Assembly (NCBI GenBank): GCA_947857085.1
Contig: CANUDF010000001.1
Coordinates: 3,841 to 67,840 of the forward strand
Direction: 5' to 3'
DNA: 64,000 nucleotides
From: Candidatus Gastranaerophilales bacterium
GTDB taxonomy: Bacteria; Cyanobacteriota; Vampirovibrionia; Gastranaerophilales; Gastranaerophilaceae
Shown here: positions 1 through 64,000 of the stretch, piece by piece
How positions within the stretch are numbered: position 1 is the stretch's first letter
Layout of the letters: every line of letters starts with the position of its first letter
Program-made: the position numbers and the translations under genes
The notes under the pieces: model-generated
Told to the model about the DNA's origin: nothing
Seen by the model: the letters and a program-made list of their open reading frames with translations, nothing else
Database searches by the model: none

Positions 1-1
1 T

Positions 2-610
2 CCGACTTTAATTTCCAACTATCAAAAAAAGCAATTGAAATCGCAGCTTATGAAAACTTATTCCGTTTTAAAACAGGCTATTGACATGGAGTATGCACAA
101 AACGGCGTTGCTCTCGGATACAGTTATAATATTCAGCCGGAAAATAAGCTCAAGGATGCTCTAATGAGAAATTTAAAAGTTGCTAAAGACTGCAATAATC
201 ATGACTGTCTGCATTATACACAAGTGTCTGGCAATCCCTATAAAATAGAGCAATATAAAATTTTTAGTAAAAAAAAGAATATAGAAACAAGTTATTTTGA
301 TGACGGGCAGTTTATTTTACAAGATGGCACGCTTATTATGCTCGAAAGAGATTACTTAAATAATCCAGACTTTATACTTATCTCCGCTGACATAAATGGC
401 TTGGAAAAAGGGCCAAACGTGTGGGGACAGGATTTGTTTACTTTTGAATTAACCGACAAAGGACTTTTGCCGAGCGGTGCAGAAGGAACACATTTCGAAC
501 TGGAGAAAAATCCTGACTTATGCAGTGATACATCATCTAATGTTAAAAATGGAATTGCTTGTACTGAACGTGCATTGTATGATAAAGACTTTTGGGACAA
601 TTTGCCGTAA
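2..610 (+). CDS. Prepilin-type (type IV pilin/pseudopilin-like) protein, 5' end cut by window edge
   Basis: The frame of ORF 35..610 stays open back to nt 2 and reads PTLISNYQKK. This matches the end of the N-terminal prepilin helix seen intact in 53574..54326 (TIPTLISN). The C-terminal DINGLEKGPNVWGQDLFTF block resembles the xDxNG blocks of the other pilin-like ORFs here. Confidence 0.6.
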   Translation, partial: PTLISNYQKKQLKSQLMKTYSVLKQAIDMEYAQNGVALGYSYNIQPENKLKDALMRNLKVAKDCNNHDCLHYTQVSGNPYKIEQYKIFSKKKNIETSYFDDGQFILQDGTLIMLERDYLNNPDFILISADINGLEKGPNVWGQDLFTFELTDKGLLPSGAEGTHFELEKNPDLCSDTSSNVKNGIACTERALYDKDFWDNLP

Positions 611-668
611 CTCTTGACAAAGTATTAAAAATAATATTTAATAAAATGAGAAACGGAGGATTAATATT

Positions 669-1846
669 ATGAAAAAGACTTCTACAAAAGCGGTTCAGAT
701 AGTTACCCCCCCCCGAATTCCCCTCCGGACGCGGTTTTTACAAGATTTAACAAATTAAAAGAAAGCATTTATAATTCTAACGTTATAAATTACAAATCAG
801 GATTTACTTTATCTGAAATTCTTGTAACAATAACAATTATTGGTATTGTTGCAGTAATGGTAATTCCAACTTTGGTAAAGGAATACCAGCAAAAAGCCTG
901 GGATGAAAGTTCACGAGTATTTGAAATAAAACTTGGACAAGCTCTTCAAGTAATGAATACAGAACAAACACTCGCAGGTTATACAAAGACTGAAGATTTT
1001 GTGAATGAACTAAACAAGCATTTTAAAATAACAAAAATATGTCATGCTGATGACTTAAGAGAGTGTTTTGAAGATACAGTATTTTGGGGCGGAGGCGAGG
1101 TTGAACCCGCGGAGGTTGATATGACCTCAATAAAAACATCTAAAAATTTCGGACTTGAAGATTGGGATACAGAAGTTATAGGGGTTCAGTTTTCAAATGG
1201 AACAAATGGAGTTATTGCGTATAATCCGGAGTGCATCCAGAACCCTTACAGCAATCAAATAATAAATATATCTAAAGAAGGGAAGTTAGGTACTAGCTGC
1301 ATTGCATTATTATATGATACTACTGCATATAAAATGCCGAACGAAAGTGGAAAAGACCTGAGAAGCATTAACATTTTAAAACTTTCTAAAACTTGCTCTT
1401 TTGAATTAAACGGCAAATGTTACAGCCAGGCTTTTTTGCCCTCTCCTATGAGCAAAGCTGAATGCGAAAGAGAAAAAGATAGACTAGGTATCAAAGAATG
1501 CAATGATAATGATGATGTTTGGGCTGGAGCAGTCAAAAAATGCGGCGGGGTTAATAAAATGCCTACAATGGCAGAAATAAATGATTTAGCTAAGTATCTT
1601 TATAACACGAATAATATTAGCGAAGACTTTAGTGTAATAGATAAAAATCTAAAATTAGATACCGAAAAAGCTGCGGAATTAGGTTTTTCTCTAGATTCAA
1701 GCAGTTTTAATAATTATTTTGCAGTTTGGTCCGGAGAAGAATTAAATGATGAAACCACAACTGGCAGGGCATTTACTGACACTCAGACAAATGCAGCATA
1801 TGGATACAGGGGCCAAGCAAGCTGGCAGGCAATATGTATGGAGTAA
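669..1846 (+). CDS. Prepilin-type N-terminal cleavage/methylation domain protein, frame interrupted at a C9 tract (uninterrupted body 857..1846)
   Basis: GGAGG (655..659) lies 9 nt before ATG 669. The frame of 857..1846 is open back to 665 and encodes KSG/FTLSEILVTITIIGIVAVMVIPTL (G-1, E+5), but it has no start codon of its own. The ATG 669 frame joins it only if C9 were C10. Confidence 0.6.
706..714 (+). repeat. Poly-C homopolymer (9 C) inside the 5' leader of a pilin-like gene
   Basis: Counted directly: ttaCCCCCCCCCgaattc. Such a tract is unexpected in AT-rich DNA. Confidence 0.9.
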
Positions 1847-2013
1847 AACAACAACAGCAATGTGATTTCTACGTCAGGCTTTGCAATACTCGCAATGACA
1901 TTTAGTTCTGACGGTAATTGTTTCCGCGACAATAGCGGAGCTGAAGGCGGGAGCGTCGTCGAGGAAATAATTACCGTCAGAACTCCGCGAAACTTTTGTC
2001 CTGCCTCAGGCAG

Positions 2014-2772
2014 TTATACTTCCTGCAACACACCGGTGGTGTTAAATTTTCTCGAAGAATGACCGTTTATATATTCTTTTAAAAGCTCAAAACAAACTGT
2101 ACAGACTTTTTCGGTTGCTTTTTGTTCATATTCTGATTTGTAATCAAAATCAAATTGAACAAGCGCATTCAAAAAGTCTCTTATTTTATAATGCATCATT
2201 GTTTTCAAATGCAGTGTTTCATTGCATTTTTCACAGACAACTCCACCCATACGTGATGAAAAATACATGTTTTCATCACCAATCGGTTCGCGGCAGCAAA
2301 GACAGCTTTCCAACTCAATACCAAAGCCTGAAATCTGCATTATTTTTAGTTGAAACTTTATAACTGCAATAAGAATCTCTTCTTTTGTTTCCGCATCGGA
2401 AATCTTGTCCAACGCCTTATATAAAAGCTCGTAAATCTCTTTTGAACACGGGTCATCCTCAACGCCAAAGTTACTTACAACCTCTGAAATATACATGGAA
2501 TAAAAAATTTTATCCATATCACGGCGGGTTTTATTAAAAGTATTCAAAACATCTGCCTGACAAATACGGTCTAAATTTCTCCCCTTATAAAGCATAAGTT
2601 TGTTTGCAACAAGCAAATCCATGCGCGCTCCGAGCTTACTTTTAGGCTTTTTTACACCTTTTGCAACACATTTTATAAGCCCTTTATCTTTGGAATACAT
2701 AACAATAATCTTATCAGCTTCAGATAAGTTATATGATTTAAGATTTATAGCATCAGTTACAAAATTATTCAT
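2014..2772 (-). CDS. recO: DNA repair protein RecO
   Basis: 252 aa. The N-terminal OB-fold-like segment (AINLKSYNLSEADKIIVMYSKDKGLIKCVAKGVKKPKSKLG) and the C-terminal Cys cluster (CLCC..C..C) are typical of RecO. Confidence 0.8.
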   Translation of the reverse strand: MNNFVTDAINLKSYNLSEADKIIVMYSKDKGLIKCVAKGVKKPKSKLGARMDLLVANKLMLYKGRNLDRICQADVLNTFNKTRRDMDKIFYSMYISEVVSNFGVEDDPCSKEIYELLYKALDKISDAETKEEILIAVIKFQLKIMQISGFGIELESCLCCREPIGDENMYFSSRMGGVVCEKCNETLHLKTMMHYKIRDFLNALVQFDFDYKSEYEQKATEKVCTVCFELLKEYINGHSSRKFNTTGVLQEV

Positions 2773-3869
2773 TATTTATCCATGCCTGTACCATAGAATA
2801 CGCCGCGAATCATCTGTTTTAACTCGTTTTTGTTACTTGAAGCAAGCAATGCCGCATCTTCTGTAATGTCCCCACGCTGCAACATGCTGTATAAGGACAT
2901 ATTCAAAGTCAACATATTGTTGAAAGACCCCTTTTTAACTAAATCGTAAATTTGTTCCATTTCATTTTTTTCAATAAAATCTTTTATGGTTGAAGTAACC
3001 ACAAGAATTTCACAAGCAGGACGTCTTCCATTACCGCTTGCAAGCGGAACAAGTTTTTGAGAAACTGTCCCCCTTAAAATTTCTGCAAGCTGATTTCTCA
3101 CAAAAGGCCTATCAGCAGGCGTGTACATATTAATAATCCTATTTACAGTCTGAATTGCATTATTTGTATGAATGGTTGCAAAAACAAGGTGACCCGTCTC
3201 AGCAGCCTTTAATGCATTACTTATTGTATCCCTGTCTCTGATTTCACCAATAAAGATTACATCAGGATCCTGTCTCAAAGCATATTTTATACCATCAGAA
3301 TAAGAGGGAGTATCTACTAATAATTGTCGCTGCGATATAATGGATTTTTTATTATTAAAAATAAATTCAACCGGATCTTCAATTGTAATAATATGTTTTT
3401 GATAATTTGAATTAATATGGTCAAGTATAGAAGCCATTGTAGTTGACTTACCTGACCCGGTAGGTCCTGTTACCAGCACCAGTCCGTTATCCATCTCAGT
3501 AAATTGATTTATTGCATCAGGAAGATACAACTCCGGAAGCTTTTTAATAGCATAAGGAATAGTTCTTATAACAACTGCATATTTTGCAAGCTGCCTTGAC
3601 ACATTTACCCTGAACCTGGCAATACCTTTTATTTCATATGCAAAATCAACATCAAGCATTGACGAAATATTATCTTTTAAATGCAAAGGAGCTAATTCCA
3701 TACAGGCATTGAACACATCATTATCTGTAAGCGGAGGCATGTCGATTTTAATTATCCTGCCGTCACGTCTTACTGATGGATGTTCTCCGACATGAATATG
3801 TACATCAGAAGCCCCTATAGATACAGCCTGTTTCAAAAAGTCAACAATATTGAAAATCTTTTCTCCCAT
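2772..3869 (-). CDS. pilT: Type IV pilus twitching-motility ATPase PilT
   Basis: 365 aa. It has Walker A GPTGSGKSTT, the IITIEDPVEF motif, and GHLVFATIHTN (PilT/GspE family signatures). Confidence 0.85.
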   Translation of the reverse strand: MGEKIFNIVDFLKQAVSIGASDVHIHVGEHPSVRRDGRIIKIDMPPLTDNDVFNACMELAPLHLKDNISSMLDVDFAYEIKGIARFRVNVSRQLAKYAVVIRTIPYAIKKLPELYLPDAINQFTEMDNGLVLVTGPTGSGKSTTMASILDHINSNYQKHIITIEDPVEFIFNNKKSIISQRQLLVDTPSYSDGIKYALRQDPDVIFIGEIRDRDTISNALKAAETGHLVFATIHTNNAIQTVNRIINMYTPADRPFVRNQLAEILRGTVSQKLVPLASGNGRRPACEILVVTSTIKDFIEKNEMEQIYDLVKKGSFNNMLTLNMSLYSMLQRGDITEDAALLASSNKNELKQMIRGVFYGTGMDK

Positions 3870-4163
3870 ATACTATCCCCTCTTAAGAGAAATTATAGCA
3901 CTGTTTTGAGCAAATGACAATATTTTATAGATTGTAAAGCAAGATAAAAGCAGTTATTAAAATAATGTTACGATTTTGTTACATAGTAAAAAATAAAAAG
4001 CAATTTTGTATAAGCAAATTTGTTTATTAATATGTAAGGGAAATTTCAAAAATTAATAATTGGATATTAAACAATGTCAAAATTCAGGTTCCTGAGATTA
4101 TAGGAACAGAAGAAAGAAAAGTTTTTTATACTCTCTCTCTTAATATCCTCGTGTTTATTTAAT

Positions 4164-4189
4164 GTTGCCTCAATAGGCAACTTTTTTTT
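4164..4189 (+). terminator. Hairpin plus T8 (rho-independent terminator-like), plus-strand orientation
   Basis: gttgcc-tcaata-ggcaac is followed by tttttttt. It lies just outside the trxB stop, and an A-run precedes it only weakly on the other strand. Confidence 0.45.
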
Positions 4190-4194
4190 GCGTT

Positions 4195-5133
4195 TTATAC
4201 CGTAACTTCTTTGAGCGTTTCCAGATATTTAACAGCATATACTGCTCCAACGGCACCATCAGCAGCAGCTGTTATAACCTGCCTTAACGGAGTATTTCTT
4301 ACATCACCGACTGCAAAAACACCGTCAACAGAAGTTTTCATAGTTTCATCAGTTATAATAAAGCCGCCCTTATCCTGTTCAAGCTGACCATTTATAAAAT
4401 CAATATTAGGAACCATTCCTATATACGGGAAAACGCCGTTAACTGAAAGATTTGATAATTCCTTGGATTTTACATTTTCTATAACAACTGTATTAACCAA
4501 ATTTTCGCCTTTGATTTCCTTAACGATACTATCCCATACAAATTCTATCTTTTCATTTTTAAATGCACGTTCCTGAACAATTTTATCAGCCCTAAGAGCA
4601 TCACGCCTATGGATTAAATACACTTTATCTGCAAATTTTGTAAGATACATTGCTTCTTCGACCGCTGCATTACCGCCGCCAACAACAGCAACAGTTTTAC
4701 CTTTATAAAATGCGCCGTCGCAAACCGCACAATAACTTACCCCCCTGCCGACAAATTCTTTTTCCCCGGGTACACCTAGTTTCATTGGCTGAGCACCAGT
4801 TGCAATAATAACCGTTTTTGCTCTGAATTCAGCTTCTTTAGTCAAAACTATCTTAGGATTAGATATTAAATCAATTTTTTCAATCTCCTGCATCGGAAAT
4901 TTATTCACTGAAAATTTATCAGCATGTTCTTCAAATTTCTCCATCAGGTCAAATCCGCCTATCATTGAAAATCCCGGATAATTTTCCAATTCTAAATAAT
5001 TTGATGGCTGACCGCCCATCATATTGGTATCAATTATTGCTGTAGAAACAGCACCGCGTGCAGCATATATACCTGCAGAGAAACCGGCAGGACCGCCGCC
5101 TAGAATTATTGTATCAAAATCATATACCTGCAT
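4195..5133 (-). CDS. trxB: Thioredoxin-disulfide reductase
   Basis: 312 aa. It has the FAD motif GGGPAGFSAGIYAARG, the redox-active CAVCDG, and the NADPH motif GGGNAAVEEA. Confidence 0.9.
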   Translation of the reverse strand: MQVYDFDTIILGGGPAGFSAGIYAARGAVSTAIIDTNMMGGQPSNYLELENYPGFSMIGGFDLMEKFEEHADKFSVNKFPMQEIEKIDLISNPKIVLTKEAEFRAKTVIIATGAQPMKLGVPGEKEFVGRGVSYCAVCDGAFYKGKTVAVVGGGNAAVEEAMYLTKFADKVYLIHRRDALRADKIVQERAFKNEKIEFVWDSIVKEIKGENLVNTVVIENVKSKELSNLSVNGVFPYIGMVPNIDFINGQLEQDKGGFIITDETMKTSVDGVFAVGDVRNTPLRQVITAAADGAVGAVYAVKYLETLKEVTV

Positions 5134-5142
5134 CTGTTACCC

Positions 5143-5664
5143 TCATTTTCCTAATATACTCGTACCTGCTATCTTTTCACCTTTTAAAGTATAAACAGCT
5201 TTTGCTGTCTTTATAACAGAATTATCAATATCGGAAAGAGTTTCAAGAACTAAAGTATTTGTTCCTGTAAACCTTTCTGTATCTATATTTAATTCAACCT
5301 TATCAGTCAATATTCTTCCGTCGTAATTGCCTTTTCTTATGAACCTGATTGCATCATCTCCTGCATAACTCAAAGTTATTGAAGCTGAAGCCCCTGAAAA
5401 TGGGTTGCTTAAATTTATGACGTCACCTTGTTTTGATAAGTTCCATATATCAACATTTTCTTTTTTAAAATCATTAGGACTATTTGTCTCAATAAGCGAA
5501 GACTCTACACGCCACGTTCCAAAGAATGTTTCCGGAACTTTTTCAATTAACGATACACCTGCTTTTAACACATTATCATTATAAACTTCGTTTCCTTTTA
5601 CATTAATAGAAGATATAATTACTAATAAAGATAATATAAAAAGTTTTAAAATTTTTTTAAGCAT
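5143..5664 (-). CDS. Hypothetical secreted protein
   Basis: It has an N-terminal signal-peptide-like segment (MLKKILKLFILSLLVIISSINVKG). It is packed tightly between pgi and trxB. Confidence 0.5.
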   Translation of the reverse strand: MLKKILKLFILSLLVIISSINVKGNEVYNDNVLKAGVSLIEKVPETFFGTWRVESSLIETNSPNDFKKENVDIWNLSKQGDVINLSNPFSGASASITLSYAGDDAIRFIRKGNYDGRILTDKVELNIDTERFTGTNTLVLETLSDIDNSVIKTAKAVYTLKGEKIAGTSILGK

Positions 5665-5678
5665 TTTATATTCCTGTG

Positions 5679-7067
5679 TTAACCAGCCGCCATTTTTTCA
5701 CGCAGTATATGAGCCGATTCTTCATAACCAAATCTTCCCATTAATGCATAAGTATAATTTTTTGCCTGTTCAACACCGGGCTGATCAAAAGCATTAATAT
5801 TATATAAAGCACCGGCAATTGCTGTTTGTACTTCAAACATATACAAAAGCTGGGCAAGGTAATAAGCATTTATTTTAGGAAGAGTAATAGTAACAGTAGG
5901 TCTGTTATAATCCGATAATGAAACTCGCGTTGAATCTGCTTCTGCATTAAGTAAATCATTAACCGATTTTCCGCCTAAATAACCGATTCCCGTATATTCA
6001 AAAATCTTCGGGATTTCAAGTTTATTGTCAAATTCACTAACTCTTATGAAATTTATAATTTTATCATTAGGCCCCTCATTATAAAGCTGTATTTGTGAAT
6101 GCTGGTCAGTTGCCCCGAGAGCTTTAACAGGTGTAGGACCTACATTCACTGTTTGCCCGTTTAAATCTTTTTCTTTTCCTAAAGATTCTGCCCATAACTG
6201 GGAATACCAGTCCGCTACATACCTTAAACGCGTAGAATATGGCATCATAACGGAAATATTTTTGCCTTTTTCAGTATCAAGCAGGTAATGTATCAAAGCA
6301 TTTTGTGCTGCAATATTTTCGTTAATATCAGTATTTTTCAGTGCCAAATCCATATCTTTGACACCTCGCACAACTTCATCTATATCAATTCCGACAAGTG
6401 CAAAAGGTAACAGCCCCACAGCTGAAAATACAGAAAATCTGCCGCCCACATCATCTGGAACGACAAAAGTCTTATAACCTTCCTGTTCAGCAATCTGCCT
6501 CAATACCCCGATATTTTTGTCAGTAGTTGCAACAATATTTTTTCTGTAATCATCTCCTAATTCCTGCTCAAGCTTATCTTTAATAATCATAAACTGCGCC
6601 ATTATTTCTGCAGTTGAGCCGGATTTGGTAATGACATTAACAAGAGTTTTTTTCAAATCCAAAATATTTAAAAGACCGAACATTGTATCAGGATCAATAT
6701 TATCAAGAAAGAATATTCGTGGAAAATTATTTCTTTGTTCTTCGGTCAAAAAATTCCAATAAGGTTTTAAAAGCGCCTCTGTTACAGCTAAACCGCCAAG
6801 AGCAGAACCGCCTATACCAAGAACAAGGATATTTTCAAATCTGTTTTCAACAAGAGCGGCATATTCCTTAACATACCATACGGTTTCTTCACTATAGCCT
6901 AAATTCATCCACTGAAGTCCCTGTCCGCGTTTGTCTTTATTATTATTCAAATCTGTAATAATTTGTGCAATTTTGTCTTTGTATTCGGCAAATTTCTGTT
7001 GAATATGTAAACCGTTATCCTCGCCAACAACATTGCAGTCAGCATATTTATAATTCAGACTAATCAT
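5679..7067 (-). CDS. pgi: Glucose-6-phosphate isomerase
   Basis: 462 aa. It has the motifs LGIGGSALG, GGRFSVFSAVGLLP and WAESLGK, typical of PGI. Confidence 0.85.
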   Translation of the reverse strand: MISLNYKYADCNVVGEDNGLHIQQKFAEYKDKIAQIITDLNNNKDKRGQGLQWMNLGYSEETVWYVKEYAALVENRFENILVLGIGGSALGGLAVTEALLKPYWNFLTEEQRNNFPRIFFLDNIDPDTMFGLLNILDLKKTLVNVITKSGSTAEIMAQFMIIKDKLEQELGDDYRKNIVATTDKNIGVLRQIAEQEGYKTFVVPDDVGGRFSVFSAVGLLPFALVGIDIDEVVRGVKDMDLALKNTDINENIAAQNALIHYLLDTEKGKNISVMMPYSTRLRYVADWYSQLWAESLGKEKDLNGQTVNVGPTPVKALGATDQHSQIQLYNEGPNDKIINFIRVSEFDNKLEIPKIFEYTGIGYLGGKSVNDLLNAEADSTRVSLSDYNRPTVTITLPKINAYYLAQLLYMFEVQTAIAGALYNINAFDQPGVEQAKNYTYALMGRFGYEESAHILREKMAAG

Positions 7068-7260
7068 ATACCCTCAAAGTACTACTTGTATACACTATAT
7101 ATTAATTTTACGTACTCAAACCAAAATTGCAAGCAATAATAGAATTATAGTGCATGAATATAAAAGTATCTTTCCCCATTACATTAGGACCAGAAGCTCC
7201 ATTAAAATCTATTAATACAGCGTTACCCGATGAATAAGAAGTTACAATTAAAATTATATA

Positions 7261-8826
7261 CTATTTTTCAATTTTTTCAAGTTTTGCAATCTTAGATACT
7301 CTGGACTGTTTAACATTTTCTTCCAATCTTTTTTGTTTATACCCGTAACCTACATATATTAGAACGCCCATCAAAAGCCACAGCGGGAAATACAAAGATG
7401 ATGTAGTCAAATACTTCATTGAATAAACCATAAGCCCGCCGCAGGTTAATATACCCAGTATAGGGAATAATGGCGAAAAAGGCACTCTGAAAGGTCTTGG
7501 TCTGTCCGGATCTGTTTTCCTGAGAATTAAAACAGCTATACAGATAACAATAAAAGAAGTGAATGTTCCAAAATTACATAATTCAGCCGAAATACTCAAA
7601 TCCATAAACAAAGCACAAATCATAACAACAATACCTGAAATCCAGGTCAATACATGCGGAGTTCTATATTTTTTATGAATTAATCTTAAAGATTTTGGCA
7701 AAAATCTGTCTCTGCTCATGGCATACAGAATTCTTGTTGTTCCGAGCTGATAAATCAAAATAACCGAAGTTAATGCACATAATGCACCAATTGAAAGCAA
7801 ACCTGCAAACCAGTCTTTTCCAATCATTCTCATTGCATGCGCTATAGGAGCCTGAGTATCAATATGATGCAGCGGAACAGTTCCCGTTAAAACAAGGGCA
7901 ACTAAAACATATAATATTGTACAAATAATTAATGTTCCTAAAATTGCAATCGGCAAGTCTCTCTGCGGATTTTCAGTTTCCTCGGCCGTTGTAGAAATAG
8001 CGTCAAATCCGATATACGCAAAAAATATTATAAATGCTCCCATAAAGATTCCCTCAAATCCGTTAGGCGCAAAAGGTGTCCAATTTTCAGGCTTAACATA
8101 AAAAGCCCCGACCAGAATAAAAGACACAATCATAAACATGTTTACCCCGACCATAATACTTGCAAATCTGGTAGATTCTTTAACACCTTTAACCAGAATC
8201 ATGGTCAAAATAAGCACAATAAAAATAGCCGGAAGATTTATAGCAACCGGAATTTTATCAAAAATAAAAGGCATTTGTGTATGCGGATCAAGACCAAATT
8301 TATCACAATATGCAAACATATACCTGTAGTCATTTCTCAGCCACATAGGAAAATTTGTCACAAAAGCAGGCAGAATATGCTTAAACCCTTTTAAAAACTG
8401 TGCAAAATATCCGGTCCAGGCGCTTGCTACAGTAATATTTCCAATGGCATATTCCAGCATCAAAATCCAGCCGACCATCCATGCCATAAATTCGCCCATC
8501 GTGGCATATGTATATGTATACGCACTGCCGGCAACAGGAATCATTGCCGCAATTTCAGAATAACACAGAGCAGAGAACACACACACTATAACAGCTAGAA
8601 CCATTGACACAATAATTGCAGGTCCGGCCCCTACACCTTCAGGTCCCCCCTGAATAGCACTGCCTATAATTGTAAATATGCCTGTTCCGACAACCGCTCC
8701 AATACCTATTACAATAAGATCAAAAACATTTAAAGTTTTTTTCAATTCAGATTTCTTGCTTATAGCAATAAGTTCATCCGGACTTTTCTTTGTAAGTAAA
8801 TTTGATAAAATTGAGTTAAATGTCAT
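7261..8826 (-). CDS. APC-superfamily amino acid permease (paralog 2)
   Basis: 521 aa and polytopic. It has the GIGAVVGTGIF, SEIAAMIPVAGSAYTY and FFAYIGFDAISTTAEE blocks. It is colinear with the upstream paralog. Confidence 0.8.
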   Translation of the reverse strand: MTFNSILSNLLTKKSPDELIAISKKSELKKTLNVFDLIVIGIGAVVGTGIFTIIGSAIQGGPEGVGAGPAIIVSMVLAVIVCVFSALCYSEIAAMIPVAGSAYTYTYATMGEFMAWMVGWILMLEYAIGNITVASAWTGYFAQFLKGFKHILPAFVTNFPMWLRNDYRYMFAYCDKFGLDPHTQMPFIFDKIPVAINLPAIFIVLILTMILVKGVKESTRFASIMVGVNMFMIVSFILVGAFYVKPENWTPFAPNGFEGIFMGAFIIFFAYIGFDAISTTAEETENPQRDLPIAILGTLIICTILYVLVALVLTGTVPLHHIDTQAPIAHAMRMIGKDWFAGLLSIGALCALTSVILIYQLGTTRILYAMSRDRFLPKSLRLIHKKYRTPHVLTWISGIVVMICALFMDLSISAELCNFGTFTSFIVICIAVLILRKTDPDRPRPFRVPFSPLFPILGILTCGGLMVYSMKYLTTSSLYFPLWLLMGVLIYVGYGYKQKRLEENVKQSRVSKIAKLEKIEK

Positions 8827-10419
8827 TTATTTATATAATTCCTGTTTTTTATTGTGAACTTTCTCATTATGAATTCTATTCTCATTCAGACGGTTTTTCA
8901 CAAATCCGTACAACAAGTATATTAAGGCGCCAATTCCGAGCCATACAGGGAACAAAAGAGCTGAGCCTGAGGGTTGCATTGATTTATATATCATTAACCC
9001 GCCGCAGGTAATTATACCCAGAGCAGGAGTTACTGGTGAGAACGGCACCTTAAACGGTCTTGGACGCTCAGGATCTGTTTTTCGTAAAATAAGAACAGCA
9101 ACACATACAATTATAAAAGATGTAAATGTACCATAGTTGCATAACTCTGCAGCTACATCCAAATTCAAAGTCAATATACCGACAACAGCGAGCAATCCTA
9201 CAGTCCATGTTAAAAGCGCCGGAGTTTTGAATTTAGGATGAAGTTTTTGAAACCTTTTTGAAATAAAGTGGTCACGGCTCATGGCATATAGAATTCTTGT
9301 TGCTGCCATTTCCAATACCAGTAATACTGAAGTCAAACCTGCTAGCGAGCCGATAGAAATCAAACCAGCTGCCCAATTTTGTTTTGCAAGCATCATACAA
9401 TATGCCATAGGAGCTTTCAAAAATTCAGCCGGGACAGGTCCTGATGTGTTTTGCATACCGGTTAATACAAGAGCAACCAGAACATAGACAACTGTTGTTA
9501 TCAATAATGAACCGATAATACCAATCGGCAAATCTTTTTGCGGATTTTTACATTCTTCTGCAGCAGTAGCAAGAGCATCAAATCCGATATATGCAAAGAA
9601 AATCAAAAATGCACCTGCAAATATTCCGGCGGCACCGTTTGGAGCAAACGGAGTCCAGTTTTCAGGTCTTACAAAAAATGCACCGGCGATAACAAACAAA
9701 GCAATAACTGCAAGCTTCACAAATACCATTATACCTGCCATTTTTGTTGAATCCTTTGTTCCTTTAACAAGAATAGCTGTAATTAATAATACAATTAATA
9801 TTGCCGGCAAATTAATACAAACCGGCACACCCCATAATGTAGGAACAAATACGTCCGGATTACCTGAAACGATTTTTGAAGCTGTAAACGGATCATTTAC
9901 AAGCCAAACCGGAGGATGTGCAAGCCAGTCAGGTAAAAATCGTTCAAAGCCGCTAAGAAACTGGACGAAATGATTTGACCACGCACACGCAACAGCAATA
10001 AATCCGATAGCGTACTCTAACATCAAAACCCAGCCGACCATCCATGCGGCAAATTCACCGAGTGTAGCAAATGTATACGTATAAGCCCCGCCGGCAACAG
10101 GAATCATTGTCGCGAATTCTGAATAGCACAGAGCTGAAAAAATACAAGCAATTGCCGCGATTACCATTGAAATCATTAATGCCGGTCCTGCACCTAACGC
10201 TGAACCGTCAACATTACCTGCTGCGGCAATACCAACAACAGCAAAAATACCTGAACCGATAATTGCTCCGACACCAAGAATAATTAAGTCCCAAACACCA
10301 AGGGATTTTTCCAAACCTTCTGCACTAGCATCAGCAAGCATTTCATCGGGATTTTTAATTCTTGTAATAGTTTTCAAAAAATTGCGTGTTAAAGTCGCGC
10401 GACTAAATTTTTCTGCCAT
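8827..10419 (-). CDS. APC-superfamily amino acid permease (paralog 1)
   Basis: 530 aa with the same conserved blocks as 7261..8826. Its stop directly abuts the start of the next gene. Confidence 0.8.
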   Translation of the reverse strand: MAEKFSRATLTRNFLKTITRIKNPDEMLADASAEGLEKSLGVWDLIILGVGAIIGSGIFAVVGIAAAGNVDGSALGAGPALMISMVIAAIACIFSALCYSEFATMIPVAGGAYTYTFATLGEFAAWMVGWVLMLEYAIGFIAVACAWSNHFVQFLSGFERFLPDWLAHPPVWLVNDPFTASKIVSGNPDVFVPTLWGVPVCINLPAILIVLLITAILVKGTKDSTKMAGIMVFVKLAVIALFVIAGAFFVRPENWTPFAPNGAAGIFAGAFLIFFAYIGFDALATAAEECKNPQKDLPIGIIGSLLITTVVYVLVALVLTGMQNTSGPVPAEFLKAPMAYCMMLAKQNWAAGLISIGSLAGLTSVLLVLEMAATRILYAMSRDHFISKRFQKLHPKFKTPALLTWTVGLLAVVGILTLNLDVAAELCNYGTFTSFIIVCVAVLILRKTDPERPRPFKVPFSPVTPALGIITCGGLMIYKSMQPSGSALLFPVWLGIGALIYLLYGFVKNRLNENRIHNEKVHNKKQELYK

Positions 10420-10433
10420 TCATATTCCTTATT

Positions 10434-11306
10434 TTATTTGCAAAGAGGGAAACCTAATCCTTCTCTCTGTTCTACATACAATCTTGCAACAGCGGAAGCC
10501 ATTGTTCTAACTCTGTTAATAAAGTTCATTCTTTCGTCTTTACTGATTACGCCTCTTGCATCAAGCAGGTTAAATGTATGAGAACATTTTAAAACGTAAT
10601 CATATGCAGGTAATACCAGCTTGGCATTAATACAATTATCTACTTCTTTTTGGTAAAGGTCAAACATTGTAAATAACGCTTCTGCATTAGAAACTTCAAA
10701 GTTATATTTTGATTGCTCAATTTCGTTCTGTAAGAAAATTTCGCCGTATTTTAAAGTGTCATTCCACATAATATCATAGACTGATTCTTTATCTTGTAAA
10801 TACATTGCGATTCTTTCAAGACCGTAAGTAAGTTCAAGAGCTACAGGTTTTACTTCCAAGCCCCCTACCTGCTGGAAATATGTAAATTGAGTAATTTCCA
10901 TACCATCGAGCCAAACTTCCCAACCCACACCGGCAGCTCCTAATGTTGGAGATTCCCAGTTATCCTCGACAAATCTAACGTCATGTTCCGTTAAATCAAT
11001 ACCCATAGCTTCCAAACTTTTTAAATAAAGCTCCTGAGCATTGTCCGGAGACGGTTTTAAAATAACCTGAAACTGATAATAATGACCAAGTCTGTTAGGA
11101 TTTTCGCCATATCTTGCATCAGTGGGCCTTCTGCAAGGTTCAATCATTGCAGTATTCCAAGGTTCCGGCCCCAATGAACGCAAAAAAGTTGCAGGATTCA
11201 TTGTAGATGCACCTTTTTCTATATCATAAGGCTGCTGTATTATACAACCATAATCTGACCAGAACTTTTGTAAATTAAATACCAATTCCTGAAAATTTAA
11301 TGCCAT
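10434..11306 (-). CDS. glyQ: Glycine--tRNA ligase alpha subunit
   Basis: 290 aa. [28 protein letters not shown] and [15 protein letters not shown] are hallmark GlyQ sequences. Confidence 0.9.
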
Positions 11307-11470
11307 AACCGTACCTTTATTGTAAAAAATACACTCGTTCGTTCATAATACGACGGACATAGTAAAATTGCAATTATTTTGTAAAAAATATTAAGACGCC
11401 TGCAAAGAATTATAAATATTTTTCAAAAGACTGCGCAAATTTTATTTTGTTCGAATATTATATAAATATC

Positions 11471-12997
11471 ATGTTTATTACACCGGTAAATTTTGCACCA
11501 AATAATGGTTACAGAAGTAATAATATTTCATTTAGTGGTCTGACAAAAAAAATGAAACGGCAGATGTATATTGATGGGAAAAAAGATATTTTAAACATAA
11601 TAAATCAACGGGATCCATCCCAGACGGATTATATAGGACAGCTTCCGCCGGGAATCTTTTATAAACTGCCCAAAGAAAATCGTGAAGCAGCCATAAAAGA
11701 AATTTTGTCAGTTTTTGACACAAGTGCCATAGAAATTCGCAGCTACAGAAGCGGTATAACAAGCAGCCAAAAAGAATACAAGAACAGGCGTGCAGATTCG
11801 ACCGTTGAAAAAATGAAAAAAGTTTTTGAAAAGTATGACCTTATTGAACCCGATCAGGAATTTGACATAGAATTTTTAGGACGCGGTGACTACGGCAGTG
11901 CGTTTTTACTAAAGGGCTTATATGATCATACAACTAATGACCAATATATTTTAAAAGTTTACCACGTGGCAGATAAAGGGCCTGAATGGCACAGGTATAA
12001 AAGCCATGGGAATTATGCAGAACCGAATACCGGAGCATATTGGATGAATAAATGGGGGCGTGATACCCAGCGCGGCAAATTTTATTTTGCTAATATTGAT
12101 GCCGGATATCTTGTAGAAAACAGGATGGATTATACTATTCCGCCGCCTAAGCGTATGGTTAATGAATACACAAAAGGTGCAAAATTAACAGATGAAGAAC
12201 TTGCAATGCCCAACGGTCATAATAAATGCAATAACTACAGTTATGATTTAGGCGGAGTAAGAGTAGTTAACAGAGTAAAAAATAAAAGTAAAACGGCCTG
12301 CTATGTACTTGAAAGAATAAAAAACACGCCCAAAAAAGAACGAAGTTTAGAATGGTGGAAAATTTATAACCTAAAACATTTGGATATGGAACAGAAAAAA
12401 GCTGGTCTTGCACTTGCAATTAAGTATATGGAAGAACCTGATGAATATATAAAAGTATGTCTGCAAGAAGAACTTCCTATGGTTGATATGGGACTTGCCT
12501 ATGTCCTGAAATATCTGCCGCATAAAAAAGCCAAAAAACTATTTGAAGAATTAATGATGCGAAACGACATCCCTACACAAATAGTTTTGATGAATGAGAT
12601 ACCATTACTTGCACGAAACCAGAGAATTGCAGATAAATATGATGATTTAGATGTCCCAAAAGATCAGGTCGACCCTAAAAAAATCGAAGCTTTTTACAAG
12701 ATAGCTGAAAAACATGCAAACATTCTGTCTATTGAACATCTTGCAAGTTATGTTCATCTTTTACCGGATGAGAAAATAATGAAAGAGTTTCATAAACTTG
12801 TAAAACGTGAAGATGATAGAGTTTATGAAAGACTTCTGCATAAAATAAGAATTGTTAATGAGAAAGAGTTTCCTGTTAACCTGAAACTAGAAATGATTAA
12901 TATTCTAAAACAACATGTAAAAGAGCCCTACTTAAAACAAAAAACAGAAGAAACAAGGATTTTTGTTATCAGAAGCACACAAGATGACACCGATTAA
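11471..12997 (+). CDS. Hypothetical protein with a possible protein-kinase-like glycine loop and a helical-repeat C-terminus
   Basis: The ORF-track start 11447 is TTG, so I prefer ATG 11471. FLGRGDYGSAFLL...YILKVYH resembles a G-loop plus VAIK lysine, but the rest is unassigned. Confidence 0.4.
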   Translation: MFITPVNFAPNNGYRSNNISFSGLTKKMKRQMYIDGKKDILNIINQRDPSQTDYIGQLPPGIFYKLPKENREAAIKEILSVFDTSAIEIRSYRSGITSSQKEYKNRRADSTVEKMKKVFEKYDLIEPDQEFDIEFLGRGDYGSAFLLKGLYDHTTNDQYILKVYHVADKGPEWHRYKSHGNYAEPNTGAYWMNKWGRDTQRGKFYFANIDAGYLVENRMDYTIPPPKRMVNEYTKGAKLTDEELAMPNGHNKCNNYSYDLGGVRVVNRVKNKSKTACYVLERIKNTPKKERSLEWWKIYNLKHLDMEQKKAGLALAIKYMEEPDEYIKVCLQEELPMVDMGLAYVLKYLPHKKAKKLFEELMMRNDIPTQIVLMNEIPLLARNQRIADKYDDLDVPKDQVDPKKIEAFYKIAEKHANILSIEHLASYVHLLPDEKIMKEFHKLVKREDDRVYERLLHKIRIVNEKEFPVNLKLEMINILKQHVKEPYLKQKTEETRIFVIRSTQDDTD

Positions 12998-13032
12998 TCC
13001 TGAGTATGCTATAATTAATATGAGGTAAAATT

Positions 13033-13545
13033 ATGGCAGATAAAATTATAATTTTTTCGGGCAAGCAATATTCAGGTAAAGATACTCTGGCAAAAATCAT
13101 GCTTAATGCAATGCCTGATTATAAGCGCTTTGCAATGGGTGATATTATAAAATTAACCTACGGAAAAGAAAAAGGGTTAACATACGAAGAAATAGAAAAA
13201 AACAAACCGCTTTACCGTCAGGATTTAATTAATTTAGGCAATTGGGGCAGAGCACAAGATCCGGATTACTGGCTTAAAAAAATTTTAGAGCAGCCGGGAA
13301 ACATAATGGTCACAGATGTCAGGGTTCCGCACGAATACGAAGTGTTTAAAAATGCAGGAGCTATTTCAATAAGAGTCGAAGCCGATCGTGAAATACGTGC
13401 AAAACGTGGTGAGTTAATAGGTGAAAATGATATCACAGAAACAGGCTTAGACAATATTACTGATTGGGATTATATAATAGAAAACAATTCTGATTATGAA
13501 ACACTTGAAACACAAGCACAAAAACTTATAAAGGAACTGGCATAG
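13033..13545 (+). CDS. P-loop kinase resembling animal-type phosphomevalonate kinase (P-mevalo_kinase-like)
   Basis: FSGKQYSGKDT, WGRAQDPDYW, VTDVRV, IRVEADREIRAKRG and TETGLDNITDWDYIIEN are colinear with human PMVK blocks, as recalled from memory. Confidence 0.55.
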   Translation: MADKIIIFSGKQYSGKDTLAKIMLNAMPDYKRFAMGDIIKLTYGKEKGLTYEEIEKNKPLYRQDLINLGNWGRAQDPDYWLKKILEQPGNIMVTDVRVPHEYEVFKNAGAISIRVEADREIRAKRGELIGENDITETGLDNITDWDYIIENNSDYETLETQAQKLIKELA

Positions 13546-13837
13546 TGGCAGGAGACTATAAAAAACTTCTGAACAAAAAGAAGAAAAAATACTGCGACAC
13601 CAAAACAATGGGCGTAAACATTGACAAAAATGAATACTACGAAATAATCCTGTCTAATTCAGCGCATCCTGAACAAATTAAAAGCAACAAATCTTAATCA
13701 CCTCTTGAATTTAAATTATCTTTAATATAATATTTCTAATACGAACGTGCGTCGGTGGATTTTTTTGTGGAAGAAATTATTAAACACCGATTTAAGGAAT
13801 TTTTTATTAGTACTAGTAAAATATAAAGGAAAGCAAA

Positions 13838-14191
13838 ATGAACCCTATTATTAATGAATTAGAAAAACCTTATTTGGAAAAAGAATTACCGGAATTGAAC
13901 CCGGGTGATACCGTAAAAGTTTTCGTAAGAATTATTGAAGGCAACAAAGAAAGAACACAGGCTTTTGAAGGAACAATAATCAAAAAACACGGTTCCGGTA
14001 TCAACAAAACAATTACTGTAAGAAAAGTATTCCAAGGCGTAGGCGTTGAAAGAGTGTTTTTGGTACATTCACCAAGAATTGAAAAAATCAACGTATTAAG
14101 ACGCGGTGACGTAAGACGTTCTAAATTATACTACTTAAGAGAACGTTCAGGTAAAGCAACTCGTATCAAGGAAAAAATTGAAAAAAGATAA
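13838..14191 (+). CDS. rplS: 50S ribosomal protein L19
   Basis: 117 aa. PELNPGDTVKVFVRIIEGNKERTQAFEG and RRSKLYYLR are typical L19 sequences. Confidence 0.9.
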   Translation: MNPIINELEKPYLEKELPELNPGDTVKVFVRIIEGNKERTQAFEGTIIKKHGSGINKTITVRKVFQGVGVERVFLVHSPRIEKINVLRRGDVRRSKLYYLRERSGKATRIKEKIEKR

Positions 14192-15029
14192 ACTTCATAT
14201 ACACTGGTATCCGGGGCATATTGCCAAAGCTGAACGGAAGTTAAAAGAACAGCTTTCGTTAGTGGATGCCGTAATAGAAGTTATTGATGCGAGACTGCCT
14301 TATTCAAGCAGTTACGATAATATTACGGGGCTTTTAGGTGAAAAGCCCCGTTTAATTTTGCTTAATAAATCAGATTTGACTGAAAAAGCAGAACTTAAAC
14401 CGTGGATAAAAAAACTTGAGGATGCATCAGGTTATCCTGTTTTGTTAACAGACGCAAAAAATTCAAAGGATTTGTCCAATATAGTAAAAAAGGCTGTAGA
14501 GCTTGCAGAGCCGAGAATTCAGGCGTTAATGGCAAAAGGACTTTTAAGACGTCCGGCAAGAGTTATGGTAGTCGGCATGCCAAATGTCGGCAAATCAAGC
14601 GTAATTAATAAACTTACACGCTCATCCAAAACCAAAACAGGAGCAAAAGCAGGGGTAACAAGGCAGCAGCAATGGGTAAGGATAAACCCGCAGCTTGAAC
14701 TTTTGGATACCCCGGGAATAATTCCAATGAAACAGGATAATCAGGAAGTTGCCAAAAAGCTTGCATTTGTAAATTCAATATCAGAAAACGCATACTCAAA
14801 CGAACCCGTTGCAAGCCAATTGCTGGAACTTTTAAGCAAAAAATATCCGGAACAGGTAAAGGATTACTACAAAACAGAAGATTTATCACTGGAAAGCATT
14901 GCAATCGCGCGCAATTGGATTATATCAGGAGGAAATCCCGATATTGAACGCACGGCGGTTTATGTCCTACGGGACTTTAGAGAAGGAAAAATAGGGAAGT
15001 TTATATTAGACGATGTTAGTCAAGAGTGA
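14178..15029 (+). CDS. rbgA: Ribosome biogenesis GTPase A (YlqF/RbgA)
   Basis: It has HWYPGHIAKAERKL, a circularly permuted GTPase (NKSDL before GMPNVGKSS), and DTPGI. The TTG start overlaps the end of rplS. Confidence 0.85.
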   Translation: MKKDKLHIHWYPGHIAKAERKLKEQLSLVDAVIEVIDARLPYSSSYDNITGLLGEKPRLILLNKSDLTEKAELKPWIKKLEDASGYPVLLTDAKNSKDLSNIVKKAVELAEPRIQALMAKGLLRRPARVMVVGMPNVGKSSVINKLTRSSKTKTGAKAGVTRQQQWVRINPQLELLDTPGIIPMKQDNQEVAKKLAFVNSISENAYSNEPVASQLLELLSKKYPEQVKDYYKTEDLSLESIAIARNWIISGGNPDIERTAVYVLRDFREGKIGKFILDDVSQE

Positions 15030-15807
15030 AAAAATAAAAAAATATACTGATAAAGAGCGTATGGAAAGCCGTACGGCAGAAGAAAAAGAAATAATAAACA
15101 AACAGGTAAGCCGCAGGTTAAAAACAGAATTAACAGCAGATTCACCTATAATTAAACTTTTTGCTTTTGACATGCAGGATGAAAGAACAGTAATCGGCAC
15201 TGATGAAGCCGGCAGAGGCCCAGCAGCAGGCGGTGTTTTTGCAAGTGCAGTCTGTTTCAGAGAAAAAAGCCGTAAACTAATTGAAGAGTTAATGGTTTTA
15301 AACGACAGCAAACAACTTACCAAAAAGAAACGTGAAAGTATTTATGATGTGATTTTAAACAATACAATTAATGCAACAGCATGCATTGAAGTTGCTGAAA
15401 TAGAAGAAATAAATATATTAAACGCTTCTTTAAAGGCAATGAAAACGGCATGCGACGAGGTTTATAACAGGCTGCACAAAGAGTTTGAAATTCCGCGTCA
15501 CAAGCTTATTGTTTTTGTGGACGGAAACAGGTATATAAAATATTTAAACTACTCGCAAAAGTTTGTAATAAAAGGAGATGCACAATCTGCATCAATAGCG
15601 GCAGCAAGTGTATTAGCAAAAGTTGCACGTGACAGATATATGGAAAAACTTGACGCTGAATTTCCAGAATACGGCTGGGCGCATAATGCAGGATATTTAA
15701 CAAAAGACCATCTTAACGCTATAGATAAATACGGTCTTTGCAAATACCACAGACCCTCTTTTCTTAAAAAACATTTTGCAAAAGAAGAACAGTTGAGTTT
15801 GTTCTAG
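15013..15807 (+). CDS. rnhB: Ribonuclease HII
   Basis: It has the GTDEAGRGPAAGGVFASAV catalytic motif and DSKQLT. The true start may be an internal Met, because the N-terminal ~50 aa are an unusual extension. Confidence 0.8.
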   Translation: MLVKSEKIKKYTDKERMESRTAEEKEIINKQVSRRLKTELTADSPIIKLFAFDMQDERTVIGTDEAGRGPAAGGVFASAVCFREKSRKLIEELMVLNDSKQLTKKKRESIYDVILNNTINATACIEVAEIEEINILNASLKAMKTACDEVYNRLHKEFEIPRHKLIVFVDGNRYIKYLNYSQKFVIKGDAQSASIAAASVLAKVARDRYMEKLDAEFPEYGWAHNAGYLTKDHLNAIDKYGLCKYHRPSFLKKHFAKEEQLSLF

Positions 15808-15811
15808 TTAA

Positions 15812-17476
15812 TTATAATTCGAACAACTTGTGCAGTCTTTCTCTTATATCGTTTTCGTCAAGGTCATTTGTGATTTTATTCAAATCTATTGCCATTTGAT
15901 AGTAATGTGCGGCATCGTTTGTGAAATCCATTTTTTCGGATGCTCGTGCAGCATTGAAATAAGCAAGAGTGTAACTCGGGTTCAGCTCTATTGCCTCCTC
16001 AAAATATTCAAGCGCCTGCTCCGCATCCATCAATCCGTCTAAATATAAAATACCAAGATTATTATGTGCGAATTCGTTTTCAGGATTTAATTCAACAGCT
16101 TTGTGATAAGCGACAAGAGCTTCTTCAAGATAATCTTTTTCCCAGAGCGCAATACCTGCTTTAGAATACCCTCTGTAATCATTCGGGTTAAGAGTTATCG
16201 CGTCGCAATATGCCCTGATTGCCTTATCCAAATCATAATCCGCCATATAAATATCACCAAGAGCCAGATATAAATCATAGTTATTAGGGTCTAAAATCAA
16301 TCCGGCCTGATATGTTGCAACAGCAGCATCAAGATTTCCATTAACTTCTGCATATAACGACCCTAAAGCCTGGCATACAATTGATGTCCATTCTTTATCC
16401 GGGTTCAGATCAATTGCTTTTTGATAATGATGAATTGCGTCTTCAAACAATTCGGCTTTTGAATACGCATAAGCAAGCGAGTTATTATAGAACGGATTTT
16501 CCGGCTCCAACTCAACAGCAAGCTTAAACGCACTGATTGAATTTATTTTATCGTCTTTTGACATGTAAAGATGCCCTAACTCATAGTAGATAGGTGCTTT
16601 ACTTTCATCAAATTCCAAAAGTTTTTCATAACAGTCAATGGTTTCATCTTTGCAGTCAGGAAAATACGTCTGCAATACAGTTGCAAGTTTTGCCCAGACA
16701 TCCCTGTTCAAAGCATTTGCTTCCAAAACTTTTTTATAACTTTCTACGGCAAAATCATATTCACCGTTTTTCAAAGCAATATCACCCATTCTGTTATAGA
16801 AAATTTCTGCATGGTCTGTTTCATCAACAGCTTTTTTATAAAGATTTTCTGCGGCCGGAAGCATTTTAAATTTTTCAAAAAGTTTGCCGATTGTGTTATA
16901 TTTAAACACTGAAAAATCATCCGCAATATTTTTGTAAAACATTTTTATAGCAGGCTTGTCCCAGGCAAGCATCATGCTTCCTGTTAAAAAGTAGTATAAA
17001 AATCCCGCGTAATCGCCAATATTTCCGTCTTTGTTATTAATTTTCTGCAAAATCGCCTGAGATAAAATCAAACGCGGACGTGCGGATTTAAACTTGCTCA
17101 TTTTTATTGCCGACTTAAACTCAGCCTCGGCAGACTTGTAATCCTGAGCCAATTTCATGAAAAATCCTGCGTACATGTGCGCATTCATATTTGACGGAGC
17201 AAGAGAACATGCCGTTTTGCACTGTTCGATTGCTGTATTAATACTAATCTGCCCCTGCTCCCACATTAAACTTGCAAGTCTGTAATAACTTTCAGGGATT
17301 GTCGGGTCAAACTTTACCGCATCAACATAGTGTTCAATTGCCTCCTGCAAGTCACTGTTCTGCTGACGAATTAAATACCTTTCATGTGCTTCTCTGGCTT
17401 TTTCCAATGAATACTGCGCTTTTTCTAGATTTTCGCTATTATTTGTTCCTATAGGCATTAAAATTTGTTCTGACAT
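15812..17476 (-). CDS. Tetratricopeptide (TPR) repeat protein
   Basis: It has many A..Y....A...P.. TPR-like repeats (AIELNP, AVELNP, AIDLNP). I prefer ATG 17476, which has GGAG 7 nt upstream, over the TTG at 17488. Confidence 0.7.
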   Translation of the reverse strand: MSEQILMPIGTNNSENLEKAQYSLEKAREAHERYLIRQQNSDLQEAIEHYVDAVKFDPTIPESYYRLASLMWEQGQISINTAIEQCKTACSLAPSNMNAHMYAGFFMKLAQDYKSAEAEFKSAIKMSKFKSARPRLILSQAILQKINNKDGNIGDYAGFLYYFLTGSMMLAWDKPAIKMFYKNIADDFSVFKYNTIGKLFEKFKMLPAAENLYKKAVDETDHAEIFYNRMGDIALKNGEYDFAVESYKKVLEANALNRDVWAKLATVLQTYFPDCKDETIDCYEKLLEFDESKAPIYYELGHLYMSKDDKINSISAFKLAVELEPENPFYNNSLAYAYSKAELFEDAIHHYQKAIDLNPDKEWTSIVCQALGSLYAEVNGNLDAAVATYQAGLILDPNNYDLYLALGDIYMADYDLDKAIRAYCDAITLNPNDYRGYSKAGIALWEKDYLEEALVAYHKAVELNPENEFAHNNLGILYLDGLMDAEQALEYFEEAIELNPSYTLAYFNAARASEKMDFTNDAAHYYQMAIDLNKITNDLDENDIRERLHKLFEL

Positions 17477-17603
17477 TATGAGCTCCAATAAATGTATGTG
17501 TAAATTTTGTCGGCAGAAAACTTTAAGACTTTATTATTTATCGAAAATATCCTCTGAATGTATTAGCCGGTTTATTAATTTGTATTTGTACTATAATGTA
17601 GTT

Positions 17604-19490
17604 ATGGATTATTTGAAGAATAAATTTGATATAATCGTTGTCGGTGCAGGTCATGCAGGATGCGAGGCAGCAATTTCCGCGGCACGTTTAGGCTGTAAGG
17701 TTTTACTGTGTACACTTAACATTGATAATATTGCATTAATGCCCTGCAATCCTGCAATAGGCGGACCTGCGAAATCAACTCTTGTACGCGAAATTGACGC
17801 TCTTGGCGGGGTTATGGGTGAAGCTGCGGACGCTACTTATATCCAAATGAAAATGTTAAATTCTTCAAAAGGTCCTGCTGTTCGTGCACTTCGCGCCCAG
17901 TCAGACAAAAAAGAATATATGGCATATATGAGAAATATTATTGAGAACACTGAAAATATTTACCTCAAACAATGCTGTATAACTGAACTTCTTGTAAAAG
18001 ACGGGGCTGTCTGCGGTGCTGTTGATGAATTTGGTATAGAATATAGTGCGCGTGCTATAGTTTTGACTACAGGAACTTCACTTGACGGAAAAATCTGGGT
18101 AGGCTTACGTTCATATAGTGCAGGTCGTCTAGGTGAAAAAGCTGCAATCGGTTTATCTGAAAGCCTGAACAAACTCGGAATTCAGACAAAGAAATTAAAA
18201 ACAGGCACACCGGCACGTGTTGACAAACGTACAATTGATTACTCAAAAATGATAATTCAGCCGGGGGATGACGAATTAAACTTTTATTCTTTCAAGCCTA
18301 ACAGACCAATAAGGCCGCAATATCCTTGTTATTTAACAAGAACAAACGAAAAAACACATGAAATTATAAAAGCTAACCTTGACAAATCCCCTATGTATCA
18401 AGGATTAATTCATGGGGTTGGTCCGCGCTATTGCCCGTCAATTGAAGATAAAATCGTAAGATTTGCAGAAAATCCGTCACACCATATATTCATAGAGCCC
18501 GAAGGGCTTGGAACTTATGAGGTTTATATACAGGGATTTTCAAGCAGTTTACCTGCCGATATACAGCTAAAAATGCTTAGAACCTTGCCGGGCCTGGAAC
18601 ATGCGCATGTAATAAAGCCGGCTTATGCTGTGGAATATGATTATGTACCGGCAGTCCAGACAATGCATTCTTTAATGTCAAAACAAATTCAGGGCTTGTT
18701 CTTCGGGGGACAGATTAATGGTACAAGCGGTTATGAAGAAGCTGCTGCTCAGGGCCTTATTGCAGGAATTAATGCAGTAAATTATCTGAACAATTCTGAA
18801 ATGCTTGAACTTTCTAGAAGTTCCTCTTATATCGGAACATTAATTGACGATTTGGTAACCAAAGATATTGAAGACCCTTACAGAATGCTTACTTCGCGTT
18901 CAGAATACAGATTGCTGCTGCGTCAGGACAATGCAGATGCAAGGTTAACTGAAATCGGGCATAAGCTTGGTTTGATAGACGAAAAACAGTATAAAGTATT
19001 CACGGATAAGCAGGAAGCAATAAAAAGCGAACATCAAAGACTCTTGGGAACAAAACTTTCTGCAAGTGATGAAGTTAACGGCATTTTGGCTAAATACGGC
19101 GAAAGCATTGAGCGCGGGATTAAGCTTGGGGAACTATTAAAACGGCCGAATATTAGTTACAAAATTTTAAAAGAACTTGATAATGAAACTGCCGAATTAG
19201 ATATTCCGCGTGATGTATATGAACAGGTAGAAATTTTAATAAAATATGACGGCTATTTAAAACGTCAGGAATATCAGGTGGAACAGGGTTCAAAGCTTGA
19301 AAAATACCGAATTCCCGATGATATAGATTATTCAAAAATAGATCATATTTCATCAGAAACAAAAGACAAACTGGCAAAAATCCGTCCTAAAACGCTTGCA
19401 CAGGCTTCCCGTATCGGCGGGGTTAAGCCTGCGGATATTTCTGTTTTAATGGTTATGCTGGATAGGAATATGTTTATTAAATCAAAATAA
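17604..19490 (+). CDS. mnmG: tRNA uridine 5-carboxymethylaminomethyl modification enzyme MnmG (GidA)
   Basis: It has FDIIVVGAGHAGCEAA, GPRYCPSIEDK and QINGTSGYEEAAAQG. ATG 17604 removes a 42-aa non-homologous extension that overlaps the divergent TPR gene. Confidence 0.9.
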   Translation: MDYLKNKFDIIVVGAGHAGCEAAISAARLGCKVLLCTLNIDNIALMPCNPAIGGPAKSTLVREIDALGGVMGEAADATYIQMKMLNSSKGPAVRALRAQSDKKEYMAYMRNIIENTENIYLKQCCITELLVKDGAVCGAVDEFGIEYSARAIVLTTGTSLDGKIWVGLRSYSAGRLGEKAAIGLSESLNKLGIQTKKLKTGTPARVDKRTIDYSKMIIQPGDDELNFYSFKPNRPIRPQYPCYLTRTNEKTHEIIKANLDKSPMYQGLIHGVGPRYCPSIEDKIVRFAENPSHHIFIEPEGLGTYEVYIQGFSSSLPADIQLKMLRTLPGLEHAHVIKPAYAVEYDYVPAVQTMHSLMSKQIQGLFFGGQINGTSGYEEAAAQGLIAGINAVNYLNNSEMLELSRSSSYIGTLIDDLVTKDIEDPYRMLTSRSEYRLLLRQDNADARLTEIGHKLGLIDEKQYKVFTDKQEAIKSEHQRLLGTKLSASDEVNGILAKYGESIERGIKLGELLKRPNISYKILKELDNETAELDIPRDVYEQVEILIKYDGYLKRQEYQVEQGSKLEKYRIPDDIDYSKIDHISSETKDKLAKIRPKTLAQASRIGGVKPADISVLMVMLDRNMFIKSK

Positions 19491-19495
19491 GACTT

Positions 19496-20782
19496 TTACA
19501 GAGCCGCCAGTGCCATAGCCTGCTCAATAACATATTTGTCTGTACTATTAATTTTTTTTGCGATATTTACAGCATTTATTGCTCTTTTTATATATTTCTC
19601 TTCTCCTGTCTGTTTATACAAAAATTCATTGGCATAAGAAATATACAAGTAAGGAACATAACTTTCTGTCGTATCTGCCAGTTTTTTGAAGTATTTTATG
19701 GCCTCCGGCATGTTTCTGTTCCTGTAATTTATATATGCAATACGGGCAAGTCTTTTATCAACCGTTTCTGTTTCATAATAATCTTTAGGTCTGTTTGATT
19801 TACTTATAATAATGGAAACCCTATCGGAAGACTTTTTACAATTCAATACATCGGAATTCATAATATTAAATTTCCCTTCATTTACCCATTCAGGAGCAAA
19901 TGCCGATATATTTTCCCTCATGCTTTCAATACGTTTTTCCGGCATTGGATGTGTATCGCTTAAAGTTTTAACATGGGGCAAAGCATTCATAAAGTTTAAT
20001 GCCTCCATGCCTTTATCCATTTCAAACCCGGCTCTGGTCATAAGCATAGCGCCTTCAGCATCAGCCATATATTCCATCATTCTTGATTCTGCAAGCATTC
20101 TTTTTTGCTGAACTAAAGCACCTATAGTACCAACAGAAGAAACAAGCTGATCATTCGGTATGCTGGTTTTCTTAATGATCTTCTGGTAACGATAAGACAG
20201 TTCTGCCATACGCTGAGGGTGACCTAGTATTTGATGCGCCATTTCATGGGCAATAATAAAAGCAAGTGCATCATCATTTGTATATAAAGAATCGTATAAA
20301 GCTGTATTTATGAATATATAATTGGCCTCTGAAGTTGCAGCATTAAACTCATCCTCAGATTTTCTAATAGCAATACGCCAGTTCATGTAATCAAGATTAT
20401 TTGCTCTAATTAACCGTTCTGCAATTCTATAAACTTTATAAAAATCAACATCCATAGGCTGCACATTATAAGTATTCATATTTTTGGAAATTGCCGGTAT
20501 AATTTTCGTCTTATAAACTATATTATCACTTGCAATTTTGGCATTATATAATGCTTGGTTAACAGGTTTCAAATCAGACAGAGATATAAGTTTTGGATCT
20601 TTTAATTCAATTGTTGAAATATCTTTTACAACCGGTAAAGTATACTTTGCAGCATGACGTTTTACAGATGAATATTTAGAATTTTTTTTCATATCATTAA
20701 GCTGTTTATCCAGATATGAACCCGCTGATACAGGCATCTGAATTGCCAGTATTAATAAATATAATAAAATCTTTTTGTTCAT
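19496..20782 (-). CDS. Secreted M48-family zinc metallopeptidase with TPR-like C-terminus
   Basis: It has a signal peptide (MNKKILLYLLILAIQMPVSA) and an HEMAHQILGH (HExxH) motif. Confidence 0.65.
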   Translation of the reverse strand: MNKKILLYLLILAIQMPVSAGSYLDKQLNDMKKNSKYSSVKRHAAKYTLPVVKDISTIELKDPKLISLSDLKPVNQALYNAKIASDNIVYKTKIIPAISKNMNTYNVQPMDVDFYKVYRIAERLIRANNLDYMNWRIAIRKSEDEFNAATSEANYIFINTALYDSLYTNDDALAFIIAHEMAHQILGHPQRMAELSYRYQKIIKKTSIPNDQLVSSVGTIGALVQQKRMLAESRMMEYMADAEGAMLMTRAGFEMDKGMEALNFMNALPHVKTLSDTHPMPEKRIESMRENISAFAPEWVNEGKFNIMNSDVLNCKKSSDRVSIIISKSNRPKDYYETETVDKRLARIAYINYRNRNMPEAIKYFKKLADTTESYVPYLYISYANEFLYKQTGEEKYIKRAINAVNIAKKINSTDKYVIEQAMALAAL

Positions 20783-21092
20783 AATATCTCCTAACTCCGA
20801 CTTAATGTATTATAAATAAATTTTCTCTGAAATGCAATAGTTCATTAAGCAAATTTGACCGGTCTGCTTAGTACTAAAATTTTTTCTTACGGTTAATTTA
20901 ACCAATCTAATATAAAAGTTGGTTACTTACGCCATTTTGCAAGAATATATTCAATCTGCGCGGCAAATTCTACCCATATTTTTAACTATTTTTTGCTATT
21001 CTTTTACAATAAATTAATACAAATAGCAAAAAAAACATTTATGAGTTTTATAAAATACATTTACAACAATAAACCTGAGACAGGCATTATTT

Positions 21093-22898
21093 ATGAAAAT
21101 AACAAACAATTTAAATGTAATATCTCCTATTTGCTTTAAGGAAAATTCTAAGATTGATATAGTTAGATTTTTACAAGTTGACAAAACCTTATACCGGGGA
21201 GGGAAACCTAATGAAAAGCAATTAGAAAGTTTAAAAACTATAGGAATAGATACTATTATTGATTTTTCGACAGGTTATGGAGCAAAAACTCAAGGGAGAA
21301 CAGAAAAGCAGATAACTGAAAATCTCAAAATGAATTATATAAACTTGCCCTTTCCATCTTTTGAAAATCCTCCAGAAGAATATATTGCTAAATTCTTTGA
21401 TATTGTAGAAGAGGCTCGAAATAATGGCAAAAAAGTTTTCATTCACTGTACACATGGGAAAGACAGAACTGGTTTATTTGCAGGGATGTATAAACTTAAA
21501 TATGGTTTGGATAATATTGAAAATGTAGTGAATGAAATGTTGACAATAGGACATGATTCAAATGCTAATCCTAATTTGATACCATTTCTCAAAGACTATT
21601 GTAAATCAACAGATTTAAACTTATCACATAGTAATGTGATTGGTAAAAGCCTGATTTTAAATAAAATAATGGATACATCACATTTTGTGAATGAATTTTT
21701 AAAAGAAGATATATTACTAAAATCAGCAAAACAATTAATTGATAGATATCCTGAGTTAAAATGGCTTACTGGAAATGTAAATGCAACTCCGGAAGGTAAA
21801 ATGACAAATAATATAAATTCAATTTCTGAAAATTTATTTGGGAATAAACATATTGAATTTGATAGAACAATCGTAGGAATTAATTGTCTAAAACAGGTTT
21901 TAAACAATGATTATGAGGGCTTTACTAAATGTCAAAAAGATAATGTAAAATTAACCCCTGAAAACTTTGAACAGCTTAGAGATTTTACTTTAAGTGTTCT
22001 AAAAACTCCCGAAGATATTGATGCAATGATTTCCTATACCGTAATAAATGATTTGGGAAAAATCAAAGAATTTGTTACAAATATTGAGAAATCTACAGGT
22101 AAAAAAGTGAAAGATCATGATGAGGCATTGTTAATAGCACTTAAAGTTAGGCCTAATAAAATACCTTCATTCAACAGATTATCTGATGATTATAAAAATA
22201 ATATTTTGAATGGTTTGAGTGCTGATTTTAATCTAGGGCAATTTGTTCAGGCAGAATGCTTAGAAAGAAATTTGACAGGTTTAAAAAATGTTACTGAAAA
22301 AGCTAGGAACTTGTATCTAACTCATATGTTTTATGATGTAGCAGGGGCAGCCGGTCATGTTAATCCTAACGGGTCTCTGGTTATGACAAACCCTGTTTAT
22401 AAAGGTTATATTCAAGGCATAAATGCTATTAAAGAAATAAATCATTCGTCAGAAATAGAAGTTTATAATAAATTTTTAAAGGAAAAAGCAGAAGATTTAC
22501 AACTGCCAATGCAAAATATTAAAGATCGTGCATTGGTAAAATTAGCAGTAATGAGTAGAGCATCCAATCCTCAAGAGGCTCAAAATGTAATATTGGCTTT
22601 TAGTAAGTTAAGCCAAGACGAACAAATAAATTTAATTAATGGCATAAATGGTAATGGTATAGACAGCCCTGGAACACTTCTATACTATGCACCGGCTTTC
22701 ATTCAAAACTGTATAAATGCTGGTGATAAACGTGAAATGTTAGAAAAAGCATATAAAGTCATTAGCAGGATTTACAAACAAAATGCTAATTACAAAAATG
22801 ATGTAAATGTCCTGTCTTTAGCAAATATTGCAAATGCGATAAAAAGTAATTCAAACTTAACCGTTGATGAATTGTATCAATTATTTATTACAGGTTAA
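21093..22898 (+). CDS. Protein-tyrosine/dual-specificity phosphatase domain protein with a large unknown C-terminal domain
   Basis: It has LYRGGKP...IDTIIDF and the HCTHGKDRTG (HCx5R[ST]G) active-site signature in the first ~170 aa. The remaining ~430 aa are unassigned. Confidence 0.65.
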   Translation: MKITNNLNVISPICFKENSKIDIVRFLQVDKTLYRGGKPNEKQLESLKTIGIDTIIDFSTGYGAKTQGRTEKQITENLKMNYINLPFPSFENPPEEYIAKFFDIVEEARNNGKKVFIHCTHGKDRTGLFAGMYKLKYGLDNIENVVNEMLTIGHDSNANPNLIPFLKDYCKSTDLNLSHSNVIGKSLILNKIMDTSHFVNEFLKEDILLKSAKQLIDRYPELKWLTGNVNATPEGKMTNNINSISENLFGNKHIEFDRTIVGINCLKQVLNNDYEGFTKCQKDNVKLTPENFEQLRDFTLSVLKTPEDIDAMISYTVINDLGKIKEFVTNIEKSTGKKVKDHDEALLIALKVRPNKIPSFNRLSDDYKNNILNGLSADFNLGQFVQAECLERNLTGLKNVTEKARNLYLTHMFYDVAGAAGHVNPNGSLVMTNPVYKGYIQGINAIKEINHSSEIEVYNKFLKEKAEDLQLPMQNIKDRALVKLAVMSRASNPQEAQNVILAFSKLSQDEQINLINGINGNGIDSPGTLLYYAPAFIQNCINAGDKREMLEKAYKVISRIYKQNANYKNDVNVLSLANIANAIKSNSNLTVDELYQLFITG

Positions 22899-22977
22899 GC
22901 AGAAAATAAAATTAATACAACAAACAAATATGATACTATAAATGTAGTATCCTACTTACTAAAAGCATATTATATCC

Positions 22978-25017
22978 CTACATATTTAGACTTTTTAATA
23001 TTAATTTTTGCTCTTGTAATGCATTATATAATGAAGATACTGCCCAAGCCAATGGTGCATTTGTGCCTTGTATCATTTTAGTTTTACCATTTACATCCGT
23101 AACATACTGTAAAGCTTCACTGACTGTTACACCTGGCATATCTAATCCATTAGCTTTTATTTGATTTATTTCTTTAGGGTTTTCATCACTTATTCTTGAA
23201 AGTGCTCTATTTAAATATTCTGTCTGTTTAGATTTCAAGGTCTTGATAAGTTGTCTCTCTTCACTTGTAAAATCCCTCTTTTCTTTTTTGGCAAGTTTAA
23301 TAAGTTTCTCAATTTGCTTTCCATATCCTACAGACATATCAGATACCATAAACCATTGAGCTTCTTTATTTGGTGTTGATAATTTCGCTCTTGCAAAAAA
23401 CATATCAGGATCTGAACAATCTTTCGATGCAAAATTATCTAAAATGCCTTTCCAATCCAAATTTAACTTTCCATTATTATCAATTGCATTAAAATAATTT
23501 AAATTTAAATAACTATCAGGAGAGCTGCCATATTCACCATTTTGTAATTCGAATTTAAATGGAGCATAACGAATTACACCATTTTCTCTGACAAGGTTAT
23601 CCTCAACTGATTGCAGGATTTCCATATGTTTCTTCACATCATCTATAACATTATCTGCTAATTTTATATCTGAAGTTGTTATAAAAATAAGAGAAGAATC
23701 ATGAGGCCTTATACCAGGAGCTTCTTCTAAATATGATTTTCGCACTCTTTGAGTTCCGGCTTCTATTAACTTATTGATTTCATCTTCTTTTAATGGATTT
23801 AATTCACTTAATCTGGCTCTAACTTTTTGTATTTCTACATTATTAGAATATTTAGGAGAATACAACATTTTTTTATAAGCTGCTAAAGCACTTCTTATAG
23901 CTTCCGTATCGGATGTCAAGCCACCTTTAAGTGGTATTTCTTCCCAATTGCCAGAAGATGGAGCTGTTGGATAGTCAATAGCTTTAAAATATTTACTCAA
24001 ATTATCAATTGCCTCTAATACATTTTTAGGTATTGAATCCGCTGATTGATAACCATATTTTTTACCTTTTCCTAAACCATCAATAATTCCATTACAAAAT
24101 TCCTTTAATGCAAGGCCATGTGATTCAAGCCTTTTATTATTAAACCAATTTAAATCAGGTTCTAATGTTTTAGGTAAAAATATATGAGGAATACCTTGTA
24201 AAGCATTACCATCACGATAATTTTCAGGAGCTGCTATTAACTTAGCAAAATTATCTTTTTGATAACCATAATATTCTCCAATAGTATTCAATGCCTTGGT
24301 CCATGTTTCAGGTCTTCTTTTTTTCTGAATATCGCCTATTCTCATAATATCAGTAATCCAGGATCTAGCACTCATATCCCAATTTTCATTGGCTCCACAA
24401 GTTTTTGGAATACCCCTGTTTTTATCTAAGACTATTCCAAAATTGTTGTCATCGCTCATGTCAAAAATACGTTTAGATTCCAAATATTTCTGCAACTTTG
24501 TCAAACTATCAGTGTTATATTCTTCTTTCATTAAACCAGCAATTTTTTTATTATGAACATTATAAACTACATTACCTAATTTTAATTTATTGGGCTTATA
24601 CTCTGTTGCTGCAATCATAACTCTTAGAGCATTCTTTAATGCCTCCATATTATTATCTTTATTTATTTTTTCAATAGTTAATATACTATTTATAGTAGTT
24701 AATTCTCTCGGATTTTCCGGATTATTAACAGTAAAAGAATTTGTTCCGAAAAATTTTCTTAACTTAACCAGCCATTTTTCATCATTTGAATCTAGTTTTT
24801 TATTATTTTCAATATTTATTGAAAGTTTTGTCAAAGCTTTTTTAGCAAAATTTAATTTTGAATTCCCTTCAAAAGATGGATAATATGAATTTGAAATTTC
24901 ACTCAATGAGAATAATATATTTTTTCTTTCTTTTGTTGATATAATACTATTATTGTTTTTATAATTTTTAGATTTTATATTGTTAGCTGTATACGATTGA
25001 ACTGCAGATATTTGCAT
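22978..25017 (-). CDS. Glycoside hydrolase family 15 (glucoamylase)-like protein
   Basis: GNWEEIP, HDSSLIFI, GVIRYAPF and TNAPLAWAVSSLY resemble the GH15 (alpha/alpha)6 blocks (WEE, DxSLL, RY, PLxWSxA). I prefer ATG 25017 over the GTG at 25035. Confidence 0.5.
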   Translation of the reverse strand: MQISAVQSYTANNIKSKNYKNNNSIISTKERKNILFSLSEISNSYYPSFEGNSKLNFAKKALTKLSINIENNKKLDSNDEKWLVKLRKFFGTNSFTVNNPENPRELTTINSILTIEKINKDNNMEALKNALRVMIAATEYKPNKLKLGNVVYNVHNKKIAGLMKEEYNTDSLTKLQKYLESKRIFDMSDDNNFGIVLDKNRGIPKTCGANENWDMSARSWITDIMRIGDIQKKRRPETWTKALNTIGEYYGYQKDNFAKLIAAPENYRDGNALQGIPHIFLPKTLEPDLNWFNNKRLESHGLALKEFCNGIIDGLGKGKKYGYQSADSIPKNVLEAIDNLSKYFKAIDYPTAPSSGNWEEIPLKGGLTSDTEAIRSALAAYKKMLYSPKYSNNVEIQKVRARLSELNPLKEDEINKLIEAGTQRVRKSYLEEAPGIRPHDSSLIFITTSDIKLADNVIDDVKKHMEILQSVEDNLVRENGVIRYAPFKFELQNGEYGSSPDSYLNLNYFNAIDNNGKLNLDWKGILDNFASKDCSDPDMFFARAKLSTPNKEAQWFMVSDMSVGYGKQIEKLIKLAKKEKRDFTSEERQLIKTLKSKQTEYLNRALSRISDENPKEINQIKANGLDMPGVTVSEALQYVTDVNGKTKMIQGTNAPLAWAVSSLYNALQEQKLILKSLNM

Positions 25018-25388
25018 AGACCTTCCCACTTTCACATTTACGTAAGTTTTATAGATTCATTTTCTGATATACCCCCAAAAAGATATCTTTTAGATATATG
25101 CCACTATATGCTAGTATTAATAAAACAAAACAAAACAAAAACAAAATATTTTTATTCTAATATGCTAACTTTTTTAATAATTTGTTACAATTGTATCACT
25201 TTTATTCGATTAAAACATAAAAAAGTGTCTGATAGTTGCTATTCAATCCAATCATAGTTTTTGAAGTTCATCAGAATGGATTTCATAAAATATTTCCCAC
25301 TAGGGGATTAAAAAAATTGCTTGCCCGAAATTCTCAAACTAAACGTTAAAATACAATTGTTTAGAGTCTTAACAACAAAATTCAGTCA

Positions 25389-25435
25389 TAAAAAAACTCC
25401 CCAGGTTGGACTCGAACAAACAACCTACTGGTTAA
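25389..25435 (-). repeat. Degenerate copy of the 3' half of tRNA-Asn (distal att-like repeat)
   Basis: This segment matches 39412..39457, which runs from the anticodon loop (TTAA) through the 3' end plus ~8 nt downstream. The copies differ by 2 substitutions and 1 A-run indel. Confidence 0.85.
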
Positions 25436-25568
25436 GCTACGCTGGGTAGATGTAGACGTTTATAATGAAGAAATAACTATCAGAAATTCTAAATTTATAT
25501 AAATACAGAATATGTTTAAAAATCCTAAAACGAATAAGCCTTATGTAGATATAAAAATAGCATAATCT

Positions 25569-25862
25569 CTAAATAAAAAAGTCCTGATATCCAGTTAAAA
25601 CTCTTAATATATAAAGAATATCATCCTTAACATAGTATATAATTTGGTAATGTTTAGCTACAATACACTCTCTAACATCTCGTCTAACGAAATTAGATTT
25701 TCTGAATCCACTTTTAGGAAATAAAGCTAAAGTATTAAACTTTTTTTCAAAAAGGTCTATCATTTCAATAGCCTTAGCGACATTATCTTGGGCAATAAAA
25801 TCAAAAATATTTTGCATGTCTACTTCAGCAGCAGTTGTAATTATAATATTTAAGTTAGGCAT
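25569..25862 (-). CDS. parE: Type II toxin, ParE/RelE family
   Basis: 97 aa. It overlaps the upstream antitoxin ORF by 8 nt, and its C-terminal YQIIYYVKDDILYILRVLTGYQDF is typical of ParE. Confidence 0.75.
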   Translation of the reverse strand: MPNLNIIITTAAEVDMQNIFDFIAQDNVAKAIEMIDLFEKKFNTLALFPKSGFRKSNFVRRDVRECIVAKHYQIIYYVKDDILYILRVLTGYQDFFI

Positions 25863-26103
25863 ATTTCTTTCTTAAATCCTTAAATACTTCCTCGCTAGAG
25901 CGACCTTTACCAGCTTGCATTTCTTCCCAACCTTTTTCAATTTCAGAATTGAGGTTTTCAATATTTTCTTTAGAAATGTTATTATCTATAAAAGCAACCT
26001 GAACAGCAAATGAAATTGCGTCTTCTAATGTATCAAAAATTCCCTCGGAAACTTTAGCTTTTAAAAGATTTTCTATATTATTTGGTAAAGAAGATATATC
26101 CAT
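25855..26103 (-). CDS. Type II antitoxin, ParD-like
   Basis: 82 aa. It lies immediately upstream of and overlapping the ParE-like ORF. It is small and acidic, with a helical SEGIFDTLEDAISFAV segment. Confidence 0.6.
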   Translation of the reverse strand: MDISSLPNNIENLLKAKVSEGIFDTLEDAISFAVQVAFIDNNISKENIENLNSEIEKGWEEMQAGKGRSSEEVFKDLRKKYA

Positions 26104-26171
26104 AATCTAACCTCATATTAATAAAAATTGTATAATTAGATTATAACAAATTAACGGTAAAATTTCAATAT

Positions 26172-26221
26172 AGCTGTAAAGTAACACTTAGTTTGAGAAA
26201 AAGTAACAGTAGGTTTGAGAA
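26172..26221 (+). repeat. Left-end site pair: two tandem ~22-bp sites (aaagtaacaNtNNgtttgagaa)
   Basis: aaagtaacacttagtttgagaa and aaaagtaacagtaggtttgagaa sit back to back. They are the inverted partners of 38790..38812 and 38918..38940. Confidence 0.7.
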
Positions 26222-26341
26222 TTTTATATGTTTAACTAAAATTTTTATGATGCTAATCAAATAATTTTATACGAAGTTTTCCGATGCAATAATTTCTTGT
26301 AAAAATTTTCTATTGTACTTGATTTAAAGCATTTTGATAGT

Positions 26342-27613
26342 ATGATTATATGCATGGTACCATGCTTAGATGATAGAATTAAAGAAAATAATAATTTTAC
26401 TATTTTAAATTATCAAGGTAGTAAGAAAAATTTGATTGATTTTATTCATAAGCATATAGATAATTTAATCATTCCAGAAAAAGCTTTTTTAGATATTTTT
26501 GCAGGAACTTGTGCTGTTGGCTATAGTTATAAGTCTTGTTGCCCAGTATATGCTAATGATTTAGAATATTATTCTTACTTAATAGCTGATTCTTTATTGA
26601 ATAATTATAATAACTATAATTTTAATAAGATAAAAAAAGAAATAGGCAATCAATTTAAAAACTTATACAATTTAAAATTAAAAAAATATGATAAGTGGAT
26701 TATTGCAGAAGAAACTTTTTTAGAATCCAATAAAATAGAAGATTTAATTGATTTATATAGCTCATATCCAACAATATGGAATAACGCCGAAATGATATTG
26801 GATAAAAAGCAATATATCCTTTTTACGTCATATTATGCTGGTAATTATTTTGGAATAAAACAAGCTATAGAAATTGATTGTTTAAGAAATTTAATTGAAA
26901 ACATTGATAGTAATTTATTCTCAATGTTAATATCATGTTTATTTTTTGCTATGAAAAATTGTGTATTTTCAAAGGATGGTCATATGGCTCAACCGTTAGA
27001 TTTGCATAAAAATGCTTCAAAACTAATATTTAAGCGCAAAAATTCTATTTTGGATAATTTTTATAGCAAATTAACGGAATACTTTTCTTCAGAGTTTATA
27101 AATACTAATTTTTCTAACTCCGCATATAATATGGATTTTGAAAATCTTATAAAGTTAAAAGAAATTCAAGATAATGTTGGACTTATATATGCTGATCCAC
27201 CATATACAGATATGCAATATTCTAGATACTATCATTTATTAAACATTGTTTCTAAATATGATTATCCAAAGCCAACATTAATAAAAAATGTATATACCAA
27301 AGGTTTATATACTGAAGGCAGAAGTCAATCTTTGCTTAGCCAAAAACGATATTGTCTAGAGCATTTTAGTAATCTTATTAACTTTTCAAAAAAATATAAC
27401 AAAAATCTTGCTATCAGCTTTGCATATCCCAATGATCCAATACTTCAAAAAACGGATAGATATGTTATGAGCATTGAAGAAATAGTAAGAGAATGTACCA
27501 AAGTCTTTAAAGAAAAAAATGTAAATGTTGTATCAACAAAATACAATCATTCAAACAATAGAAATACACAAACAAAAAAGGTATTAGAGTATTTAATACT
27601 ATGTAAATATTAA
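26342..27613 (+). CDS. Dam-like (D12 class) N6-adenine DNA methyltransferase
   Basis: It has NYQGSKKN (the Y-x-G-x-K block), FAGTCAV (motif I) and IYADPPY (motif IV), in the order I...IV. At 423 aa it is larger than canonical Dam. Confidence 0.7.
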   Translation: MIICMVPCLDDRIKENNNFTILNYQGSKKNLIDFIHKHIDNLIIPEKAFLDIFAGTCAVGYSYKSCCPVYANDLEYYSYLIADSLLNNYNNYNFNKIKKEIGNQFKNLYNLKLKKYDKWIIAEETFLESNKIEDLIDLYSSYPTIWNNAEMILDKKQYILFTSYYAGNYFGIKQAIEIDCLRNLIENIDSNLFSMLISCLFFAMKNCVFSKDGHMAQPLDLHKNASKLIFKRKNSILDNFYSKLTEYFSSEFINTNFSNSAYNMDFENLIKLKEIQDNVGLIYADPPYTDMQYSRYYHLLNIVSKYDYPKPTLIKNVYTKGLYTEGRSQSLLSQKRYCLEHFSNLINFSKKYNKNLAISFAYPNDPILQKTDRYVMSIEEIVRECTKVFKEKNVNVVSTKYNHSNNRNTQTKKVLEYLILCKY

Positions 27614-27614
27614 T

Positions 27615-29198
27615 ATGGAAATTTGCTTAGAAAAAATAAAAGATAAAATAAATAAAGCGACAGCTACCAATAGAAATGATCTATATGATTCACATATCTA
27701 TTGGTCACAAAAACCTTATAATATTTGTGATATTCTAATAAATTCATTTAGCAAAAAAGGTGATATTGTTTTTGATCCATTTCTAGGTTCTGGAGTAACA
27801 TTATTACAATCTATAAAAAAAGAGAATGATCGTATTGGTATTGGTTGTGAAATTAATGATGCACCTATTTTTATTGTTAATACCCTATTGGCAAAATATG
27901 ATACTAAAAAATTCAAAAAAATATCAGAAGAATTTATTCAACAATTAAAAAAACTATTACCATATTATTACACGAAATGTCCTTATTGTGGGAAAAATGC
28001 AGTAATAACATCTGTAATTTTTGATAAACCGTCAAGAAATGCTGATATTAATATTAAAACAATTAATTTTAGATGTTCTTGTACTAGTAAATCTACAAAA
28101 TTAGCTGATGATAATGATTACAAATCAATAAATATAAATGAAGAAATTAAAAATATTAAAAGCGAGTTTCTAATTCCGAACTCAAAAATAGCCGTATATG
28201 AAAATCAACATATTGATCAGATTTTTACAAAACGAAATTATCTAATTTTAGATAAAATTATAGGAATAATAAACCATCTTGAAAACTATAGTGATTTGTT
28301 TAAATATTTATTAATGTCTATTATTCATTTAGCAAAAATCACTGATACACATTCATCTTCACAGTGGCCGCTTTGGATTCCGAAGAATAACTGCGTTGAA
28401 AAAAACATTATTGATTTAATAGAAAAAAAAGTTATTAAATTTGAGAAAACAATAAAATATTTAAATAATAATTACTCTAACACTAACTCTTATAAATTAT
28501 TGCACAAGGGCAGTCAGTTTATAGATGATACAGATATTTCAGATGAATCCATTCAACTTATTATTACTGATCCTCCATACTTAGGACAAGTTGCATATTC
28601 AGAATATATGCAATTATATAAACCTTTTTTAAATTTAAATTTTAATTTAGACGATGAAATAATTGTGTCATCTGCACCTTCAAGAAATAAAAACGAAGAC
28701 CAATATTTCAAAGACCTAGATAATGTATTTTCAATATGTTCAAAAAAAATGAAAAATGAAGGTTATTTGTGTTTGTATTTTCATGATAGCAGTCTAGAAG
28801 TATGGGATAAATTAATTAATATATTGTCAAAAAATCACTTTAAATATTTATCACAAGCACATATACGAAAATCAAACACTTTAAAGAATATAATAAGCCC
28901 CAAAAAGTCTCTGAATGGAGATTGTATATTATTTTTCCAAAAGGATAATAACATTGCTTCGAATCCTATTGGTTCAGAAGATATATTAGAAATCGAACAA
29001 AATATTATAAAACAAGCGAAATTTTTAGTAAAACGAGCGAATTGCCTTTCTACTCCAGAATTGTATGATTTGGGTCTTATGGAAATTTTAATTCACAATG
29101 GATGGTTAAATCCATTATCAAAAAAATACAAATCTTTAGTTGATATATTTGAAAAGCATTTAATTTGGGATTCAATTAAATCAAAATGGACTCTTTAA
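27615..29198 (+). CDS. Alpha-class amino (N6A/N4C) DNA methyltransferase with Cys-rich insert
   Basis: It has VFDPFLGSGVT (motif I) near the N-terminus, a CPYCG...CSC insert, and IITDPPY (motif IV) about 260 aa later. It starts 1 nt after the upstream MTase stop. Confidence 0.7.
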   Translation: MEICLEKIKDKINKATATNRNDLYDSHIYWSQKPYNICDILINSFSKKGDIVFDPFLGSGVTLLQSIKKENDRIGIGCEINDAPIFIVNTLLAKYDTKKFKKISEEFIQQLKKLLPYYYTKCPYCGKNAVITSVIFDKPSRNADINIKTINFRCSCTSKSTKLADDNDYKSININEEIKNIKSEFLIPNSKIAVYENQHIDQIFTKRNYLILDKIIGIINHLENYSDLFKYLLMSIIHLAKITDTHSSSQWPLWIPKNNCVEKNIIDLIEKKVIKFEKTIKYLNNNYSNTNSYKLLHKGSQFIDDTDISDESIQLIITDPPYLGQVAYSEYMQLYKPFLNLNFNLDDEIIVSSAPSRNKNEDQYFKDLDNVFSICSKKMKNEGYLCLYFHDSSLEVWDKLINILSKNHFKYLSQAHIRKSNTLKNIISPKKSLNGDCILFFQKDNNIASNPIGSEDILEIEQNIIKQAKFLVKRANCLSTPELYDLGLMEILIHNGWLNPLSKKYKSLVDIFEKHLIWDSIKSKWTL

Positions 29199-29200
29199 CA

Positions 29201-31591
29201 CTAGCTTTCTAATATTCCATTATAATATTTGTTTGGAAATGCATCATTTAGTTGTTGGACAATTTCTTGACCATTTATTATTTTAATATCATTTGCGCAG
29301 GCTATTGTTTTTCCATCTTGCGTGTAATCTGATGTTGTAATACATACTGCGATATCGAAACCTCTTCGAATTTTTTCAGAATGTAAACGTTGAATTGGTT
29401 CGCTTCCAACATTGGCAACCCAACGTTTACATTGGAATAAGTATTTAGTTGTATTGCCATTTGTTATTTTTTTTGCGAGCAAATCAACACCTAGGTCTCC
29501 AGAACCTCCAGTATTAATTACATCAATATAGCCTTGCGCTTCGAGTAATGATTTTATAATTATTTCAAAATCCGTCCCCGATAAACATGATACATCTATT
29601 GCATCATCAGAAATTGCGTTTGTATATGTTTTTTTGATATAAACATTTTCATTGCAATCGCAATAATTTTTAATTATTTTTTTTATTTCATTTTGACAAT
29701 TATTATCATCTAAAAAACTATTAATAGAATTAGGATTACCATCACATAGTTTGTTTGCTATTTCAAAATAAAGATCATCTAATACAAATTGTCCGTTTTT
29801 TTCTAGTAATTCTTTTATAAATAACGGCATCAAATCATATAATTTTGTAAATAAATCATTATTGTCTTCAATATCAAGATATAACTTGTTACAGTTTATT
29901 CTCACTATTGCATTTGTGTCTATATGAAAATTTTGTTGTATTACAGAAGTAATCTTCTCAATATCACTTTCGGTTGCAATATAAGATTGTTTCTCTTTCA
30001 AAATGTCTAAAATATATTGCACGCAGGTAGTTAAAGTAATATCAGAATTTGCAGTTTGTAGTATTTTATTATATATTAATTTGACAACTTCAAATTCATA
30101 GTTTTTATTACCTACATACCAATAAGCTTCGGTTTTAGGCAATTTCTCGAAAAATACAATCATTTCTTTTGATAAGGTATTTTTGTATGCAGATTGTTTT
30201 CTGATTGTCGGATCATTTTTATCAATTCCAATTCTGGCAATATACTCAAACCCATTTTTTCTTGCAAGATTTATAATTTGAGTCAAAGTTTCAAAATATT
30301 TTCTTGCACCAAGTTTAATTGTAAAGATAGCAAGTTTGTTATCTTTTAAAACCTTGATAAAGTTTTTAAACATGGTATCTATATCATTAAAATAATTATC
30401 AAGAGATTGTTTGTTTGGTCTTGAAGGTGCATTTGTTAACACTAATTCATTATTAAGCATATCCTCAGTTAATTCAAATTCACCAGGTTTATAAAATTTA
30501 TTCAACCATTTTCTATATAACTGATTCCATTCTAAATATGGCACTTGATCTGTATAAGGGAAGTCAGTATATATCATATCAAATTTTTGTTCTAGGCAAT
30601 TATTTATATAGGCTTGATAAGGAACGTTATATAGTTCGTATAAATTGTTATTTTCCGGATTTGTTGATAATATTTCGCAAAATTCTTCCTGAAATTTAAT
30701 AAGTGCTTCAACTTTGTTTTTAAATATTTCCCAAACATTCGTTTCTTGTGCTCCTTTCATAACAACATGGTATAAACGGTCAGTTGATGAACCATACATT
30801 GCAATTCTAGATAATGCAAGAGATGATACTAACATGAATTCTAAAAAATCTTTTTCCGGACTATTTGTTAAGTTTTTAATACCATTTTGAAGAATCAATA
30901 GTGCTTTTTGATTTCTTTTAGTAAAAAGCCTATTATAATAATCGGCACCAGTTGCTGCAGTTATATTTATTCTGCTATTTTCAATATATTTATCATTAGG
31001 AAAATCTTCAATATGTTCATTATTTATTTCATTTAATTTTTCTAAATCATAGCTAGAAAAATGTTTATATAAATTATGACATTTAGAACACCTTTCAACT
31101 AATTTCACATTTTTCCCATCTTGTATATCTCTATTATCCGTTGGATTAAAATATTCTTCTGTTTGTGGATCATAAAATAATTTTGAAATATAGTTTTTTT
31201 CTCCACAACATTCTGTTTCATATAGATTCATAATTAACGGCTTGGTATCAGTTTCTAATTGATTTAGATAATTTTGTAATATTTCCAAGTTTATTTTCTT
31301 AAATATTGTTTTTACAATAGAAAAAGTATAATTATCAATTTCATTCCCAATGATTTTTTTATTAGCCATTGATGCCGCGATAATAAAAGAACCAGACCCC
31401 ATAAATGGATCATAAAGTACATCATTTGGACCAGCTAGCGTTTCTATGATGTTGTGTGCAATGTCAATTGACTTTCTACCGGGAAAGTTAAACACAGTCT
31501 TAAAAGAATGAGGGACTTTATTTTCAACACCTTCCAAATTAGCAATTAAAGTTCTAATTTTTTGATAAGTTTCTTCATTGATTCTTTTCAT
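29201..31591 (-). CDS. Fusion protein: alpha-class DNA methyltransferase-like module plus C-terminal Mrr-type (PD-(D/E)xK) restriction endonuclease domain
   Basis: The N-terminal module (LYDPFMGSGSF, CC..CSKC insert, IYTDFPY, NAPSRPNK) is colinear with 27615..29198. The C-terminal FEIIIKSLLEAQGY..GGSGDLGVDLL..FQCKRW..VG..CITTSDYT matches the Mrr catalytic domain pattern. Confidence 0.7.
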   Translation of the reverse strand: MKRINEETYQKIRTLIANLEGVENKVPHSFKTVFNFPGRKSIDIAHNIIETLAGPNDVLYDPFMGSGSFIIAASMANKKIIGNEIDNYTFSIVKTIFKKINLEILQNYLNQLETDTKPLIMNLYETECCGEKNYISKLFYDPQTEEYFNPTDNRDIQDGKNVKLVERCSKCHNLYKHFSSYDLEKLNEINNEHIEDFPNDKYIENSRINITAATGADYYNRLFTKRNQKALLILQNGIKNLTNSPEKDFLEFMLVSSLALSRIAMYGSSTDRLYHVVMKGAQETNVWEIFKNKVEALIKFQEEFCEILSTNPENNNLYELYNVPYQAYINNCLEQKFDMIYTDFPYTDQVPYLEWNQLYRKWLNKFYKPGEFELTEDMLNNELVLTNAPSRPNKQSLDNYFNDIDTMFKNFIKVLKDNKLAIFTIKLGARKYFETLTQIINLARKNGFEYIARIGIDKNDPTIRKQSAYKNTLSKEMIVFFEKLPKTEAYWYVGNKNYEFEVVKLIYNKILQTANSDITLTTCVQYILDILKEKQSYIATESDIEKITSVIQQNFHIDTNAIVRINCNKLYLDIEDNNDLFTKLYDLMPLFIKELLEKNGQFVLDDLYFEIANKLCDGNPNSINSFLDDNNCQNEIKKIIKNYCDCNENVYIKKTYTNAISDDAIDVSCLSGTDFEIIIKSLLEAQGYIDVINTGGSGDLGVDLLAKKITNGNTTKYLFQCKRWVANVGSEPIQRLHSEKIRRGFDIAVCITTSDYTQDGKTIACANDIKIINGQEIVQQLNDAFPNKYYNGILES

Positions 31592-31765
31592 ACTTAAACT
31601 ACCTCAACTCTTTAAAACTATTCTTCATTTATCTCATAAAAATATGTTTATATCAATTTAGAATATAAATTTTTGTACTTAAAAATTAAAAAATAATTAA
31701 TTTTGAGCCGATTTGCTAAAATTTAATATATGATTTTCATGAGAAATTGAACTATAGAGTTAAAT

Positions 31766-33442
31766 ATGGTGGAAGAGGAAAAAGTTAAAACTATTAATCT
31801 CAATATAATGTTATTAAAAAATTGTTGTAATTTAAACAATCGAGAAGATTATATTGATAAATATTCAGAAAAAAATATTATAAAAGGTGGCAAGAGCAAT
31901 GATTCTTACTTTTTATATAAAAATGGTCGAGGAAAAAGCAAACCTTCTTGGGTTTTAGAATTTGATGAAAAAGTATTAGATGGGATCAAAGATTCTTTTG
32001 AAGATACTTCTTCTGAAGGACTTTCTGTTATTAAACAGATTAATTACAAAAATATAAATTATTTATTTTCAATAAATTTTGGTCAAGGATGGAGAAATAT
32101 AAAAAAAGACAAAATAGAAGATACTTTTGGTATATATACAACAATTGCAATAATAGAAGAAGGTGCTAAAATACGTAGAGCAGGAACACGAAATATATCA
32201 AGCAATCCTAAAAATACAGAATTTCAACATGCTTTTGAAATTACAAATGAGACATTTAACTCAGAATTAGAAGATAATGATATTATAAGACATTTGAATG
32301 CAACAGCTGATACTTCTACTATTAGCTCGGTCATTGGTAAATATGGTCCTTTAAATATAAGAATGAGGTTTAAGGAATCAGAAATCCCTTGTTGGGACTA
32401 TCTTGATGACAGATTATTGTCATTATTAGAACAGTATTTAAAAATACAAACAAATGAAAGAATTATAAATAAATATTTTAAAGGATTACGCCCATTACCT
32501 AGTGCTAAGCAAAAAGAATTAAATGATAACCTTGACTCTAAAATACTCGAAGATACTTCTAAATTTTTCTTATTTGAACCAGAAATAGACTATGATCCTA
32601 CTATTATTTCAAGTATCAAATACAAATTAAAAGAGGATTCTAGAGCCTCTGAAACATACGAAAATTTAAAATTGGAAGATTATCTAGTTTTAAGAGAATC
32701 CAAAATGCCTTTAAATTTAAATGAAGATAAAGTCTTTTTAATAAATGAAGATGGGAAAAAGTGTAAAGAATGGACCATTTTAAAGTGTCTATATGGCGAA
32801 ATTAAACAAGACAATCAAGTCTATATATTATCAAATTCTGTCTGGTATGGTATGTCTAATGATAAATACGAACGAATTAATAAAAATATTAAAGCGATAC
32901 AAGAAGATTTTTATATAGATGATTGTACCAAGGAATCTACACAAAAAAGTATTATGAAGCAAAAATTAAAAGGTGTAAAACAAATAGCCAAAGAACGAAT
33001 TTTTAATACGGCATTATGTAAACAACTTTCAGGTGAATTATTTGATGAAATTAGTCAACAAATTACTATTGATGGTGACAAGATGGAAGTTTGTGATATT
33101 TTTAATCCAAAAGAAAAAGAATTTATTCATTCAAAAATAAGTTCTGATGCTGCGAAACTTAGCCATCTTTTTAATCAGGGATATGTTTCTGCAAGAGCAT
33201 TCGCATCGATGAAAGAACAATATGTATCATTAGTAAATGAAAAAATGAAAAATGAAGAACATAAATTAGATGATTCACAAAATTCGCATCAAAAATATAC
33301 CATAAGGTATCTAATAATAAATGGTAATACTAAAAATAGATTAACTTTTATAAGCAAGTTAGCTCTTGATAAAATTATTACCGATTTAAAAGGTTTTGGT
33401 TATAATGTTAAATTGTCTTGGGTAAATCAAATCAGTTTATAA
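31766..33442 (+). CDS. Uncharacterised protein, probably DUF6119 / TIGR04141 'sporadically distributed' family
   Basis: At 558 aa, its N-terminal INLNIMLLK..., FSINFGQGW and C-terminal MEVCDIF..FIHSKISSDAAKLSHLFNQGYVSA fit my recollection of that family (E.CD..iH.K...S..LSHLf.QG.vSa). This is not verified by search. Confidence 0.45.
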   Translation: MVEEEKVKTINLNIMLLKNCCNLNNREDYIDKYSEKNIIKGGKSNDSYFLYKNGRGKSKPSWVLEFDEKVLDGIKDSFEDTSSEGLSVIKQINYKNINYLFSINFGQGWRNIKKDKIEDTFGIYTTIAIIEEGAKIRRAGTRNISSNPKNTEFQHAFEITNETFNSELEDNDIIRHLNATADTSTISSVIGKYGPLNIRMRFKESEIPCWDYLDDRLLSLLEQYLKIQTNERIINKYFKGLRPLPSAKQKELNDNLDSKILEDTSKFFLFEPEIDYDPTIISSIKYKLKEDSRASETYENLKLEDYLVLRESKMPLNLNEDKVFLINEDGKKCKEWTILKCLYGEIKQDNQVYILSNSVWYGMSNDKYERINKNIKAIQEDFYIDDCTKESTQKSIMKQKLKGVKQIAKERIFNTALCKQLSGELFDEISQQITIDGDKMEVCDIFNPKEKEFIHSKISSDAAKLSHLFNQGYVSARAFASMKEQYVSLVNEKMKNEEHKLDDSQNSHQKYTIRYLIINGNTKNRLTFISKLALDKIITDLKGFGYNVKLSWVNQISL

Positions 33443-33462
33443 TTAAAAATCAAAAGCAAAAC

Positions 33463-33506
33463 ATTGTTCAAAAAGTGTTCAACAGTGTTCAAAAGGTGTT
33501 TAAAAA
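33463..33506 (+). repeat. Four tandem 10-11-bp repeats (GTGTTCAAMA-like), helically phased
   Basis: The repeats read attgttcaaaaa / gtgttcaaca / gtgttcaaaag / gtgtttaaaaa. They lie in the 147-bp gap between two convergent genes. Confidence 0.7.
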
Positions 33507-33589
33507 TCAAAATAGGTATCAGAGTGCCTTTTTGAAATTTTCATGCAAAATAACGCAAAATAAAAGGAGCTGTTAAACTCCCAAATAGA

Positions 33590-34423
33590 CTACTCATGAA
33601 AAAAATTTTCGGTATCAAATCGTGAAAAGTTTAGGTTTCTGAATTTTTCTATTTTATTATCTGAATATTCTTTCTTCACCCAACGAAGATATGTTTTAGC
33701 AGAAGATACTTTTGCTCGATTAATTTTTATTTTAATCAATCTCTCAAATCTTTGAATTGCAAGTTCTCGGGCTTCACTTAAAGAATACTGTTTTGGCGAA
33801 AGATAATATTCTTTAAAAAAATAATATATTTCACCGGGTTCTCTTGTTTCTGATCCTACAAGATTTATCAAGCCATTTCTTGAAATTTCATATTTAAATT
33901 TATTATATTTATTTAATGTAATATTGGCTGTTTTTAACGTCTTTTTAAGTTCTCTCTCATTCATTCCTTGAGTTTGTTTTAATAACTTGAACATATCTTT
34001 TATATTTTGTTTAGTTTCAGGAGGAGCAAAGAAATAATCAATAAAGCCATCTAACTCATTAATATATTTGGGAAAAACTTCTTTAGGCTTTTTAACTTGA
34101 AATGGCAACATATGACGCATGCAGTCGCTGTCACTTTCTATTGTTTTTTCTTTGGATTTACTTATTTGAGGAATATAAATATATGAATCCCCATTATCTC
34201 TTATAATATTTTTTGACGTTAGTTTTTCTAAAATCGGAATAATTTCTATTTTTGATTTTTCAAGTAGGATTTCTAAATCTTCTACTGTAAAAATATTTAA
34301 TTTCTTAATCGCTATTTCAATATTTTTTTCTAATAAATTTTTCCTATGTCTTGTTTCCACCTTAAAACTCCAGTTCTTGCTTTGTAATTTTCTTATATCC
34401 GTTAGTTTGTGCCAATTCTTCAA
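33590..34423 (-). CDS. Hypothetical HTH/winged-helix-like protein, third gene of the transposition operon
   Basis: The ORF-track ATG 34423 overlaps the ATPase gene by 62 nt. An in-frame GTG at 34360 lies 1 nt after the ATPase stop, with GGAG 7 nt upstream, so it is the likely coupled start. Confidence 0.5.
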   Translation of the reverse strand: MKNWHKLTDIRKLQSKNWSFKVETRHRKNLLEKNIEIAIKKLNIFTVEDLEILLEKSKIEIIPILEKLTSKNIIRDNGDSYIYIPQISKSKEKTIESDSDCMRHMLPFQVKKPKEVFPKYINELDGFIDYFFAPPETKQNIKDMFKLLKQTQGMNERELKKTLKTANITLNKYNKFKYEISRNGLINLVGSETREPGEIYYFFKEYYLSPKQYSLSEARELAIQRFERLIKIKINRAKVSSAKTYLRWVKKEYSDNKIEKFRNLNFSRFDTENFFHE

Positions 34424-35036
34424 TCTTTAAAATATAAATTACAATTTGCCTTAGTCGATTAGCATTTTTTGCAATCATTTCAATTACTTCATCATCAAGC
34501 GGAACTTCGCATAATTTTGTAACAATTTCTTTTATATCTTCAAAATCAAAAGGGACAAATTTATAAATACCCAAAAGCCTGTCATATAAATGCTTAAATC
34601 TTTTTAATTTTTTATCAGCAGCTCCCATTCCAACTAATAAAACAGGAATTCCTGTTTTATCGTGCAAATCACGAACTGTTTCAATAGCTCTTGTAGATTC
34701 TACCAAGTAATCAACTTCATCCACGATTAACATTCTTGGTTTTTCTATTAACTTCGCAACAGCTTGATCAAATAATTCAAAAGATGTTTTCTTTGGCTCT
34801 TCGCCTAATTCCTTAACAAGAGCTTTTAAAAACCAAATTCTTGACATTCCATTTGTTGCTGTAACCAGTATGGCATTTTGGTTTAAAGTCCACCAAAGAA
34901 CAGCATTGCTTTTACCCAATCCTGGTTCACCATATACAAGTCCAATTTTAGGAACATTATATTTTGCATTATTTAATCTTTCTATTAATGAAACAAATGC
35001 TCTAACATTTTTTGTTTTTACAAATGTTCTTCTCAT
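34362..35036 (-). CDS. MuB/TniB-like AAA+ ATPase (transposition target-capture protein)
   Basis: It has Walker A GEPGLGKSN and Walker B LIVDEVDYL. It is 224 aa and lies 12 nt downstream of the transposase gene. Confidence 0.65.
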   Translation of the reverse strand: MRRTFVKTKNVRAFVSLIERLNNAKYNVPKIGLVYGEPGLGKSNAVLWWTLNQNAILVTATNGMSRIWFLKALVKELGEEPKKTSFELFDQAVAKLIEKPRMLIVDEVDYLVESTRAIETVRDLHDKTGIPVLLVGMGAADKKLKRFKHLYDRLLGIYKFVPFDFEDIKEIVTKLCEVPLDDEVIEMIAKNANRLRQIVIYILKIEELAQTNGYKKITKQELEF

Positions 35037-35048
35037 AATTATCTCCCT

Positions 35049-36986
35049 TTAATCCTCAACGCCATACAACAATTTATATTCGGTTGATTTTTTATAATTA
35101 TCCACCCATTTTTGCTCATCTTCAGATAAATCGGGTTTGTTTTTTAGATAATCATATCTTTCGTATTTATTATGAAATACAATTTTTTCAGGTTGAATTT
35201 CATCTTCTTTTAAGCTTTCAATGAGCAACTTTTTATCTTCTATGCTTGGCTTATAAATCACATTATCGGTTTCATTTAGTGCCGGTAAATATACCTTTTC
35301 TTTTTTCAGTTCTCTAAGATATTGTTTTACAGTTTGCTTTTCAAGTTCTTTTTGTTGTTTAATTCGTTGTTTTAATTCTTCCACATCTTTTGCTTCGCCT
35401 GTATAATTAGCAAGTGGATGAATTGGGGCAAGTCTTTCGGCTGTACATAAAAATTCGCCCGACATTGTAAAAACTTTGATATAAGACAAATCAAAAAGAC
35501 TATATTTTATAACAACTTGAGTCCTTAATCCGTATAAACTTTCGTGATAATAATCGGATTTTAAAAATCTTATTCCGTTTCTGCCAATATTTTTAATAAC
35601 ATTTACCATCATTAAATCATCTAGTGTTGAAATATCAATGCCATTACCTTTTCCCGCATCAAATACTTCCCCAATACTTAAACCCTTTACATTAGGACAA
35701 GGTTGTGCATAATGAAAGTTAACCATCCAACGAGTAATATAATTTATAACTTCATCCATTGTAGGAATGTAATTGCTGTGAATTTCTTTGTGTAAGCGTT
35801 CATTGCGTTTTTTATAAGCTGGTTTATTATCAATACAAGAACCCACAAAAGAAGGCAATATACGTTCAAAACTATCCTGCATTTCCCTAAAAAATCTTTC
35901 TATCGGTTTAGCTTTGGCATTATATGGTTTTGCGAAAATCGGAGTTATTCCAAGTTTTATAAATAAACCGCTAATATCATCATCTGCTGTAAAATAATCA
36001 GCCTTATATGCTTTTCCGTTATCTTGATAAACAAATTTTGGATATTTACCCAATGCAATAATTGAATTTCTGAGTGCTGAAGCAATACATTGGGTATTTT
36101 CTTCCAACATAACTTCAAAACCAACCATTGCTCCAGATTTCCAATCTTGATAAGCAGCAATTGTCGGTCTGCATGGTTTGCCTGTAAATGGATTTATAAC
36201 CTCAAATGCAAGCCTATGCCCATCACCAATTAAAACATCTCCTACATTTAATTTTAAAATATCTCTTTCGATATATGGTATAACTTTATCTCTTAAGGCT
36301 TTTGCACCTTCTCTTGCAAATATCCACATATCATAGTGTTCCTGTTTATACTTGGAGATAAACCTCCGATATGTCATCTCGCATGCTAAATTAGTTACAC
36401 CCTGCTGTAATAAAAGATGCTTTGTTAATTTGATAGCTTTTCCAATATTTGGTTGGTTAGGGTTCAGTAATATTTTTAAAACTGTTTCCTTTTCTTTTTC
36501 TGAAAATTTATCTTTATTCGGTTGTGATTTATATTTTGGAGCTAGGACTTTCCAATTATCAGCATTTTCTTTTAGAAGTCTATCCCAACGCATTATTGTT
36601 GATATTGCTATATTGTTAATATTTTCATACTGATTATTTTTATTTGGCATGTTATTATAAACAGATACAAATTCTTTAATAGCATCAACCTTTTTACCTT
36701 TATAATTAACGCAAAAAGCACGCCATTTCATTACAATATCAAATTTAGTTAATGCTCGTTTTTTACTCTTTTCACTAATGGGAGTGTTAAAATTCTCTGT
36801 GGAAATTTCGGTCGAATATAGTTTATTAACTTCATCTTGCCACTCTTGTTCAATAGATGAAACTAAAACTTCATATCTCTGGCAAATTTTTCGCCCTATA
36901 TATTTTCCGCTTGTTACTAATTTGCGAACAGATCTATCAGATACGCCTTTAATTTTTGCAAGCTCGGTTGCTCTAATCCACTCCAT
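35049..36986 (-). CDS. Mu A-like DDE (rve/Mu-transposase) transposase
   Basis: It has an N-terminal HTH (IRATELAKIKGVSDRSVRKL). The DDE core is LIGDGHRLAF..RPTIAAYQDWKSG, VYQDNGKAY and KPIERFFREMQ. The GDG(H/Y)...RP...(W)QD spacing is like phage Mu A. Confidence 0.75.
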   Translation of the reverse strand: MEWIRATELAKIKGVSDRSVRKLVTSGKYIGRKICQRYEVLVSSIEQEWQDEVNKLYSTEISTENFNTPISEKSKKRALTKFDIVMKWRAFCVNYKGKKVDAIKEFVSVYNNMPNKNNQYENINNIAISTIMRWDRLLKENADNWKVLAPKYKSQPNKDKFSEKEKETVLKILLNPNQPNIGKAIKLTKHLLLQQGVTNLACEMTYRRFISKYKQEHYDMWIFAREGAKALRDKVIPYIERDILKLNVGDVLIGDGHRLAFEVINPFTGKPCRPTIAAYQDWKSGAMVGFEVMLEENTQCIASALRNSIIALGKYPKFVYQDNGKAYKADYFTADDDISGLFIKLGITPIFAKPYNAKAKPIERFFREMQDSFERILPSFVGSCIDNKPAYKKRNERLHKEIHSNYIPTMDEVINYITRWMVNFHYAQPCPNVKGLSIGEVFDAGKGNGIDISTLDDLMMVNVIKNIGRNGIRFLKSDYYHESLYGLRTQVVIKYSLFDLSYIKVFTMSGEFLCTAERLAPIHPLANYTGEAKDVEELKQRIKQQKELEKQTVKQYLRELKKEKVYLPALNETDNVIYKPSIEDKKLLIESLKEDEIQPEKIVFHNKYERYDYLKNKPDLSEDEQKWVDNYKKSTEYKLLYGVED

Positions 36987-37135
36987 TAAATCCTCCTGTA
37001 TTTTAATAATTTGTATTGAAGTACAATTTTTGTAGATTAATCAAGATAGGTTTTATATTATACTAAATAGACTAATGGTATAGTGGAATAATATACCATG
37101 TAATTCTAAAGTTTTGTTATAAATTACTCGGGCTG
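36987..37135. promoter_or_regulatory. Divergent control region between the transposase and the Mor-like gene, with an operator-like palindrome
   Basis: There is a perfect 8-bp inverted repeat, atggtata(9 nt)tataccat, at 37076..37100, and a second small palindrome, ttgta-ttgaag-tacaa, near 37011..37026. Confidence 0.35.
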
Positions 37136-37471
37136 ATGGTTATTATAATATTTCTCATGTATAATTGGTTTATGTACGACAAAGAACCTAAATGGGCAAA
37201 ATATATTACAGAAGATTCTATTGATGACTATGGTTTATTAGACTTAGTCAACATAATTGGACTTGAAGCAACAAAAAAGTTGATGATTCATTATGCAGGA
37301 AATAGCATTAGAATTCCAAAATCAGCCAATACAAAATATAAACATCAATATGTTTTAGATAATTATGATGGAACAAAAATCTCTAGAATGAGAACTGCTA
37401 TTGAATGTCAAATTACTGAAAATTATATTTTTAAAATTATGAAAATGTATAAAGATAAAAAGCCAATGTAA
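37136..37471 (+). CDS. Mor-like transcription activator family protein (tentative)
   Basis: At 111 aa, its AGNSIRIPK...YDGTKISRMRTAIECQITENYIFKIM fits the Mor pattern (G...iyIPK...f.G.n...la..y.ls.r.iyrI). It is divergent from the Mu A-like gene. Confidence 0.4.
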   Translation: MVIIIFLMYNWFMYDKEPKWAKYITEDSIDDYGLLDLVNIIGLEATKKLMIHYAGNSIRIPKSANTKYKHQYVLDNYDGTKISRMRTAIECQITENYIFKIMKMYKDKKPM

Positions 37472-37474
37472 AAA

Positions 37475-38677
37475 TTATACATTATAACCTAAGTATCTCA
37501 GTCCTGAATTTGTATTTTCGTTTCTAATTGGCAATTCATCCCTAAGAAGTCCAATAACTTCTTGTGCTGTGGATTCCCCAAAATATCTTATAGAAGAATT
37601 TTTTATTAATTTATCAAGTTCTTTTGGAGAAGCTATTTTTAATTTCTGAATACACGATTTTACATCTTTTACATTGTTTTCTTTTGCAAATTTCTCCTTC
37701 CAGTTAAATCTTACAGAATTGGTCAAATAAGTATTTATGTTATTTGCGAGAAATTCGGATATATCTTCTAAATTTGCACTATCTATGTTCTGATCCGAGA
37801 ATATTTCTAGTGCATTTTTTCTATAATTCAATCTGATGCCTTCATTATCCCATACAGAATCAGAAATTATCCAATTATGATATTCTTGAATACAATTTTT
37901 TAAAAGTTTTGCTTTTTGTTCACTATTTAAATTGTTTACTTCAAATGAATAGTAGTAATCTTTTGAAGAATTATTCTCTGAATGATGGAATAAGTAATTC
38001 AAGAAACTATCTATTTCAAATTTTAGCGGTGAATTTTTCCAAATTCTACCATAGGATTCATATTGTTTTGACAACTCATTATATTCATTCAGGAACTGTT
38101 CATAACTACATTTTTCAGTAAGCTCTTTTGGCAATTTAATAATTGGTTTTAAATCAGGATTAAAACCTTCTGTATCAATATAAGTTGAATTATTCAATGC
38201 TTCATCCAACATTTCTTGATTAACTGGTGTTCCAAGTTCCCAAATTTCATTGTACATTGCTTCAAATCTATCAACATCTAATATATCACCGGCAACACCT
38301 GTTTCATAGTTTACATATAATCCTCTATAGGTCATATTAGCAGAGGTTACAACCGAATAATCATCCATTAAATACATTTTTGCGTGTAAATGTTTTAAGC
38401 TTCTTAATTCACAATTATTACCTAAGAAAAATTTTAAAATTTTATAATTATTGATTGAAATATTATTCAAATCAGTAAGAAGTCTGAAATTTGGCTTGTG
38501 TTTCTTAATTTTGCTTATTTGAAAAATATAATAAAAAATCTTTTCACTACTTATAAATGGTGAAGATATCCATAGACGATTACATATTCTGCCTGAATGT
38601 TCGTGTAGATAATTGGTAATACAATCCATTTTTGTAGTATACCTAAAATCAATTAAATTATTAATTAAATCTGCCAT
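37475..38677 (-). CDS. Single-HKD phospholipase D-superfamily nuclease (Nuc/BfiI-like) with unknown C-terminal domain
   Basis: It has one canonical HxK(x)4D(x)6..SxN motif, LHAKMYLMDDYSVVTSANMT, in the N-terminal ~150 aa. The C-terminal ~230 aa end in an HhH-like segment, FGESTAQEVIGLL. Confidence 0.6.
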   Translation of the reverse strand: MADLINNLIDFRYTTKMDCITNYLHEHSGRICNRLWISSPFISSEKIFYYIFQISKIKKHKPNFRLLTDLNNISINNYKILKFFLGNNCELRSLKHLHAKMYLMDDYSVVTSANMTYRGLYVNYETGVAGDILDVDRFEAMYNEIWELGTPVNQEMLDEALNNSTYIDTEGFNPDLKPIIKLPKELTEKCSYEQFLNEYNELSKQYESYGRIWKNSPLKFEIDSFLNYLFHHSENNSSKDYYYSFEVNNLNSEQKAKLLKNCIQEYHNWIISDSVWDNEGIRLNYRKNALEIFSDQNIDSANLEDISEFLANNINTYLTNSVRFNWKEKFAKENNVKDVKSCIQKLKIASPKELDKLIKNSSIRYFGESTAQEVIGLLRDELPIRNENTNSGLRYLGYNV

Positions 38678-38789
38678 ACTTGCTCCTAAATACTATTATA
38701 TCTAACTATATTATTATAAATAAGCATACAAAACTAGTTCCGATAAATTGGTTCCGCAAATTTAAAAACTTTACTGATTTTTTATAAAT

Positions 38790-38940
38790 TTCTCAAACTC
38801 AATGTTACTTTTAAAAATCAGCTTTAAATATTTATATACATTAAATTTTAGGTGTTTATACATAAAACAAATTTATTGGGTTTGAGCCATAAAAGTTCCG
38901 CAAAATTACATTTTTTAAATTCTCAAACATATGTAATTTG
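38790..38940 (+). repeat. Right-end sites (ttctcaaac...gt(t/a)a(c/t)), inverted relative to 26172..26221
   Basis: The sites are ttctcaaactcaatgttactttt at 38790..38812 and aattctcaaacatatgtaatttg at 38918..38940. The first matches the reverse complement of 26199..26221 at 20 of 23 positions. Confidence 0.65.
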
Positions 38941-39078
38941 CCTTTCCGACCAATCCTGTTTATATTTCCGACCAATCCGTTTGTACTCATTTTATGTGTT
39001 ACTTTACACCTTATGATAATTTTTCCGAAACTTGGTGTTAATTTTTTAATTCCTTGCACAACTGGACTATACCAAAAT

Positions 39079-39262
39079 AATCAAACTATCCGTACACCTT
39101 AAAAACGGTGCTAAAACCAGCTATATTAAGAAAAAATCAAACTATCCGTACAGTCCCCAAAAAGTCCATTTCGGCAGTTTGATTTTTTTGGTAAACTTAA
39201 TTTTCCGACCCAAAAACGCCCTCGCAGAGCGGGCTGTCCAAAATAATCAAAGTATCCGTACA
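39079..39262 (+). repeat. Three direct copies of an 18-bp motif, aatcaaa(c/g)tatccgtaca
   Basis: The copies lie at 39079..39096, 39135..39152 and 39245..39262 (start spacings 56 and 110 bp). The reverse complement begins TGTAC. Confidence 0.8.
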
Positions 39263-39418
39263 AATAAAACCGGTCGTTAAATTACAATAGCCAAAATAAA
39301 TTAAATAATAAGTGCAGACAATAATAATTTTATTCAAGGGTAAATAATTATTTTTTTGGTCAATATATGGTCAATTTTTTTTAGTCGATTTTCGAGGGGG
39401 CTGAAACCCAATAAAAAA

Positions 39419-39490
39419 CTCCCCAGGTTGGACTCGAACCAACAACCTACCGGTTAACAGCCGGTTGCTCCGCCATTGAGCTACTGAGGA
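39419..39490 (-). tRNA. tRNA-Asn (anticodon GTT)
   Basis: The reverse complement TCCTCAGTAGCTCAATGG...CCGGCTGTTAACCGG...GGTTCGAGTCCAACCTGGGGAG folds into a cloverleaf with a CTGTTAA anticodon loop. CCA is not encoded. Confidence 0.9.
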
Positions 39491-39611
39491 TTATATCTTT
39501 ATTATATGATAAAAATTTTTCTTGTAAAGTACTTTTTTATAATTTTATTGGCAAATTGTACAGTTGTATGATAAAATAAATTATGTAATAGTTAGTGAAA
39601 AGGGGGTATAT

Positions 39612-40343
39612 ATGGCAAATCCTGTTTTTAACGATAATCTCGTTGAACAAACACATATTCTAGAGGGCGAACCCATGACAATTAACGGCGCCATTAACAA
39701 GACATTTATTTTATTTGCGTGTCTTATTGTATCAGCATGCTACACATGGTATCTTGCATTTAACGGGTTTACCGATAAAGCCCAAATGCTTACTTTCGGC
39801 GGCGCAATCGTCGGACTTATTTTAGCACTTGTTATTGTCTTTTCAAGAAAAGCAATGCACATACTTGCACCGATTTATGCAATTGCTGAAGGTTTCTTTA
39901 TAGGCGGTGTATCAGCCGTTTACGCAGCCGCTTATGCTGGTATTGTAATTAATGCTGTTATTGCTACATTTGCGGCGCTTGGTTCAATGCTTATACTTTA
40001 CAGAACCGGTTTAATTAAATGTACTGACAAATTCCGTTCCGTAATATTTACAGCAACGCTGTCAATTGCAATTGTATATTTAATTCAAATTATTGCATCG
40101 CTTTTCGGACGCGGAATCCCGCAAGTATTTACATCAAGCGCAATTGGTATCGGTTTCAGCCTTGTAGTAGTCGCAATTGCCGCACTAAATCTTATAATCG
40201 ATTTTGATTTTATTGAACGCGGCTCTCAAGGCATGCTTGAAAAAAAATATGAATGGTATGGAGCTTTCGGATTAATGGTTACGCTTATCTGGCTATACCT
40301 TGAAATCCTTAGATTGTTAGCTAAATTAAGTGATAGAAGATAA
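39612..40343 (+). CDS. Bax inhibitor-1/YccA-like integral membrane protein
   Basis: ATG 39612 has a GGGGG-type SD. It has an MANPVFN N-terminus, about 7 hydrophobic segments, and the C-terminal YLEILRLL motif typical of the BI-1-like family. Confidence 0.6.
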   Translation: MANPVFNDNLVEQTHILEGEPMTINGAINKTFILFACLIVSACYTWYLAFNGFTDKAQMLTFGGAIVGLILALVIVFSRKAMHILAPIYAIAEGFFIGGVSAVYAAAYAGIVINAVIATFAALGSMLILYRTGLIKCTDKFRSVIFTATLSIAIVYLIQIIASLFGRGIPQVFTSSAIGIGFSLVVVAIAALNLIIDFDFIERGSQGMLEKKYEWYGAFGLMVTLIWLYLEILRLLAKLSDRR

Positions 40344-40346
40344 ATT

Positions 40347-40376
40347 AAAAGCTCCCTTGAACGGGAGCTTTTTTTA
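40347..40376. terminator. Bidirectional rho-independent terminator between convergent genes
   Basis: aaaagctccc-ttgaac-gggagcttttttt has an A-run on one side and a T-run on the other. Confidence 0.7.
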
Positions 40377-41657
40377 AATAAGTTCGCCATATATTTTCCC
40401 GTCTACATAATCTGTAAGCTTAACCTGACGGATAGTATTACATAATCCTGCAATGTCTGTATTCAAATGGACTGTAAGATAATTTCTTGTAACCCCTTTG
40501 AGTTTTCCGTCATGTTTATCCGGACGTTTTTCAATAAGTACTTCTCTAATCTGCCCAATATTTTTTTCCACAAATTTTTTGAACTTGTATGCAGATATAT
40601 CCTTTACAATAGAAGCCCGCTTTACTTTTACACTATCATCAAGCTGGCAAGCCATAGATGCACCTGCGGTTCCCTGCCTTATCGAGTAAGGGAATGTATG
40701 AATCTGTGTCAATCCTGATTGTTCGAGATTTTTACGTGTAGTTTCAAAATCTTCATCAGTCTCACCCGCAAAACCCGTTATTATATCACTGCCCAAAAAC
40801 GGCATTTCAAACATTGCATTTATTTTATCAATCTGTTTTAGATAATATTCAACTGTATACAACCTATTCATTGATTTTAAAGTTTTATCACAGGCCGATT
40901 GGAGAGAAAGATGGAAATGCGGACAGAATTTTTCGGAAACGGAAAGAAAATCCAACATTTCGTCTGTAATTTCTAAAGGATTTAATGAACCCAGTCTGTA
41001 ACGTACGATTTTTGTCCTTTTTTCAACCTCTTTTAAAAGGTCAAGAAGTTCCAGACCAAAATCTTTTCCCCATAAACCAATATGAATACCGGTAAATACA
41101 ACTTCTTTAAACCCATGCGCTGATAAATTATTTATCTGTTCAATAATAAAATCAATATCTGCGCTGCGGCTTTTACCTCTTGCAAAAGGTATTATACAAT
41201 AAGAACATCTATTATCACATCCATCTTGAATTTTAAGACTTGCACGCGTTTTAGACATATCTGTAAGAACAGTTTTATTAAAAGTTTCAAGCTGCATAAT
41301 ATCTGAAGCATGAAGACGCTCATTTGTTGATACAAAATCAAATATATTTAACTTTTCATCATTACCAATTACATAATCAATAAACTCGTTTTTAAGAAGT
41401 TTTTCTTTTTCAATCTGTGCAAGACAGCCGGTTAATATAGTGATTATTTCCGGATTTTTATGTTTTGCATTACGCAAAAGATAAAGTGCTTCGTTGTCGC
41501 TTTTATGGGTTACAGAACAGGAATTAAGAACATAAGTATCTGCTTCTTCAAGTTTTGTAACCTTTTGCATGCCATTTTTTATCAAATTTTCTTCTATTAT
41601 TGACCCCTCGAACTGGTTCGATTTACAGCCCATTGTATGTATTAAAAATCTTTTCAT
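40374..41657 (-). CDS. mtaB: tRNA methylthiotransferase, MtaB-like (MiaB family radical SAM)
   Basis: It has an N-terminal MGCKSNQFEG, the radical SAM motif CDNRCSYCIIP, and a C-terminal TRAM-like domain. It is 427 aa. Confidence 0.7.
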   Translation of the reverse strand: MKRFLIHTMGCKSNQFEGSIIEENLIKNGMQKVTKLEEADTYVLNSCSVTHKSDNEALYLLRNAKHKNPEIITILTGCLAQIEKEKLLKNEFIDYVIGNDEKLNIFDFVSTNERLHASDIMQLETFNKTVLTDMSKTRASLKIQDGCDNRCSYCIIPFARGKSRSADIDFIIEQINNLSAHGFKEVVFTGIHIGLWGKDFGLELLDLLKEVEKRTKIVRYRLGSLNPLEITDEMLDFLSVSEKFCPHFHLSLQSACDKTLKSMNRLYTVEYYLKQIDKINAMFEMPFLGSDIITGFAGETDEDFETTRKNLEQSGLTQIHTFPYSIRQGTAGASMACQLDDSVKVKRASIVKDISAYKFKKFVEKNIGQIREVLIEKRPDKHDGKLKGVTRNYLTVHLNTDIAGLCNTIRQVKLTDYVDGKIYGELI

Positions 41658-41781
41658 TTTTCTATGATATTCAAAAGAAAAAATATTGTAAATAATTATT
41701 AAAAAGAATTAATCCGCTAGCAAATTAATTTACTTTTTTATTTTATATGTGTATAATAAAAGTGCGAAAGGTGTGTGTAAC

Positions 41782-42669
41782 ATGCAAATTAACGCTATGG
41801 CGGTTAATGCGCCACAAACAATAACTACCGGTCAAAACTTTAAAGGCAAACGTGATAATATTAATGCGTTTATTAACCTTGATGACAGGTCTATACAACA
41901 GATTGCTTATTTGAAAACAATAAAAAGTGTTGATGACAGGCGGCATAGAAAGCTTGACAAAAAGCTCATGGCTGCTGTTCCTGTTGCAGCCGGAATTGCT
42001 TCTGCAGCATTTTTAAAAGGCAAATTCTTTACCAATAAAGGAAGACTTGAAAAAATAATGCAGTTTAGTGGTACAACTGCTAAATGGTTTGCAGCATTCG
42101 GAATTATTGATTTAGTATTTGCAGCTAAAAACAAAGTTGAACAAAAATCTGAGAAAGCTCAAAATTTTGCAAAAAATAATCCTTTGTTATCTTTTGCCGG
42201 CGCAGCAGCATTAAGTTTCTTAGCTATTGCAGGTGCTAAAAAAGGCTTTGGCAAAGTATTAAACAAATATGGTGTTAAGATAGTTGATAAATACGATGAA
42301 AATATCACTAAAGCTTTATTAAAAACAGGAGAATTATTAGATAACAATAAAATATTAAACAAAATAGCTAAAGGAAAAGCTAAAATATCTAAAAAAATTC
42401 CGTCTGCAATCAAAGAATTTGGTAAAACGCTTCTAAGCTGGTCTCCAGTTCTTATTGGTACAGGAGCTGTTATACACTCTATCGACCATAACAAGACAAA
42501 AATGAGAACTTTTGCTGATAATTATAATGATTTGAAAACAAAACAATTAAATTTAGCAAGAAAAAGAAATGTAGAACTTTCGCTTCAAAATGACTTTTTC
42601 TTAACTAATCCTAAAAATAAAGAGGATTTAGAACTATTGAAAGATCCGAAAAAAGGTTTAGAAGTATAA
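41782..42669 (+). CDS. Hypothetical membrane protein with lineage-type N-terminal motif
   Basis: I prefer ATG 41782 (MQINAMAVN...NFKGK). It has several hydrophobic segments (AAVPVAAGIASAAFL, WFAAFGIIDLVFAA, LLSFAGAAALSFLAIAGA). Confidence 0.5.
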   Translation: MQINAMAVNAPQTITTGQNFKGKRDNINAFINLDDRSIQQIAYLKTIKSVDDRRHRKLDKKLMAAVPVAAGIASAAFLKGKFFTNKGRLEKIMQFSGTTAKWFAAFGIIDLVFAAKNKVEQKSEKAQNFAKNNPLLSFAGAAALSFLAIAGAKKGFGKVLNKYGVKIVDKYDENITKALLKTGELLDNNKILNKIAKGKAKISKKIPSAIKEFGKTLLSWSPVLIGTGAVIHSIDHNKTKMRTFADNYNDLKTKQLNLARKRNVELSLQNDFFLTNPKNKEDLELLKDPKKGLEV

Positions 42670-42682
42670 TAAGTTAATCATA

Positions 42683-42716
42683 AAAAAGACTGTTCCCAAG
42701 GGAACAGTCTTTTTTA
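42683..42716. terminator. Bidirectional rho-independent terminator
   Basis: The sequence aaaaagactgttcc-caag-ggaacagtctttttt lies between convergent genes. Confidence 0.7.
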
Positions 42717-42717
42717 T

Positions 42718-43592
42718 CTAAAATATTTTTATTGGTTTTTTAACAATCATTCTACAGTCTTTCACCATATCTTTGCAAATGTCATCCTGTAAAATTGCCC
42801 CGCAGTATTTTTGGCTCTTAATATAGCCGCTAATACATGCAGCACGATGATAATCAGCATCGGTTATTAGTAATCTTTCTTCTCGATTTTCACCGCTATA
42901 ATAATCATAAAGTACATTTACACTTATAAGGTTATTATAATTTTTCCCATCTTGTGCACCTTTTTTATATCCGGTTATGATTTTCCCTGATTTTAACTTG
43001 TAAAAAGGATAAACATCATCCCACAGTTTTCCTGCACCCAAAGTTCCATTTATGTCAATATATAATATATATCCTGTTCTATCATCTTCATTTTCTGCAT
43101 CTGATAAGTCATCTATTTCTCCATAATCGGAACCTATATATAGTTTTAAGCCATTAGTAAAAACTATATGCGGATTTATATCAAAAACACCTGATTTTGC
43201 ATATGCAGTAACTGTATTCGGTGTAATATTACAATTCTTTTCTGAAATATTAAAATGTTCAGAAATTTGTTCACAAAGCTTCATTGCCGAATCTGCTGCA
43301 ATTTTTTGGCTGTCTGTTTGACTTTCACAACTTTTATCCTGATTTTCAATATCTAAAATGCATTCTTCATACATGCTGTCAAATAAAATATCCTGTGAAA
43401 TATTTTTCACAATGTTATATCCAATATAATAGGCTGTAGAATCAATTTTTTTAATTTTACTTTGAGTTATTGGAAAAGTAATGCATAAAATTAACGAAAT
43501 AACTGTAAATACAGTTACAAGCTCGCCTAGTGTAAATGCTTGCTGAGAGTGGTTTGTATACTGCCCCCCCCCCTGTGACCTAATTTGTTCAT
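42718..43592 (-). CDS. Prepilin-type protein, frame interrupted at a G10 tract (uninterrupted body 42718..43410/43563)
   Basis: AAAGGAG lies 5 nt before ATG 43592 (MNKLGHRGGG). The body frame is open from 43563 and encodes QQA/FTLGELVTVFTVISLIL with E+5. The two frames join only if G10 were G11. The YIDINGTLG block resembles the other pilin-like ORFs. Confidence 0.6.
43564..43573 (-). repeat. Poly-G (minus strand) homopolymer, 10 nt, in the 5' leader of a pilin-like gene
   Basis: Counted directly on the plus strand: ctgCCCCCCCCCCtgtgacc. Confidence 0.9.
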
Positions 43593-43657
43593 ATTAACTC
43601 CTTTTGGTAATATAATATCATATTTCATAATAATTGACAATAAATTAATATGAACAT

Positions 43658-43691
43658 AAAAAAACTCCCTTTGAATAAAGGGAGTTTTTTT
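43658..43691. terminator. Rho-independent terminator downstream of nifJ
   Basis: aaaaaactcccttt-gaat-aaagggagttttttt is symmetric, with A and T runs. Confidence 0.7.
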
Positions 43692-43709
43692 ATGTATTTG
43701 GCAAAACGA

Positions 43710-46700
43710 TTATTTCATCAATTCACCAACTGCTTTGTAAACAGACATACGTTTTGCTGCATCTTCTTCAGCCTGATTGTAAAGAGCCTCAGCAGCTTCA
43801 GGATTCGTTTTCATCAATGATTTATAACGACCTTCACTTCTAATAAAGTCTTGATAACTGCCTTTAGGATCTTTAGCATCCCAAGTGAACGGCACTTCGT
43901 TTTCAGGGTTATATCTGTATAATGGGAAGTAACCGGCTTCAACAGCACGTTTTTGTTCTGTTTGAGTTTTACTCATATCAATACCGTGAGCAATACAAGG
44001 AGCATAAGCAAAAATGATTGATGGTCCTTTGTATGCTTCAGCTTCCTGGAATGCTTTCAGAGTTTGAGCTCTATCAGCACCAAGTGCAACTGAGGCAACA
44101 TATACATAACCATAAGACATACTCATCAAGCCCATGTTTTTCTTGTAAGTTCTCTTACCGCCTGTAGCAAACTTCGCAACAGCACCTGTAGGTGTTGATT
44201 TAGAAGCTTGACCGCCAGTATTAGAGTAAACTTCGGTATCAAGAACAAGAATATTAACATCTTGATTTTGAGCTAATACGTGGTCAATACCGCCGTATCC
44301 GATATCGTTAGCCCAGCCATCACCGCCGATAATCCAAACTGATTTATCAGTAAAGTAATCTTGAAGTTCTCTTACTTTTGCTAAATCAGGACAATCAACA
44401 TCAGCATATTTAGCAAGAACTTCTTTTGCTTTATTTTGAGCTGCAACAGCTTCTTCAGTTTTTGAATTATCGAAGTGTGAAATTGCTTCTTCCAAAGCTT
44501 GTTTCAAATCAGCCGGAGCTTTTTCACTTGCGATTACTTTTTCAACATAAGTTTTCAAAGTATCTCTGTTTTGGTCAACAGCTAATCTCATACCGAAACC
44601 AAACTCAGCGTTGTCTTCAAACAATGAGTTAGCCCAAGCAGGACCTCTGCCATCCTTATTAGTTGTATAAGGAATAGTCGGGAAAGTACCTGAATAAATT
44701 GATGAACATCCTGTTGCGTTAGCAACAATCATGTTTTCACCAAATAATTGTGAAACTAATTTAACGTAAGGTGTTTCACCACAGCCGGCACAAGCACCTG
44801 AGAATTCAAATAACGGTTTTCTCAACATTGCACCTTTAATAGTTTTAGTTGTATTTTTACCCATTACGTTATCAGGTAATTCATCAAAGAATTTTTCATT
44901 AACTAATTCACAAGCTTCTTCTTCTTTTTCAATAGTTGACCAGGTAAGAGCTTGTTTTTCAGGATTTTTGTTTGCAGGACACTGATCCACACAAACACCG
45001 CAGCCAGTACAATCTTTGCAGTAAACCTGAACTTTAAATTCTTCATCAGCTAAAGCAGGTCTAGCAGGAATTGTATTAAATGATGCAGGAGCATCTTTCA
45101 GATTTTCTTTTTCGATTAATTTAGTTCTGATAGCTGCGTGAGGACAAGCAGAAGCACAGATACCGCACTGTATACAAGCTTCTGAATTCCAGTGAGGAAC
45201 ACGCGGAGCAATACCGCGTTTTTCAAGGCAAGCTGTACCTGTCGGGATAACACCGTCAACGGACATTGCAGAAACAGGTATATCATCCCCTTTTTGTCTC
45301 ATTGAAGGTTCAATGATTTTCTTTGCAAAATCACTTGCTTCATCAGAGATTAATTTAACGTCATCAACACATCCAACGCCATCTAATGAAGCCGGAATAG
45401 GTACTTCTTCAGTTGCGTTAACAGCTGCGTCAATCAATGCTAAGTTCATGTTAACAACATCATCGCCTTTTTTCTTAAAGGTTTTCTTAGTCATTTCTCT
45501 CATACCTTCAAGAGCTTGTTCAAACGGAATAATGCCTGAAACTTTGAAGTATGCAACCATCATAACTGTGTTTGCACCTTTACCTCGCAAACCGGGCTGC
45601 TGTTCAATAAGTTTTTCTGCATCAACATTGTAGAATTTAATCTTCTTATCAATAATAGTTTTCTGCAAATCTCTTGTTAAGTGAGCAAAAGCTTCTTCTT
45701 TTGAGTAAGGGCTGTTAAGCAAGAATGTACCGCCCTCTTTGATACCTTTTAACAGGTCATATCTGCCAATGTATGCATGAGCTGAGCAGGATACAAAGTC
45801 AGGAGCTGTGATAAGGTATGTTGATTTAATCGGTTTGTCGCCGAATCTCAAGTGAGAAACAGTAACACCGAATGATTTTTTAGAGTCATAAGCAAAATAT
45901 GCCTGAGCATCTTTGTTTGTATATTGACCGATAATTTTAATTGAGTTTTTGTTCGCACCTACAGTACCATCTGAACCCAAGCCCCAGAACATGCAGTTTG
46001 TAGTACCTTCAGGTTCTGTAACAATATGTTCTTCAACTTTTAAAGATCTGTTAGTTACATCATCTTCAATACCAACTGTAAATCCATGGAAACCATTGTT
46101 TTCAGAGTGTTTATAAATAGCAAGAACCATTGACGGAGTAAATTCTTTAGAAGATAAACCGTAACGTCCGCCGATAACTCTGATATCTTTATTTTCAAGA
46201 GCTGCAACAACATCCATGTATAAAGGCTCGCCAATAGAACCCGGTTCTTTTGTTCTATCAAGAACAGCAATACGTTTAACAGATTTTGGTAAAGCCTCAT
46301 TGAAACGTTTAACATCAAATGGTCTGTATAATCTAACTTTAACCAAACCGTATTTAGTACCGCGTTTAGCATTTAAGTATTCAATTGTTTCTTCAATAGT
46401 TTCACAACCTGAACCCATAGCTACGATAACATCAGTTGCATCAGGAGCTCCGACGTAATCAAACGGATGATATTGTCTTCCGGTAACTGCTGCAACTTTA
46501 TCCATGTATTCCTGAACAATATCAGGAACCATATCGTAGTATTTGTTAACGGTTTCACGTCCCTGGAAGTAAACATCTGTATTTTGAGCCCCAACTTTAC
46601 AAACCGGAGCTTCTGGTCTCATTGCTCTTTGTCTGAATTCTTCAATATATTTAGGTTCAACTAATTTAGCAATATCTTCATAAGAGATTTCTTCAATTTT

Positions 46701-47243
46701 ATGAACTTCGTGAGAAGTTCTGAATCCGTCAAAGAATTGTAAGAACGGAACTTTCGCTTTGTAAGTTGATAAATGAGCAACTAAAGCCAAATCCATTTCT
46801 TCCTGAACAGAGTTTGCAGCTAACATTGCATAACCTGTGTTACGACAGCCCATAACATCAGAGTGGTCTCCGAAGATTGCCAATGATTGTGCAGCCAAAG
46901 CACGTGCTGAAACGTGAATTACGTGCGGAAGCATTTCACCGGCGGCTTTGTGCATAACCGGAATCATTAATAATAAACCTTGTGAAGCAGTATATGTAGA
47001 AGTTAATGAACCTGCTGCCAGAGACCCATGTACAGCACCTGCTGCTCCGGCTTCTGATTGCATTTCAGCAACTTTTACAGTTTTGCCCCAGATATTTTTC
47101 TTTCCTTGTGATGCCCATTCATCAACCCATTCACCCATAGTAGATGAAGGAGTAATAGGGTAAATTGCCGATACTTCGCTCAGTGCATATGCAACATGCG
47201 CTGCGGCGTAGTTACCGTCAACTGTTATAGTTTTTCCTGGCAT
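43710..47243 (-). CDS. nifJ: Pyruvate:ferredoxin (flavodoxin) oxidoreductase
   Basis: It is a 1177-aa single-chain PFOR. It has two ferredoxin-type clusters (CIQCGICASACPHAAI, CTGCGVCVDQCP) and a TPP-binding GGDGWANDIGYGG motif. Confidence 0.9.
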   Translation of the reverse strand: MPGKTITVDGNYAAAHVAYALSEVSAIYPITPSSTMGEWVDEWASQGKKNIWGKTVKVAEMQSEAGAAGAVHGSLAAGSLTSTYTASQGLLLMIPVMHKAAGEMLPHVIHVSARALAAQSLAIFGDHSDVMGCRNTGYAMLAANSVQEEMDLALVAHLSTYKAKVPFLQFFDGFRTSHEVHKIEEISYEDIAKLVEPKYIEEFRQRAMRPEAPVCKVGAQNTDVYFQGRETVNKYYDMVPDIVQEYMDKVAAVTGRQYHPFDYVGAPDATDVIVAMGSGCETIEETIEYLNAKRGTKYGLVKVRLYRPFDVKRFNEALPKSVKRIAVLDRTKEPGSIGEPLYMDVVAALENKDIRVIGGRYGLSSKEFTPSMVLAIYKHSENNGFHGFTVGIEDDVTNRSLKVEEHIVTEPEGTTNCMFWGLGSDGTVGANKNSIKIIGQYTNKDAQAYFAYDSKKSFGVTVSHLRFGDKPIKSTYLITAPDFVSCSAHAYIGRYDLLKGIKEGGTFLLNSPYSKEEAFAHLTRDLQKTIIDKKIKFYNVDAEKLIEQQPGLRGKGANTVMMVAYFKVSGIIPFEQALEGMREMTKKTFKKKGDDVVNMNLALIDAAVNATEEVPIPASLDGVGCVDDVKLISDEASDFAKKIIEPSMRQKGDDIPVSAMSVDGVIPTGTACLEKRGIAPRVPHWNSEACIQCGICASACPHAAIRTKLIEKENLKDAPASFNTIPARPALADEEFKVQVYCKDCTGCGVCVDQCPANKNPEKQALTWSTIEKEEEACELVNEKFFDELPDNVMGKNTTKTIKGAMLRKPLFEFSGACAGCGETPYVKLVSQLFGENMIVANATGCSSIYSGTFPTIPYTTNKDGRGPAWANSLFEDNAEFGFGMRLAVDQNRDTLKTYVEKVIASEKAPADLKQALEEAISHFDNSKTEEAVAAQNKAKEVLAKYADVDCPDLAKVRELQDYFTDKSVWIIGGDGWANDIGYGGIDHVLAQNQDVNILVLDTEVYSNTGGQASKSTPTGAVAKFATGGKRTYKKNMGLMSMSYGYVYVASVALGADRAQTLKAFQEAEAYKGPSIIFAYAPCIAHGIDMSKTQTEQKRAVEAGYFPLYRYNPENEVPFTWDAKDPKGSYQDFIRSEGRYKSLMKTNPEAAEALYNQAEEDAAKRMSVYKAVGELMK

Positions 47244-47427
47244 AAAAAATAACCTCCTTATTTATGCTATACTTAATAAAATACTTACAACTTATATCAT
47301 AATACAAACATATATCTTTGACAAAAAATAAAACTTGTAAATTTATGTAAAGATTGATTATATTTTTAATTGTATGCTGTTAAAATTTTTTTATTATAAT
47401 CTTTATTTAAAAGAAAGGAATTTTTAT

Positions 47428-48471
47428 ATGCATATATCCCCAATAGGCTTATTTACAGCTAACAGGACAGAACAACGAAAGAGCATTTTCAATAATAATG
47501 TTACCCCCATAAAAACTAGACAAACTTTGACCGGAGATACTGTTTCATTTAAGCAATCCTCGATTAAAGACACTATAGAAATGCAGCACGAGAGAAATAT
47601 AGAAAAATATAAAGTATACGCTGACATATTTTTTGACACTTTAGGCGATGTAGCTGATGAGTTATCTGAATTTGGTGTAAGTTTTGACAGAGATTATGCA
47701 AAACTTAATCCCATAAAATCTGCAAATTCTGTAAGCAGCAAAATAGCACGTTCAGGTTCTTTTGATGTACCTGATCTAATCAGAACGACACTTTTTGTAG
47801 AAAATCCATATGATAAGAGTCTTATATACGAAAAATTTCTTCCGGCTATGGAAAAACGAGGATACATTCTTGCAAAAGCAAATGGCAAACCTGATATTGA
47901 TTTTAGGCTTGATGAAATAGGAGAGCCTCAAGCCTCCGGATATGAAGATATTCAGATGAGATTTGTTCAAAAAAATATTAAAAATAATAAAATTAAGCAT
48001 GAACTTATAATTTTATTCGGTCCAAACTATGCTAACGCAAAACACCTTGAATCAGAAAAAGTCTATAGCATTTTGAGACAATTCAAAGAAATACATATGG
48101 ACACAAACGATGCCCCTATAGGCTCACCGGCTTTTAAGGCTAAACGATATATGGAGCTGGTAAAAACACAAGTACAAAATAAAATTTCAAAAAAATTATA
48201 TGATAATGCAAAAAATAAAGATTTCTATAAAATCGATGATATTTCCCCGATTTATTTTACAGACGAAAATAAAAAATTAATGAAAAATTATTTTGCAGCA
48301 CTTTTAGACAGAACAAAAGACTATTACAGAGAAAAACGCAACAGTGCTAAAAGTAGTGAAATTGCAATAATTCAACTTAGAAAAGATGAAAAAGATGATT
48401 TAGCCTTAATACACTACATAAATGATATGCTCAGGGAAACCGTCAAGTATTTTGAACGCAATCCACAATAG
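47428..48471 (+). CDS. RelA/SpoT-domain (nucleotidyltransferase-fold) protein with lineage-type N-terminal motif
   Basis: ATG 47428 follows AAAGGAA. IKSANSVSSKIAR, DLIRTTLFV and SGYEDIQMRF are colinear with the RelA_SpoT blocks (KS..S...K..R / D..g.R / GY.s.H). Confidence 0.45.
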   Translation: MHISPIGLFTANRTEQRKSIFNNNVTPIKTRQTLTGDTVSFKQSSIKDTIEMQHERNIEKYKVYADIFFDTLGDVADELSEFGVSFDRDYAKLNPIKSANSVSSKIARSGSFDVPDLIRTTLFVENPYDKSLIYEKFLPAMEKRGYILAKANGKPDIDFRLDEIGEPQASGYEDIQMRFVQKNIKNNKIKHELIILFGPNYANAKHLESEKVYSILRQFKEIHMDTNDAPIGSPAFKAKRYMELVKTQVQNKISKKLYDNAKNKDFYKIDDISPIYFTDENKKLMKNYFAALLDRTKDYYREKRNSAKSSEIAIIQLRKDEKDDLALIHYINDMLRETVKYFERNPQ

Positions 48472-49804
48472 CAACATTTTCAATATGGTAAGTGTGGCAG
48501 AACATATCAAAAGGCTGTATACTTTCCACTTGTGCTCCTTTTTCTGTAAGATATTTTAAATCACGCGCAAGAGTTGCAGGATTACAGCTGACATAAATAA
48601 TTTTCCCTTTACAAAGCCGTAAGGCTTCATCTAAAGAATTTTGCGTACAGCCCTTACGCGGCGGATCTAAAATTACAGCATCGAATTTTCGTTTTTCTTT
48701 TGCGAAAAATTTTGCAGCATCCATATTATGAATTTCAACATTCTCAATTTCATTTGCTTCAAGCGTTGCCCTTGCAAGTTCACAAGACTGCTTATTTTCT
48801 TCCACGCTAACAACTTTCTTGCAGACATCGGAAACACAAATTCCGAATGCAGTTATACCGGCATAAGCATCCAGAATAACCGGATTATCAAAATTAGACT
48901 GAATAAAATCTTTTACATACAGAAAAATATTTTCGGCACTCTCAGGATTAACCTGAAAAAACGTATTTGCCCCAATTCTAAAGGTCTTATCTATAATCCG
49001 TTCTTTTATAAAATCTTTTCCAACTATACATTCAGATTTTTCGCCAAGAATTACATTAGTCTTTTTAGAATTATAATTTACACAAACACCTGAAACTTCT
49101 TTAAATTCCTTGTAAATAGCTTCTGCAAAATCTTTGAGTCTGTCAAACATTTTTGTTGAATTCACGACAAGAACAACCAGATTTTTGCCTGTAGCAGCAG
49201 ATGTTCTTATAACAACATGCCGTAAATCTCCGGTGTGTTTTTTCTCATTAAATCCAGCAATTCCATAATCAAAAGCATGACTGCGTATGAAATCAATAAT
49301 TCTGTCACAAATTTCCGGCTGAATGGGGCAATGCTTTATATTAACTATTTCGTGCGTTCCTGTTTTATAATAACCCGCAAGAATTCTTCTAGAAACTTTC
49401 GTTTCCGACACGGGATATTGAATTTTATACCTGTATTCTCGTATTTTGGGACTTGGAACAGGATCATTAATCTTAATATCCAGTCCGGCGATAGTTTTTA
49501 TTGCATCTTCGACAATTTGTTTTTTAAGTTCTAACTGGTAATTATAATCAATAAACTGAAGCTGGCATGCTCCGCATACTTTTTGCAAAGCGCAAAAAGG
49601 TTCGATTCTGTATGGAGACGGTTTAATAACTTTTAAAACTTTTGCATGTGCATAAGATTTCGTAAGCCTGGTAATTCTAATTTTCACGATATCTTCTGGA
49701 CAAGCACCCTCGACAAAAACTACCAGACCATCTACACGGGCTATTCCGTATCCAAGATTTGAAAAACTTTCTATTACTACATCAATTTCATCATTTTGCT
49801 GCAT
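48443..49804 (-). CDS. rlmD: 23S rRNA (uracil-C5)-methyltransferase, RlmD/RumA family
   Basis: It has an N-terminal TRAM domain, a Cys cluster (CALQKVCGACQLQ), a SAM-binding motif (VILDAYAGITAFG) and a C-terminal DPPRKGC...YVSCNPATLARD. Confidence 0.75.
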   Translation of the reverse strand: MQQNDEIDVVIESFSNLGYGIARVDGLVVFVEGACPEDIVKIRITRLTKSYAHAKVLKVIKPSPYRIEPFCALQKVCGACQLQFIDYNYQLELKKQIVEDAIKTIAGLDIKINDPVPSPKIREYRYKIQYPVSETKVSRRILAGYYKTGTHEIVNIKHCPIQPEICDRIIDFIRSHAFDYGIAGFNEKKHTGDLRHVVIRTSAATGKNLVVLVVNSTKMFDRLKDFAEAIYKEFKEVSGVCVNYNSKKTNVILGEKSECIVGKDFIKERIIDKTFRIGANTFFQVNPESAENIFLYVKDFIQSNFDNPVILDAYAGITAFGICVSDVCKKVVSVEENKQSCELARATLEANEIENVEIHNMDAAKFFAKEKRKFDAVILDPPRKGCTQNSLDEALRLCKGKIIYVSCNPATLARDLKYLTEKGAQVESIQPFDMFCHTYHIENVAIVDCVQNT

Positions 49805-49917
49805 ATATAATATTATATTATGAAAATGTTAAATTTTAGTTAAAAACATAAAGTTTATTACAAAACAGAGTTATAACATAAGTGTGGATAATAATAAGTT
49901 TGAAAGGAGTGTTGAAT

Positions 49918-50373
49918 ATGAAATTTTTAGTTAGAAAAGCACCGGAAAATTTTATAAGGACTGTAAATGACGAAATCAGCTCTTTATTAAACAGACATTT
50001 TGACAGTTATTTCCCTGAAGCTGCATACTGGGAGGAAATGGATAAATATTCAATGCCTGTAGAAATTTGTGATAAAGGCAATGATTATGAGGTCAAGGCA
50101 GAATTACCGGGAGTTAAAAAAGAAAATCTGGATATAGATTTAGATAAAAATTACTTAACAATAAATGCAAAAAAAGAAGAAGAATCAACTGTAAACGAAA
50201 AATCATACAAAAAATCTGAGTTCAGATATGGGGAATTTTCAAGGACAGTATATTTTCCTGAAGAAATTGATACAGAGAAAACAGAGGCAAAACTTGAGCA
50301 TGGTGTATTAAAAATTTATGCTCCAAAAATAAGAATTGAAAAAGAAAACAAAAAGAAATTAATAGTAAAATAA
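49918..50373 (+). CDS. Hsp20/alpha-crystallin family small heat-shock protein
   Basis: ATG 49918 follows AAAGGAG. It has the alpha-crystallin core DYEVKAELPGVKKENLDIDL...FRYGEFSRTVYFPEEID...LEHGVLKIYAPK. Confidence 0.8.
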   Translation: MKFLVRKAPENFIRTVNDEISSLLNRHFDSYFPEAAYWEEMDKYSMPVEICDKGNDYEVKAELPGVKKENLDIDLDKNYLTINAKKEEESTVNEKSYKKSEFRYGEFSRTVYFPEEIDTEKTEAKLEHGVLKIYAPKIRIEKENKKKLIVK

Positions 50374-50390
50374 TAACCAACCCTGAAAAT

Positions 50391-50423
50391 AAAGCGATGT
50401 CAGAACTTTTCTGACATCGCTTT
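50391..50423. terminator. Perfect 14-bp-stem hairpin after hsp20, directly abutting the tRNA-Val 3' fragment
   Basis: The hairpin is aaagcgatgtcaga-acttt-tctgacatcgcttt. Confidence 0.6.
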
Positions 50424-50443
50424 ATGGTGGACGTTAGAAGACT
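50422..50443 (-). repeat. Duplicate of the tRNA-Val 3' end (22 bp, 1 mismatch against 50627..50648)
   Basis: Compare ttatggtggAcgttagaagact here with ttatggtggGcgttagaagact at the true tRNA 3' end. Confidence 0.8.
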
Positions 50444-50594
50444 GTCTTGCTCGGTCGCGTTTAACGGGTCTACGGATTTTCTTTTCACAAGCTGTACTTG
50501 TTTCAAAGAAAACTCCTTCGCCTTCAGCTCCCTCGCGCTCGAACTAAGCTGGACTTTGTCCGGCAAGTTCTCGCCTTGTGAACAATCCAAAAAT

Positions 50595-50628
50595 AAAAGA
50601 CAGAATAACAAAAGTCATTCTGTCTTTT
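50595..50628 (-). terminator. Rho-independent terminator of tRNA-Val
   Basis: It has a perfect 12-bp stem, aaaagacagaat/attctgtctttt, followed on the minus strand by a T-run. Confidence 0.7.
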
Positions 50629-50629
50629 A

Positions 50630-50705
50630 TGGTGGGCGTTAGAAGACTCGAACTTCTGACCCTCTCCTTGTAAGGGAGACGCTCTACCAACTGAGCTAAA
50701 CGCCC
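50630..50705 (-). tRNA. tRNA-Val (anticodon TAC), CCA encoded
   Basis: The reverse complement GGGCGTTTAGCTCAGTTGGTAGAGCGTCTCCCTTACAAGGAGAGGGTCAGAAGTTCGAGTCTTCTAACGCCCACCA gives a good cloverleaf with a CTTACAA anticodon loop. Confidence 0.9.
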
Positions 50706-50823
50706 TTATCTTTCGGCAAGAACTATCTTAACAGCAACAAAATTTTTTGTCAATATTTTTTGAAACATTTTTTTGAATTCTTCGTCGAAATCATTAGTAA
50801 TAAAAAGAGAGGGGATTTTATAC

Positions 50824-51792
50824 ATGATTTTGAGCTGTGAAGATAATACTTTGTTTAAAGATTTAGAATACAATTTAATAGAAAATGAAACCGAAGAAAC
50901 AATTGAACTCGAAGATGAAGATTTAACAACTCAAAACCCGAAAACATTTAATTCTATTTCACATGATGACGATATCCTCCAAATGTATCTGAAAGATATC
51001 GGAAAAATCAAACTGCTATCTTCAAAAGAAGAAAGGGCTTTAGGCAAGCAAATTAAAGAAAACAAATCAGAAATAGCAAAGCGTAAACTTGTACAGGCAA
51101 ACCTCCGACTTGTTGTAAGTATTGCAAAAAAATACATAGGACAAGGTGTTTTGTTTATGGATTTAGTACAGGAAGGTTCACTTGGCTTGATAAAAGCTGC
51201 TGAGAAATTTGATTATTCCAAAAATTTCAAATTTTCAACATATGCAACATGGTGGATAAAACAAACAATAATAAGAGCCATATCAAACAACTCAAGAACA
51301 ATAAGAATTCCTGTGCATATGGCCGATAAAATAAGAAAATACAAAAGATATTACACTCAATTATCGTTTAGCTTAGGCAGAGAACCAACCGATGCCGAAA
51401 TAGCAGAAAAAATGGAAATGCCTGTGAAAAAACTGACTGCTATAAAAAAAGCTATAATTAAAGAGCCGATAAGTCTTGAAACACCTGTAACCGATGATTT
51501 GAATGTAGGAGACTACGTAGAAGACACCAGTTATAATTCACCCGAGACTCAAACAAGAAATAATATTGTAAAAGGAAGTATAGAAAACTTACTTGAAACA
51601 CTTAATGAGAGAGAACGAAAAATAATAACCTACAGGTTTGGAATAAATGGTGAAACCCCAAAAACTCTTGAACAGCTGGGAATAATAATGGGATACTCAA
51701 AAGAACGAATCAGGCAGCTTGAAGACGGAGCACTTAAAAAAATACGCGAGCAAAAAGAATTTCAACACTTCAGAGATTTTATAGACGATTAG
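50824..51792 (+). CDS. RNA polymerase sigma factor, RpoD/SigA family
   Basis: It has region 2 ([32 protein letters not shown]), region 3, and region 4 ([19 protein letters not shown]). ATG 50824 follows a GAGAGGGGA SD. Confidence 0.85.
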
Positions 51793-51816
51793 GGCATTGG
51801 TGTACAATGCCCTTTT
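51792..51816 (+). terminator. Rho-independent terminator after the sigma factor gene
   Basis: The hairpin gggcattg-gtgta-caatgccc is followed by tttt. Confidence 0.7.
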
Positions 51817-51822
51817 AAAACT

Positions 51823-53472
51823 CTAACCTACTAGCGACCGGGCAAACTCGATTGACTGTTCATTAATTTCACCTCCGGCAAGTTCTGCCAGTGCCTTAAT
51901 CTTATTATCGCCGGTCAAAACATATACCTCAACTTTGGTTTCATCAGTCTGTGATTTTCTTACATAAAAATGTTTGTCTGATTTTGAGGCAATAATTGCC
52001 TGATGGGTAATCAATATAATCTGATGATATTTAGACAATGAAACTATTTCATCAGCAACACTTTGCGATGCTTTTCCGGAAATTCCCGTGTCTATTTCGT
52101 CAAATATTACTGTATCAATTTCATCGTTTTCAGCAAAAATAGTTTTGATTGCAAGCATGACCCGGGAAATTTCACCGCCTGATGCGACTTTTGCAAGGGA
52201 TTTCAAGTCTTCTGACACATTAGTAGAAATTAAAAACTCAACTTCATCCGCGCCGTCTGCACCTAGCTCTTTATCTTTAACAGAAATTTCAAACCTTGAT
52301 TTAGGAAGTTCCAGCAATGCAAGCTTATCCTGAATTTGTACAGACAAAACTTTTGCAAAGTCTTTTCTATATGAACTTATAACATCAGCCCTTTCTTCAA
52401 GTTCCTTCCTTGCATGCGCAGTTCTGGTTTCAAGTTCTTCTATATTTTGTGTGGAAAACTCAATTCCGGAAAGTTCACCTGAAAGCCGTTCATAAGTTGA
52501 CAATACTTCTTCAAGTGAACCGCCGTATTTACGTTTCAATTTATCAAGCAAAAATAAACGTTCCTGAATCTGATTTAATCTTTCAGTATCATTTTCAAGA
52601 TTTTGACTGTAATAATTTAAATCCGTGCCAGCTTCTCTTAAAGTTTCAGAAGCATCAATAATTGCCTGCTCAATATTTAAAAGTTTATTATCAAAGGCTG
52701 CAGCCTTTGACACATTTGCCTTAATTTTATTTAACGCTTCAATTATAGAGCCGTCATCGCCATTTAACGTCCAATATGCAGCACCTGTCAGTTCTTTAAG
52801 TTTTTCAGTATTTTCAAGGACCTCAAGTTCAGAATTTAATTCTTCATCTTCAGTTTGTGATTTAATTTCAGCGCTTTCGATTTCATTTATTTGAAATTTT
52901 AAAAACTCAAGCTGTGCTTCTGACGCTCCTGCTGATTTTTTTGCATTTTCAAGTTTTAAAAGCAATTCCTGATATTCCACATACAGTTGTTTATACTCTG
53001 AAAGTTTAGCTCCATAAGCATCTTTACCATAAGAATCCAGCAGGCTGATATGATGTTTGGGCATCATGAACGTATAAGTCTGATGTTGAGAATGAATATC
53101 TATAAATAAAGCTCGAAGACTGCGCAGCAATTCTGTATTGACTAGTGTTCCATTTATTCTCGAACGCACTGCATTCTGAGTAATTTCTTTTGTAATAACA
53201 AGTTCACTGCCCCAGTTATCAATTCCGTTATTTTCAAAAAACTTTGTCAAATCATGATTTTTATTTTCAATAACAAGCTCAATTATTGCTTTTTCATTTC
53301 CAGTTTTTATAACCTCCTTTGAAACGCGGGAGGCAAAAGCCAAATCAATAGCATTAATAAGAATACTTTTTCCGGCCCCGGTTTCGCCAGTAATTATATT
53401 CAAACCATTATCAAAATTTGCTATCAGTTCATCAATTAAAATATAATTCTTTAACTTTAATTGCTTAATCAT
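51823..53472 (-). CDS. recN: DNA repair protein RecN
   Basis: It has an MIKQLKLKNYILIDEL start, Walker A GETGAGKSIL, a long coiled coil, and a C-terminal SGGEISRVMLA...FDEIDTGISG. I prefer ATG 53472 over the TTG at 53490. Confidence 0.85.
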   Translation of the reverse strand: MIKQLKLKNYILIDELIANFDNGLNIITGETGAGKSILINAIDLAFASRVSKEVIKTGNEKAIIELVIENKNHDLTKFFENNGIDNWGSELVITKEITQNAVRSRINGTLVNTELLRSLRALFIDIHSQHQTYTFMMPKHHISLLDSYGKDAYGAKLSEYKQLYVEYQELLLKLENAKKSAGASEAQLEFLKFQINEIESAEIKSQTEDEELNSELEVLENTEKLKELTGAAYWTLNGDDGSIIEALNKIKANVSKAAAFDNKLLNIEQAIIDASETLREAGTDLNYYSQNLENDTERLNQIQERLFLLDKLKRKYGGSLEEVLSTYERLSGELSGIEFSTQNIEELETRTAHARKELEERADVISSYRKDFAKVLSVQIQDKLALLELPKSRFEISVKDKELGADGADEVEFLISTNVSEDLKSLAKVASGGEISRVMLAIKTIFAENDEIDTVIFDEIDTGISGKASQSVADEIVSLSKYHQIILITHQAIIASKSDKHFYVRKSQTDETKVEVYVLTGDNKIKALAELAGGEINEQSIEFARSLVG

Positions 53473-53573
53473 AATATTAGAATACCCCAAAATTCCATTA
53501 CGGGCAATAATTTAACAAATAAAAAGAGTTCGAACAAAAGTCCGAACCCTTTCTATATTAAACCGATATACGA

Positions 53574-54326
53574 TTATTTGCCAAATAATACTGATCTAGC
53601 TGCATCATTACCCGGTTCAACAGTTTGACCGTAGAAGAATACAGGATATACATCAGTAATACCAGAAGCAGAAACACCGCAAGCACCGCTTGTAGTTCCA
53701 TTAGCTGCACCAGTACCGCCTTCAACACCTTCAGTACATGCAATTACCTGGTTAGGGTTAGTAGAACCGTTTACGTCAATAAAACCGATACATTCGTCGT
53801 TTCTTACAGAACAATTTTCAGCAGCACCATTGTAACCGAATGATGTACCATCAGCAAATGCAAATACTGACCAATCAGCAGCAGTTAAAGTAACTTCTTT
53901 ATTATAATCAATTTCAGTACCTGCAGTTGTACAACCCTCAATTGCATCTTCATCATCTTGAGTACATGTATAATTACTAATAGTCAACTCAAGTTTTGTT
54001 GGTAGAGTATAAGTATCAGTGATGTTTGTTGCTGATTGCATTCTTTTTCTTAAAATGTAAGACATTGTTTTTGAAGTAAGACCGTCGGCATCTGCACCTT
54101 TTTTAGATGAAGGTTCTGCAACTAAAGAAGAAAAATCATAATCTTCTAAAGCAACGTTCATAACAGCAGCCTGATTTAATGTTGATAAAGCTTTTTTGTA
54201 CGCTGTTTTAAATTGTGCACCGTTAGTGTTTGAAATCAATGTCGGAATAGTCATAGCAGCAACTACACCAATAATACCCAATGTGATTAATACTTCTGCC
54301 AAAGTAAAACCGAATCTTTTTGTCAT
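53574..54326 (-). CDS. Prepilin-type N-terminal cleavage/methylation domain protein (intact pilin/pseudopilin)
   Basis: MTKRFG/FTLAEVLITLGIIGVVAAMTIPTLISN is a canonical class III signal with E+5. ATG 54326 follows AAAGGTGA. Confidence 0.8.
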   Translation of the reverse strand: MTKRFGFTLAEVLITLGIIGVVAAMTIPTLISNTNGAQFKTAYKKALSTLNQAAVMNVALEDYDFSSLVAEPSSKKGADADGLTSKTMSYILRKRMQSATNITDTYTLPTKLELTISNYTCTQDDEDAIEGCTTAGTEIDYNKEVTLTAADWSVFAFADGTSFGYNGAAENCSVRNDECIGFIDVNGSTNPNQVIACTEGVEGGTGAANGTTSGACGVSASGITDVYPVFFYGQTVEPGNDAARSVLFGK

Positions 54327-54451
54327 AATCTTTTCACCTTTCTTTTTTACTAATAAAGCTATGAACAATTTTTATCTTTACTAATGCGATTATAATATCA
54401 ATTTTTTTAAAAGGTGTCAAGCATATGTATGATTTTTAATATTTGAAGGCA

Positions 54452-64000: not shown

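Follow-up and report, generated by a model that had tools for sequence, protein, structure and literature searches.

A poly-C tract in the leader of a pilin-like gene is a probable phase-variable switch, one of about 90 G/C tracts in a gut Gastranaerophilales genome

In Neisseria gonorrhoeae and N. meningitidis, pilC1 and pilC2 reportedly carry a poly-G tract in the signal-peptide coding region, as Jonsson and colleagues are said to have described in 1991. The 11 to 12 paralogous opa genes of Neisseria carry CTCTT repeats in the region coding for the leader peptide. Poly-G/C tracts also constitute the phasome of Campylobacter jejuni (PMC6321876, PMC8355987), and the predicted phasome of N. meningitidis comprises 115 genes (PMC5084427). 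In Bifidobacterium breve UCC2003, sortase-dependent pilus loci contain an intragenic G-tract; they are expressed via replication slippage, and the in-frame tract length is enriched in vivo (PMC9187656). Gut Melainabacteria of the order Gastranaerophilales are uncultured, and next to nothing is known of how they interact with host, phage or prey. A literature search found no report of phase variation or poly-G tracts in Melainabacteria or Gastranaerophilales.

We analyzed a 64,000-nucleotide stretch of a Gastranaerophilales assembly (hereafter the window; C1:3841-67840, in an assembly of 1.75 Mb and 88 contigs). Within it, a pilin-like gene at 669-1846 is split by a run of nine C residues (Table 1), the only C or G run of nine in that region. 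ATG 669 follows a Shine-Dalgarno (SD) sequence at a spacing of 9 nt, and its frame enters the run at codons 13 to 15. In the C9 allele, this frame encodes MKKTSTKAVQIVTPPRIPLRTRFLQDLTN and ends at TAA 756-758; the preliminary description of this DNA had likewise noted a stop soon after the tract. The pilin frame is open over 665-1846 and carries ...NYKSG↓FTLSEILVTITIIGIVAVMVIPTL (the arrow marks the predicted cleavage site). Its first ATG, GTG or TTG is ATG 857, inside the transmembrane helix. The body had been described as lying in the +1 frame with no start of its own; there is indeed no start before 857, but in ribosome terms the body lies in the -1 frame of ATG 669. A tract of C10 (or of C7 or C13) fuses ATG 669 with 376 codons of open pilin frame. 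One extra C unites the two frames in a single protein of 392 aa, as had been proposed, but the junction reads ...IVTPPPNSPP, so that TPPPNSPP has three prolines and not the four given earlier. A change of one base in the tract hence toggles between a stop after 29 aa (C9) and the full ORF of 392 aa (C10).

The arrangement TTGACA-17-TTTAAT ahead of the SD is kept upstream of paralogous class-A genes (e.g., L029 and L003). A consensus promoter scan did not report this module at 614-642 because its second hexamer has no A at position 2. The gene that immediately precedes the window, with its 3′ end at window positions 2-610, also has poly-C and belongs to the same leader class as the target.

Table 1. 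Features of the two pilin-like loci in the window (window coordinates)
Feature	Position	Strand	Basis
Promoter-like TTGACA (614-619), 17 nt, TTTAAT (637-642), ahead of the SD	614..642	+	Sequence; inferred
SD GGAGG	655..659	+	Read from sequence
29-aa frame opened by the only strong start, MKKTSTKAVQIVTPPRIPLRTRFLQDLTN; what the C9 (OFF) allele encodes	669..758	+	Translation
C9 homopolymer, candidate switch	706..714	+	Sequence; length polymorphic among samples
Linker part of the leader, 28 stop-free codons in the pilin frame	716..799	+	Translation; part predicted to be lost at G↓F cleavage
Internal promoter-like module TTAACA-17-TATAAT, 11/12 matches	747..775	+	Consensus scan
Gly(-1), then mature pilin-like protein FTLSEILVTITIIGIVAVMVIPTL..., TAA 1844-1846	800..1846	+	Sequence, profiles, AF2 model
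OFF-allele ORF as called by gene callers (P0001), 329 aa, Met inside the pilin transmembrane helix	857..1846	+	ORF calls
G10 tract of the second pilin-like gene	43564..43573	-	Sequence; G9 in another sample

The N-terminus of the predicted product clears the curated cut-offs of both PF07963 (27.9 bits against 21.2) and TIGR02532 (25 against 16.3). The sequence KSG↓FTLSEILVTITIIGIVAVMVIPTL fits the G/A(-1)↓F(+1)xxxE(+5) cleavage-methylation motif and about 20 hydrophobic residues follow, the arrangement by which type IV pilins and pseudopilins are recognized. An AF2 model (pLDDT 85.6, built on 61 homologues) predicts an N-terminal helix at residues 4-54 and, after it, two cysteine-rich alpha/beta regions, that is, a long helix with a globular head. 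The head, taken as the C-terminal 300 residues, had no Pfam or NCBIfam hit, and a Foldseek search of the PDB with the model gave no significant fold match (best E, 0.24); there was a weak partial match to the C-terminal domain of Bdellovibrio Bd2740. The genome encodes a prepilin peptidase (PF01478; C42:2804-3196), and a PilT-type ATPase (PF00437; window 2772-3869) adjoins the gene. The family has 45 paralogues in the genome at an E value of ≤1e-20 and up to 76 in relatives. Inter-species comparison yielded no clear orthologue: the best identity was 58-59%, with one Logan contig at 78%. Because the best cross-species identity is below 60%, the family appears to diversify quickly. The leader is unusually long. 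Counted from ATG 669 it has 44 residues, and those of the paralogues have 25-100, compared to about 5-30 for a short basic leader; prepilin leaders of 44 and up to ~100 residues are much longer than those of characterized pilins, which counts against switching as the best reading of the locus. We conclude that 669-1846 is probably one gene for a type IV pilin-like protein (class III signal peptide), with its expression gated by the poly-C tract.

Long G/C runs are strongly over-represented in this genome. There are 95 runs of at least 8 nt and 89 of at least 9 nt, the latter compared to 0.4-0.7 expected by composition, and the modal length is 9. In the window (33% G+C), 2 runs of at least 9 nt are present and ~0.01-0.03 are expected, which bears out the earlier judgment that a C9 tract is unlikely by chance. 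The two loci singled out at that time are real, but the extent was underestimated, the tract at 706-714 being one of about 90 in the genome. The lengths of C runs are bimodal (C5, 156; C6, 18; C7, 2; C8, 4; C9, 30; C10, 14; C11, 10); the long runs thus form a population of their own, distinct from any tail that composition would produce. At ~54 tracts per Mb, this would be, to our knowledge, a denser phasome than that of Neisseria or Campylobacter.

Nearly all of these long runs sit 15-41 nt past a strong SD and start codon. At least 65 lie in the leaders of pilin-like genes, where virtual correction of the frame opens a linker of 6-90 codons that leads to G/A↓FT[LI]xE and a hydrophobic helix. 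This common module (SD, ATG, 5-13 codons, a G or C run, an open linker and G↓FTLAE) heads at least 65 of the ~96 pilin-like genes. Of the ~96 prepilin N-termini, 67 are preceded by a tract at a distance of at most 400 nt, ~8 are at contig starts, and ~18 have ordinary short MKKG↓F leaders without a tract. Several leader classes recur at the nucleotide level: MK.I.TKAVQ.VT-PPP with poly-C, which includes the target and the gene just upstream of the window; M.......GGG-ASPLSR, with poly-G and then CGTCTCCTCTAAGTAG; MGANTHYHYFASRGGGG; and a G10-CAG class. The in-frame length varies by leader class (C10 or G10 in two classes, G11 in a third), and a universal rule that G10 is ON was therefore rejected. 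In other public assemblies, in-frame full-length leader-plus-pilin proteins have been called, e.g., P0013, MKMITTKAVQIVAPPP...FAFTLAEV (longer excerpt, MKMITTKAVQIVAPPPIHPWLLDFGRLDKF...FAFTLAEV). The second pilin-like gene of the window, also pointed out previously, does share the design. It lies on the minus strand, with ATG 43590-43592 and a body at 42718-43563, and is in frame only at G11.

The linkers between tract and cleavage site are open throughout. In the 65 genes, the pilin frame has 0 stops in 2,064 linker codons, whereas the two alternative frames together have 400 (0.097 per codon; P about 1e-91). As judged from the sequences, selection acts to keep the stretch from the tract to G↓F free of stops, and hence to keep the pilin potentially readable from the upstream ATG, though most copies are out of phase at present. 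This pattern bears on the possibility that the pilin body is expressed alone, as a leaderless or short-leader mRNA from the internal module of Table 1, with the SD-ATG-tract unit acting as a separate small regulatory ORF. Besides the high score of that module, an exact TTGACA-N16-18-TAWAAT occurs at the same place in 13 paralogues, a Met lies 4-14 residues before G↓F in 21, and the 78%-identical relative has TTGACA-17-TATAAT, 9 nt and ATG-THKSA↓FTLSE. However, where paralogues with TTGACA-17-TATAAT have an ATG 9 nt on, opening the short MxxKSG↓F leader that they and the 78%-identical relative share, the target has ATA (785-787), and it offers no ATG, GTG or TTG before 857. In addition, an internal Met is absent from 44 of the 65 genes, and a linker that is open in every gene is sensible only if it is translated from upstream. 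Expression from the internal module is plausible for paralogues that retain the ATG 9 nt downstream and is not plausible for the target, for which we consider this explanation very unlikely.

We compared tract lengths among samples of the species. Contigs were retrieved through exact matches to neighboring housekeeping proteins (flanking genes recO, SDR, HPF, isochorismatase, dCMP deaminase and ThyX), which is unbiased as to phase. In 8 assemblies, each contig showing only the majority allele of its sample, the target had C9 in five, including the window, and C8, C10 and an in-frame C11 variant in one each. The contigs reached via recO were C9 in ERR4191853, ERR4191866 and SRR30170047, C8 in SRR24164647, C10 and in frame in SRR20950875, and GTT+C11 and in frame in ERR10422994. 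In the last of these, an A-to-C change next to the tract and one extra C restore the frame; the contig ends 10 nt away from this allele, which counts against its use in support of switching. Save for this A-to-C change, the flanks (120-140 nt) are identical in all samples, and so is the body (329 aa, 100% conserved).

Length varied at 5 of the nine loci compared and was constant at 4. The second window locus (in frame at G11; G10 here) has G10 and G9 in other samples, and one contig ends at the tract. C38:12183 (in frame at G10) has G10 here, in frame, and G10, G9 and G9 elsewhere; C36:2816 (in frame at G11) has G11 here, in frame, and G10 and G10 elsewhere. C29:23374 has G15 here, in frame with a variant flank, and G10 and G12 elsewhere, where the in-frame length with the flank of those samples is G11. 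Two loci that are in frame at G10 have G9 here, with G9 in 5/5 (C2:59532) and 4/4 (C21:20899). Two more loci were sampled via the OFF-state ORF, a retrieval biased towards OFF alleles, and had G10 in 5/5 and C9 in 8/9, the ninth being an interrupted tract, CCTCCCCCC. Since the control loci are constant, homopolymer calls in the contigs are reproducible, and the variation at the five other loci is therefore most simply real.

These data weigh on both of the non-switching explanations named in the preliminary description. The first was a systematic homopolymer undercall, such that the true tract is C10 everywhere and the short-read consensus lost a base. In its favor, Illumina quality drops at G runs, most tracts need one more base, and at least 10 contigs of the assembly stop at a tract or no more than 40 nt from one. 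However, at the target, assemblies produced independently in several studies have C8, C9, C10 and C11, with five agreeing on C9, but the two control loci are G9 throughout (9/9). One tract class is too long by one base, and 11 genes are in frame, at G8, G9, G10, G11 or G15. MAGs of other species show the same frame pattern with other assemblers (SPAdes and MEGAHIT; three "Candidatus Gastranaerophilales" MAGs, 26 loci), and A/T runs of at least 8 nt are intact in 117 of 121 ORF cases. An artefact is thus extremely improbable. General homopolymer miscalling in this assembly was itself rejected on the A/T runs, 117 of which lie within intact ORFs versus 4 frameshift-like cases.

The second was a plain pseudogene, a decaying paralogue of a large family that is fixed out of frame. 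The target is out of frame in 6 of the 8 assemblies, its internal ATG has been lost (ATA at 785) and its internal -35 weakened, and redundancy is plausible among 45 paralogues. We nevertheless consider decay highly improbable: 376 codons run without a stop or second frameshift, the protein body is the same in all samples, two samples have in-frame alleles, and the sole lesion lies at the very site where 64 other intact genes carry theirs. Slipped-strand switching, the remaining suggestion, is supported by the C8, C9, C10 and in-frame C11 alleles within the same flanks at the target and by G9 and G10 at the second locus. Tract length in related strains had been put forward as informative, and independent assemblies of the same species do differ in it.

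The frame states of the family are far from even. Among all 65 genes, 45 need one more base, 11 are in frame and 9 need one less; for the 44 genes without an internal Met near the cleavage site, the numbers are 35, 6 and 3. Hence, 69% of the members are one base short and have a slippery homopolymer followed by an ORF in the -1 frame; others are in frame or +1, and samples differ in the state. Out-of-frame alleles are mostly exactly one base below the in-frame length. The skew, together with the invariance of some loci, does not fit simple symmetric switching. It could be explained by contraction-biased slippage and selection against expression, or by slippage at the RNA level that leaves the -1 state slightly leaky.

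If RNA-level recoding were programmed, "one base short" would be the normal allele. Low-level constitutive pilin would then arise from base addition by RNA polymerase on the 9- to 10-nt run, or from a -1 ribosomal slip on C_CCC_CCC or G_GGG_GGG, and changes in DNA length would be secondary. The need for exactly one more base in 45 of the 65 genes, equivalent to a -1 ribosomal shift, is consistent with this explanation, as is the 35:6:3 ratio among genes without an internal Met. The same bias occurs in other species, and the two class-B loci are G9 in 9/9 assemblies. A 9-nt run is as long as the RNA:DNA hybrid and provides a perfect slippery heptamer. The zero frame ends 1-13 codons beyond the tract, and all OFF genes retain intact bodies. 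On the other hand, in-frame DNA alleles alternate with OFF alleles among samples at the target and three other loci, the in-frame length differs between tract classes, and one class is one base too long. The leaders have no unusually stable RNA structure, and the analogous B. breve system was explained by replication slippage and not by transcriptional slippage (PMC9187656). We therefore regard programmed recoding as decidedly unlikely. In the search for a stimulatory or SD-sequestering structure, 60 leaders folded no better than dinucleotide shuffles (mean z, 0.2), and RNA structure was therefore rejected as a general frameshift stimulator or SD-sequestering hairpin. The only recurrent RNA element in the leaders is a local pairing of G tracts with a downstream CUCCUCU.

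A two-tier repertoire is an unlikely variant. "One base short" would be a selected ground state in which ~45 silent pilin-like genes yield a trickle of product via RNA polymerase or -1 ribosomal slippage, and slippage of the DNA would lock a few genes fully ON. If true, this would be the largest known gene set in a single bacterium that depends on homopolymer recoding.

We favor slipped-strand switching of the DNA: the target is likely a classical contingency locus that is OFF in the present assembly. A G/C tract of at least 8 nt lies in the 5′ coding region, one unit toggles the frame, length is polymorphic within the same flanks, and tracts are over-represented and enriched in surface genes. 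Several observations fit this reading less well. Length is constant at 4 of the 9 loci (two unbiased and two OFF-biased), the frame states of 45/11/9 are far from random, and MutS and MutL are present. The genome encodes MutS, MutS2 and MutL, and loss of mismatch repair was accordingly rejected as the source of tract instability. Campylobacter and Helicobacter lack MutS and MutL; Neisseria and Haemophilus have both.

In the proposed mechanism, the promoter-like motif, GGAGG and ATG 669 would provide strong, constant expression signals, and slipped-strand mispairing at replication would alter the length of the poly-C tract within a leader that would later be cleaved off. With C10, a ribosome would run through the 44-residue leader directly into G↓FTLSE; the prepilin peptidase of the genome would then trim this leader away, leaving a mature protein of 348 residues that could become part of a pilus or pseudopilus. 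With C9, as in the present assembly, or C8, translation would halt after 29 residues and no pilin would be made. Switching would presumably be reversible within a population, and the mature products would be displayed on the surface. Since the module heads at least 65 of the ~96 pilin-like genes, each cell lineage would express few genes of a very large repertoire, and which ones they are would shift. About 90 such switches probably let the cell vary its surface, perhaps under selection by host immunity, phage or changing ligands.

The trait extends across the genus. All 12 of the 12 same-genus genomes have many runs of G9 or longer, and other families of the order have almost none. In 398 kb of another species of the genus (G026), G9/C9 tracts needing one more base dominate, and a few are in frame at G10/C10. 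The best reading is of a genus-wide pilin "phasome" in gut Gastranaerophilales, with paralogous families throughout the genus. Pilin-like proteins account for roughly 4-5% of the genes in the genome; most sit behind mutable switches, and most would be silent at any one time. A repertoire of this scale suggests that the cell surface is under very strong pressure to diversify. Annotation is affected as well: such genes are truncated by gene callers (in the database, the target begins inside the transmembrane helix), and the pilin repertoires of the lineage are therefore systematically misannotated in MAGs.

The proposed mechanism matches those known from the pilC and opa genes of Neisseria, the phasome of Campylobacter and the G-tract in the B. 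breve pilus loci. As in Neisseria pilC, a G/C homopolymer lies a few codons past the start in a leader that is removed, one base flips a pilus-associated protein by frameshift, and the expression signals are constant. There are two pilC genes, and PilC is a Sec-exported tip adhesin, whereas here at least 65 genes are involved, the gated proteins are pilin-like subunits with class III signal peptides, and the leaders are very long (25-100 aa) and modular. As with opa, each copy in a multigene surface family has its own repeat in the leader, such that independent switching would give combinatorial surfaces. However, opa genes have a pentamer repeat and encode outer-membrane beta-barrels, whereas the present genes have a homopolymer and encode pilins, in a family 5-8 times larger in a smaller genome. 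As in C. jejuni, the genome is AT rich, and G/C runs of 8-12 nt (mode, 9) are over-represented and concentrated in surface-structure genes, many of them intragenic. In C. jejuni, which lacks MutS/MutL, the tracts number about 30 and are scattered among unrelated genes for glycosylation, capsule and flagella; by contrast, the present genome has ~95 tracts in 1.75 Mb, mostly in one protein family and at one fixed position, with MutS/MutL present and most genes one base short. Like this bacterium, B. breve is a gut commensal with pilus genes broken by a G-tract and an out-of-frame majority (PMC9187656). Its two loci encode sortase-dependent (Gram-positive) pili and have the tract outside any cleaved leader, whereas here the tract is in a leader predicted to be cleaved. 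The present system stands out by its scale, by being restricted to one protein family, by its long, modular, disposable leader, and by a default state that is OFF by one base.

Immediately upstream of the target pilin-like gene lies a tandem paralogue (window 2-610) that shares its leader, the coding stretch from the ATG through the G/C tract to the G|F prepilin cleavage site; the first 38 nt are identical. It has its own C9 at genome C1:3625-3633, just outside the window, which is also one base short of joining the start codon to the pilin frame. Downstream of the target gene lies a palindromic, REP/MITE-like element (GACGGTAATT...AATTACCGTC), one frame of which translates as CFRDNSGAEGGSVVEEIITVRTP. 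Many paralogous pilin genes carry this element or others (CHCEGAKRLSQSH and AITTQTTFARND) in their leaders, in each case inserted in frame with the ORF left intact.

Many leaders contain an exact TTGACA-17-TATAAT, “translated” there as (F/L)DK..YN and followed after 9 nt by ATG-xxKSG|F or by GGAGG-N5-ATG. It is plausible that this module and its ATG provide a second, tract-independent start for the pilin. The target gene carries ATA in place of this ATG, and its −35 element is TTAACA.

At the locus equivalent to genome C46:11038, CCTCCCCCC replaces C9 in one sample (comparison contig L091, SRR14630145); this point interruption would make the tract stable and fix the upstream frame OFF. At genome C29:23374-23388, this assembly has G15 and then AGAAAAAAACT; in two other samples, the tract is G10 or G12 and CAGTAAAAAACT comes next. 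Either the tract has expanded to an unusual length with changes in its flank, or this is a local assembly problem. At least 10 assembly contigs start or finish at a G/C tract or no more than 40 nt from one, and many Logan contigs (from other samples) likewise break off at such tracts. These breaks could stem from repetition of leader sequence, from tract heterogeneity, or from both.

About ten long G/C tracts in the genome are associated with genes other than the pilin-like ones, either inside the gene or ahead of it, and are additional candidates for phase variation. Among them are in-frame tracts within long ORFs and an out-of-frame tract at the beginning of a membrane-protein-like ORF of 613 aa.

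Coordinates of features (Cn, numbered contigs of the genome assembly; L034, a comparison contig)
Feature	Location	Remark
Internal promoter-like module through the ATG/ATA codon	window 747-787; L034 61-101	
Palindromic REP/MITE-like element	window 1862-2062	just downstream of target gene
Contig ends at tracts	C3:1, C13:34163, C15:1, C31:34, C36:20082	
Contig ends at tracts	C44:28, C45:31, C69:33, C75:6284, C76:19	
Non-pilin tracts	C41:13081, C49:9807, C43:6952	C11, C12 and G9, respectively
Non-pilin tracts	C33:2949, C49:12581, C63:1779, C7:31513/37750/39110	

Directly 3′ of most poly-G tracts lies a stretch with nucleotide-level conservation (CGTCTCCTCTAAGTAG; e.g., genome C2:59532 and C36:9962). 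The poly-C leaders lack CUCCUCU. In the poly-G leaders, the predicted pairing partner of CUCCUCU is the G tract (7 bp, 4-nt loop), and the motif is similar to an anti-Shine-Dalgarno sequence.

Follow-up and report, generated by a model that had tools for sequence, protein, structure and literature searches.

A tRNA-Asn gene and a displaced copy of its 3′ part

The window, by which we mean the whole 64,000-nt stretch of DNA analyzed here, contains an intact tRNA-Asn gene, the single one that ARAGORN finds in the 1.75-Mb genome, and a displaced copy of the 3′ part of this gene.

39419–39490, minus strand: intact tRNA-Asn(GTT) (ARAGORN; Rfam tRNA, 66.6 bits)
39413–39457, minus strand: repeat copy 1 (attL-like), tRNA anticodon loop through 3′ end plus 6 nt
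25391–25435, minus strand: repeat copy 2 (attR-like), displaced tRNA-Asn 3′ fragment, 43/45 identical
25331–25355, minus strand: solitary transposon-end-like site (TGTATTTTAACGTTTAGTTTGAGAA), ~41 nt after the tRNA 3′ end of the fragment

The two copies lie 14 kb apart in direct orientation and match, ungapped, at 43 of 45 positions; one of the two substitutions in copy 2 falls in the T-arm and the other in the anticodon stem, and the direct repeat lengthens by a few bases if one indel in an A-run is permitted. This bears out the initial annotation of the locus, which had described a tRNA-Asn duplication in the same orientation with two substitutions and one indel. The genome holds just these two copies (partial copy, E = 1.7e-14). 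Identity begins inside the anticodon loop (...GGTTAA|) and runs 6–8 nt past the tRNA 3′ end, and the sequences 3′ of the two copies are unrelated. A block reaching from the anticodon loop past the tRNA 3′ end is reportedly the classical identity block of anticodon-loop integrases. That loop is one of the canonical crossover sublocations, along with the T-loop and the 3′ end. The repeat starts there and has an intact tRNA on one side, which gives it the layout expected of an att duplication made by a tyrosine integrase, as originally proposed. A motif of the TGTATTTTAACGTTTAGTTTGAGAA type also flanks the transposon in another locus (L076), and we read the solitary site in the window as the probable scar of an older member of the transposon family described below, one that would have lain beside the original tRNA 3′ end.

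HMM searches in all six frames, with stops read through, gave no match to PF00589 or PF00239, intact or as pseudogene remnants, anywhere on the contig (C1), and scans of the ORFs with Pfam, NCBIfam, and PADLOC likewise revealed no recombinase between the repeat copies. The earlier statement that the island encodes neither a tyrosine nor a serine recombinase therefore holds for broken genes as well as intact ones. Elsewhere in the genome, besides an Xer-like pair, tyrosine recombinases are encoded on contigs C77, C35, and C29. Given the lack of a PF00589 or PF00239 signal on C1, the repeat-bounded unit fits only the category of remnants and cis-mobilizable elements (CIMEs), in which the integration genes are lost and attL and attR are kept (PMC5704250).

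A recently inserted transposon occupies most of the interval

Between the repeat copies lies a transposon with the following boundaries and ends.

26175–39286, minus strand: Mu/Tn5053/Tn7-type transposon, 13,112 bp, GC 0.27, termini TGTAAAGTAACAC... and ...TTAAATTACA
26170–26174, unstranded: target-site duplication ATAGC, left copy
39287–39291, unstranded: target-site duplication ATAGC, right copy
26175–26225, plus strand: left end, terminal TGT and two tandem 22-bp sites (AAGTAACAnTnnGTTTGAGAA)
38680–39286, minus strand: right-end region, ~600 bp
39008–39286, minus strand, in the right-end region: outer "X" block with terminus TGTAATTTAACG, three copies of TGTACGGATAGTTTGATT, GGTCGGAA, and an inverted site
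38995–39007, minus strand, in the right-end region: internal copy of the terminal inverted repeat

Three other metagenome samples (L121, L124, and L126) contain the same locus minus 13,112 bp, with flanks that are 99.99–100% identical, and in these the sequence from 39292 upward is joined straight to that from 26174 downward. When the window flanks were joined in silico and compared with L121, there were 0 mismatches in 1,025 nt. Two further samples (L122 and L123) share the occupied allele. The transposon-free allele, which carries repeat copy 2, differs from the window just by a clean insertion plus 5 bp: ATAGC stands as a perfect 5-bp target duplication on both sides of an insert with termini TGT...ACA. 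The transposon landed recently inside a much smaller unit, the mini-island described below, and such a clean, recent insertion polymorphism suggests that the window copy is active and suitable for experiment.

The termini, TGTAAAGTAACAC on the left and TGTAATTTAACG (reverse complement) on the right, have the TG...CA form, constitute inverted repeats, and adjoin arrays of sites at both ends. The left end is 84–92% identical to the left ends of three relatives (the G082, G253, and G184 copies). Further sites and TTCCG-type motifs are present in the right-end region, and in a second element of the same genome (C27) an X-type block runs straight into tnsB. The initial annotation had noted a 0.74-kb non-coding block (38680–39418) beside the intact tRNA, where an integrase gene would usually sit. 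The block exists but is not a vacated integrase slot; it consists mostly of the transposon right end (38680–39286), followed by ATAGC (39287–39291) and a 121-nt arm of the mini-island (39292–39412).

An integrase could have been present until the transposon arrived, and then been destroyed or deleted by the insertion or an adjacent deletion. Integrase genes usually occupy the landing zone of this transposon family, and in G237 a terminus of the same type truncates a tyrosine recombinase, leaving ...VGTRLAKENVPVNVIKEILAHSDIKTTMRYVH*. At the window locus, however, the transposon-free allele is already without an integrase and the insertion is clean, with no accompanying deletion, which contradicts this account and leaves it a very slim chance here; at other loci, such as G237, integrase destruction by the transposon is plausible.

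The repeats bound an 860-bp mini-island

39292–39412, unstranded: mini-island arm beside the intact tRNA, 121 nt, with direct repeat ATTGACCA twice
25436–26174, minus strand: rest of the mini-island, including a 133-nt arm adjoining the tRNA fragment
25855–26103, minus strand: antitoxin
25569–25862, minus strand: ParE toxin (Pfam ParE_toxin 1.9e-13)

The true content between the repeats is an 860-bp mini-island made up of a ParE-antitoxin pair and two short arms (~125 nt each). The 14 kb had been taken for one island, a view we abandon because the repeats bound an 860-bp unit that is present without the transposon in other samples. The arm beside the intact tRNA, which in the unoccupied alleles (L121, L124, and L126) continues directly into 26174 and the positions below it, showed no homology to prophage toxin-antitoxin cassettes. 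The DNA of the toxin-antitoxin cassette and its promoter is 73–74% identical to moron cassettes of Mu-like prophages. It is in such prophages, not in integrase elements, that the nearest ParE cassettes are found, with no link to an integrase.

Each of the seven contigs, drawn from six other samples, has the mini-island or a derivative of it, and among them we saw no allele without the mini-island, no empty tRNA-Asn site, and no circular joint, hence neither presence/absence polymorphism nor excision at the repeats. The comparison with relatives that had been proposed thus yielded an unoccupied locus for the transposon and none for the mini-island; the 14 kb was not found as ancestral sequence in any relative. 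As no integrase responsible for the 45-nt repeat was identified and no allele without the mini-island was seen, it is solely the geometry of the repeat that points to an integrative origin. We read the mini-island as a probably decayed, integrase-less (CIME-like) remnant that is older than the transposon. The 860-bp unit bounded by the repeats is best explained by the first of the original proposals, loss of the integrase and fixation of the island.

The mini-island, alone or with the transposon, might instead be a live cis-mobilizable element moved by an integrase encoded elsewhere or incoming. Its att-like repeats are both kept at 43/45 identity, tyrosine recombinases are available on C77, C35, and C29, and mobilization of CIMEs in cis by related elements is documented (PMC5704250). 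We consider this unlikely: the mini-island or a derivative is present in 7/7 contigs with no empty site or circular joint, the fragment copy carries two substitutions inside its tRNA part, and no integrase of matching specificity was identified.

A further reading, which we think distinctly improbable, is that the repeat is not an att footprint and arose as a tRNA-linked local duplication through unequal recombination or slippage. Such duplications lie downstream of some tRNA genes, as with the tyrT-rtT repeats of E. coli, every one of which terminates in part of the tRNA 3′ end. In the relatives G013, G002, and G017, inserts of ~190 nt after tRNA-Asn end in a 25-nt tRNA 3′ copy; there is also a sub-threshold Rfam RtT match (E = 0.04). 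The interval, however, holds a toxin-antitoxin cassette of foreign origin that brings its own promoter, resembles prophage morons (73–74%), and was not duplicated from local sequence; the anticodon-loop boundary is typical of integrases, and unrelated sequences lie downstream of the two repeat copies.

Transposition and cargo genes

35049–36986, minus strand: predicted MuA-like DDE transposase, 645 aa (Pfam Mu-transpos_C 1e-11; PDB 4FCY, MuA, 3.8e-7)
34362–35036, minus strand: MuB/TnsC/TniB-like AAA+ ATPase, 224 aa (Pfam AAA_22 2e-17, TniB 2.3e-7)
33590–34423, minus strand: third core protein, 277 aa, winged helix and helical DNA-binding-like domain (predicted structure)
37136–37471, plus strand: Mor-like regulator, 111 aa, divergent from tnsB (Pfam Mor 2.6e-4, below cutoff)
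37475–38677, minus strand: PLD-family (DrmC-like) nuclease (Pfam PLDc_2; PADLOC DrmC)
26342–33442, unstranded: defense-type cargo (Pfam, NCBIfam, and PADLOC scans)

The transposase is closer by sequence to MuA than to TnsB, and its homologues are found in 200 of the 300 genomes sampled in the order. The ATPase matches ShTnsC, MuB, and VchTnsC in the PDB, and the matches of the A+B core comprise 4FCY, 7M99, and 8XVB. The 277-aa third protein, kept after tnsC in all copies of the subfamily, has no Pfam or NCBIfam match, TniQ included; its model (pLDDT 77) gives weak fold matches to MuA, winged-helix proteins, and TnsABCD. It is homologous to the N-terminal ~230 aa of a ~550-aa protein of a sister clade, a fusion with a recombinase-like domain in which the catalytic Arg, His, and Arg are replaced, a domain wholly absent from the window's subfamily. 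We infer that the third protein is a candidate target selector acting with the MuB/TnsC-like ATPase.

The position of the Mor-like gene is conserved in all relatives. The PLD nuclease belongs to the cargo and not to the core, being present in the G159 copy and absent from those of G082, G200, G253, and G217. The remaining cargo genes encode a D12 methyltransferase, an N6_N4 methyltransferase, a methyltransferase-Mrr fusion, and a TIGR04141/DUF6119 protein. No ORF contains a TnsA-like domain, and none encodes a phage head, tail, or lysis protein; the ORFs consist of methyltransferases, nucleases, the TIGR04141 protein, and the transposition module. Small tyrosine recombinases do occur in some sister copies.

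Many related transposons lie 3′ of tRNA and tmRNA genes

In 23 of the 34 evaluable closest loci (at least 46% TnsB identity, with the window and C27 copies counted), a tRNA or tmRNA gene lies on the same strand no more than 4 kb upstream of tnsB, with its 3′ end towards the element (P < 1e-19). The flanking genes vary, comprising tRNA-Asn, Asp, Ser, Met, Arg, Ile, Leu, Gln, His, Ala, and Val as well as tmRNA; the second copy in the genome (C27) adjoins tRNA-Met, and in a tandem array (G217) the newer copy is the one nearest the tRNA. Exceptions are the closest relative (G082, 81% TnsB identity), which is not beside a tRNA, and a copy beside tRNA-Asn that is inverted (G019). Tn7-type targeting by TnsD uses a fixed offset, whereas members of this family have their terminus anywhere between ~40 and 230 nt from the tRNA 3′ end. 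It is also common for a copy to sit within the right end of a resident family member, so the tRNA association could partly reflect targeting of resident ends. The tRNA-flank location is nonetheless recurrent and orientation specific, and it suggests that members of the family home, with a fixed orientation, to a zone of a few hundred bp immediately 3′ of tRNA and tmRNA genes; such homing would account for the presence of the transposon at this locus. No description of the family was found in the literature searched.

Copies in G159 and G200 have the same anatomy, from outer X terminus to left end, with 5-bp duplications GCGTA and ATAGA, respectively, and in G165 a sister-clade copy with an inner TGTAAAG right end is nested in an X block, with duplication TCCGG. 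These copies bear on the proposal that the Mu-like machinery itself made the 45-nt duplication and that the 14 kb is one tRNA-integrating element. The family does occur beside tRNA genes, an 18-nt tRNA-Asp 3′ repeat also brackets the G159 copy, and sister clades have tyrosine-recombinase-like domains; yet the recombinase-like domain of the sister clade lacks its catalytic Arg, His, and Arg and is missing from the window's subfamily, and the transposon is flanked, inside the repeats, by a 5-bp duplication of its own, as in G159, G200, and G165. The unoccupied allele, which carries the 45-nt repeat, refutes this proposal, to which we assign next to no probability. The related explanation in the initial annotation, that Mu-like machinery targets this tRNA, survives as an account of where the transposon lies but not of the 45-nt repeat, which is not the product of a machinery that left its own ATAGC duplication.

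Two superimposed events proposed for the locus

We propose, with a probability of roughly 0.78, that the locus records two independent, superimposed events: decay of an old integrative element to an 860-bp remnant, followed by insertion of a tRNA-homing 13.1-kb transposon. The older element would have entered tRNA-Asn by site-specific recombination with crossover in the anticodon loop, regenerating the tRNA and leaving the 45-nt direct repeat, and would then have decayed to the integrase-less, CIME-like remnant that is fixed in all sampled strains of the species. More recently, a TnsA-less Mu/Tn5053/Tn7-type DDE transposon would have entered the remnant through an ordinary transposition event, 132 nt beyond the tRNA 3′ end, its right end towards the tRNA, duplicating ATAGC and widening the repeat spacing from 0.86 to 14 kb. 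The target may have been chosen by the third DNA-binding protein together with the MuB/TnsC-like ATPase. Population data here resolve a tRNA-flanked, integrase-less "island" into a decayed, att-flanked remnant and a later transposon insertion; island-calling software that relies on tRNA repeats would misjudge its size sixteen-fold.

More tentatively, and at somewhat below even odds, the window element would be an active member of a large Mu-type family of this order that has neither TnsA nor TniQ. Its members would insert, with a fixed orientation, beside the 3′ end of practically any tRNA or tmRNA gene, or into the right ends of relatives already resident there. The proposed selector of the family is the new third protein (winged helix plus MuA-like DNA-binding domain), which in a sister clade is joined to an inactive tyrosine recombinase, an arrangement that parallels TnsF. 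The family is abundant (200/300 genomes), and in it a Mu-like A+B core is combined with tRNA/tmRNA-flank homing without TnsA or TniQ. If the third protein is the selector, the family would represent another independent solution to safe-site targeting, in a compact three-protein system that carries 8–17 kb of defense cargo. If the homing reading is correct, these elements would compete with integrase-borne islands for sites and overwrite them. The window copy lies inside an att-flanked remnant, and the G237 copy truncates an integrase gene.

Comparison with known systems

The mini-island shares with CIMEs the direct repeats of a tRNA 3′ part, a regenerated tRNA, the lack of an integrase, and small size, with a toxin-antitoxin pair as its sole surviving cargo. 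It differs in that neither a cognate integrase-bearing partner nor an empty site was found for it, and in that an unrelated DDE transposon has since inserted into it.

The transposon shares with Mu and Mu-like prophages a MuA-like transposase with Mu-transpos_C, a MuB-like ATPase, a Mor-like regulator, TG...CA ends, and a 5-bp duplication, but it has no phage structural, lysis, or replication genes, inserts non-randomly, and carries defense cargo. Transposons of the Tn5053/Tn402 and Tn552 group encode TniA, TniB, TniQ, and TniR and are known as "res-site hunters." Like Tn5053/Tn402, the window transposon has a TnsA-less A+B core with TniB Pfam similarity, a third, putatively targeting protein, and targeted, orientation-specific insertion. 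Unlike them it lacks a serine resolvase and TniQ, some sister copies carrying small tyrosine recombinases instead, and its family targets tRNA 3′ flanks or resident right ends as opposed to plasmid res sites.

Among Tn7-like transposons, CAST I-B2, I-D, and V-K use TnsD/TniQ or a guide RNA to home to sites downstream of tRNA genes (PMC10293859, PMC11837452). The window transposon resembles these in its MuA/TnsB-related transposase, AAA+ TnsC/MuB-like regulator, and third protein, in its 5-bp target duplication, multi-site asymmetric ends, and orientation-specific insertion shortly after a tRNA, and in its family's defense-rich cargo and tandem arrays at the site. It differs in that its third protein is another winged-helix/helical protein, its right end is very long (~600 bp) with an internal terminal-repeat copy, and its family uses many tRNAs and tmRNA at a varying offset (~40–230 nt). 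Its termini, 5-bp duplication and empty site, transposase, and AAA+ regulator place it in the Mu/Tn7 superfamily of DDE elements, and without TnsA and a TniQ/TnsD-family selector it falls outside the strict Tn7-like group.

TnsF of Tn6022-like elements is a target selector with an inactivated tyrosine-recombinase domain (PMC10293859). The third protein of the window has no recombinase domain, and its family targets tRNA flanks, whereas TnsF targets comM; it is the ~550-aa third protein of the sister clade that we liken to TnsF, by domain make-up, since it combines a SAM-like and a dead Phage_integrase domain in the selector position.

A partial tRNA-Asn duplication with no recombinase between the copies

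The tRNA-Asn(GTT) gene of the window, called by both ARAGORN and Rfam, is the sole tRNA-Asn gene of the genome (1.75 Mb, 88 contigs). Its 3' part is duplicated in direct orientation about 14 kb away, as the initial annotation proposed: the two 45-nt copies are 43/45 identical without gaps, gain a few aligned bases when one A-run indel is permitted, and have no third counterpart in the genome. The repeat runs from the anticodon loop (boundary after ...GGTTAA) through the tRNA 3' end plus 6–8 nt. An identity block of this kind is said, from work by Williams in 2002, to be left by tyrosine integrases with an anticodon-loop crossover.

Features of the tRNA-Asn locus (window positions)
21093–22898, phosphatase-DUF6829 protein
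22978–25035, 685-aa protein with no family match
25331–25355, solitary end-like site, ~41 nt past the 3' end of the displaced tRNA fragment
25391–25435 and 39413–39457, copies of the direct repeat
25569–25862, ParE toxin
25855–26103, antitoxin of ParE
26170–26174 and 39287–39291, target duplication ATAGC, perfect, 5 bp
26175–39286, transposon, 13,112 bp, left bound TGTAAAGTAACAC..., right bound ...TTAAATTACA
37475–38677, PLD (DrmC-like) nuclease, near the transposon right end
38995–39007, internal copy of the terminal inverted repeat (TGTAAAGTAACAC)
39008–39286, outer X block: terminus TGTAATTTAACG, three direct TGTACGGATAGTTTGATT sites, GGTCGGAA motif, inverted site
39419–39490, minus strand, tRNA-Asn(GTT)

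HMM searches in six frames, with stop codons ignored, detected neither Phage_integrase nor Resolvase on any part of the contig holding the window (C1), and Pfam, NCBIfam and PADLOC scans agreed in finding no recombinase among the ORFs. The absence of such a gene between the repeats, first noted in the initial annotation, thus held at both levels, and no integrase remnant was detected in 38680–39418 or across C1. Elsewhere in the same genome, contig C27 carries an integrase pseudogene at 4993–5313.

Beyond the ParE-antitoxin pair and the PLD nuclease, the ORF scans (Pfam, NCBIfam, PADLOC) placed between the repeats three methyltransferase modules, one fused to an Mrr nuclease; a TIGR04141/DUF6119 protein; a 224-aa AAA_22/TniB-like ATPase; a 645-aa transposase with a Mu-transpos_C domain; a Mor-like gene; and a 277-aa protein without a family match. 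By sequence, the transposase is closest to MuA (PDB 4FCY) and the ATPase to ShCAST TnsC, MuB and VchTnsC. The PLD nuclease is found in the related copy of one compared genome, G159, and is missing from those of four others (G082, G200, G253 and G217), which places it outside the transposon core and argues against a TnsA-like role. To the left of the repeats, the low-GC stretch at 20800–25390 (0.285), which encodes the phosphatase-DUF6829 and 685-aa proteins, is present in all alleles of the window's species and in none of the same-genus genomes compared.

An unoccupied allele defines a 13,112-bp transposon

A look-up of contigs encoding exactly the window's ParE protein yielded six contigs from other samples. 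Three of these (L121, ERR4191866; L124, ERR4191862; L126, ERR4191869) match the window's left flank at 99.99–100% identity and run from window position 26174 straight into 39292. When the window flanks were joined with a single ATAGC and compared with L121, there were 0 mismatches in 1,025 nt. Together these results identify the inserted unit as the 13,112-bp transposon. The joint is identical in the three samples, and it is not plausibly a k-mer assembly artefact, since only 5 bp are shared there. The contigs L122 and L123 carry the occupied allele, which is present in samples ERR10422978 and ERR10422994.

Among same-genus genomes no comparable empty tRNA-Asn site was found, because the mnmG–tRNA-Asn interval differs in every species. 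A third allele (L131, SRR20950896, 1–387, joining window 25786) holds a different insertion that truncates ParE and bears its own repeated ...CCGGACATTT... motifs, making this tRNA-Asn flank a multi-allelic hot spot within one species. A search of genome contigs for related loci returned a single fragment, 2.7 kb long and near-identical, that comes from an uncultured Clostridia MAG.

The transposon has an unusually long right end

The left end consists of a terminal TGT followed by two tandem 22-bp sites. The right end has three parts: the outer X block, the internal copy of the terminal repeat, and a region with further sites and TTCCG-type motifs. What had been described as a 0.74-kb non-coding repeat block next to the tRNA does exist, and is made up of this right end (38680–39286), one copy of the duplication and a 121-nt arm.

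The inner repeat (TGTAAAGTAACAC at 39007) was at first taken as the right end because homology to the copy in G082 (81% TnsB) stops there; the unoccupied allele rules this out, placing the true terminus at 39286. A target duplication is missing at the inner repeat, which had raised the possibility of an adjacent deletion that removed an integrase; the duplication at 39286 is perfect, and there was no deletion. Nor is the X block a chromosomal landing pad, as the unoccupied allele and C27 make it the element's outer right end, or a small RNA gene, Rfam being blank there. We conclude that X is a genuine right end on the basis of the duplication and empty site at this locus, of duplications on both sides of the unit that spans X terminus and left end (GCGTA in G159, ATAGA in G200), and of the arrangement on C27, where an X-type block directly abuts the tnsB start codon of a second Mu-like element (C27:22528–25213; TnsB 39–43% identical). 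The right end of that element lies ~35 nt past the terminator of a tRNA-Met, at which the contig stops.

Members of the family nest in one another's X blocks. A complete 19.5-kb copy from the sister clade, whose members have a longer third protein, sits within the X block of another element with a clean TCCGG duplication (L078, G165:C2, 181–19659), and G217 carries a tandem array of family members. In L075, a resident element adjoining tRNA-Ile has another sister-clade copy inserted within its right end. This recurrent habit of entering one another's right ends is the reverse of classical target immunity.

The mini-island predates the transposon

In the transposon-free allele the 45-nt repeats lie 860 bp apart and enclose only the ParE-antitoxin pair with unique arms of 121 nt (39292–39412) and 133 nt (25436–25568). 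Because the repeats are already there, they are older than the transposon, and the proposal that the Mu-like machinery made them fails. The same allele indicates that the transposon deleted no integrase here: the integrase had already been lost from this locus when the transposon arrived. In our reading, the 860-bp unit is a decayed integrative element whose integration genes are lost but which still has attL and attR, as in the definition of a CIME (PMC5704250). All retrieved contigs of the window's species carry this mini-island or a derivative, and it therefore looks fixed.

The integrase that made the repeat was not found when traced through ParE homologues. The toxin-antitoxin cassette, promoter included, shares 73–74% DNA identity with cassettes carried as morons. 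The closest of them occur in tail-gene clusters of P2-like appearance, which on walking the contig proved to belong to a Mu-like transposable prophage, so they provide no link to an integrase. These closest cassettes (72–74% identity; L140, ERZ16268064 scaffold_1606, 4142–4673 and 16433–19244) sit between the baseplate V and W genes, in prophages that encode MuA (HTH_Tnp_Mu_2/DDE_2), an AAA_22 ATPase and GemA.

Same-genus relatives carry a ~190-nt GC-rich insert immediately after tRNA-Asn, bounded by a 25-nt direct repeat (GTCCAACCTGGGGAGTTTTTTATTG). This repeat begins in the T-loop, a footprint unlike the anticodon-loop repeat of the window. Rfam assigned the insert to no family at threshold, giving only a weak RtT-like match (E=0.04).

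Positions of the ~190-nt insert
L027 (G013), ~2230–2440
L024 (G002), ~16745–16960
L028 (G017), ~10250–10510

The transposon family associates with tRNA genes

Of 300 genomes sampled from the order, 200 encode transposase homologues, often more than once. We fetched 60 homologous loci and scanned them for tRNA genes. Among the 34 evaluable loci of the closest homologues (at least 46% identity; window and C27 counted), 23 are preceded by a tRNA or tmRNA gene no more than 4 kb upstream of tnsB, always on the tnsB strand and with its 3' end toward the element (chance expectation 4–6% per locus; P<1e-19). The genes involved are tRNA-Asn, Asp, Ser, Met, Arg, Ile, Leu, Gln, His, Ala and Val, and tmRNA. 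A more distant group at ~45% identity showed no tRNA enrichment (2/20), the G082 copy has no tRNA nearby, and a copy adjoining tRNA-Asn in G019 is inverted.

TnsD-type targeting acts at a fixed offset; here the outer terminus lies anywhere between about 40 and 230 nt past the tRNA 3' end. Since many copies have inserted into resident right ends, targeting of those ends may account for part of the tRNA association. The homing behavior has precedent, in that Tn7-family elements home just downstream of tRNA genes via TnsD or guide RNAs (PMC10293859, PMC11837452). At the window's own locus, the solitary end-like site suggests that, prior to the arrival of the integrative element, the original tRNA 3' end was adjoined by an older family member.

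Two further loci are consistent with the family landing at sites that integrase-borne elements occupy. In G237 (L079, G237:C1, ~3680–3840), a tyrosine recombinase gene is cut by an X-type terminus precisely before ...VGTRLAKENVPVNVIKEILAHSDIKTTMRYVH(stop), so that only its last ~54 codons remain, with another family end ~50 nt past the stop codon; in G159 the transposon is bracketed by an 18-nt repeat of the tRNA-Asp 3' end.

A candidate target selector

The 277-aa protein is conserved straight after tnsC in every copy of the subfamily, with about 35 public homologues (44–98% identity), none of them named. In its AlphaFold model (pLDDT 77), a winged helix is followed by a linker and then by a helical domain. 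The fold matches, all weak, are to a TnsABCD transpososome chain, to generic winged-helix proteins and, at E~0.02, to the MuA DNA-binding region. The protein is thus a candidate target selector.

The ~550-aa sister-clade protein shows homology to the 277-aa protein over its N-terminal ~230 aa (blastp 1e-9 to 1e-11), and adds a SAM-like domain and a Phage_integrase domain. There, box I (TGxRxxE) reads TGASVPE and box II (HxLRHT) reads SDLQHN, replacing the catalytic Arg, His and Arg; judged by these motifs, the recombinase domain is catalytically dead. Small tyrosine recombinases of ~180 aa, which comprise just the catalytic domain and have motifs that look intact, are encoded by some sister copies as well and may be cointegrate resolvases or invertases.

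Recombinase-related proteins in family members
L074:7681–9330, L076:7695–9362, L078:7630–9276 and L077:10573–12348, ~550-aa third protein
L023:12048–12587 (G019) and L074:9958–10512, small ~180-aa recombinases

The att duplication lacking a recombinase is accounted for by two things of known kinds, a CIME-like remnant and a subsequent insertion of the Mu/Tn7 superfamily; the island, in its initial framing, is ordinary. Of more interest is the transposon family, which is TnsA-less and TniQ-less, homes to tRNA and tmRNA flanks and has, in the sister clade, a fusion to a dead recombinase. Our literature search, which was not exhaustive, found no published description of it. The ~550-aa sister-clade protein parallels TnsF of Tn6022-like elements, likewise an inactivated recombinase in the selector position (PMC10293859).

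Follow-up and report, generated by a model that had tools for sequence, protein, structure and literature searches.

Transposable phages such as Mu, B3, D3112 and RcapMu encode a Mor-family regulator and a DDE transposase of the MuA-like kind, which contains a Mu-transpos_C domain and is followed directly downstream by a short AAA+ ATPase of the MuB type. They produce a target-site duplication (TSD) of 5 bp. Their ends start with TGTA and carry several transposase-type repeats, which adjoin one another at one end but are spaced out at the A-proximal end. Mu itself has the target consensus N-Y-G/C-R-N. Transposases of the Mu-transpos_C type followed by an AAA+ ATPase are also found in phage-less elements, namely Tn552 (p480 transposase, p271 ATPase and BinL resolvase) and Tn5053/Tn402 (TniA, TniB, TniQ and TniR). 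In tRNA-targeting TnsD Tn7-like elements (I-B2 and I-D CASTs and cyanobacterial relatives) and in V-K CASTs, a DDE transposase and an AAA+ adaptor are joined by a third, DNA-recognising protein. Elements of the TnsD type insert at a set distance from the tRNA (PMC11837452). In Tn6022 the target selector, TnsF, is an inactivated tyrosine recombinase with N-terminal zinc fingers, which targets comM in concert with TniQ (Faure et al., 2023, PMC10293859).

The element described here lies in a 64,000-nucleotide stretch of a Candidatus Gastranaerophilales genome (hereafter the window). It shares with the Mu-type phages all of the features listed above, and the second base of its target 5-mers is Y and the fourth R, as in Mu. 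Unlike these phages it lacks virion, lysis, Gam and late genes, is 11–13 kb rather than 36–40 kb in size, carries swappable defence cargo and an extra core protein (C) which the phage relatives lack, and inserts by tRNA genes in one orientation instead of near-randomly. One-orientation insertion downstream of tRNA genes, a 5-bp TSD and defence cargo are held in common with TnsD-type elements, and the absence of TnsA with V-K CASTs, C being the candidate for the third protein. However, the element has no TniQ/TnsD domain, Cas proteins, CRISPR array or TnsA, its transposase (A) and ATPase (B) are Mu-type by sequence, and its tRNA distance is not fixed, with many tRNA species being used per element type. 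It resembles Tn552 and Tn5053/Tn402 in being phage-less with the same pair of genes, but has neither a serine resolvase nor TniQ, encodes proteins that resemble phage MuA and MuB far more closely, and targets tRNA flanks rather than res sites. The host lineage is sister to Cyanobacteria, in which tRNA-targeting Tn7-like elements are known.

Extent, ends and tRNA association of the element

The transposon spans positions 26175–39286 of the window (13,112 bp) and has precise inverted tips (5'-TGTAA...TTACA-3'). It is flanked by a TSD of ATAGC (26170..26174 and 39287..39291), and the site was found empty, with a single ATAGC, in five independent metagenome contigs (L081–L085). The TSD and the empty allele of the insertion site demonstrate mobility, which is thus proven for the 13.1-kb element. 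It is intact and recently mobile, having jumped recently to a point just downstream of a tRNA gene. Two further complete, TSD-verified copies were identified (L005, TCTAT, 12,706 bp; L089, CTTAA, 10,987 bp). The original prediction, made from the window alone, had proposed other copies and empty sites as a check on its transposon reading, and both were found in its favour. The element is almost certainly an active Mu-type phage-less transposon with the ends given here.

The cargo-side (far) terminus (26175..26221, plus strand) was identified by alignment and motif count and consists of a tip, TGTAAAGTAACACTTAGTTTGAGAA, and a second tandem site, AAAGTAACAGTAGGTTTGAGAA, at a spacing of 22 bp. 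The tandem copy predicted at this end is real: the two 22-bp sites lie at 26180–26199 and 26202–26221, the tip TGT is at 26175, and the end motif occurs four times in the window compared with 0.17 expected. This end is conserved in five relatives, all far ends recovered being of the window-type subfamily. The similarity of four of these (L002, L005, L006 and L008) to the window ends exactly at TGT, and the fifth (L089) has an identical tip and tandem sites.

The A-proximal end complex (38738..39286, minus strand, read from the tip inward) begins at 39286 with TGTAATTTAACGACCGGTTTTATT. All on the minus strand, it comprises a terminal site (39286–39263), three cap repeats, TGTACGGATAGTTTGAT (39262–39246, 39152–39136 and 39096–39080), a terminator-like hairpin (39231–39217), an end site (39041–39023), an inner tip-like sequence, TGTAAAGTAACAC (39008–38996), an internal half-site (about 38940–38921) and a further internal site (38809–38790). 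The right end had originally been placed at sites at 38790–38809 and 38918–38940; these exist, but both are internal, the second being the half-site, and the 'agct...cagct' symmetry noted there is coincidental. Because of the ATAGC duplication and the empty-site contigs, the true terminus is placed at 39286, about 480 bp outward and 24 bp past the predicted limit of 39262. This region contains seven CGGAA motifs in 611 bp, all on one strand, where about 1.2 would be expected. An outer module of roughly 250 bp is common to two loci at other tRNAs (L047 and L026), with similarity beginning exactly at the tip. Each end carries several repeats of roughly 22 bp in an asymmetric, Mu/Tn7-like layout: the two sites at the cargo end are contiguous, and those at the A-proximal end are spaced out over about 550 bp. 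The three outer cap repeats are unlike the transposase-type sites of the far end and might be binding sites of C.

The target landmark is a tRNA-Asn(GTT) gene (39419..39490, minus strand; ARAGORN, Rfam tRNA 66.6 bits), the 3' end of which faces the A-proximal tip across a gap of 132 nt. At least 385 loci related to A were found in genomes, mostly of Gastranaerophilales, and across hundreds of loci the core is conserved and the defence cargo is exchangeable in two slots. A same-strand tRNA gene with its 3' end toward the A-proximal end was present within 5.5 kb upstream of A at 31 of 56 loci, compared with an opposite-strand tRNA at none of the 56 and, as a control, a downstream tRNA at one of 53. 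No tRNA was found within 5.5 kb at 25 of the 56 loci, some but not all of which are accounted for by tandem elements. The flanking genes represent 16 tRNA species, and near-identical ends occur at different tRNAs (97% for L020/L022 and 96% for L035/L041). The tRNA-to-tip distance varies from 26 to 207 nt, no fixed-distance motif was detected in 25 target flanks, and tips often lie 7–50 nt past the terminator T-tract. Insertion is very probably tRNA-directed and oriented, a property which the original prediction had missed. The variable distance is unlike TnsD- or TniQ-guided insertion. No description of a tRNA-seeking Mu-type family was found in the literature searched, and this large family of gut Melainabacteria is apparently new to it.

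Transposition proteins, regulator and cargo

The genes and their order were found to be as predicted. Gene A (35049..36986, minus strand) encodes a MuA-like DDE transposase of 645 aa (Pfam Mu-transpos_C, 1e-11), in which the predicted core motifs are genuine, with D255, D322 and E363 invariant among 19 homologues. Its best solved-structure match is MuA (4fcy; E 3.8e-7 with a single sequence and 8.6e-12 with a profile), with the DDE residues aligned, compared with 3e-4 for ShCAST TnsB against the profile. Tn7 TnsB gave no match at E<=10 in the PDB search, in agreement with the earlier placement of A nearer to MuA. A search of the phage collection with A gave 278 records and, among the annotated matches listed, all are transposases of transposable phages. 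A also detects, at E 1e-4, the transposase of Tn552 carried by S. aureus plasmids. The nearest relatives of A outside the family (38–48% identity) lie within real Mu-like phages, and metagenomes contain Mu-like phages whose A and B are related. No member of the family itself was found above 50% identity in the collection of viral contigs.

The MuB-like ATPase which had been predicted downstream, B (34362..35036, minus strand, 224 aa), has a Walker A motif of GEPGLGKS and a Walker B motif of LIVDEVD and matches Pfam AAA_22 (2e-17) and TniB (2.3e-7). By tblastn the whole length of B matches transposable-phage B proteins (1e-21 to 4e-36), the matches to HS6 (4e-36) and RcapMu B (2e-24) covering 93–99% of it. 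Matches to ShTnsC (1.2e-4) and MuB (4.7e-4) were obtained in the PDB and to TnsC (V-K) in PADLOC (2.4e-8). The GTG start of C, at 34360, is located 1 nt past the TAA stop of B and has GGAG upstream, which confirms the proposed translational coupling. Divergent from A is a gene for a Mor-family HTH regulator (37136..37471, plus strand). Although the window copy falls below the cut-off (Pfam Mor 2.6e-4), its position is conserved and 16 of 24 orthologues match Pfam Mor at E<0.01, which bears out its assignment as Mor-like. The alignment suggests that the gene really begins about 12 codons further in, near 37172.

The two cargo slots hold three DNA methyltransferases, a DUF6119 protein and a PLD nuclease. 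The methyltransferases are a D12-class N6-adenine enzyme (26342..27613, plus strand, 423 aa; Pfam MethyltransfD12 2.2e-14, PADLOC MTase_II 8.5e-25), an N6/N4 enzyme (27615..29198, plus strand, 527 aa; Pfam N6_N4_Mtase 3e-21, PADLOC MTase_II 2.2e-26 and PglX-like 1.6e-21) and a fusion with an Mrr-type restriction endonuclease (29201..31591, minus strand, 796 aa; Pfam Mrr_cat 2.2e-22 and N6_N4_Mtase 6e-13, PADLOC MTase_II, PDC-S02 and mREase_IV). The DUF6119/TIGR04141 'sporadically distributed' protein (31766..33442, plus strand, 558 aa; Pfam DUF6119 3.6e-73, TIGR04141 3.6e-62) had no PADLOC match. The PLD-family nuclease-like protein in slot 1 (37475..38677, minus strand, 400 aa; Pfam PLDc_2 3.1e-8) is DrmC/DpdK-like. 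It is not core, being restricted to the window, L001 and L004, with other defence genes in slot 1 elsewhere. The restriction-modification and DrmC-like PLD model matches agree with the defence-type cargo originally proposed. Searches of all element proteins against Pfam, NCBIfam and PADLOC detected no capsid, tail, lysis, TnsA, resolvase or TniQ, and no active integrase was found with Pfam. Among the top families of 116 cargo ORFs from 20 relatives there were no virion families, and with its defined ends and size of 13.1 kb the element is phage-less, as had been claimed.

Protein C and the proposed mode of insertion

C (33590..34360, minus strand) is a family-specific DNA-binding protein of 256 aa, assigned from synteny and an AlphaFold2 model (pLDDT 77), with a predicted architecture of an N-terminal winged helix and a helical HTH-like domain. 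It had no match in Pfam, NCBIfam, PADLOC, PDB or the phage collection. Foldseek returned weak matches only, to wHTH domains and MuA (best E 0.01, TM about 0.2), the best of these for the helical domain being the end-binding region of MuA. C is syntenic in about 50 loci, and among 1.84e9 cluster representatives only 84 are homologues of it. Phage relatives carrying A and B lack C, which on sequence comparison is the sole conserved core gene unique to the site-specific family. In a sister clade (35 loci) C is fused to a tyrosine-recombinase (Phage_integrase) domain in which Arg I is replaced by S, N or T and Arg II is non-Arg (mostly Gln), with one clear exception. Judged by its residues, this domain is catalytically dead, and it is compatible with a DNA-recognition (selector) role. 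Likened by domain type, the sister-clade C resembles TnsF, since in both a DDE/AAA+ transposon has a domesticated recombinase domain in its third gene. Unlike TnsF, its N-terminal part is wHTH/HTH, TniQ is absent and the target is tRNA-proximal, and the C of the window is entirely without a recombinase domain. Directly after the sister-clade C is a Mu gp27-like protein of 142 aa (Phage_terminase small subunit 2.3e-8, DUF1804 1.9e-7). The case for C as target selector is evenly balanced. A role as an end-binding or regulatory accessory protein is equally possible.

A Mu-derived phage-less transposon with Tn7-style safe-site targeting, and with C as its extension, is as a whole the probable explanation. 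The Mor-like regulator, A and B would derive from a Mu-like transposable phage, to which the family-specific C was added. A multimer would pair the ends, nick their 3' strands and join these to the target at positions staggered by 5 bp, B serving as ATP-dependent target-capture and activator subunit. C may bind some part of the tRNA gene or of its terminator region and nucleate or orient B, which would bring the A-proximal end toward the tRNA at the loosely defined distance of 26–207 nt. Since no TnsA-type 5' nuclease is present, movement would be replicative with host cointegrate resolution, or by nick, join and repair as in Mu infection. The CGGAA repeats, all on one strand, may regulate expression together with the Mor-like protein, and the hairpin and T-run within the end may stop read-through from the tRNA.

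Weighing of other explanations

It is possible, though the less favoured view, that C is not a selector but an end-binding, enhancer-binding or regulatory accessory acting, for example, at the cap repeats or CGGAA motifs, with tRNA-proximal insertion arising from A/B, a host factor, terminator-linked DNA structure or selection for harmless sites. The variable tip distance with no fixed-distance motif, the many tips 7–50 nt beyond the T-tract, the weak fold match to the MuA end-binding region and the difference between cap repeats and far-end sites are all in keeping with this. However, selection alone poorly explains a strict orientation of 31 to 0, the A and B phage relatives without C are ordinary Mu-like phages, and it is the one core gene unique to the site-specific family which the sister clade fuses to an inactivated recombinase, a domain similar to that of a known selector. 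A Tn7-like or Tn5053-like origin (TnsB/TnsC with an unusual selector) is unlikely. TGT...ACA tips, the 5-bp TSD, multiple asymmetric end sites, oriented insertion by a conserved gene, the TnsC (V-K) and ShTnsC matches of B, defence cargo of the kind mentioned for Tn7-like elements in PMC8649781 and the existence of cyanobacterial tRNA-targeting Tn7-like elements (PMC11837452) are set against the lack of detectable TniQ/TnsD and TnsA, the preference of A for MuA over TnsB, the far stronger full-length matches of B to phage proteins, the Mor-family regulator, the Mu gp27-like DUF1804 protein of the sister clade and the position of the nearest outside A relatives in real Mu-like phages.

We also doubt that the element is a phage satellite packaged by a helper Mu-like phage via a Mu-type left end (pac). 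The small-terminase-like protein of the sister clade, the metagenomic Mu-like phages whose A and B are related and the lack of another visible route of intercellular transfer would fit, but the window element has no terminase-like gene, the terminase/DUF1804 matches may reflect an HTH domain alone, the cargo examined contains no hallmark genes of satellites, such as those for capsid remodelling, and the family is absent from the viral contigs above the identity level given. A decayed Mu-like prophage fragment or a non-autonomous integrase-type tRNA island is extremely improbable: A, B and Mor are of phage type, the island is low in GC and adjoins a tRNA, and 45 nt of the tRNA-Asn 3' end are duplicated at 25391–25435, yet the insertion point lies 132 nt from the tRNA and not inside it, no active integrase is encoded, the unit of 13,112 bp is bounded by exact inverted tips, and there are two further complete copies (11.0 and 12.7 kb) with their own TSDs. 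The empty state of the site in five other samples and the 5-bp TSD contradict it directly.

Boundaries, mobility and gene content of the element

The element was found to occupy positions 26175–39286, within an island of low GC content (~21000–39000; 0.23–0.32 compared with ~0.35 in the flanks). Its left (cargo) end begins, as originally predicted, with TGTAAAGTAACACTTAGTTTGAGAA at 26175 and carries a second site 22 bp on, and similarity to five related loci breaks off there exactly at TGT. The right end had been placed at sites at 38790–38809 and a half-site near 38930, which proved to be internal, as similarity to the related loci L047 and L026 extends to 39286. Comparison with these two loci, both of which lie at other tRNAs, identified the true right terminus as TGTAATTTAACGACCGGTTTTATT, ending at 39286. 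Both tips are flanked by ATAGC (26170–26174 and 39287–39291), giving an element of 13,112 bp. An inner copy of the tip, TGTAAAGTAACAC at 39008, was rejected as the right terminus because its flank (CCTTA, against ATAGC) gives no target-site duplication (TSD) and the L047/L026 similarity carries on outward to 39286.

That these ends delimit a mobile element was borne out by an empty site. Contigs retrieved by look-up of the exact ParD protein adjoining the left end included five independent Logan contigs (L081–L085) in which the flanks bearing tRNA-Asn and ParD meet at a single GCTAT, without the element; a sixth (L080) matches the window identically across the left junction. Two further complete copies were found in other contigs, L005 (12,706 bp) and L089 (10,987 bp). 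The TSDs are 5 bp, as in Mu-like transposable phages, and differ between copies (ATAGC in the window, TCTAT in L005 and CTTAA in L089). Taken together, the tips, the TSD, the empty-site contigs and the additional TSD-flanked copies identify an intact transposon that has moved recently. A strict screen for TGTAA tips paired with 5-bp TSDs recovered the window element as its sole pair, and a search for end pairs by inverted 24-mers was drowned by AT-rich noise. The original observation was thus correct in part only, because the right terminus had been misplaced, and its interpretation as a Mu-family transposon was supported and is extended here. The window element is non-viral and an active transposon; its A and B proteins are of Mu type, its TSDs are 5 bp, its defence cargo is swappable and its residence beside tRNA genes is oriented.

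Nine genes lie between the ends, assigned by family matches except where stated. From the left these encode a D12-class methyltransferase (26342–27613, plus strand), an N6/N4 methyltransferase (27615–29198, plus), a methyltransferase fused to an Mrr endonuclease domain (29201–31591, minus) and a DUF6119/TIGR04141 protein (31766–33442, plus), followed on the minus strand by the third gene, C (33590–34360), which has no family match, the AAA+ ATPase B (34362–35036) and the transposase A (35049–36986). A small divergent HTH gene of the Mor family (37136–37471, plus) and a PLD-family nuclease-like gene (37475–38677, minus) complete the element. A and B are 12 nt apart, with an AGGGAG ribosome-binding site for B, and C starts with GTG 1 nt past the B stop, with GGAG upstream. 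The prediction of a phage-less element held: no capsid, portal, tail, terminase or lysis family match was obtained for any of the nine proteins. Nor did any of them match TnsA (Tn7_Tnp_TnsA-type), TniQ (PF06527, at E ≤ 0.01, C included), resolvase or recombinase families, and no integrase is encoded within the element. The PLD nuclease was considered as a substitute for TnsA and was rejected, being cargo that is not conserved in relatives.

Transposition proteins and end architecture

Among solved structures, A was found to be nearest to MuA, in agreement with the predicted resemblance to phage Mu A over TnsB. The match to the MuA transpososome chain (4fcy) had an E-value of 3.8e-7 with a single sequence and 8.6e-12 with a 19-sequence profile, whereas ShCAST TnsB reached only 3e-4 and Tn7 TnsB was not found. 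Mu-transpos_C (1e-11) was the sole Pfam match. The D-D-E residues of A and 4fcy align through the motifs GDGH, YQDNG and KPIERFF, whose counterparts in MuA are D269, D336 and E392, and D255, D322 and E363 of A are invariant across the family. A search of a phage collection returned 278 records and, among the annotated matches listed, all were transposable-phage transposases (phiRTG5, 1e-29; RcapMu, 4e-19; Mu, 2e-10); matches among plasmids included Tn552 p480 (1e-4).

B is encoded directly after A, possesses Walker A and B motifs and is, as predicted, of MuB type, with full-length tblastn matches to transposable-phage B proteins at 4e-36 to 1e-21. Those annotated as transposition protein B include matches in HS6 (4e-36), RcapMu (2e-24) and RR1-B. 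Against solved structures the matches were all weak and roughly equal (ShTnsC, 1.2e-4; MuB 8xvb, 4.7e-4; VchTnsC), and the PADLOC TnsC model of type V-K matched at 2.4e-8. On sequence scores, the likeness of A and B to TnsB and TnsC is at the superfamily level only. The assignment of the small divergent protein to the Mor family was also upheld, with 16 of 24 orthologues matching Mor at E < 0.01; the window copy itself scores under the Pfam cut-off.

The two ends of the element are of very different complexity. The cargo end consists of two contiguous sites, and the A-proximal end is a 550-bp complex comprising a terminal site, three TGTACGGATAGTTTGAT(TATTTTGG) repeats, further transposase-type sites and the inner tip-like TGTAAAGTAACAC. 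It also contains a GC hairpin followed by a T-run, pointing inward from the tRNA, and seven CGGAA motifs (38738–39207, all on the minus strand; ~1.2 expected), which may be operator or enhancer sites. Clusters of CGGAAC are present at the equivalent place in relatives such as L023. No RNA guide or known RNA was identified in the end region, the Rfam matches at E ≤ 1 being the tRNA and a chance tmRNA fragment alone.

The outer module of this end (~280 bp), here termed the cap, is carried by some elements and missing from close relatives, in which the inner tip then forms the terminus. Elements that have the cap often show mutations in the inner TGT, with TGTAAAG changed to TATAAAG or TGTTAAG (L029, L032, L037, L057 and L038), which suggests that the inner tip falls out of use once the cap provides the terminus. 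The possibility that the three TGTACGGATAGTTTGAT (TGTACGG) repeats are the leftover end of a second element was rejected, since they are enclosed by the TSD and the empty site and homologous three-repeat caps lie inside the TSDs of L005 and L089.

Insertion at tRNA genes and the third protein

In the window, 132 nt separate the A-proximal tip from the tRNA-Asn(GTT) 3′ end. In a count limited to loci for which 3 kb or more of sequence lay upstream, a tRNA gene on the strand of A was found within 5.5 kb upstream in 31 of 56 loci (27 of 39 among those with a Mor gene), and one in the opposite orientation in none of the 56. As a control, any tRNA was present within 5.5 kb downstream in 1 of 53 loci. 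Sixteen tRNA species are used, and ends that are 96–97% identical occur at different tRNAs (L020 at Arg and L022 at Ser; L035 at His and L041 at Met), which indicates that many tRNA loci are open to one element type. The distance from tRNA to tip varies from 26 to 207 nt, with many tips situated 7–50 nt past the terminator T-tract of the tRNA. No fixed-distance target motif was found in 25 aligned target flanks; the duplicated 5-mers prefer Y at position 2 and R at position 4. Tandem arrays are found among the loci that lack a nearby tRNA; in these, a second element lies with its cargo end against the A-proximal region. At L002 (8950–9030) and L092 (~9030–9077) a cargo-side end with two tandem sites and the tip TGTAAATGAACAC or TGTAAAGTAACATAAG abuts the A-proximal region of the 81%-identical element, pointing to tandem build-up of elements at one site.

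An integrase-type tRNA island would encode an active integrase and sit inside the 3′ end of a tRNA gene, bounded by a direct repeat derived from that tRNA, and this reading is ruled against for the window element by the insertion 132 nt downstream of the tRNA, the 5-bp TSD and the lack of an integrase. At 25391–25435, on the far side of the element, 45 nt of the tRNA-Asn 3′ end (39413–39457) are repeated with 95.6% identity; this repeat stems from an older, separate event. A solitary family-type tip, TGTATTTTAACGTTTAGTTTGAGAA, lies 41 nt downstream of the repeat (minus strand, 25355 to 25331), and the region 25331–25435 resembles what is left of an older family member that had inserted at a previous copy of this tRNA site. 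The adjoining low-GC region at 21093–25035, which encodes a 601-aa DUF6829 protein with an N-terminal dual-specificity phosphatase domain and a 685-aa ORF with no Pfam or PADLOC match, may be its leftover cargo; no far end of the older element was found. Between the remnant and the window element (25569–26103) lie a ParE toxin gene and, upstream of it, a small antitoxin-like ORF, whose product was the one used to retrieve the empty-site contigs. In L016 and L051, short fragments resembling a T-arm (GGGTTCGAAC, GGGATTCGAACTC and ATTCGAACCC) were seen between tRNA and element and may have been left behind by integrase-type islands that used these tRNA hot spots.

Protein C (256 aa) has no match in Pfam, NCBIfam, PADLOC, PDB sequences or phage genomes. 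Its AlphaFold2 model (pLDDT 77) has an N-terminal winged helix and a helical C-terminal domain, without a zinc ribbon. Foldseek returned nothing for this model at E ≤ 0.001, giving generic wHTH matches, a weak match to MuA (E 0.01) and TnsD (9bw1_M) at E 0.06 and probability 0.38. A profile of C detected 84 relatives among 1.84 billion cluster representatives, in length classes of ~250 and ~540 aa.

The longer class belongs to a sister clade of 35 loci, in which A is 50–54% identical to that of the window and C is 541–613 aa long (typically ~545–555 aa). Here a window-type C is joined to a SAM-like and a Phage_integrase domain (PF00589, 1.7e-8; e.g., L035, 12628–14708); no recombinase domain was found in the window C. 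When clade members are aligned with one another and with archaeal XerA (structure 4a8e), Arg I is replaced by S/N/T and Arg II by another residue (mostly Gln); the HxxR histidine and His III are mostly Ser and Tyr, respectively, and the tyrosine is retained. The clade shows one clear exception. These replacements mark the domain as an inactivated recombinase. C is followed in this clade by a 142-aa DUF1804/small-terminase-like HTH protein (Mu gp27-like). Far ends of the sister-clade elements were not found within 10-kb flanks, apparent ones such as TCTATGGATATTTTGAT being gene starts instead.

It is tentatively proposed, at somewhat less than even confidence, that C represents a new class of target selector, unrelated to TniQ/TnsD, TnsE, TnsF or Cas, which couples Mu-type A and B to a feature that tRNA genes or their terminators have in common. 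C would link the Mu-type machinery with tRNA loci, where it would probably bind DNA and direct B, and the loose spacing between tRNA and tip might then reflect a B filament of variable length or the reading of a structural feature instead of a sequence. Alternatively, C may be an accessory protein that binds the ends or has a regulatory role. Should the selector reading be true, at least 16 tRNA loci could each serve a single element type as an oriented safe harbour, in an independent, Mu-derived reinvention of Tn7-style site-specific transposition.

Relatives and comparison with known systems

Mu and Tn7 are the two textbook DDE/AAA+ systems, the former a near-random phage replicon and the latter a site-specific safe-harbour transposon. 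The window element shares a MuA-family transposase, a MuB-family ATPase and a 5-bp TSD with Mu-like phages, whose genomes are ~36–40 kb, but has no virion, terminase or lysis genes within its 13,112 bp. With Tn7-like elements it shares oriented insertion at a conserved attachment gene, TGT/ACA tips and multiple end sites, but the tRNA distance is variable here and both a TniQ/TnsD selector and TnsA are lacking; TnsA is also absent from the V-K and Tn5053 branches. Tn5053/Tn402 and Tn552 possess a serine resolvase and a res site and show res-hunting insertion, whereas the window element has no serine resolvase (TniR/BinL) and targets tRNA flanks. An inactivated recombinase in a DDE/AAA+ transposon has been described in TnsF, the comM-targeting selector of Tn6022 (PMC10293859). 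The likeness to TnsF is one of domain type and is confined to the sister-clade C, the window C having no recombinase domain. In Cyanobacteria, TnsD-using Tn7-like elements that target tRNA genes insert at a fixed distance (PMC11837452); the window family differs from these in having Mu-type proteins and neither TniQ nor TnsA. No description of the family was found in the literature searched, the coverage of which was incomplete. The window element is classed in the Mu/Tn7 superfamily of transposons, with a third protein that is new and insertion directed to tRNA genes.

The family bridges the Mu and Tn7 styles, placing Mu-type A and B in a small non-viral element with Tn7-like behaviour, seen in its oriented insertion at one conserved class of genes and in its defence cargo. 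Its third protein, without a recognisable relative, offers a natural experiment on the recruitment of selectors to MuB/TnsC-type adaptors, and the sister clade a second domestication of an inactivated recombinase, comparable with TnsF. With three proteins, defined ends and a proven active copy, reconstitution is feasible and might yield a compact protein-guided insertion tool.

Homologues of A number in the thousands in a large protein collection, and at least 385 loci were confirmed in a one-genome-per-species collection, mostly in gut Gastranaerophilales/Melainabacteria MAGs. The core order Mor(-), A, B, C is kept in ~50 of the 79 loci fetched, the remainder of each locus being different. 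Two cargo slots were recognized, from the A-proximal end to Mor and past C. The top families among 116 cargo ORFs from 20 loci were restriction-modification and other defence genes, with no capsid, portal, tail, large terminase or lysis genes among them. The cargo of relatives includes MmeI, type I/III R-M systems, C5 and N6 methylases, GmrSD, an RT-protease, Schlafen/AlbA and kinases. Among the carriers of restriction-modification and other defence genes in gut Melainabacteria, a little-studied lineage, the family is a major one.

The family proper (>50% identity) had no members in the IMG/VR viral contig collection. Relatives there (A 38–48% identical) sit in contigs, four of the largest of which measure 37–42 kb, and portal, head, protease and Gam genes were present in the four loci scanned. 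These phage loci have B and lack C, save for a weak N-terminal match to the long C in L099. In the simplest history, the transposition module of a Mu-like phage gave rise to a phage-less transposon which gained C.

In a more distant subfamily (L048, L058, L071 and L096; A 41–45% identical), Mor and C were not detected in most loci, and A-B modules occur as head-to-head pairs a few kb apart. Several contigs with family members (L001, L029, L040 and L050) were assigned to bins of Clostridia, Alistipes, Muribaculaceae or Gammaproteobacteria. Since the host range is otherwise uniformly Melainabacteria, these short contigs from mobile elements seem to have been misbinned.

Follow-up and report, generated by a model that had tools for sequence, protein, structure and literature searches.

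Within the analysed window (the whole 64,000-nt stretch of DNA), four neighbouring genes, A to D, are packed closely together (Table 1). The A stop and the B start are 1 nt apart, B and C converge on stop codons separated by 2 nt, and a 174-bp spacer lies between the divergent C and D genes, so that the coordinates bear out the four open reading frames and the gaps described in an earlier, sequence-only reading of this DNA. A matches PF02086 (E=2e-14) and carries the motifs FAGTCAV and ADPPY. B matches PF01555 in permuted form (E=3e-21); its motifs stand in the alpha-type order, with motif I (FDPFLGSG) N-terminal, then a Cys-rich insert and then motif IV (TDPPY). Both proteins match MTase_II in PADLOC, B over its full length (PDLC03319), with E-values reaching 2e-26. 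C combines an N-terminal PF01555 match (E=6e-13), in which YDPFMGSG and TDFPY are found, with a PF04471 Mrr_cat match (E=2e-22) and the motif QCK. All of the methyltransferase (MTase) and Mrr motifs quoted in the sequence-only reading are present in the translations, as are its FTKRN and APSR blocks. Its proposal that B and C are paralogs is upheld by BLASTP (28% identity across 463 aa, E=1e-32), and the PF04471 match at residues 670-779 agrees with its view that the sole recognisable nuclease domain resides in C. D, which it had called uncharacterised, scores above the curated cut-offs of the profiles DUF6119 (PF19614; E=4e-73, 247 bits with a cut-off of 27, covering positions 2-523 of the 524 in the profile) and TIGR04141 (E=4e-62, 210 bits with a cut-off of 35), and matches no family among the 5027 models of PADLOC-DB v2 at E<=0.01.

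Table 1. Features of the four-gene locus and its transposon; positions are those of the window.
Feature	Position	Strand	Description or basis
45-nt duplicate of tRNA-Asn 3' part, 96% identical	25391..25435	-	direct repeat; tRNA scan
Tn7/Mu-like transposon bearing A, B, C, D	26175..39008	.	inverted repeats; sequence read at both ends; sister-element homology
Left-end tandem 22-nt repeat AAAGTAACACnnAGTTTGAGAA	26178..26221	+	tandem repeat finder; putative transposase-binding site
A (M1)	26342-27613	+	423 aa; predicted D12-class, Dam-like N6-adenine MTase
B (M2)	27615-29198	+	527 aa; predicted N6_N4 MTase
C	29201-31591	-	796 aa; MTase-like module and Mrr-type nuclease domain
C residues 670-779, Mrr-type PD-(D/E)xK nuclease domain	29255..29584	-	Pfam PF04471; 33-member alignment
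C residues 1-490, MTase-like recognition module paralogous to B	30122..31591	-	BLASTP against B; 33-member alignment
Recombination breakpoint within C	30175..30424	.	sliding identity against L055
Replaceable cargo slot, 1.9 kb, D sole content	31660..33534	.	homology breaks 31659/31660 and 33534/33535 (blastn)
D	31766-33442	+	558 aa; DUF6119/TIGR04141 protein, stand-alone single-gene module
D residues ~400-558, compact alpha/beta domain, putative divergent PD-(D/E)xK-like nuclease	32963..33439	+	family alignment; AF2
Transposition genes	33590..36986	-	Pfam; homologs in L009, L018, L026, L055
Further transposon cargo/regulatory genes	37136..38677	.	Pfam: Mor-like 111-aa protein (+), 400-aa PLD-domain protein (-)

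The transposon that carries the four genes reads TGTAAAGTAACAC inward from either end, with TGT-terminated inverted ends at 26175 and 39008, and blastn homology to two sister elements begins at 26175 (L055) and 26172 (L009). Inverted copies of the left-end 22-nt repeat were located at 38783-38812 and 38981-39011. The transposition genes encode a 645-aa Mu-transposase-C transposase, a 224-aa TniB/AAA_22 ATPase and, at the TniQ position, a 277-aa protein with no Pfam match. The tRNA-Asn gene itself occupies 39419-39490, and the 45-nt duplicate of its 3' part marks the far border of a tRNA-linked island; GC content is 23-30% within the region and 34-40% outside it. The ATPase and transposase, the inverted ends and the tRNA duplicate support the earlier suggestion of defence-type cargo on a transposon beside a tRNA gene. 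BREX and DISARM were considered and rejected as descriptions of this cargo. Beside the MTase, BREX would require PglZ with BrxC/PglY, and DISARM the DrmA helicase with DrmB (DUF1998) and DrmC: PglZ, BrxC, DrmA and DrmB were not detected among the scanned open reading frames of 21-39 kb, B matches PglXI and DUF1156-type models only across its MTase core, and the weak DrmC-type PADLOC matches of the PLD-domain protein (37475-38677) are confined to its PLD motif.

Nucleotide homology to the sister transposons spans 26175-31659, covering the left end together with A, B and C (92.6% for L055 and 77% for L009). The homology ends within the C/D spacer, at a point 68 bp before the start of C, and resumes at 33535. 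The same slot holds a 608-aa HEC-05/BrxU-type GmrSD Type IV enzyme in L055, the closest sister element (Pfam GmrSD_N; PADLOC HEC-05, E=1e-214), and two small unknown genes in L009. Nucleotide homology of D to L001 and L018 is limited to the open reading frame.

The family of D comprises about 4,500 clusters (50% identity), and no publication on it was found in the literature searched. Among 216 neighbours of D loci, the commonest Pfam families are Methylase_S (12), ResIII (10), N6_Mtase (7) and HSDR_N (6), and the only recurrent neighbour clusters are HsdR, HsdM and HsdS. With the same HMMs, Type I matches were obtained at 16 of 36 D loci and at 1 of 78 C loci (Fisher p=8e-9), a contrast that is inflated, as the HMMs derive from proteins encoded beside D and the C loci include many near-duplicates; under a conservative collapse, the Type I enrichment at D loci is still evident (p=0.002). 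D genes are embedded in Type I operons in the orders hsdM-Fic-hsdS-D-hsdR and hsdM-D-hsdS-hsdR, with gaps of 7-35 bp, and the closest relatives of the present D adjoin AlwI-type, Type I, FokI-type and Type ISP-like systems. Other D genes lie in integrative islands and, in one case, in a temperate phage of Pseudomonas, where an integrase gene stands on either side. About half of the D loci have no restriction-modification (R-M) gene within 5 kb. The association of the D family with R-M systems of several types is real but generic, and such neighbourhoods are no proof of function.

Almost all invariant residues of the D family fall within the C-terminal 215 residues, and 12 of 15 lie in the compact domain at the C-terminus (E410, D427, E441, C443, D444, H455, K457, H467, L468, F469, Q471, and S475). 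The AF2 models that show this domain are confident, with pLDDT values of 88 and 96. Foldseek searches of PDB and BFVD returned no match at E<=1e-3, a D profile found no match among PDB sequences, and a comparison of D with the Mrr domain of C by hhalign was likewise negative. Trivial matches aside, Foldseek ranks PD-(D/E)xK-type nucleases highest for D. These weak matches comprise CdiA-CT (4zqu and 4g6u, with probabilities of 0.87 and 0.72) and XPF (2bgw, 0.80), with E-values of at least 0.01. In alignment and model, the order of secondary-structure elements and the invariant E441, D444, H455-x-K457 and Q471 fit a variant PD-(D/E)xK motif; the superfamily is marked by an alpha-beta-beta-beta-alpha-beta core that bears acidic residues and Lys on strands 2-3, and in D the middle catalytic position is His, neither Asp nor Glu. 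With weak structural support, the invariant residues resemble a PD-(D/E)xK nuclease site.

From these features and the neighbourhoods of the family, we infer that D may be a single-polypeptide defence nuclease that works alone, without A-B-C. Its N-terminal two thirds would sense or bind a target, and its C-terminal domain would provide a divergent restriction-endonuclease-like catalytic core. Such a protein would complement R-M systems as Type IV enzymes such as GmrSD/BrxU do. D can reasonably be put forward as a candidate for a new nuclease of phage defence.

Genes for defence inside Type I operons are an established pattern, exemplified by TgvAB, RloF and HEC genes, and among Type IV enzymes, GmrSD/BrxU (HEC-05) and TgvAB lie within clusters of the Type I or BREX/Hma kind (PMC11411939). 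D resembles these enzymes in being a single gene of ~550 aa with a sporadic distribution, in standing between hsd genes of Type I operons and, with respect to HEC-05, in occupying the identical transposon slot. It differs from them in lacking sequence or fold similarity, DUF262, DUF1524, an NTPase motif and a His-Me finger, and its putative catalytic core is PD-(D/E)xK-like.

A further comparison is offered by the PrrC anticodon nuclease, whose gene lies between hsdS and hsdR in the EcoprrI Type I operon. D takes this position, with 7-bp gaps, at two loci (L039 and L044), and this placement, together with the Hsd subunits as its sole recurrent neighbours, could indicate a PrrC-like guard or back-up: a latent toxic nuclease that stays silent while the R-M complex is intact and is released, aborting the infection, when a phage anti-restriction protein disables R-M. 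We regard this as unlikely. D is not homologous to PrrC, also occurs where no R-M system is present, and is exchanged for an autonomous Type IV enzyme in a sister element; moreover, its partners range across Type I, AlwI-type, FokI-type and Type ISP-like systems and the present Mrr-type system, so that a specific physical masking partner is improbable. Slightly less probable again is a role outside defence, in which D would serve the maintenance of mobile elements or the processing of DNA, perhaps in recombination or replication, and would hitch-hike in variable regions. D homologs do occur on transposons, integrative islands and plasmids and in one prophage, and the whole chain of D weakly resembles RdgC-like and sliding-clamp-like folds in Foldseek, but the latter matches have probabilities of at most 0.33 and TM-scores below 0.2. 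D also has no recurrent mobility-gene partner, and in Bacteroidota and Proteobacteria it is found within chromosomal Type I operons without mobility genes.

C homologs that are 43-83% identical occur in Melainabacteria, Clostridia and others. We surveyed 78 C-family loci, of which 56 were informative in having at least 3.2 kb downstream of C; B and then A, convergent with the C homolog, follow it in 55 of these 56. In some Firmicutes (L013-L016), A and B are joined in one 959-aa protein. A-B-C is a self-contained, widely distributed three-gene R-M module. The trio is already annotated by PGAP in RefSeq, on C. butyricum pCFSA3989, as restriction endonuclease, DNA methyltransferase and DNA adenine methylase; what had been described as an unnamed layout resolves into an ordinary R-M system under PGAP labels and a separate D. 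As in Type II systems, MTases with AdoMet-binding and (D/N/S)PP(Y/F)-type motifs (A and B) accompany an adjacent, co-inherited endonuclease gene with a catalytic domain (C). Type II enzymes cut at a constant position within or close to a defined site and are blocked by the cognate methylation. By its sequence, A-B-C appears to belong to Type II restriction-modification, of the IIS/IIG kind, as a new member or variant.

In an alignment of 33 C-family sequences (43-83% identical), DPFxGSG, a CC...CxxC zinc ribbon and YTDFPYTDQ are invariant in the MTase-like module, as are D699, D703 and Q720-C721-K722 in the nuclease domain. Motif IV is DFPY in all 33 homologs, retaining D and Y but replacing the first P of DPPY with F. 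This form is non-canonical. C could therefore be active as both MTase and nuclease, like Type IIG enzymes, in which a single AdoMet-dependent or AdoMet-stimulated polypeptide has both activities, or it could be a reader that has lost catalysis; the literature searched contained no C-family enzyme with demonstrated cleavage or methylation. A and B are predicted to be two separate adenine or N4-cytosine MTases and, being of different classes, may each guard one strand of an asymmetric site, which would explain why both are always retained and why they are fused in some lineages. C would be the endonuclease. Its N-terminal 490 residues, seemingly a duplicate of the MTase and zinc-ribbon module seen in B that has kept its AdoMet-binding motif intact, would recognise the same site as B, probably via flipping of the target base, and would be blocked where that base carries methylation. 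Cutting would fall to the C-terminal Mrr-type PD-(D/E)xK domain, presumably after dimerisation.

Type IIS enzymes recognise an asymmetric site and cleave outside it, and Type IIS systems in the style of FokI, AlwI and MboII have two methyltransferases or a fused double methyltransferase. A-B-C is like them in that one endonuclease is accompanied by two MTases that differ in class and that, although separate here, are fused in relatives, in joining a recognition part to a single separate C-terminal PD-(D/E)xK cleavage domain, and in being mobile and sporadically distributed. It departs from them in that C recognises DNA, as proposed, through a complete MTase-like module that is a paralog of M2 and not through an unrelated DNA-binding domain, and in that the cleavage domain is Mrr-type, not FokI-type. 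The layout of BspLU11III-type systems comprises three genes, two for MTases and one for an R-M fusion. Here, as in these systems and in the Type IIG/IIC enzymes Eco57I, BpuSI and MmeI, MTase motifs and a PD-(D/E)xK nuclease share one polypeptide that is accompanied by stand-alone MTases; in contrast to Type IIG/IIC enzymes, motif IV of C is DFPY, and its MTase activity is putative. BpuSI-type enzymes have an N-terminal nuclease, then a gamma-class MTase and then a target-recognition domain; the order is reversed in C, with the alpha-order N6_N4-type module first and the Mrr nuclease last.

With Mrr/Type IV endonucleases, C shares the catalytic domain family PF04471, which is typical of Type IV, and the D..QxK motif, and it weakly matches PADLOC mREase_IV (E=7e-6). 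On this basis C might be taken for a modification-dependent Type IV Mrr-like enzyme, whose MTase-like domain reads methylated bases, with DFPY as the signature of a reader rather than a catalyst, and A and B might be unrelated or orphan methylases. We consider this very improbable, as the strict, convergent linkage to cognate A and B only a few bases away would be self-destructive for a methyl-dependent nuclease, Pfam found no Mrr_N domain in C, and the recognition module of C is paralogous to B itself. Type IV systems have no cognate MTase and read modification through an N-terminal domain such as Mrr_N; the genetic logic here is instead that of an enzyme which modification blocks, not of one that requires it.

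D homologs occur at none of the 78 C-family loci, and B or C homologs at none of the 42 D loci. The possibility that all four genes make up a single integrated defence system, in which the MTase/Mrr machinery would need D as an accessory or as its second effector, draws on the tight packing of the genes, on the divergence of C and D from one spacer and on the frequent R-M neighbours of the D family, but it is close to refuted by these counts, by sister transposons that bear A-B-C with another gene where D stands, and by the homology break within the spacer. The sequence-only reading had taken the four genes for one functional unit and had proposed to look for their co-occurrence across genomes; the unit does not survive these comparisons, and at the loci surveyed the combination was not found outside the present genome, an outcome that the reading itself had named as refuting. 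Instead, we favour, with a probability of about 0.7, two independent defence modules that are adjacent by chance in transposon cargo: an R-M system of the Type IIS/IIG kind (A-B-C) and a stand-alone D, the proposed defence nuclease. What was observed is the domains of the four proteins, the conservation of A-B-C as a trio, the independence of D from it and the R-M neighbourhoods of the D family; strand-specific methylation, the way in which C recognises its site, and the nuclease activity and any anti-phage role of D are inferred. The unit of analysis is corrected accordingly, in that A-B-C and D alone are the testable units and joint cloning as one system would mislead.

A-B-C represents a very widespread gut-associated R-M family, whose endonuclease apparently arose when the methyltransferase of the system was duplicated and the copy gained an Mrr nuclease. 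It would provide a clear natural example of a nuclease that inherits specificity from its partner methylase, and a possible source of new Type IIS/IIG specificity. Of the two leads, D has the greater value, as its family is large, has no paper that we found and no PADLOC model, and is embedded in Type I operons as GmrSD-like enzymes are; if it has a defence function, the few gene families known to ride inside R-M operons gain a new effector family. More speculatively, and with appreciably less confidence than the two-module reading, DUF6119/TIGR04141 might constitute a new autonomous single-gene anti-phage/anti-plasmid nuclease family that is repeatedly placed in or beside R-M operons, above all between Type I hsd genes, where it would deal with invaders that evade R-M, such as modified DNA or DNA shielded by anti-restriction proteins, and the C family might separately constitute a restriction enzyme class that reads its site by a duplicated, DFPY-bearing copy of the partner MTase.

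The comparison with the closest sister element also revealed a mosaic within C: sliding identity to L055 is 98-100% over 26175-30174 and just 72-82% over 30175-31659, which places the recombination breakpoint listed in Table 1.

The four genes described in the sequence-only reading were recovered as it had placed them, with 1 nt between the A stop and the B start, 2 nt between the stops of the convergent genes B and C, and a 174-bp spacer between the divergent C and D (see table). All of the motifs that it quoted are found in the translations of A, B, C and D, and its paralogy of B and C holds (28% identity over 463 aa, E = 1e-32), both proteins having the alpha-type order of motif I, a Cys-rich insert and then motif IV. 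Its central proposal, that A-B-C-D form one candidate restriction/defence system, did not survive comparison with other genomes: a D homolog occurs in none of the 78 C-family loci, and a B or C homolog lies within 10 kb in none of the D-family loci (8 metagenome and 34 GTDB-genome loci). We therefore treat A-B-C and D as two separate modules of transposon cargo.

Features of the cargo region and its surroundings (window positions)
Feature	Position	Strand	Length	Assignment
Two large genes	21093-25035		601 and 685 aa	Low-GC genes just beyond the tRNA-repeat border
tRNA-Asn 3' end copy	25391-25435		45 nt	Duplicate of tRNA-Asn 3' end
ParE toxin gene and upstream partner	25569-26103		82 aa (partner)	Between tRNA-Asn copy and transposon left end
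Transposon	26175-39008			TGTAAAGTAACAC termini
A	26342-27613	+	423 aa	D12-class MTase (Pfam, NCBIfam)
B	27615-29198	+	527 aa	N6_N4 MTase (Pfam, NCBIfam)
C	29201-31591	-	796 aa	N6_N4-type N-terminus, Mrr_cat at residues 670-779 (Pfam, NCBIfam)
Breakpoint inside C	30175-30424			Recombination breakpoint relative to L055
D slot	31660-33534		1,875 bp	Replaceable cargo interval
D	31766-33442	+	558 aa	DUF6119/TIGR04141, full-length match (Pfam, NCBIfam)
TGTTCAAAAAG repeat	33460-33506		~3.9 copies	Tandem repeat between D stop and slot right border
PLD protein	37475-38677	-	400 aa	N-terminal PLD/HKD nuclease-type domain (PLDc_2, E = 3e-8)
TGTACGGATAGTTTGATTATTTTGG repeats	39075-39262		22-25 nt, three copies	Between transposon right end and tRNA-Asn
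tRNA-Asn	39419-39490			14 kb from the 3' end copy

The boundary between the modules is visible in nucleotide alignments with two sister transposons that carry A-B-C, L055 and L009. Homology begins at the transposon end (at 26175 for L055 and 26172 for L009), breaks off after 31659, in the C/D spacer 68 bp ahead of the C start codon, and resumes at 33535, ahead of a gene for a 277-aa protein; D is the only gene between these breaks. At this position L055 carries, in the same orientation, a gene for a 608-aa protein with a Pfam GmrSD_N domain that is a full-length match to PADLOC HEC-05 (E = 1e-214), which has been equated with BrxU, a Type IV enzyme (PMC11411939), and L009 carries two small unknown genes. 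Nucleotide similarity of D to its relatives in loci L001 and L018 (71-73%) is confined within the D ORF. A scan for promoters and terminators in the C/D spacer and D did no better on this AT-rich DNA than on shuffled sequence.

The cargo region is clearly undergoing reshuffling. The window is 98-100% identical to L055 over 26175-30174, a stretch that runs from the left transposon end through A and B and takes in the 3' 55% of C, whereas identity is just 72-82% over 30175-31659, comprising the 5' part of C, which encodes its MTase-like recognition module, and the 68 bp before it; the change falls at a sharp recombination breakpoint inside C. The drop in identity therefore indicates an exchange of the recognition half of C, with its partner, MTase B, remaining 99% identical.

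As a trio, A-B-C is widely conserved. Homologs of C, ~795 aa long and 43-83% identical, number in the hundreds across several phyla, and gene maps of four loci show a D12 MTase and an N6_N4 MTase convergent on the C homolog; Petralouisia-type loci encode both MTases as a single 959-aa fusion protein. A metagenome scan contributed a further 73 loci. In 55 of the 56 loci that extend 3.2 kb or more beyond C on its downstream side, C is followed by B and then A, and the one apparent extra B match in locus L069 is C itself, matching via its own paralogous domain. For the trio in C. butyricum pCFSA3989, PGAP gives the names restriction endonuclease, DNA methyltransferase and DNA adenine methylase. 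Across 33 homologs of C, the M1-K2 start, DPFxGSG, C128, C129, C168, C171 and YTDFPYTDQ are invariant, as are D699, D703, Q720, C721 and K722 of the Mrr domain. Since DFPY is invariant in this set, it is a fixed family trait rather than a local mutation, and because its Asp and Tyr are retained, AdoMet binding and base flipping by C are still plausible. Against PDB sequences C matched DpnA-type MTases only (E ~1e-4), and literature searches for its architecture (Mrr_cat with N6_N4_Mtase; Type IIS with two methyltransferases and Mrr) yielded no characterised relative. In Clostridia-type copies of the trio (L013-L016, L051 and L012), a conserved gene of ~168 aa runs into the beginning of the endonuclease gene and may encode a controller protein; its L012 version is 156 aa long and matches HTH_3 faintly. 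The window lacks such a gene because the D slot begins so close to C.

In sequence and linkage, A-B-C has the features expected of a Type II R-M system and would be a member or variant of that class; it does not conform to the definitions of BREX, DISARM or Type IV. It most closely resembles double-MTase Type IIS systems and Type IIG fusions, but its domain order is different, its cleavage domain is of the Mrr type and it carries the DFPY module. We propose that A and B would methylate the two strands of one site, probably asymmetric, that C would locate the same site through its B-derived module and be excluded by methylation, and that unmodified DNA would be cut by the Mrr domain of C, probably acting as a dimer.

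D belongs to a large family that is named but uncharacterised. A profile search of 1.84 billion representatives returned 4,499 clusters at E ≤ 1e-3, of which 2,151 pass E ≤ 1e-30, and among the 150 matches listed nearly all relatives are 500-590 aa, match over their full length and carry no extra domains. The closest are from Melainabacteria/Gastranaerophilales MAGs, and the host of the window is probably a gut bacterium of this group. A scan of INPHARED gave one prophage-like match, and none was confirmed in IMG/VR. PADLOC, suggested as a check in the sequence-only reading, has no model for the family in v2 and gave no match to D; Pfam searches with three D fragments at E ≤ 10 returned nothing except DUF6119 itself, and literature searches on DUF6119, TIGR04141 and "sporadically distributed protein" yielded incidental mentions only.

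An AlphaFold2 model of D built from a 48-sequence alignment is confident (pLDDT 88, pTM 0.76). Its N-terminal part is rich in beta structure, the middle combines helices with a small barrel, and the C-terminal domain is a compact alpha/beta fold. Of the 15 invariant columns in the family, 12 fall within residues 410-475 (E410, D427, E441, C443, D444, H455, K457, H467, L468, F469, Q471 and S475), the others being F121, G122 and E345. In the model, the C-terminal domain runs helix, three strands, helix, strand, with D444 beginning one strand and H455-x-K457 on the next, an arrangement that fits a variant PD-(D/E)xK restriction-endonuclease core. Foldseek with full-length D found no match at E ≤ 1e-3 in PDB and BFVD. 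Across the structural searches, the nuclease-type matches were CdiA-CT DNase toxins (probabilities 0.87 and 0.72), XPF (0.80) and Mus81 (0.18), all at E ≥ 0.01. Re-predicting the C-terminal domain alone gave a pLDDT of 96 but made the structural matches no sharper: the top hits were generic alpha/beta hydrolases and ABC ATPases, with XPF the sole nuclease (0.80). No convincing structural relative emerged for the N-terminal 400 residues, the D profile matched no PDB sequence, and hhalign between the D and C families gave no relation to the Mrr domain. The clamp, PAS and RdgC-like matches of full-length D were rejected as noise (TM-scores <0.2). We consider it about an even call that D is a nuclease.

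R-M genes predominate in the genomic surroundings of the family. The closest relatives of D have as neighbours, in L001, an AlwI-type system that includes a pair of D12 MTases; in L003-L006, a Type I system together with Abi genes; in L007, a Dcm/FokI-like/Vsr system; in L018, an MTase/HerA cluster and a helicase-MTase of Type ISP-like character; and in L020, an N6_Mtase/HsdS pair. The commonest Pfam families among 216 neighbours in 36 non-redundant loci are Methylase_S (12), ResIII (10), N6_Mtase (7) and HSDR_N (6). Locally built HsdR/HsdM/HsdS profiles match 16 of the 36 D loci versus 1 of the 78 C-family loci (Fisher p = 8e-9; p = 0.002 after conservative collapse of redundant controls). 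In several phyla D sits inside a Type I operon on the same strand, as in Ilyomonas (hsdM-Fic-hsdS-D-hsdR-YgjP, 7 bp from hsdR), a Flavobacteriaceae MAG (hsdM-D-hsdS-hsdR, 13 bp) and a Chitinophagales MAG (hsdS-D-hsdR). A conserved protein partner of D was rejected, as clustering of all neighbours recovered only HsdR, HsdM and HsdS as recurrent families. Homologs also occur without a nearby R-M gene: in a Legionella integrative island, in Senegalimassilia with a GmrSD gene within 5 kb, on conjugative plasmids adjoining TIR and deaminase genes, and in a Pseudomonas temperate phage between two integrase genes. This pattern is characteristic of an autonomous gene of defence islands that markedly prefers R-M loci, and not of a subunit belonging to one particular system; no report of the R-M embedding of D turned up in the searchable literature.

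We put the probability that D has a defence function at roughly 0.6. D would act alone, as a sensor-nuclease, and would complement R-M, most plausibly by acting on DNA that R-M is unable to restrict, because it occupies exactly the niches of GmrSD/BrxU-type Type IV enzymes. The main alternative, in which D is a PrrC-like guard, is weakened by the variety of its partner systems and by its frequent lack of any partner. In related Melainabacteria elements, other defence-type genes follow the D homologs (L001 12190-13605 and L017 13280-15016), one encoding a 472-aa match to the PADLOC candidate PDC-S31 and one a 579-aa GmrSD_N protein, and such transposon or island cargo regions are therefore small defence islands.

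GC content drops to 23-30% between ~21 and 39 kb of the window. Among named genomes, Candidatus Scatousia excrementigallinarum gives the best match, 1.9 kb at 98.6% nucleotide identity. The transposon, which has 22-nt internal repeats, lies between tRNA-Asn and the copy of its 3' end and encodes a Mu-transposase-C protein, a TniB-type ATPase, the 277-aa protein (without matches), a Mor-like protein and the PLD-domain protein. A clean 5-bp target-site duplication of the Tn7 type was not found at its ends (ATAGC at 26170-26174 versus CCTTA at 39009-39013); either the inferred termini are misplaced by a few bases or rearrangement has since altered the flanks. Rfam identified four tRNAs only across the whole window, with no CRISPR or tracrRNA-like element marking a CAST. 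Because the tRNA-Asn duplicate and the ParE gene lie outside the transposon, it seems to be nested in an older tRNA-linked island, in which no integrase gene was seen. The TGTACGGATAGTTTGATTATTTTGG repeats begin with TGT like Tn7-type end repeats, are unlike the present transposon's own repeats, and may be a remnant end of another tRNA-targeting element. Within the transposon, the PLD protein has a long C-terminal region without Pfam match and weak DrmC-type PADLOC matches over the PLD motif only; its gene is a possible third one of defence type among the cargo. The two large genes beyond the tRNA-repeat border, of very low GC (27-31%), encode a dual-specificity phosphatase domain fused to DUF6829 (601 aa) and a protein without Pfam or PADLOC match (685 aa), and look like separately acquired foreign DNA.

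Follow-up and report, generated by a model that had tools for sequence, protein, structure and literature searches.

A long-standing question about restriction-modification (R-M) systems is how their two activities come to share one recognition site. In the family described here, the sequence itself offers an answer: the candidate restriction gene, ORF A, contains a full paralog of a neighbouring methylase. The gene lies in a window (the whole stretch of DNA that was analysed) of 64,000 nucleotides from a Gastranaerophilales bacterium. It joins a methylase-like module to an Mrr-type nuclease, and its motif IV reads DFPY. An earlier note, made from the letters of the window, had raised the possibility that the fused module lost its activity and now reads sequence or methylation state on behalf of the nuclease. 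Here, we ask what ORF A is likely to do, and what its altered motif IV says about that role. The parts of the gene are as follows, with window coordinates.

29201..31591, minus strand: ORF A, 796 aa with an ATG start; methylase-paralog module, connector and Mrr-type nuclease
31391..31411, minus strand: motif I, DPFMGSG, the SAM-binding loop, aa 61-67 (from translation)
31079..31210, minus strand: cysteines C128, C129, C168 and C171, invariant columns in the insertion between motifs III and IV
30554..30565, minus strand: motif IV, D343-F344-P345-Y346, with F encoded by TTC (from translation)
29927..31567, minus strand: methylase-like module, aa 9-555, a full-length paralog of methylase B
29588..29926, minus strand: connector, about aa 556-668, fusion-specific and mostly helical, outside the alignment with B
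29255..29584, minus strand: Mrr_cat nuclease domain, aa 670-779 (Pfam, E 2e-22)
29483..29497, minus strand: DLGVD (from translation)
29426..29434, minus strand: QCK (from translation)

Judged by its homologues, ORF A is a real gene and not a chance ORF. At E<=1e-5 it matches 491 database proteins, the best 120 of which are ~795 aa long with at least 49% identity, and an identical protein is found on at least 23 contigs. Because orthologs are conserved from M1-K2 onward (20-sequence alignment), the start codon is taken to be correct. Pfam domain positions confirm the layout that the earlier note had described, with the methylase-like module first (N6_N4_Mtase at aa 29-93, i.e., the motif X/I/II block) and the nuclease last, so that a nuclease domain and a DNA methylase module are combined in one R-M polypeptide. 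Between them, aa 486-668 gave nothing above the Pfam threshold, and none of the PADLOC restriction-enzyme models spans ORF A at full length. AF2 models are confident (pLDDT 84.5 for the full length; 86.2, with pTM 0.87, for aa 1-490), and Foldseek matches to the full-length model are weak and at domain level only. When the PDB was searched with the single protein and with a profile, the matches were confined to the motif I block in small beta-class methylases such as DpnA and MboIIA; by these searches, ORF A is without a solved structural relative. Literature searches for Mrr_cat-methylase fusions, and for R-M enzymes with an N-terminal methylase and a C-terminal nuclease, returned no description of the family, and no biochemical data on any member were found. 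A paper on HVO_A0006, which deals with an N-terminal fragment of the Type IIG kind, proved irrelevant.

The nuclease domain has a complete set of Mrr catalytic motifs: a helix with F675-E676 (motif I), D699-x-G-x-D703 (motif II) and Q720-x-K722 (motif III), with E739 in the next helix. Once aligned, these catalytic residues prove intact, with F675-E676, D699/D703, Q720/K722 and E739 each retained in 116-117 of 117 sequences. Foldseek matches the domain to the nuclease domains of MspJI, AspBHI, FokI and AF1548. The same motifs were defined for LlaGI, where mutagenesis showed their importance (PMC2790908), and those of ORF A match the ones mutated there. LlaGI is an R-M enzyme whose cleavage is not directed at methylated DNA (PMC2790908); therefore the paradox that the earlier note saw in joining an Mrr-type domain to an active methylase does not arise. 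Pfam found no Mrr_N, SRA or other known modified-base reader domain in ORF A.

Most of the ~300-aa stretch once described as an unassigned linker turns out to belong to the methylase. In BLASTP, A 38-483 matches B 31-443 (27% identity, E 2e-29), profile-profile comparison extends the correspondence to A 9-555 and B 2-497 (hhalign, probability 100%, E 5e-43), and a PADLOC Type II methyltransferase model (PDLC03319) spans aa 38-558, leaving a connector of ~110 aa. The linear motif order is X/I/II/III, insertion, IV-VIII, an alpha-like arrangement with Dam-like topology. In the structure prediction, the top Foldseek matches of the aa 1-490 model are to E. coli Dam (probability 0.99, TM 0.40-0.50 on the target), and the module is thus predicted to adopt a Class I Rossmann-like methylase fold. 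Both features associated with SAM binding are present in the sequence, namely F-x-G-x-G in motif I and an acidic residue in motif II, within the motif II/III block E84-I-D86-N87-Y88 that follows motif I. Across 117 sequences, F63 and G65 are invariant, position 67 is G in 90 and A in 26, and E84 is retained in 115. The Pfam N6_N4_Mtase model misses the motif IV half of the module. The insertion between motifs III and IV is strand-rich with high pLDDT; its cysteines, with which a C..C / C.C pair of methylase B aligns, probably form a zinc ribbon.

ORF A does not stand alone. It faces two stand-alone methylase genes.

26342..27613, plus strand: D12-class (Dam-like) adenine methylase, 423 aa (Pfam MethyltransfD12, E 2e-14)
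27191..27205, plus strand: ADPPY, motif IV of the D12 methylase (from translation)
27615..29198, plus strand: methylase B, 527 aa, with motif I DPFLGSGVT
28566..28580, plus strand: TDPPY, motif IV of methylase B (from translation)

The D12 methylase is the first gene of this M1-M2 operon, and B is convergent with ORF A, their stop codons 2 nt apart. We surveyed ORF A orthologs at 43 loci in 43 species, 38 of which include downstream DNA; in every one of these 38, orthologs of both B and D12 lie convergent to A. The identities of the three proteins to the window sequences co-vary across loci (r=0.93 for A and B, r=0.83 for A and D12). Four distant relatives of ORF A, among them fusions at 30-46% identity, also carry B-type and D12 methylases, and at two loci (L045 and L046) the D12 and B-type methylases are fused in a single 1101-aa protein. 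The family occurs in many genera of several phyla. In Clostridium butyricum (plasmid pCFSA3989, WP_153738810.1), NCBI labels the trio restriction endonuclease, DNA methyltransferase and DNA adenine methylase, and in DPPY-type relatives a small Cro/C1-type HTH gene overlaps the start of the restriction gene, like controller proteins. The cassette is widespread and previously uncharacterised. A DUF6119 gene was considered as a fourth component and rejected, with tblastn matches in 0/43 ortholog loci. One ortholog of ORF A (L039) looks frameshifted.

Motifs I and IV of B orthologs are invariant. In matched genomes, motif I of B is the same in 39/39, whereas that of A varies (D34/E5, S32/G5/A2, G34/A5), a hint that SAM chemistry is under weaker selection in A. 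Some fusions with DPPY have N or A in place of the last motif I glycine; the F-x-G of motif I and the motif II glutamate are kept in fusions even at 28-30% identity. As a guide to the activity of ORF A, variation of the last glycine is suggestive only. Separately, the D12 methylase reads FAGTC at motif I, where B-type methylases hold the last glycine invariant.

Translation confirms DFPY in the fusion and TDPPY in B, as the earlier note had read them. Compared with the strict motif IV consensus, (D/N/S)-P-P-(Y/F/W), ORF A has replaced the first P and kept D and Y. The four positions are nearly invariant in 117 sequences (D in 116, F in 116, P in 116, Y in 117), and the stretch that contains them (YTDFPYTDQVPYLE.NQLYR.W) is better conserved than any other in ORF A. 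DFPY is found in 118/120 clusters of the ORF A clade and in 41/43 genome loci, and the DFPY fusions form a single clade nested among fusions with DPPY or DPPW; the latter share the domain architecture and are accompanied by the same pair of methylases. From this distribution, DFPY is a fixed, selected variant with one origin within the fusion family, and not decay.

The same motif also occurs in an unrelated clade of stand-alone methylases, where it is present in 117/120 and arose independently. One such gene lies in Parvimonas micra (CP031971.1, locus L055, 5001-6563). These methylases belong to a cassette of two genes, with no second methylase, that occurs in three different genomic contexts; the other gene is a conserved ORF of 358-365 aa to which Pfam and PADLOC gave no assignment. 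We regard this partner as a candidate nuclease because the genes overlap, because two homologs in unrelated contexts share 41% identity, and because a D...D-L-K stretch can be seen by eye. Taken together with the fusion clade, these methylases run against the earlier reading of DFPY as a sign of lost activity. That note had itself named DFPY being common in active family members as evidence against its view; the distribution comes close to this, and the members concerned are presumably active. The strict consensus may be too narrow, given that a family of stand-alone methylases has DFPY fixed, and the fixation of DFPY in two independent clades suggests that annotation pipelines apply the (D/N/S)PP(Y/F/W) rule too strictly. 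Literature searches on DFPY and methyltransferases returned nothing relevant, and a search for a methylome of the bacterium Parvimonas micra returned none.

Several known systems share parts of this design. Type IIG/IIC enzymes (BpuSI, MmeI, Eco57I and the Thermus TspGWI/TaqII family) likewise carry a nuclease and an amino-methylase module in one polypeptide with a helical connector, and by analogy ORF A would be expected to cleave away from its site. Eco57I-type systems also retain a separate methylase. The domain order of ORF A (methylase, connector, nuclease) is reversed relative to characterised Type IIG enzymes, as the earlier note had claimed: the published account of BpuSI places the nuclease at the N-terminus and the methylation and recognition domains toward the C-terminus (PMC3185434). 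Instead of the N-terminal PD-ExK nuclease, gamma-class methylase and C-terminal TRD of characterised Type IIG/IIC enzymes, ORF A has an alpha-order, N6_N4-like methylase with a cysteine-rich insertion and an Mrr-type (QxK) nuclease, and it differs further in having two extra methylases and DFPY at motif IV.

In other respects, the cassette resembles Type IIS systems. For asymmetric sites, the known solution is two methylases or a fused double methylase (PMC12707154), and the cassette has such a pair, each member presumably serving one strand. As in Type IIS systems such as FokI, the two methylases are of different types, strictly linked and sometimes fused, and recognition and cleavage reside in separable parts of the restriction protein, whose gene is convergent (PMC12707154). 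Type IIS enzymes recognise DNA through a dedicated domain, whereas the recognition part of ORF A would be a complete methylase paralog with SAM-binding motifs. The Type ISP enzymes LlaGI and LlaBIII share with ORF A an Mrr-family nuclease (E, D-x-G-x-D, Q-x-K) and a methylase in one polypeptide; in LlaGI the nuclease is N-terminal and a helicase-like ATPase motor precedes the methylase, whereas ORF A has the opposite order and no ATPase by Pfam. E. coli Mrr and the MspJI family share its catalytic-domain family and motifs. In E. coli Mrr, the nuclease is paired with a winged helix as modified-base reader. To our knowledge, neither E. coli Mrr nor the MspJI family has a cognate methylase, unlike ORF A with its methylase module and two cognate methylases. 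In the MspJI family, the reader is SRA-like (PMC12707154).

We therefore consider it likely that ORF A serves as restriction subunit in a conserved Type II R-M cassette of three genes, with a Type IIS-like layout and a restriction protein like those of Type IIG/IIC; possibly it is an R-M rather than an R subunit. A B-type methylase would have been duplicated and then fused, through the ~110-aa helical connector, to an Mrr-type PD-QxK nuclease. D12 and B would protect host DNA, most likely by each methylating one strand of an asymmetric site. The methylase-derived module of A would be the DNA-recognition part, binding the site, probably with SAM bound, and flipping the target adenine into the D-F-P-Y pocket. 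Were that adenine unmethylated, the tethered nuclease would cut nearby; methylation by B would block cleavage. The protective role that the earlier note gave to B is plausible, and B is indeed an obligatory partner (38/38), in which respect D12 shares its position. The protective methylation by B cannot be replaced by A, since no locus has lost B. If this is right, the family may yield enzymes that cut away from their site with a specificity set by a methylase-type module.

As to whether the module of A still transfers methyl groups, we lean slightly toward retention. It is possible, if on the unlikely side, that it has instead become a pseudo-methylase, sensing sequence and methylation state while B and D12 do all methylation; the adenine would be flipped and the nuclease licensed if it is unmethylated, and the change from P to F would have contributed to the loss of turnover or to the exclusion of m6A. 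The retention of B and D12 in every locus, which makes A's own methylation at least insufficient, the more variable motif I of A, a variability also found in DPPY fusions, and a motif IV half below Pfam detection are all consistent with this view. DPPY and DPPW sisters share the architecture and partners, so DFPY does not define a reader role; D343, Y346, F63, G65 and E84 are near-invariant across deep divergence; and, provided that the ORF next to them encodes a nuclease, the stand-alone DFPY methylases have to protect their hosts. We find rather doubtful the specific form in which the module of A, a duplicate of the system's own methylase, binds SAM and flips the adenine without methylating it, thereby licensing the nuclease, with the Pro-to-Phe change tuning the pocket against m6A or turnover. 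If true, it would be a clear natural case of a restriction protein gaining the specificity of its own methylase by gene duplication, and the catalytic pocket would have taken on a reading role. That the module recognises foreign methylated DNA for an Mrr-like, Type IV nuclease seems highly improbable: the catalytic domain is Pfam Mrr_cat and there is a weak PADLOC mREase_IV match (23 bits), but Pfam finds no modified-base reader in A, Mrr-type motifs work in LlaGI without being aimed at methylated DNA (PMC2790908), and, since A is strictly linked to a pair of adenine methylases that look active and include its own paralog, cutting their product would be self-destructive.

The cassette is itself cargo of a mobile element.

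26175..39008: Tn7-like transposon with 13-bp terminal inverted repeats, TGTAAAGTAACAC ... GTGTTACTTTACA

Its genes include a Mu-type DDE transposase and a TniB-like AAA+ protein. The block is 99.2-99.6% identical in six unrelated flanking contexts, and copies always start at 26175 and end at 39008/39011 or about 39290; the cassette rides on a recently mobile element. Such carriage, together with the apparent frameshift in L039, could suggest that the cassette serves mainly to addict hosts to the transposon or stabilise it, or is a decaying remnant, and not a working defence nuclease. We think this very unlikely: ORF A is intact and present as the identical protein on the contigs noted above, the family keeps its full length across 43 species, in most cases away from this transposon, and R-M systems can combine addiction with defence. 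Carriage on the transposon shows how such R-M systems move between genomes.

The open reading frame at 29201–31591 (A, the proposed R subunit) is as the earlier note described it. Pfam and translation agree that a methylase-like module precedes an Mrr-type nuclease, and that motif IV, canonically (D/N/S)PP(Y/F/W), reads DFPY in A and TDPPY in the adjacent methylase B. A and B are convergent, with stop codons 2 nt apart.

Features of the three-gene cassette
29201–31591, minus: A, ATG start, 796 aa, confirmed by translation
31391–31411, minus: motif I of A, DPFMGSG (translation)
30554–30565, minus: motif IV of A, DFPY, aa 343–346 (translation of exact coordinates)
29483–29497, minus: nuclease motif DLGVD of A (translation)
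29426–29434, minus: nuclease motif QCK of A (translation)
A aa 29–93, minus: N6_N4_Mtase, motif X/I/II block only (Pfam)
A aa 670–779, minus: Mrr_cat domain (Pfam, E 2e-22)
27615–29198, plus: B, motif IV TDPPY
26342–27613, plus: D12, the Dam-class methylase and third gene, motif IV ADPPY (Pfam)

The two domains of A had been thought to be separated by an unassigned linker of ~300 aa, most of which proves to be methylase. BLASTP aligns A 38–483 with B (27% identity, E 2e-29), and a profile–profile comparison, with 39 orthologs per protein, matches A 9–555 to B 2–497 (probability 100%, E 5e-43). In PADLOC, a Type II methylase model spans A 38–558 and B 27–526. Together, these matches indicate that a B-type methylase is present in A in full, with both the C-terminal helical tail and the cysteine insertion, which lies between motifs III and IV of A and carries the invariant C128, C129, C168, and C171. 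Only ~aa 556–668 are specific to the fusion, and this segment has no family match in a Pfam search. AlphaFold models are confident for both full-length A (pLDDT 84.5, pTM 0.81) and aa 1–490 (pLDDT 86.2, pTM 0.87). The closest solved fold to the methylase part is E. coli Dam (TM 0.40–0.50 on target), and those closest to the nuclease part are MspJI, AspBHI, FokI, and AF1548; sequence, profile, and fold searches found no solved structure similar to A over its whole length.

The nuclease domain is intact in its motifs. The residues G672, F675-E676, D699, G701, D703, Q720, K722, and E739 are each present in 116 or 117 of 117 full-length relatives, so the catalytic residues, whose absence would have refuted the reading in the earlier note, are all kept. 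They include Mrr motifs I–III as defined and mutated in LlaGI (PMC2790908).

The fusion is widespread. A protein search with A returned 491 relatives at E≤1e-5; the best 120 share ≥49% identity and measure ~795 aa, and where one of them has a name, which is rare, it is “restriction endonuclease” or “DUF2034 domain-containing protein”. A scan of one genome per species found A orthologs at 43 loci in 43 species, mostly Clostridia but also Veillonella, Lactobacillus, Alkalibacterium, Gilliamella, and Aggregatibacter; the closest (64% identity) is in a Gastranaerophilaceae MAG. In all 38 loci where the contig continues, A is followed by convergent orthologs of B (46–68% identity) and D12 (42–55%); in the other five, the contig ends no more than about 250 nt from the A gene. 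B is lost from no locus examined. Identities to the window co-vary (A–B r=0.93, A–D12 r=0.83), as would fit inheritance of A, B, and D12 as one unit. DUF6119, the other neighbor of A in the window, is absent from all 43 ortholog loci by tblastn. At one locus (L039), the A ortholog is split over two reading frames at about 9875–9884, owing either to a frameshift in the R gene or to a mistake in assembly.

One earlier reading of motif IV in A took it as a sign that the module is inactive. DFPY is found in 118 of 120 close A clusters and in 41 of 43 genome loci (exceptions DFSY in L015 and DIPY in L019), and nowhere is A more conserved than in the stretch around it, YTDFPYTDQVPYLE.NQLYR.W. When 1.84 billion cluster representatives were searched exhaustively, the family reached down to 28–46% identity; members at that distance have a canonical motif IV, DPPY or DPPW, and retain the Mrr motifs. 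A neighbor-joining tree places the DFPY sequences together in a single clade inside the DPPY/DPPW fusions, which have the same partner methylases.

Partners of DPPY/DPPW fusions (cluster representatives and a megaplasmid)
P0121: D12 and N6_N4 methylases
P0144: D12 and N6_N4 methylases, three genes co-directional
P0140: a single 1101-aa D12–N6_N4 fusion
Clostridium butyricum megaplasmid pCFSA3989: three genes annotated as restriction endonuclease, DNA methyltransferase, DNA adenine methylase

Since architecture and partners are shared, both predate the Pro-to-Phe change, and DFPY is not what determines the module's role. The fused 1101-aa methylases lie at L045 6751–10056 and L046 2900–6205, beside an R protein with DPPY and 32% identity. 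Some 10 more proteins of roughly 910–990 aa from the representative search, whose match to A is confined to the C-terminal half (from ~residue 410–460 onward), may be further D12–N6_N4 fusions. In both DPPY-type loci examined, a small ORF of 167–168 aa overlaps the R start (L053 5481–5987; L044 4151–4654); the one in C. butyricum encodes an HTH protein of Cro/C1 type that resembles the controller proteins of Type II systems. The window has no controller-like ORF at the start of A, only a 174-nt gap to the divergent DUF6119 gene.

The same motif recurs outside the fusion, in a family of stand-alone methylases of 500–520 aa (DFPY in 117 of 120 clusters), examples of which are P0204, P0236, and P0286 (Parvimonas micra). 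Against PDLC03319, a Type II methylase model in PADLOC, P0204 reaches 658 bits. In three unrelated genomic contexts, such a protein is the sole DNA methylase and overlaps a conserved downstream ORF of 358–365 aa (two homologs compared are 41% identical) that has no Pfam or PADLOC assignment.

Stand-alone DFPY methylases with downstream ORF
L048 6001–8614
L052 4991–7596
L055 5001–7629 (Parvimonas micra CP031971.1)

This arrangement has the usual look of a mobile M–R pair and is probably an uncharacterized Type II restriction–modification (R-M) system; if the downstream ORF is a nuclease, the DFPY methylase there must be active. Changing Pro (CCN) to Phe (TTY) takes two nucleotide changes, and two independent fixations of DFPY, each needing both, argue for a selected, functional state.

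The module of A may differ from a plain protective methylase. In the 38 loci and the window (39 genomes), motif I of B (DPF.GSGVT) shows no variation at any of its eight specified positions; in A, it varies (D34/E5, S32/G5/A2, G34/A5), and its last glycine is N or A in some DPPY fusions. This looser motif, and the fact that B is never lost, leave room for a module that binds its site and SAM yet methylates poorly or not at all. The earlier suggestion that B supplies protection is plausible, but the inactivation by DFPY that formed part of it is unsupported.

A fusion of an Mrr-type nuclease to an active methylase had also been considered paradoxical. Mrr_cat is a catalytic-domain family, and LlaGI, whose cleavage is not aimed at methylated DNA, combines Mrr-type motifs and a methylase in one R-M polypeptide (PMC2790908). 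Pfam finds no modified-base reader domain in A, and a methylation-dependent nuclease tied to two methylases would self-destruct. We therefore reject a Type IV Mrr enzyme, given the missing reader domain and the two linked methylases. The original observation is sound, and its interpretation is right only in part; neither the paradox nor the long linker has support. A would work like a Type IIG/IIC enzyme within a Type IIS-style gene set, although it fails the architectural definition of characterized Type IIG enzymes, in which an N-terminal PD-ExK nuclease precedes a gamma-class methylase (for BpuSI, PMC3185434).

Alongside the architecture, motif integrity, gene linkage, and phylogeny observed for the cassette, we infer a mechanism that involves site asymmetry, base flipping, shifted cleavage, and blocking by B. 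An asymmetric site would be methylated on one strand by D12 and on the other by B; for such sites, two methylases or a fused double methylase are the standard solution (PMC12707154). The B-derived module of A would recognize that site as well, and the tethered nuclease would cut nearby except where the target adenine carries a methyl group. The fusions are common and follow established R-M logic; that the R subunit is paralogous to its own methylase makes a neat evolutionary example, one amenable to experiment. Literature searches found no paper describing the fusion family; REBASE may hold predicted entries.

The cassette is cargo of a Tn7-like transposon, which by sequence comparison is recently mobile.

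Transposon
26175–39008 (possibly to about 39290): Tn7-like transposon, 12.8 kb, perfect 13-bp inverted repeat ends TGTAAAGTAACAC...GTGTTACTTTACA

An identical A protein occurs on at least 31 contigs. Among the 23 read, six places share a 99.2–99.6% identical block with the window, with unrelated genes on both sides, hence the recent mobility. The start of the block is always 26175, its end 39008/39011 or about 39290. The termini are TGT/ACA, as in Tn7; no matching 5-bp target duplication was seen (ATAGC versus CCTTA). The element encodes a Mu/TnsB-type DDE transposase, a TniB-like AAA+ protein, a 256/277-aa ORF, a Mor-like protein, a PLD-family nuclease, DUF6119, and the three R-M genes. In the Gastranaerophilaceae MAG (L001), a TnsB homolog likewise lies upstream of the A ortholog. 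GC content is 24–31% in the cassette stretch versus 33–39% in the flanks.

The segment 39012–39290, with three copies of a 22-nt repeat (39075–39262), is present in three of the six other contexts (L059, L061, and L062) and absent from L060 and L063 (L064 ends with its contig); it may represent either a further set of end sites for the transposon or a small element in its own right. A 45-nt direct repeat (96% identical) lies at 25391–25435 and 39413–39457, the latter copy being the 3′ end of tRNA-Asn (39419–39490, minus). It resembles the att duplication of an island integrated at the tRNA gene, one that would contain the transposon together with a ParE-type toxin pair; no gene for an integrase was seen in this putative island. 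The pair comprises two overlapping small ORFs just outside the transposon end (25569–26103, minus), one a ParE-family toxin (Pfam E 2e-13) and the upstream one an 82-aa partner without a family match, probably toxin and antitoxin. Also outside the transposon, the low-GC stretch 21093–25035 holds a 685-aa ORF with no Pfam or PADLOC match and a 601-aa protein with a dual-specificity phosphatase domain and DUF6829. Between the R gene and the transposition genes lies the DUF6119/TIGR04141 “sporadically distributed” protein (31766–33442, plus, 558 aa), which has no PADLOC match and is a candidate independent cargo or defense gene. At 37136–38677, inside the transposon, the 400-aa PLD-family nuclease weakly matches DISARM DrmC in PADLOC (best E 2e-06), and the 111-aa ORF beside it has a sub-threshold Pfam match to the Mor transcription activator (21.4 bits, cutoff 24.9).
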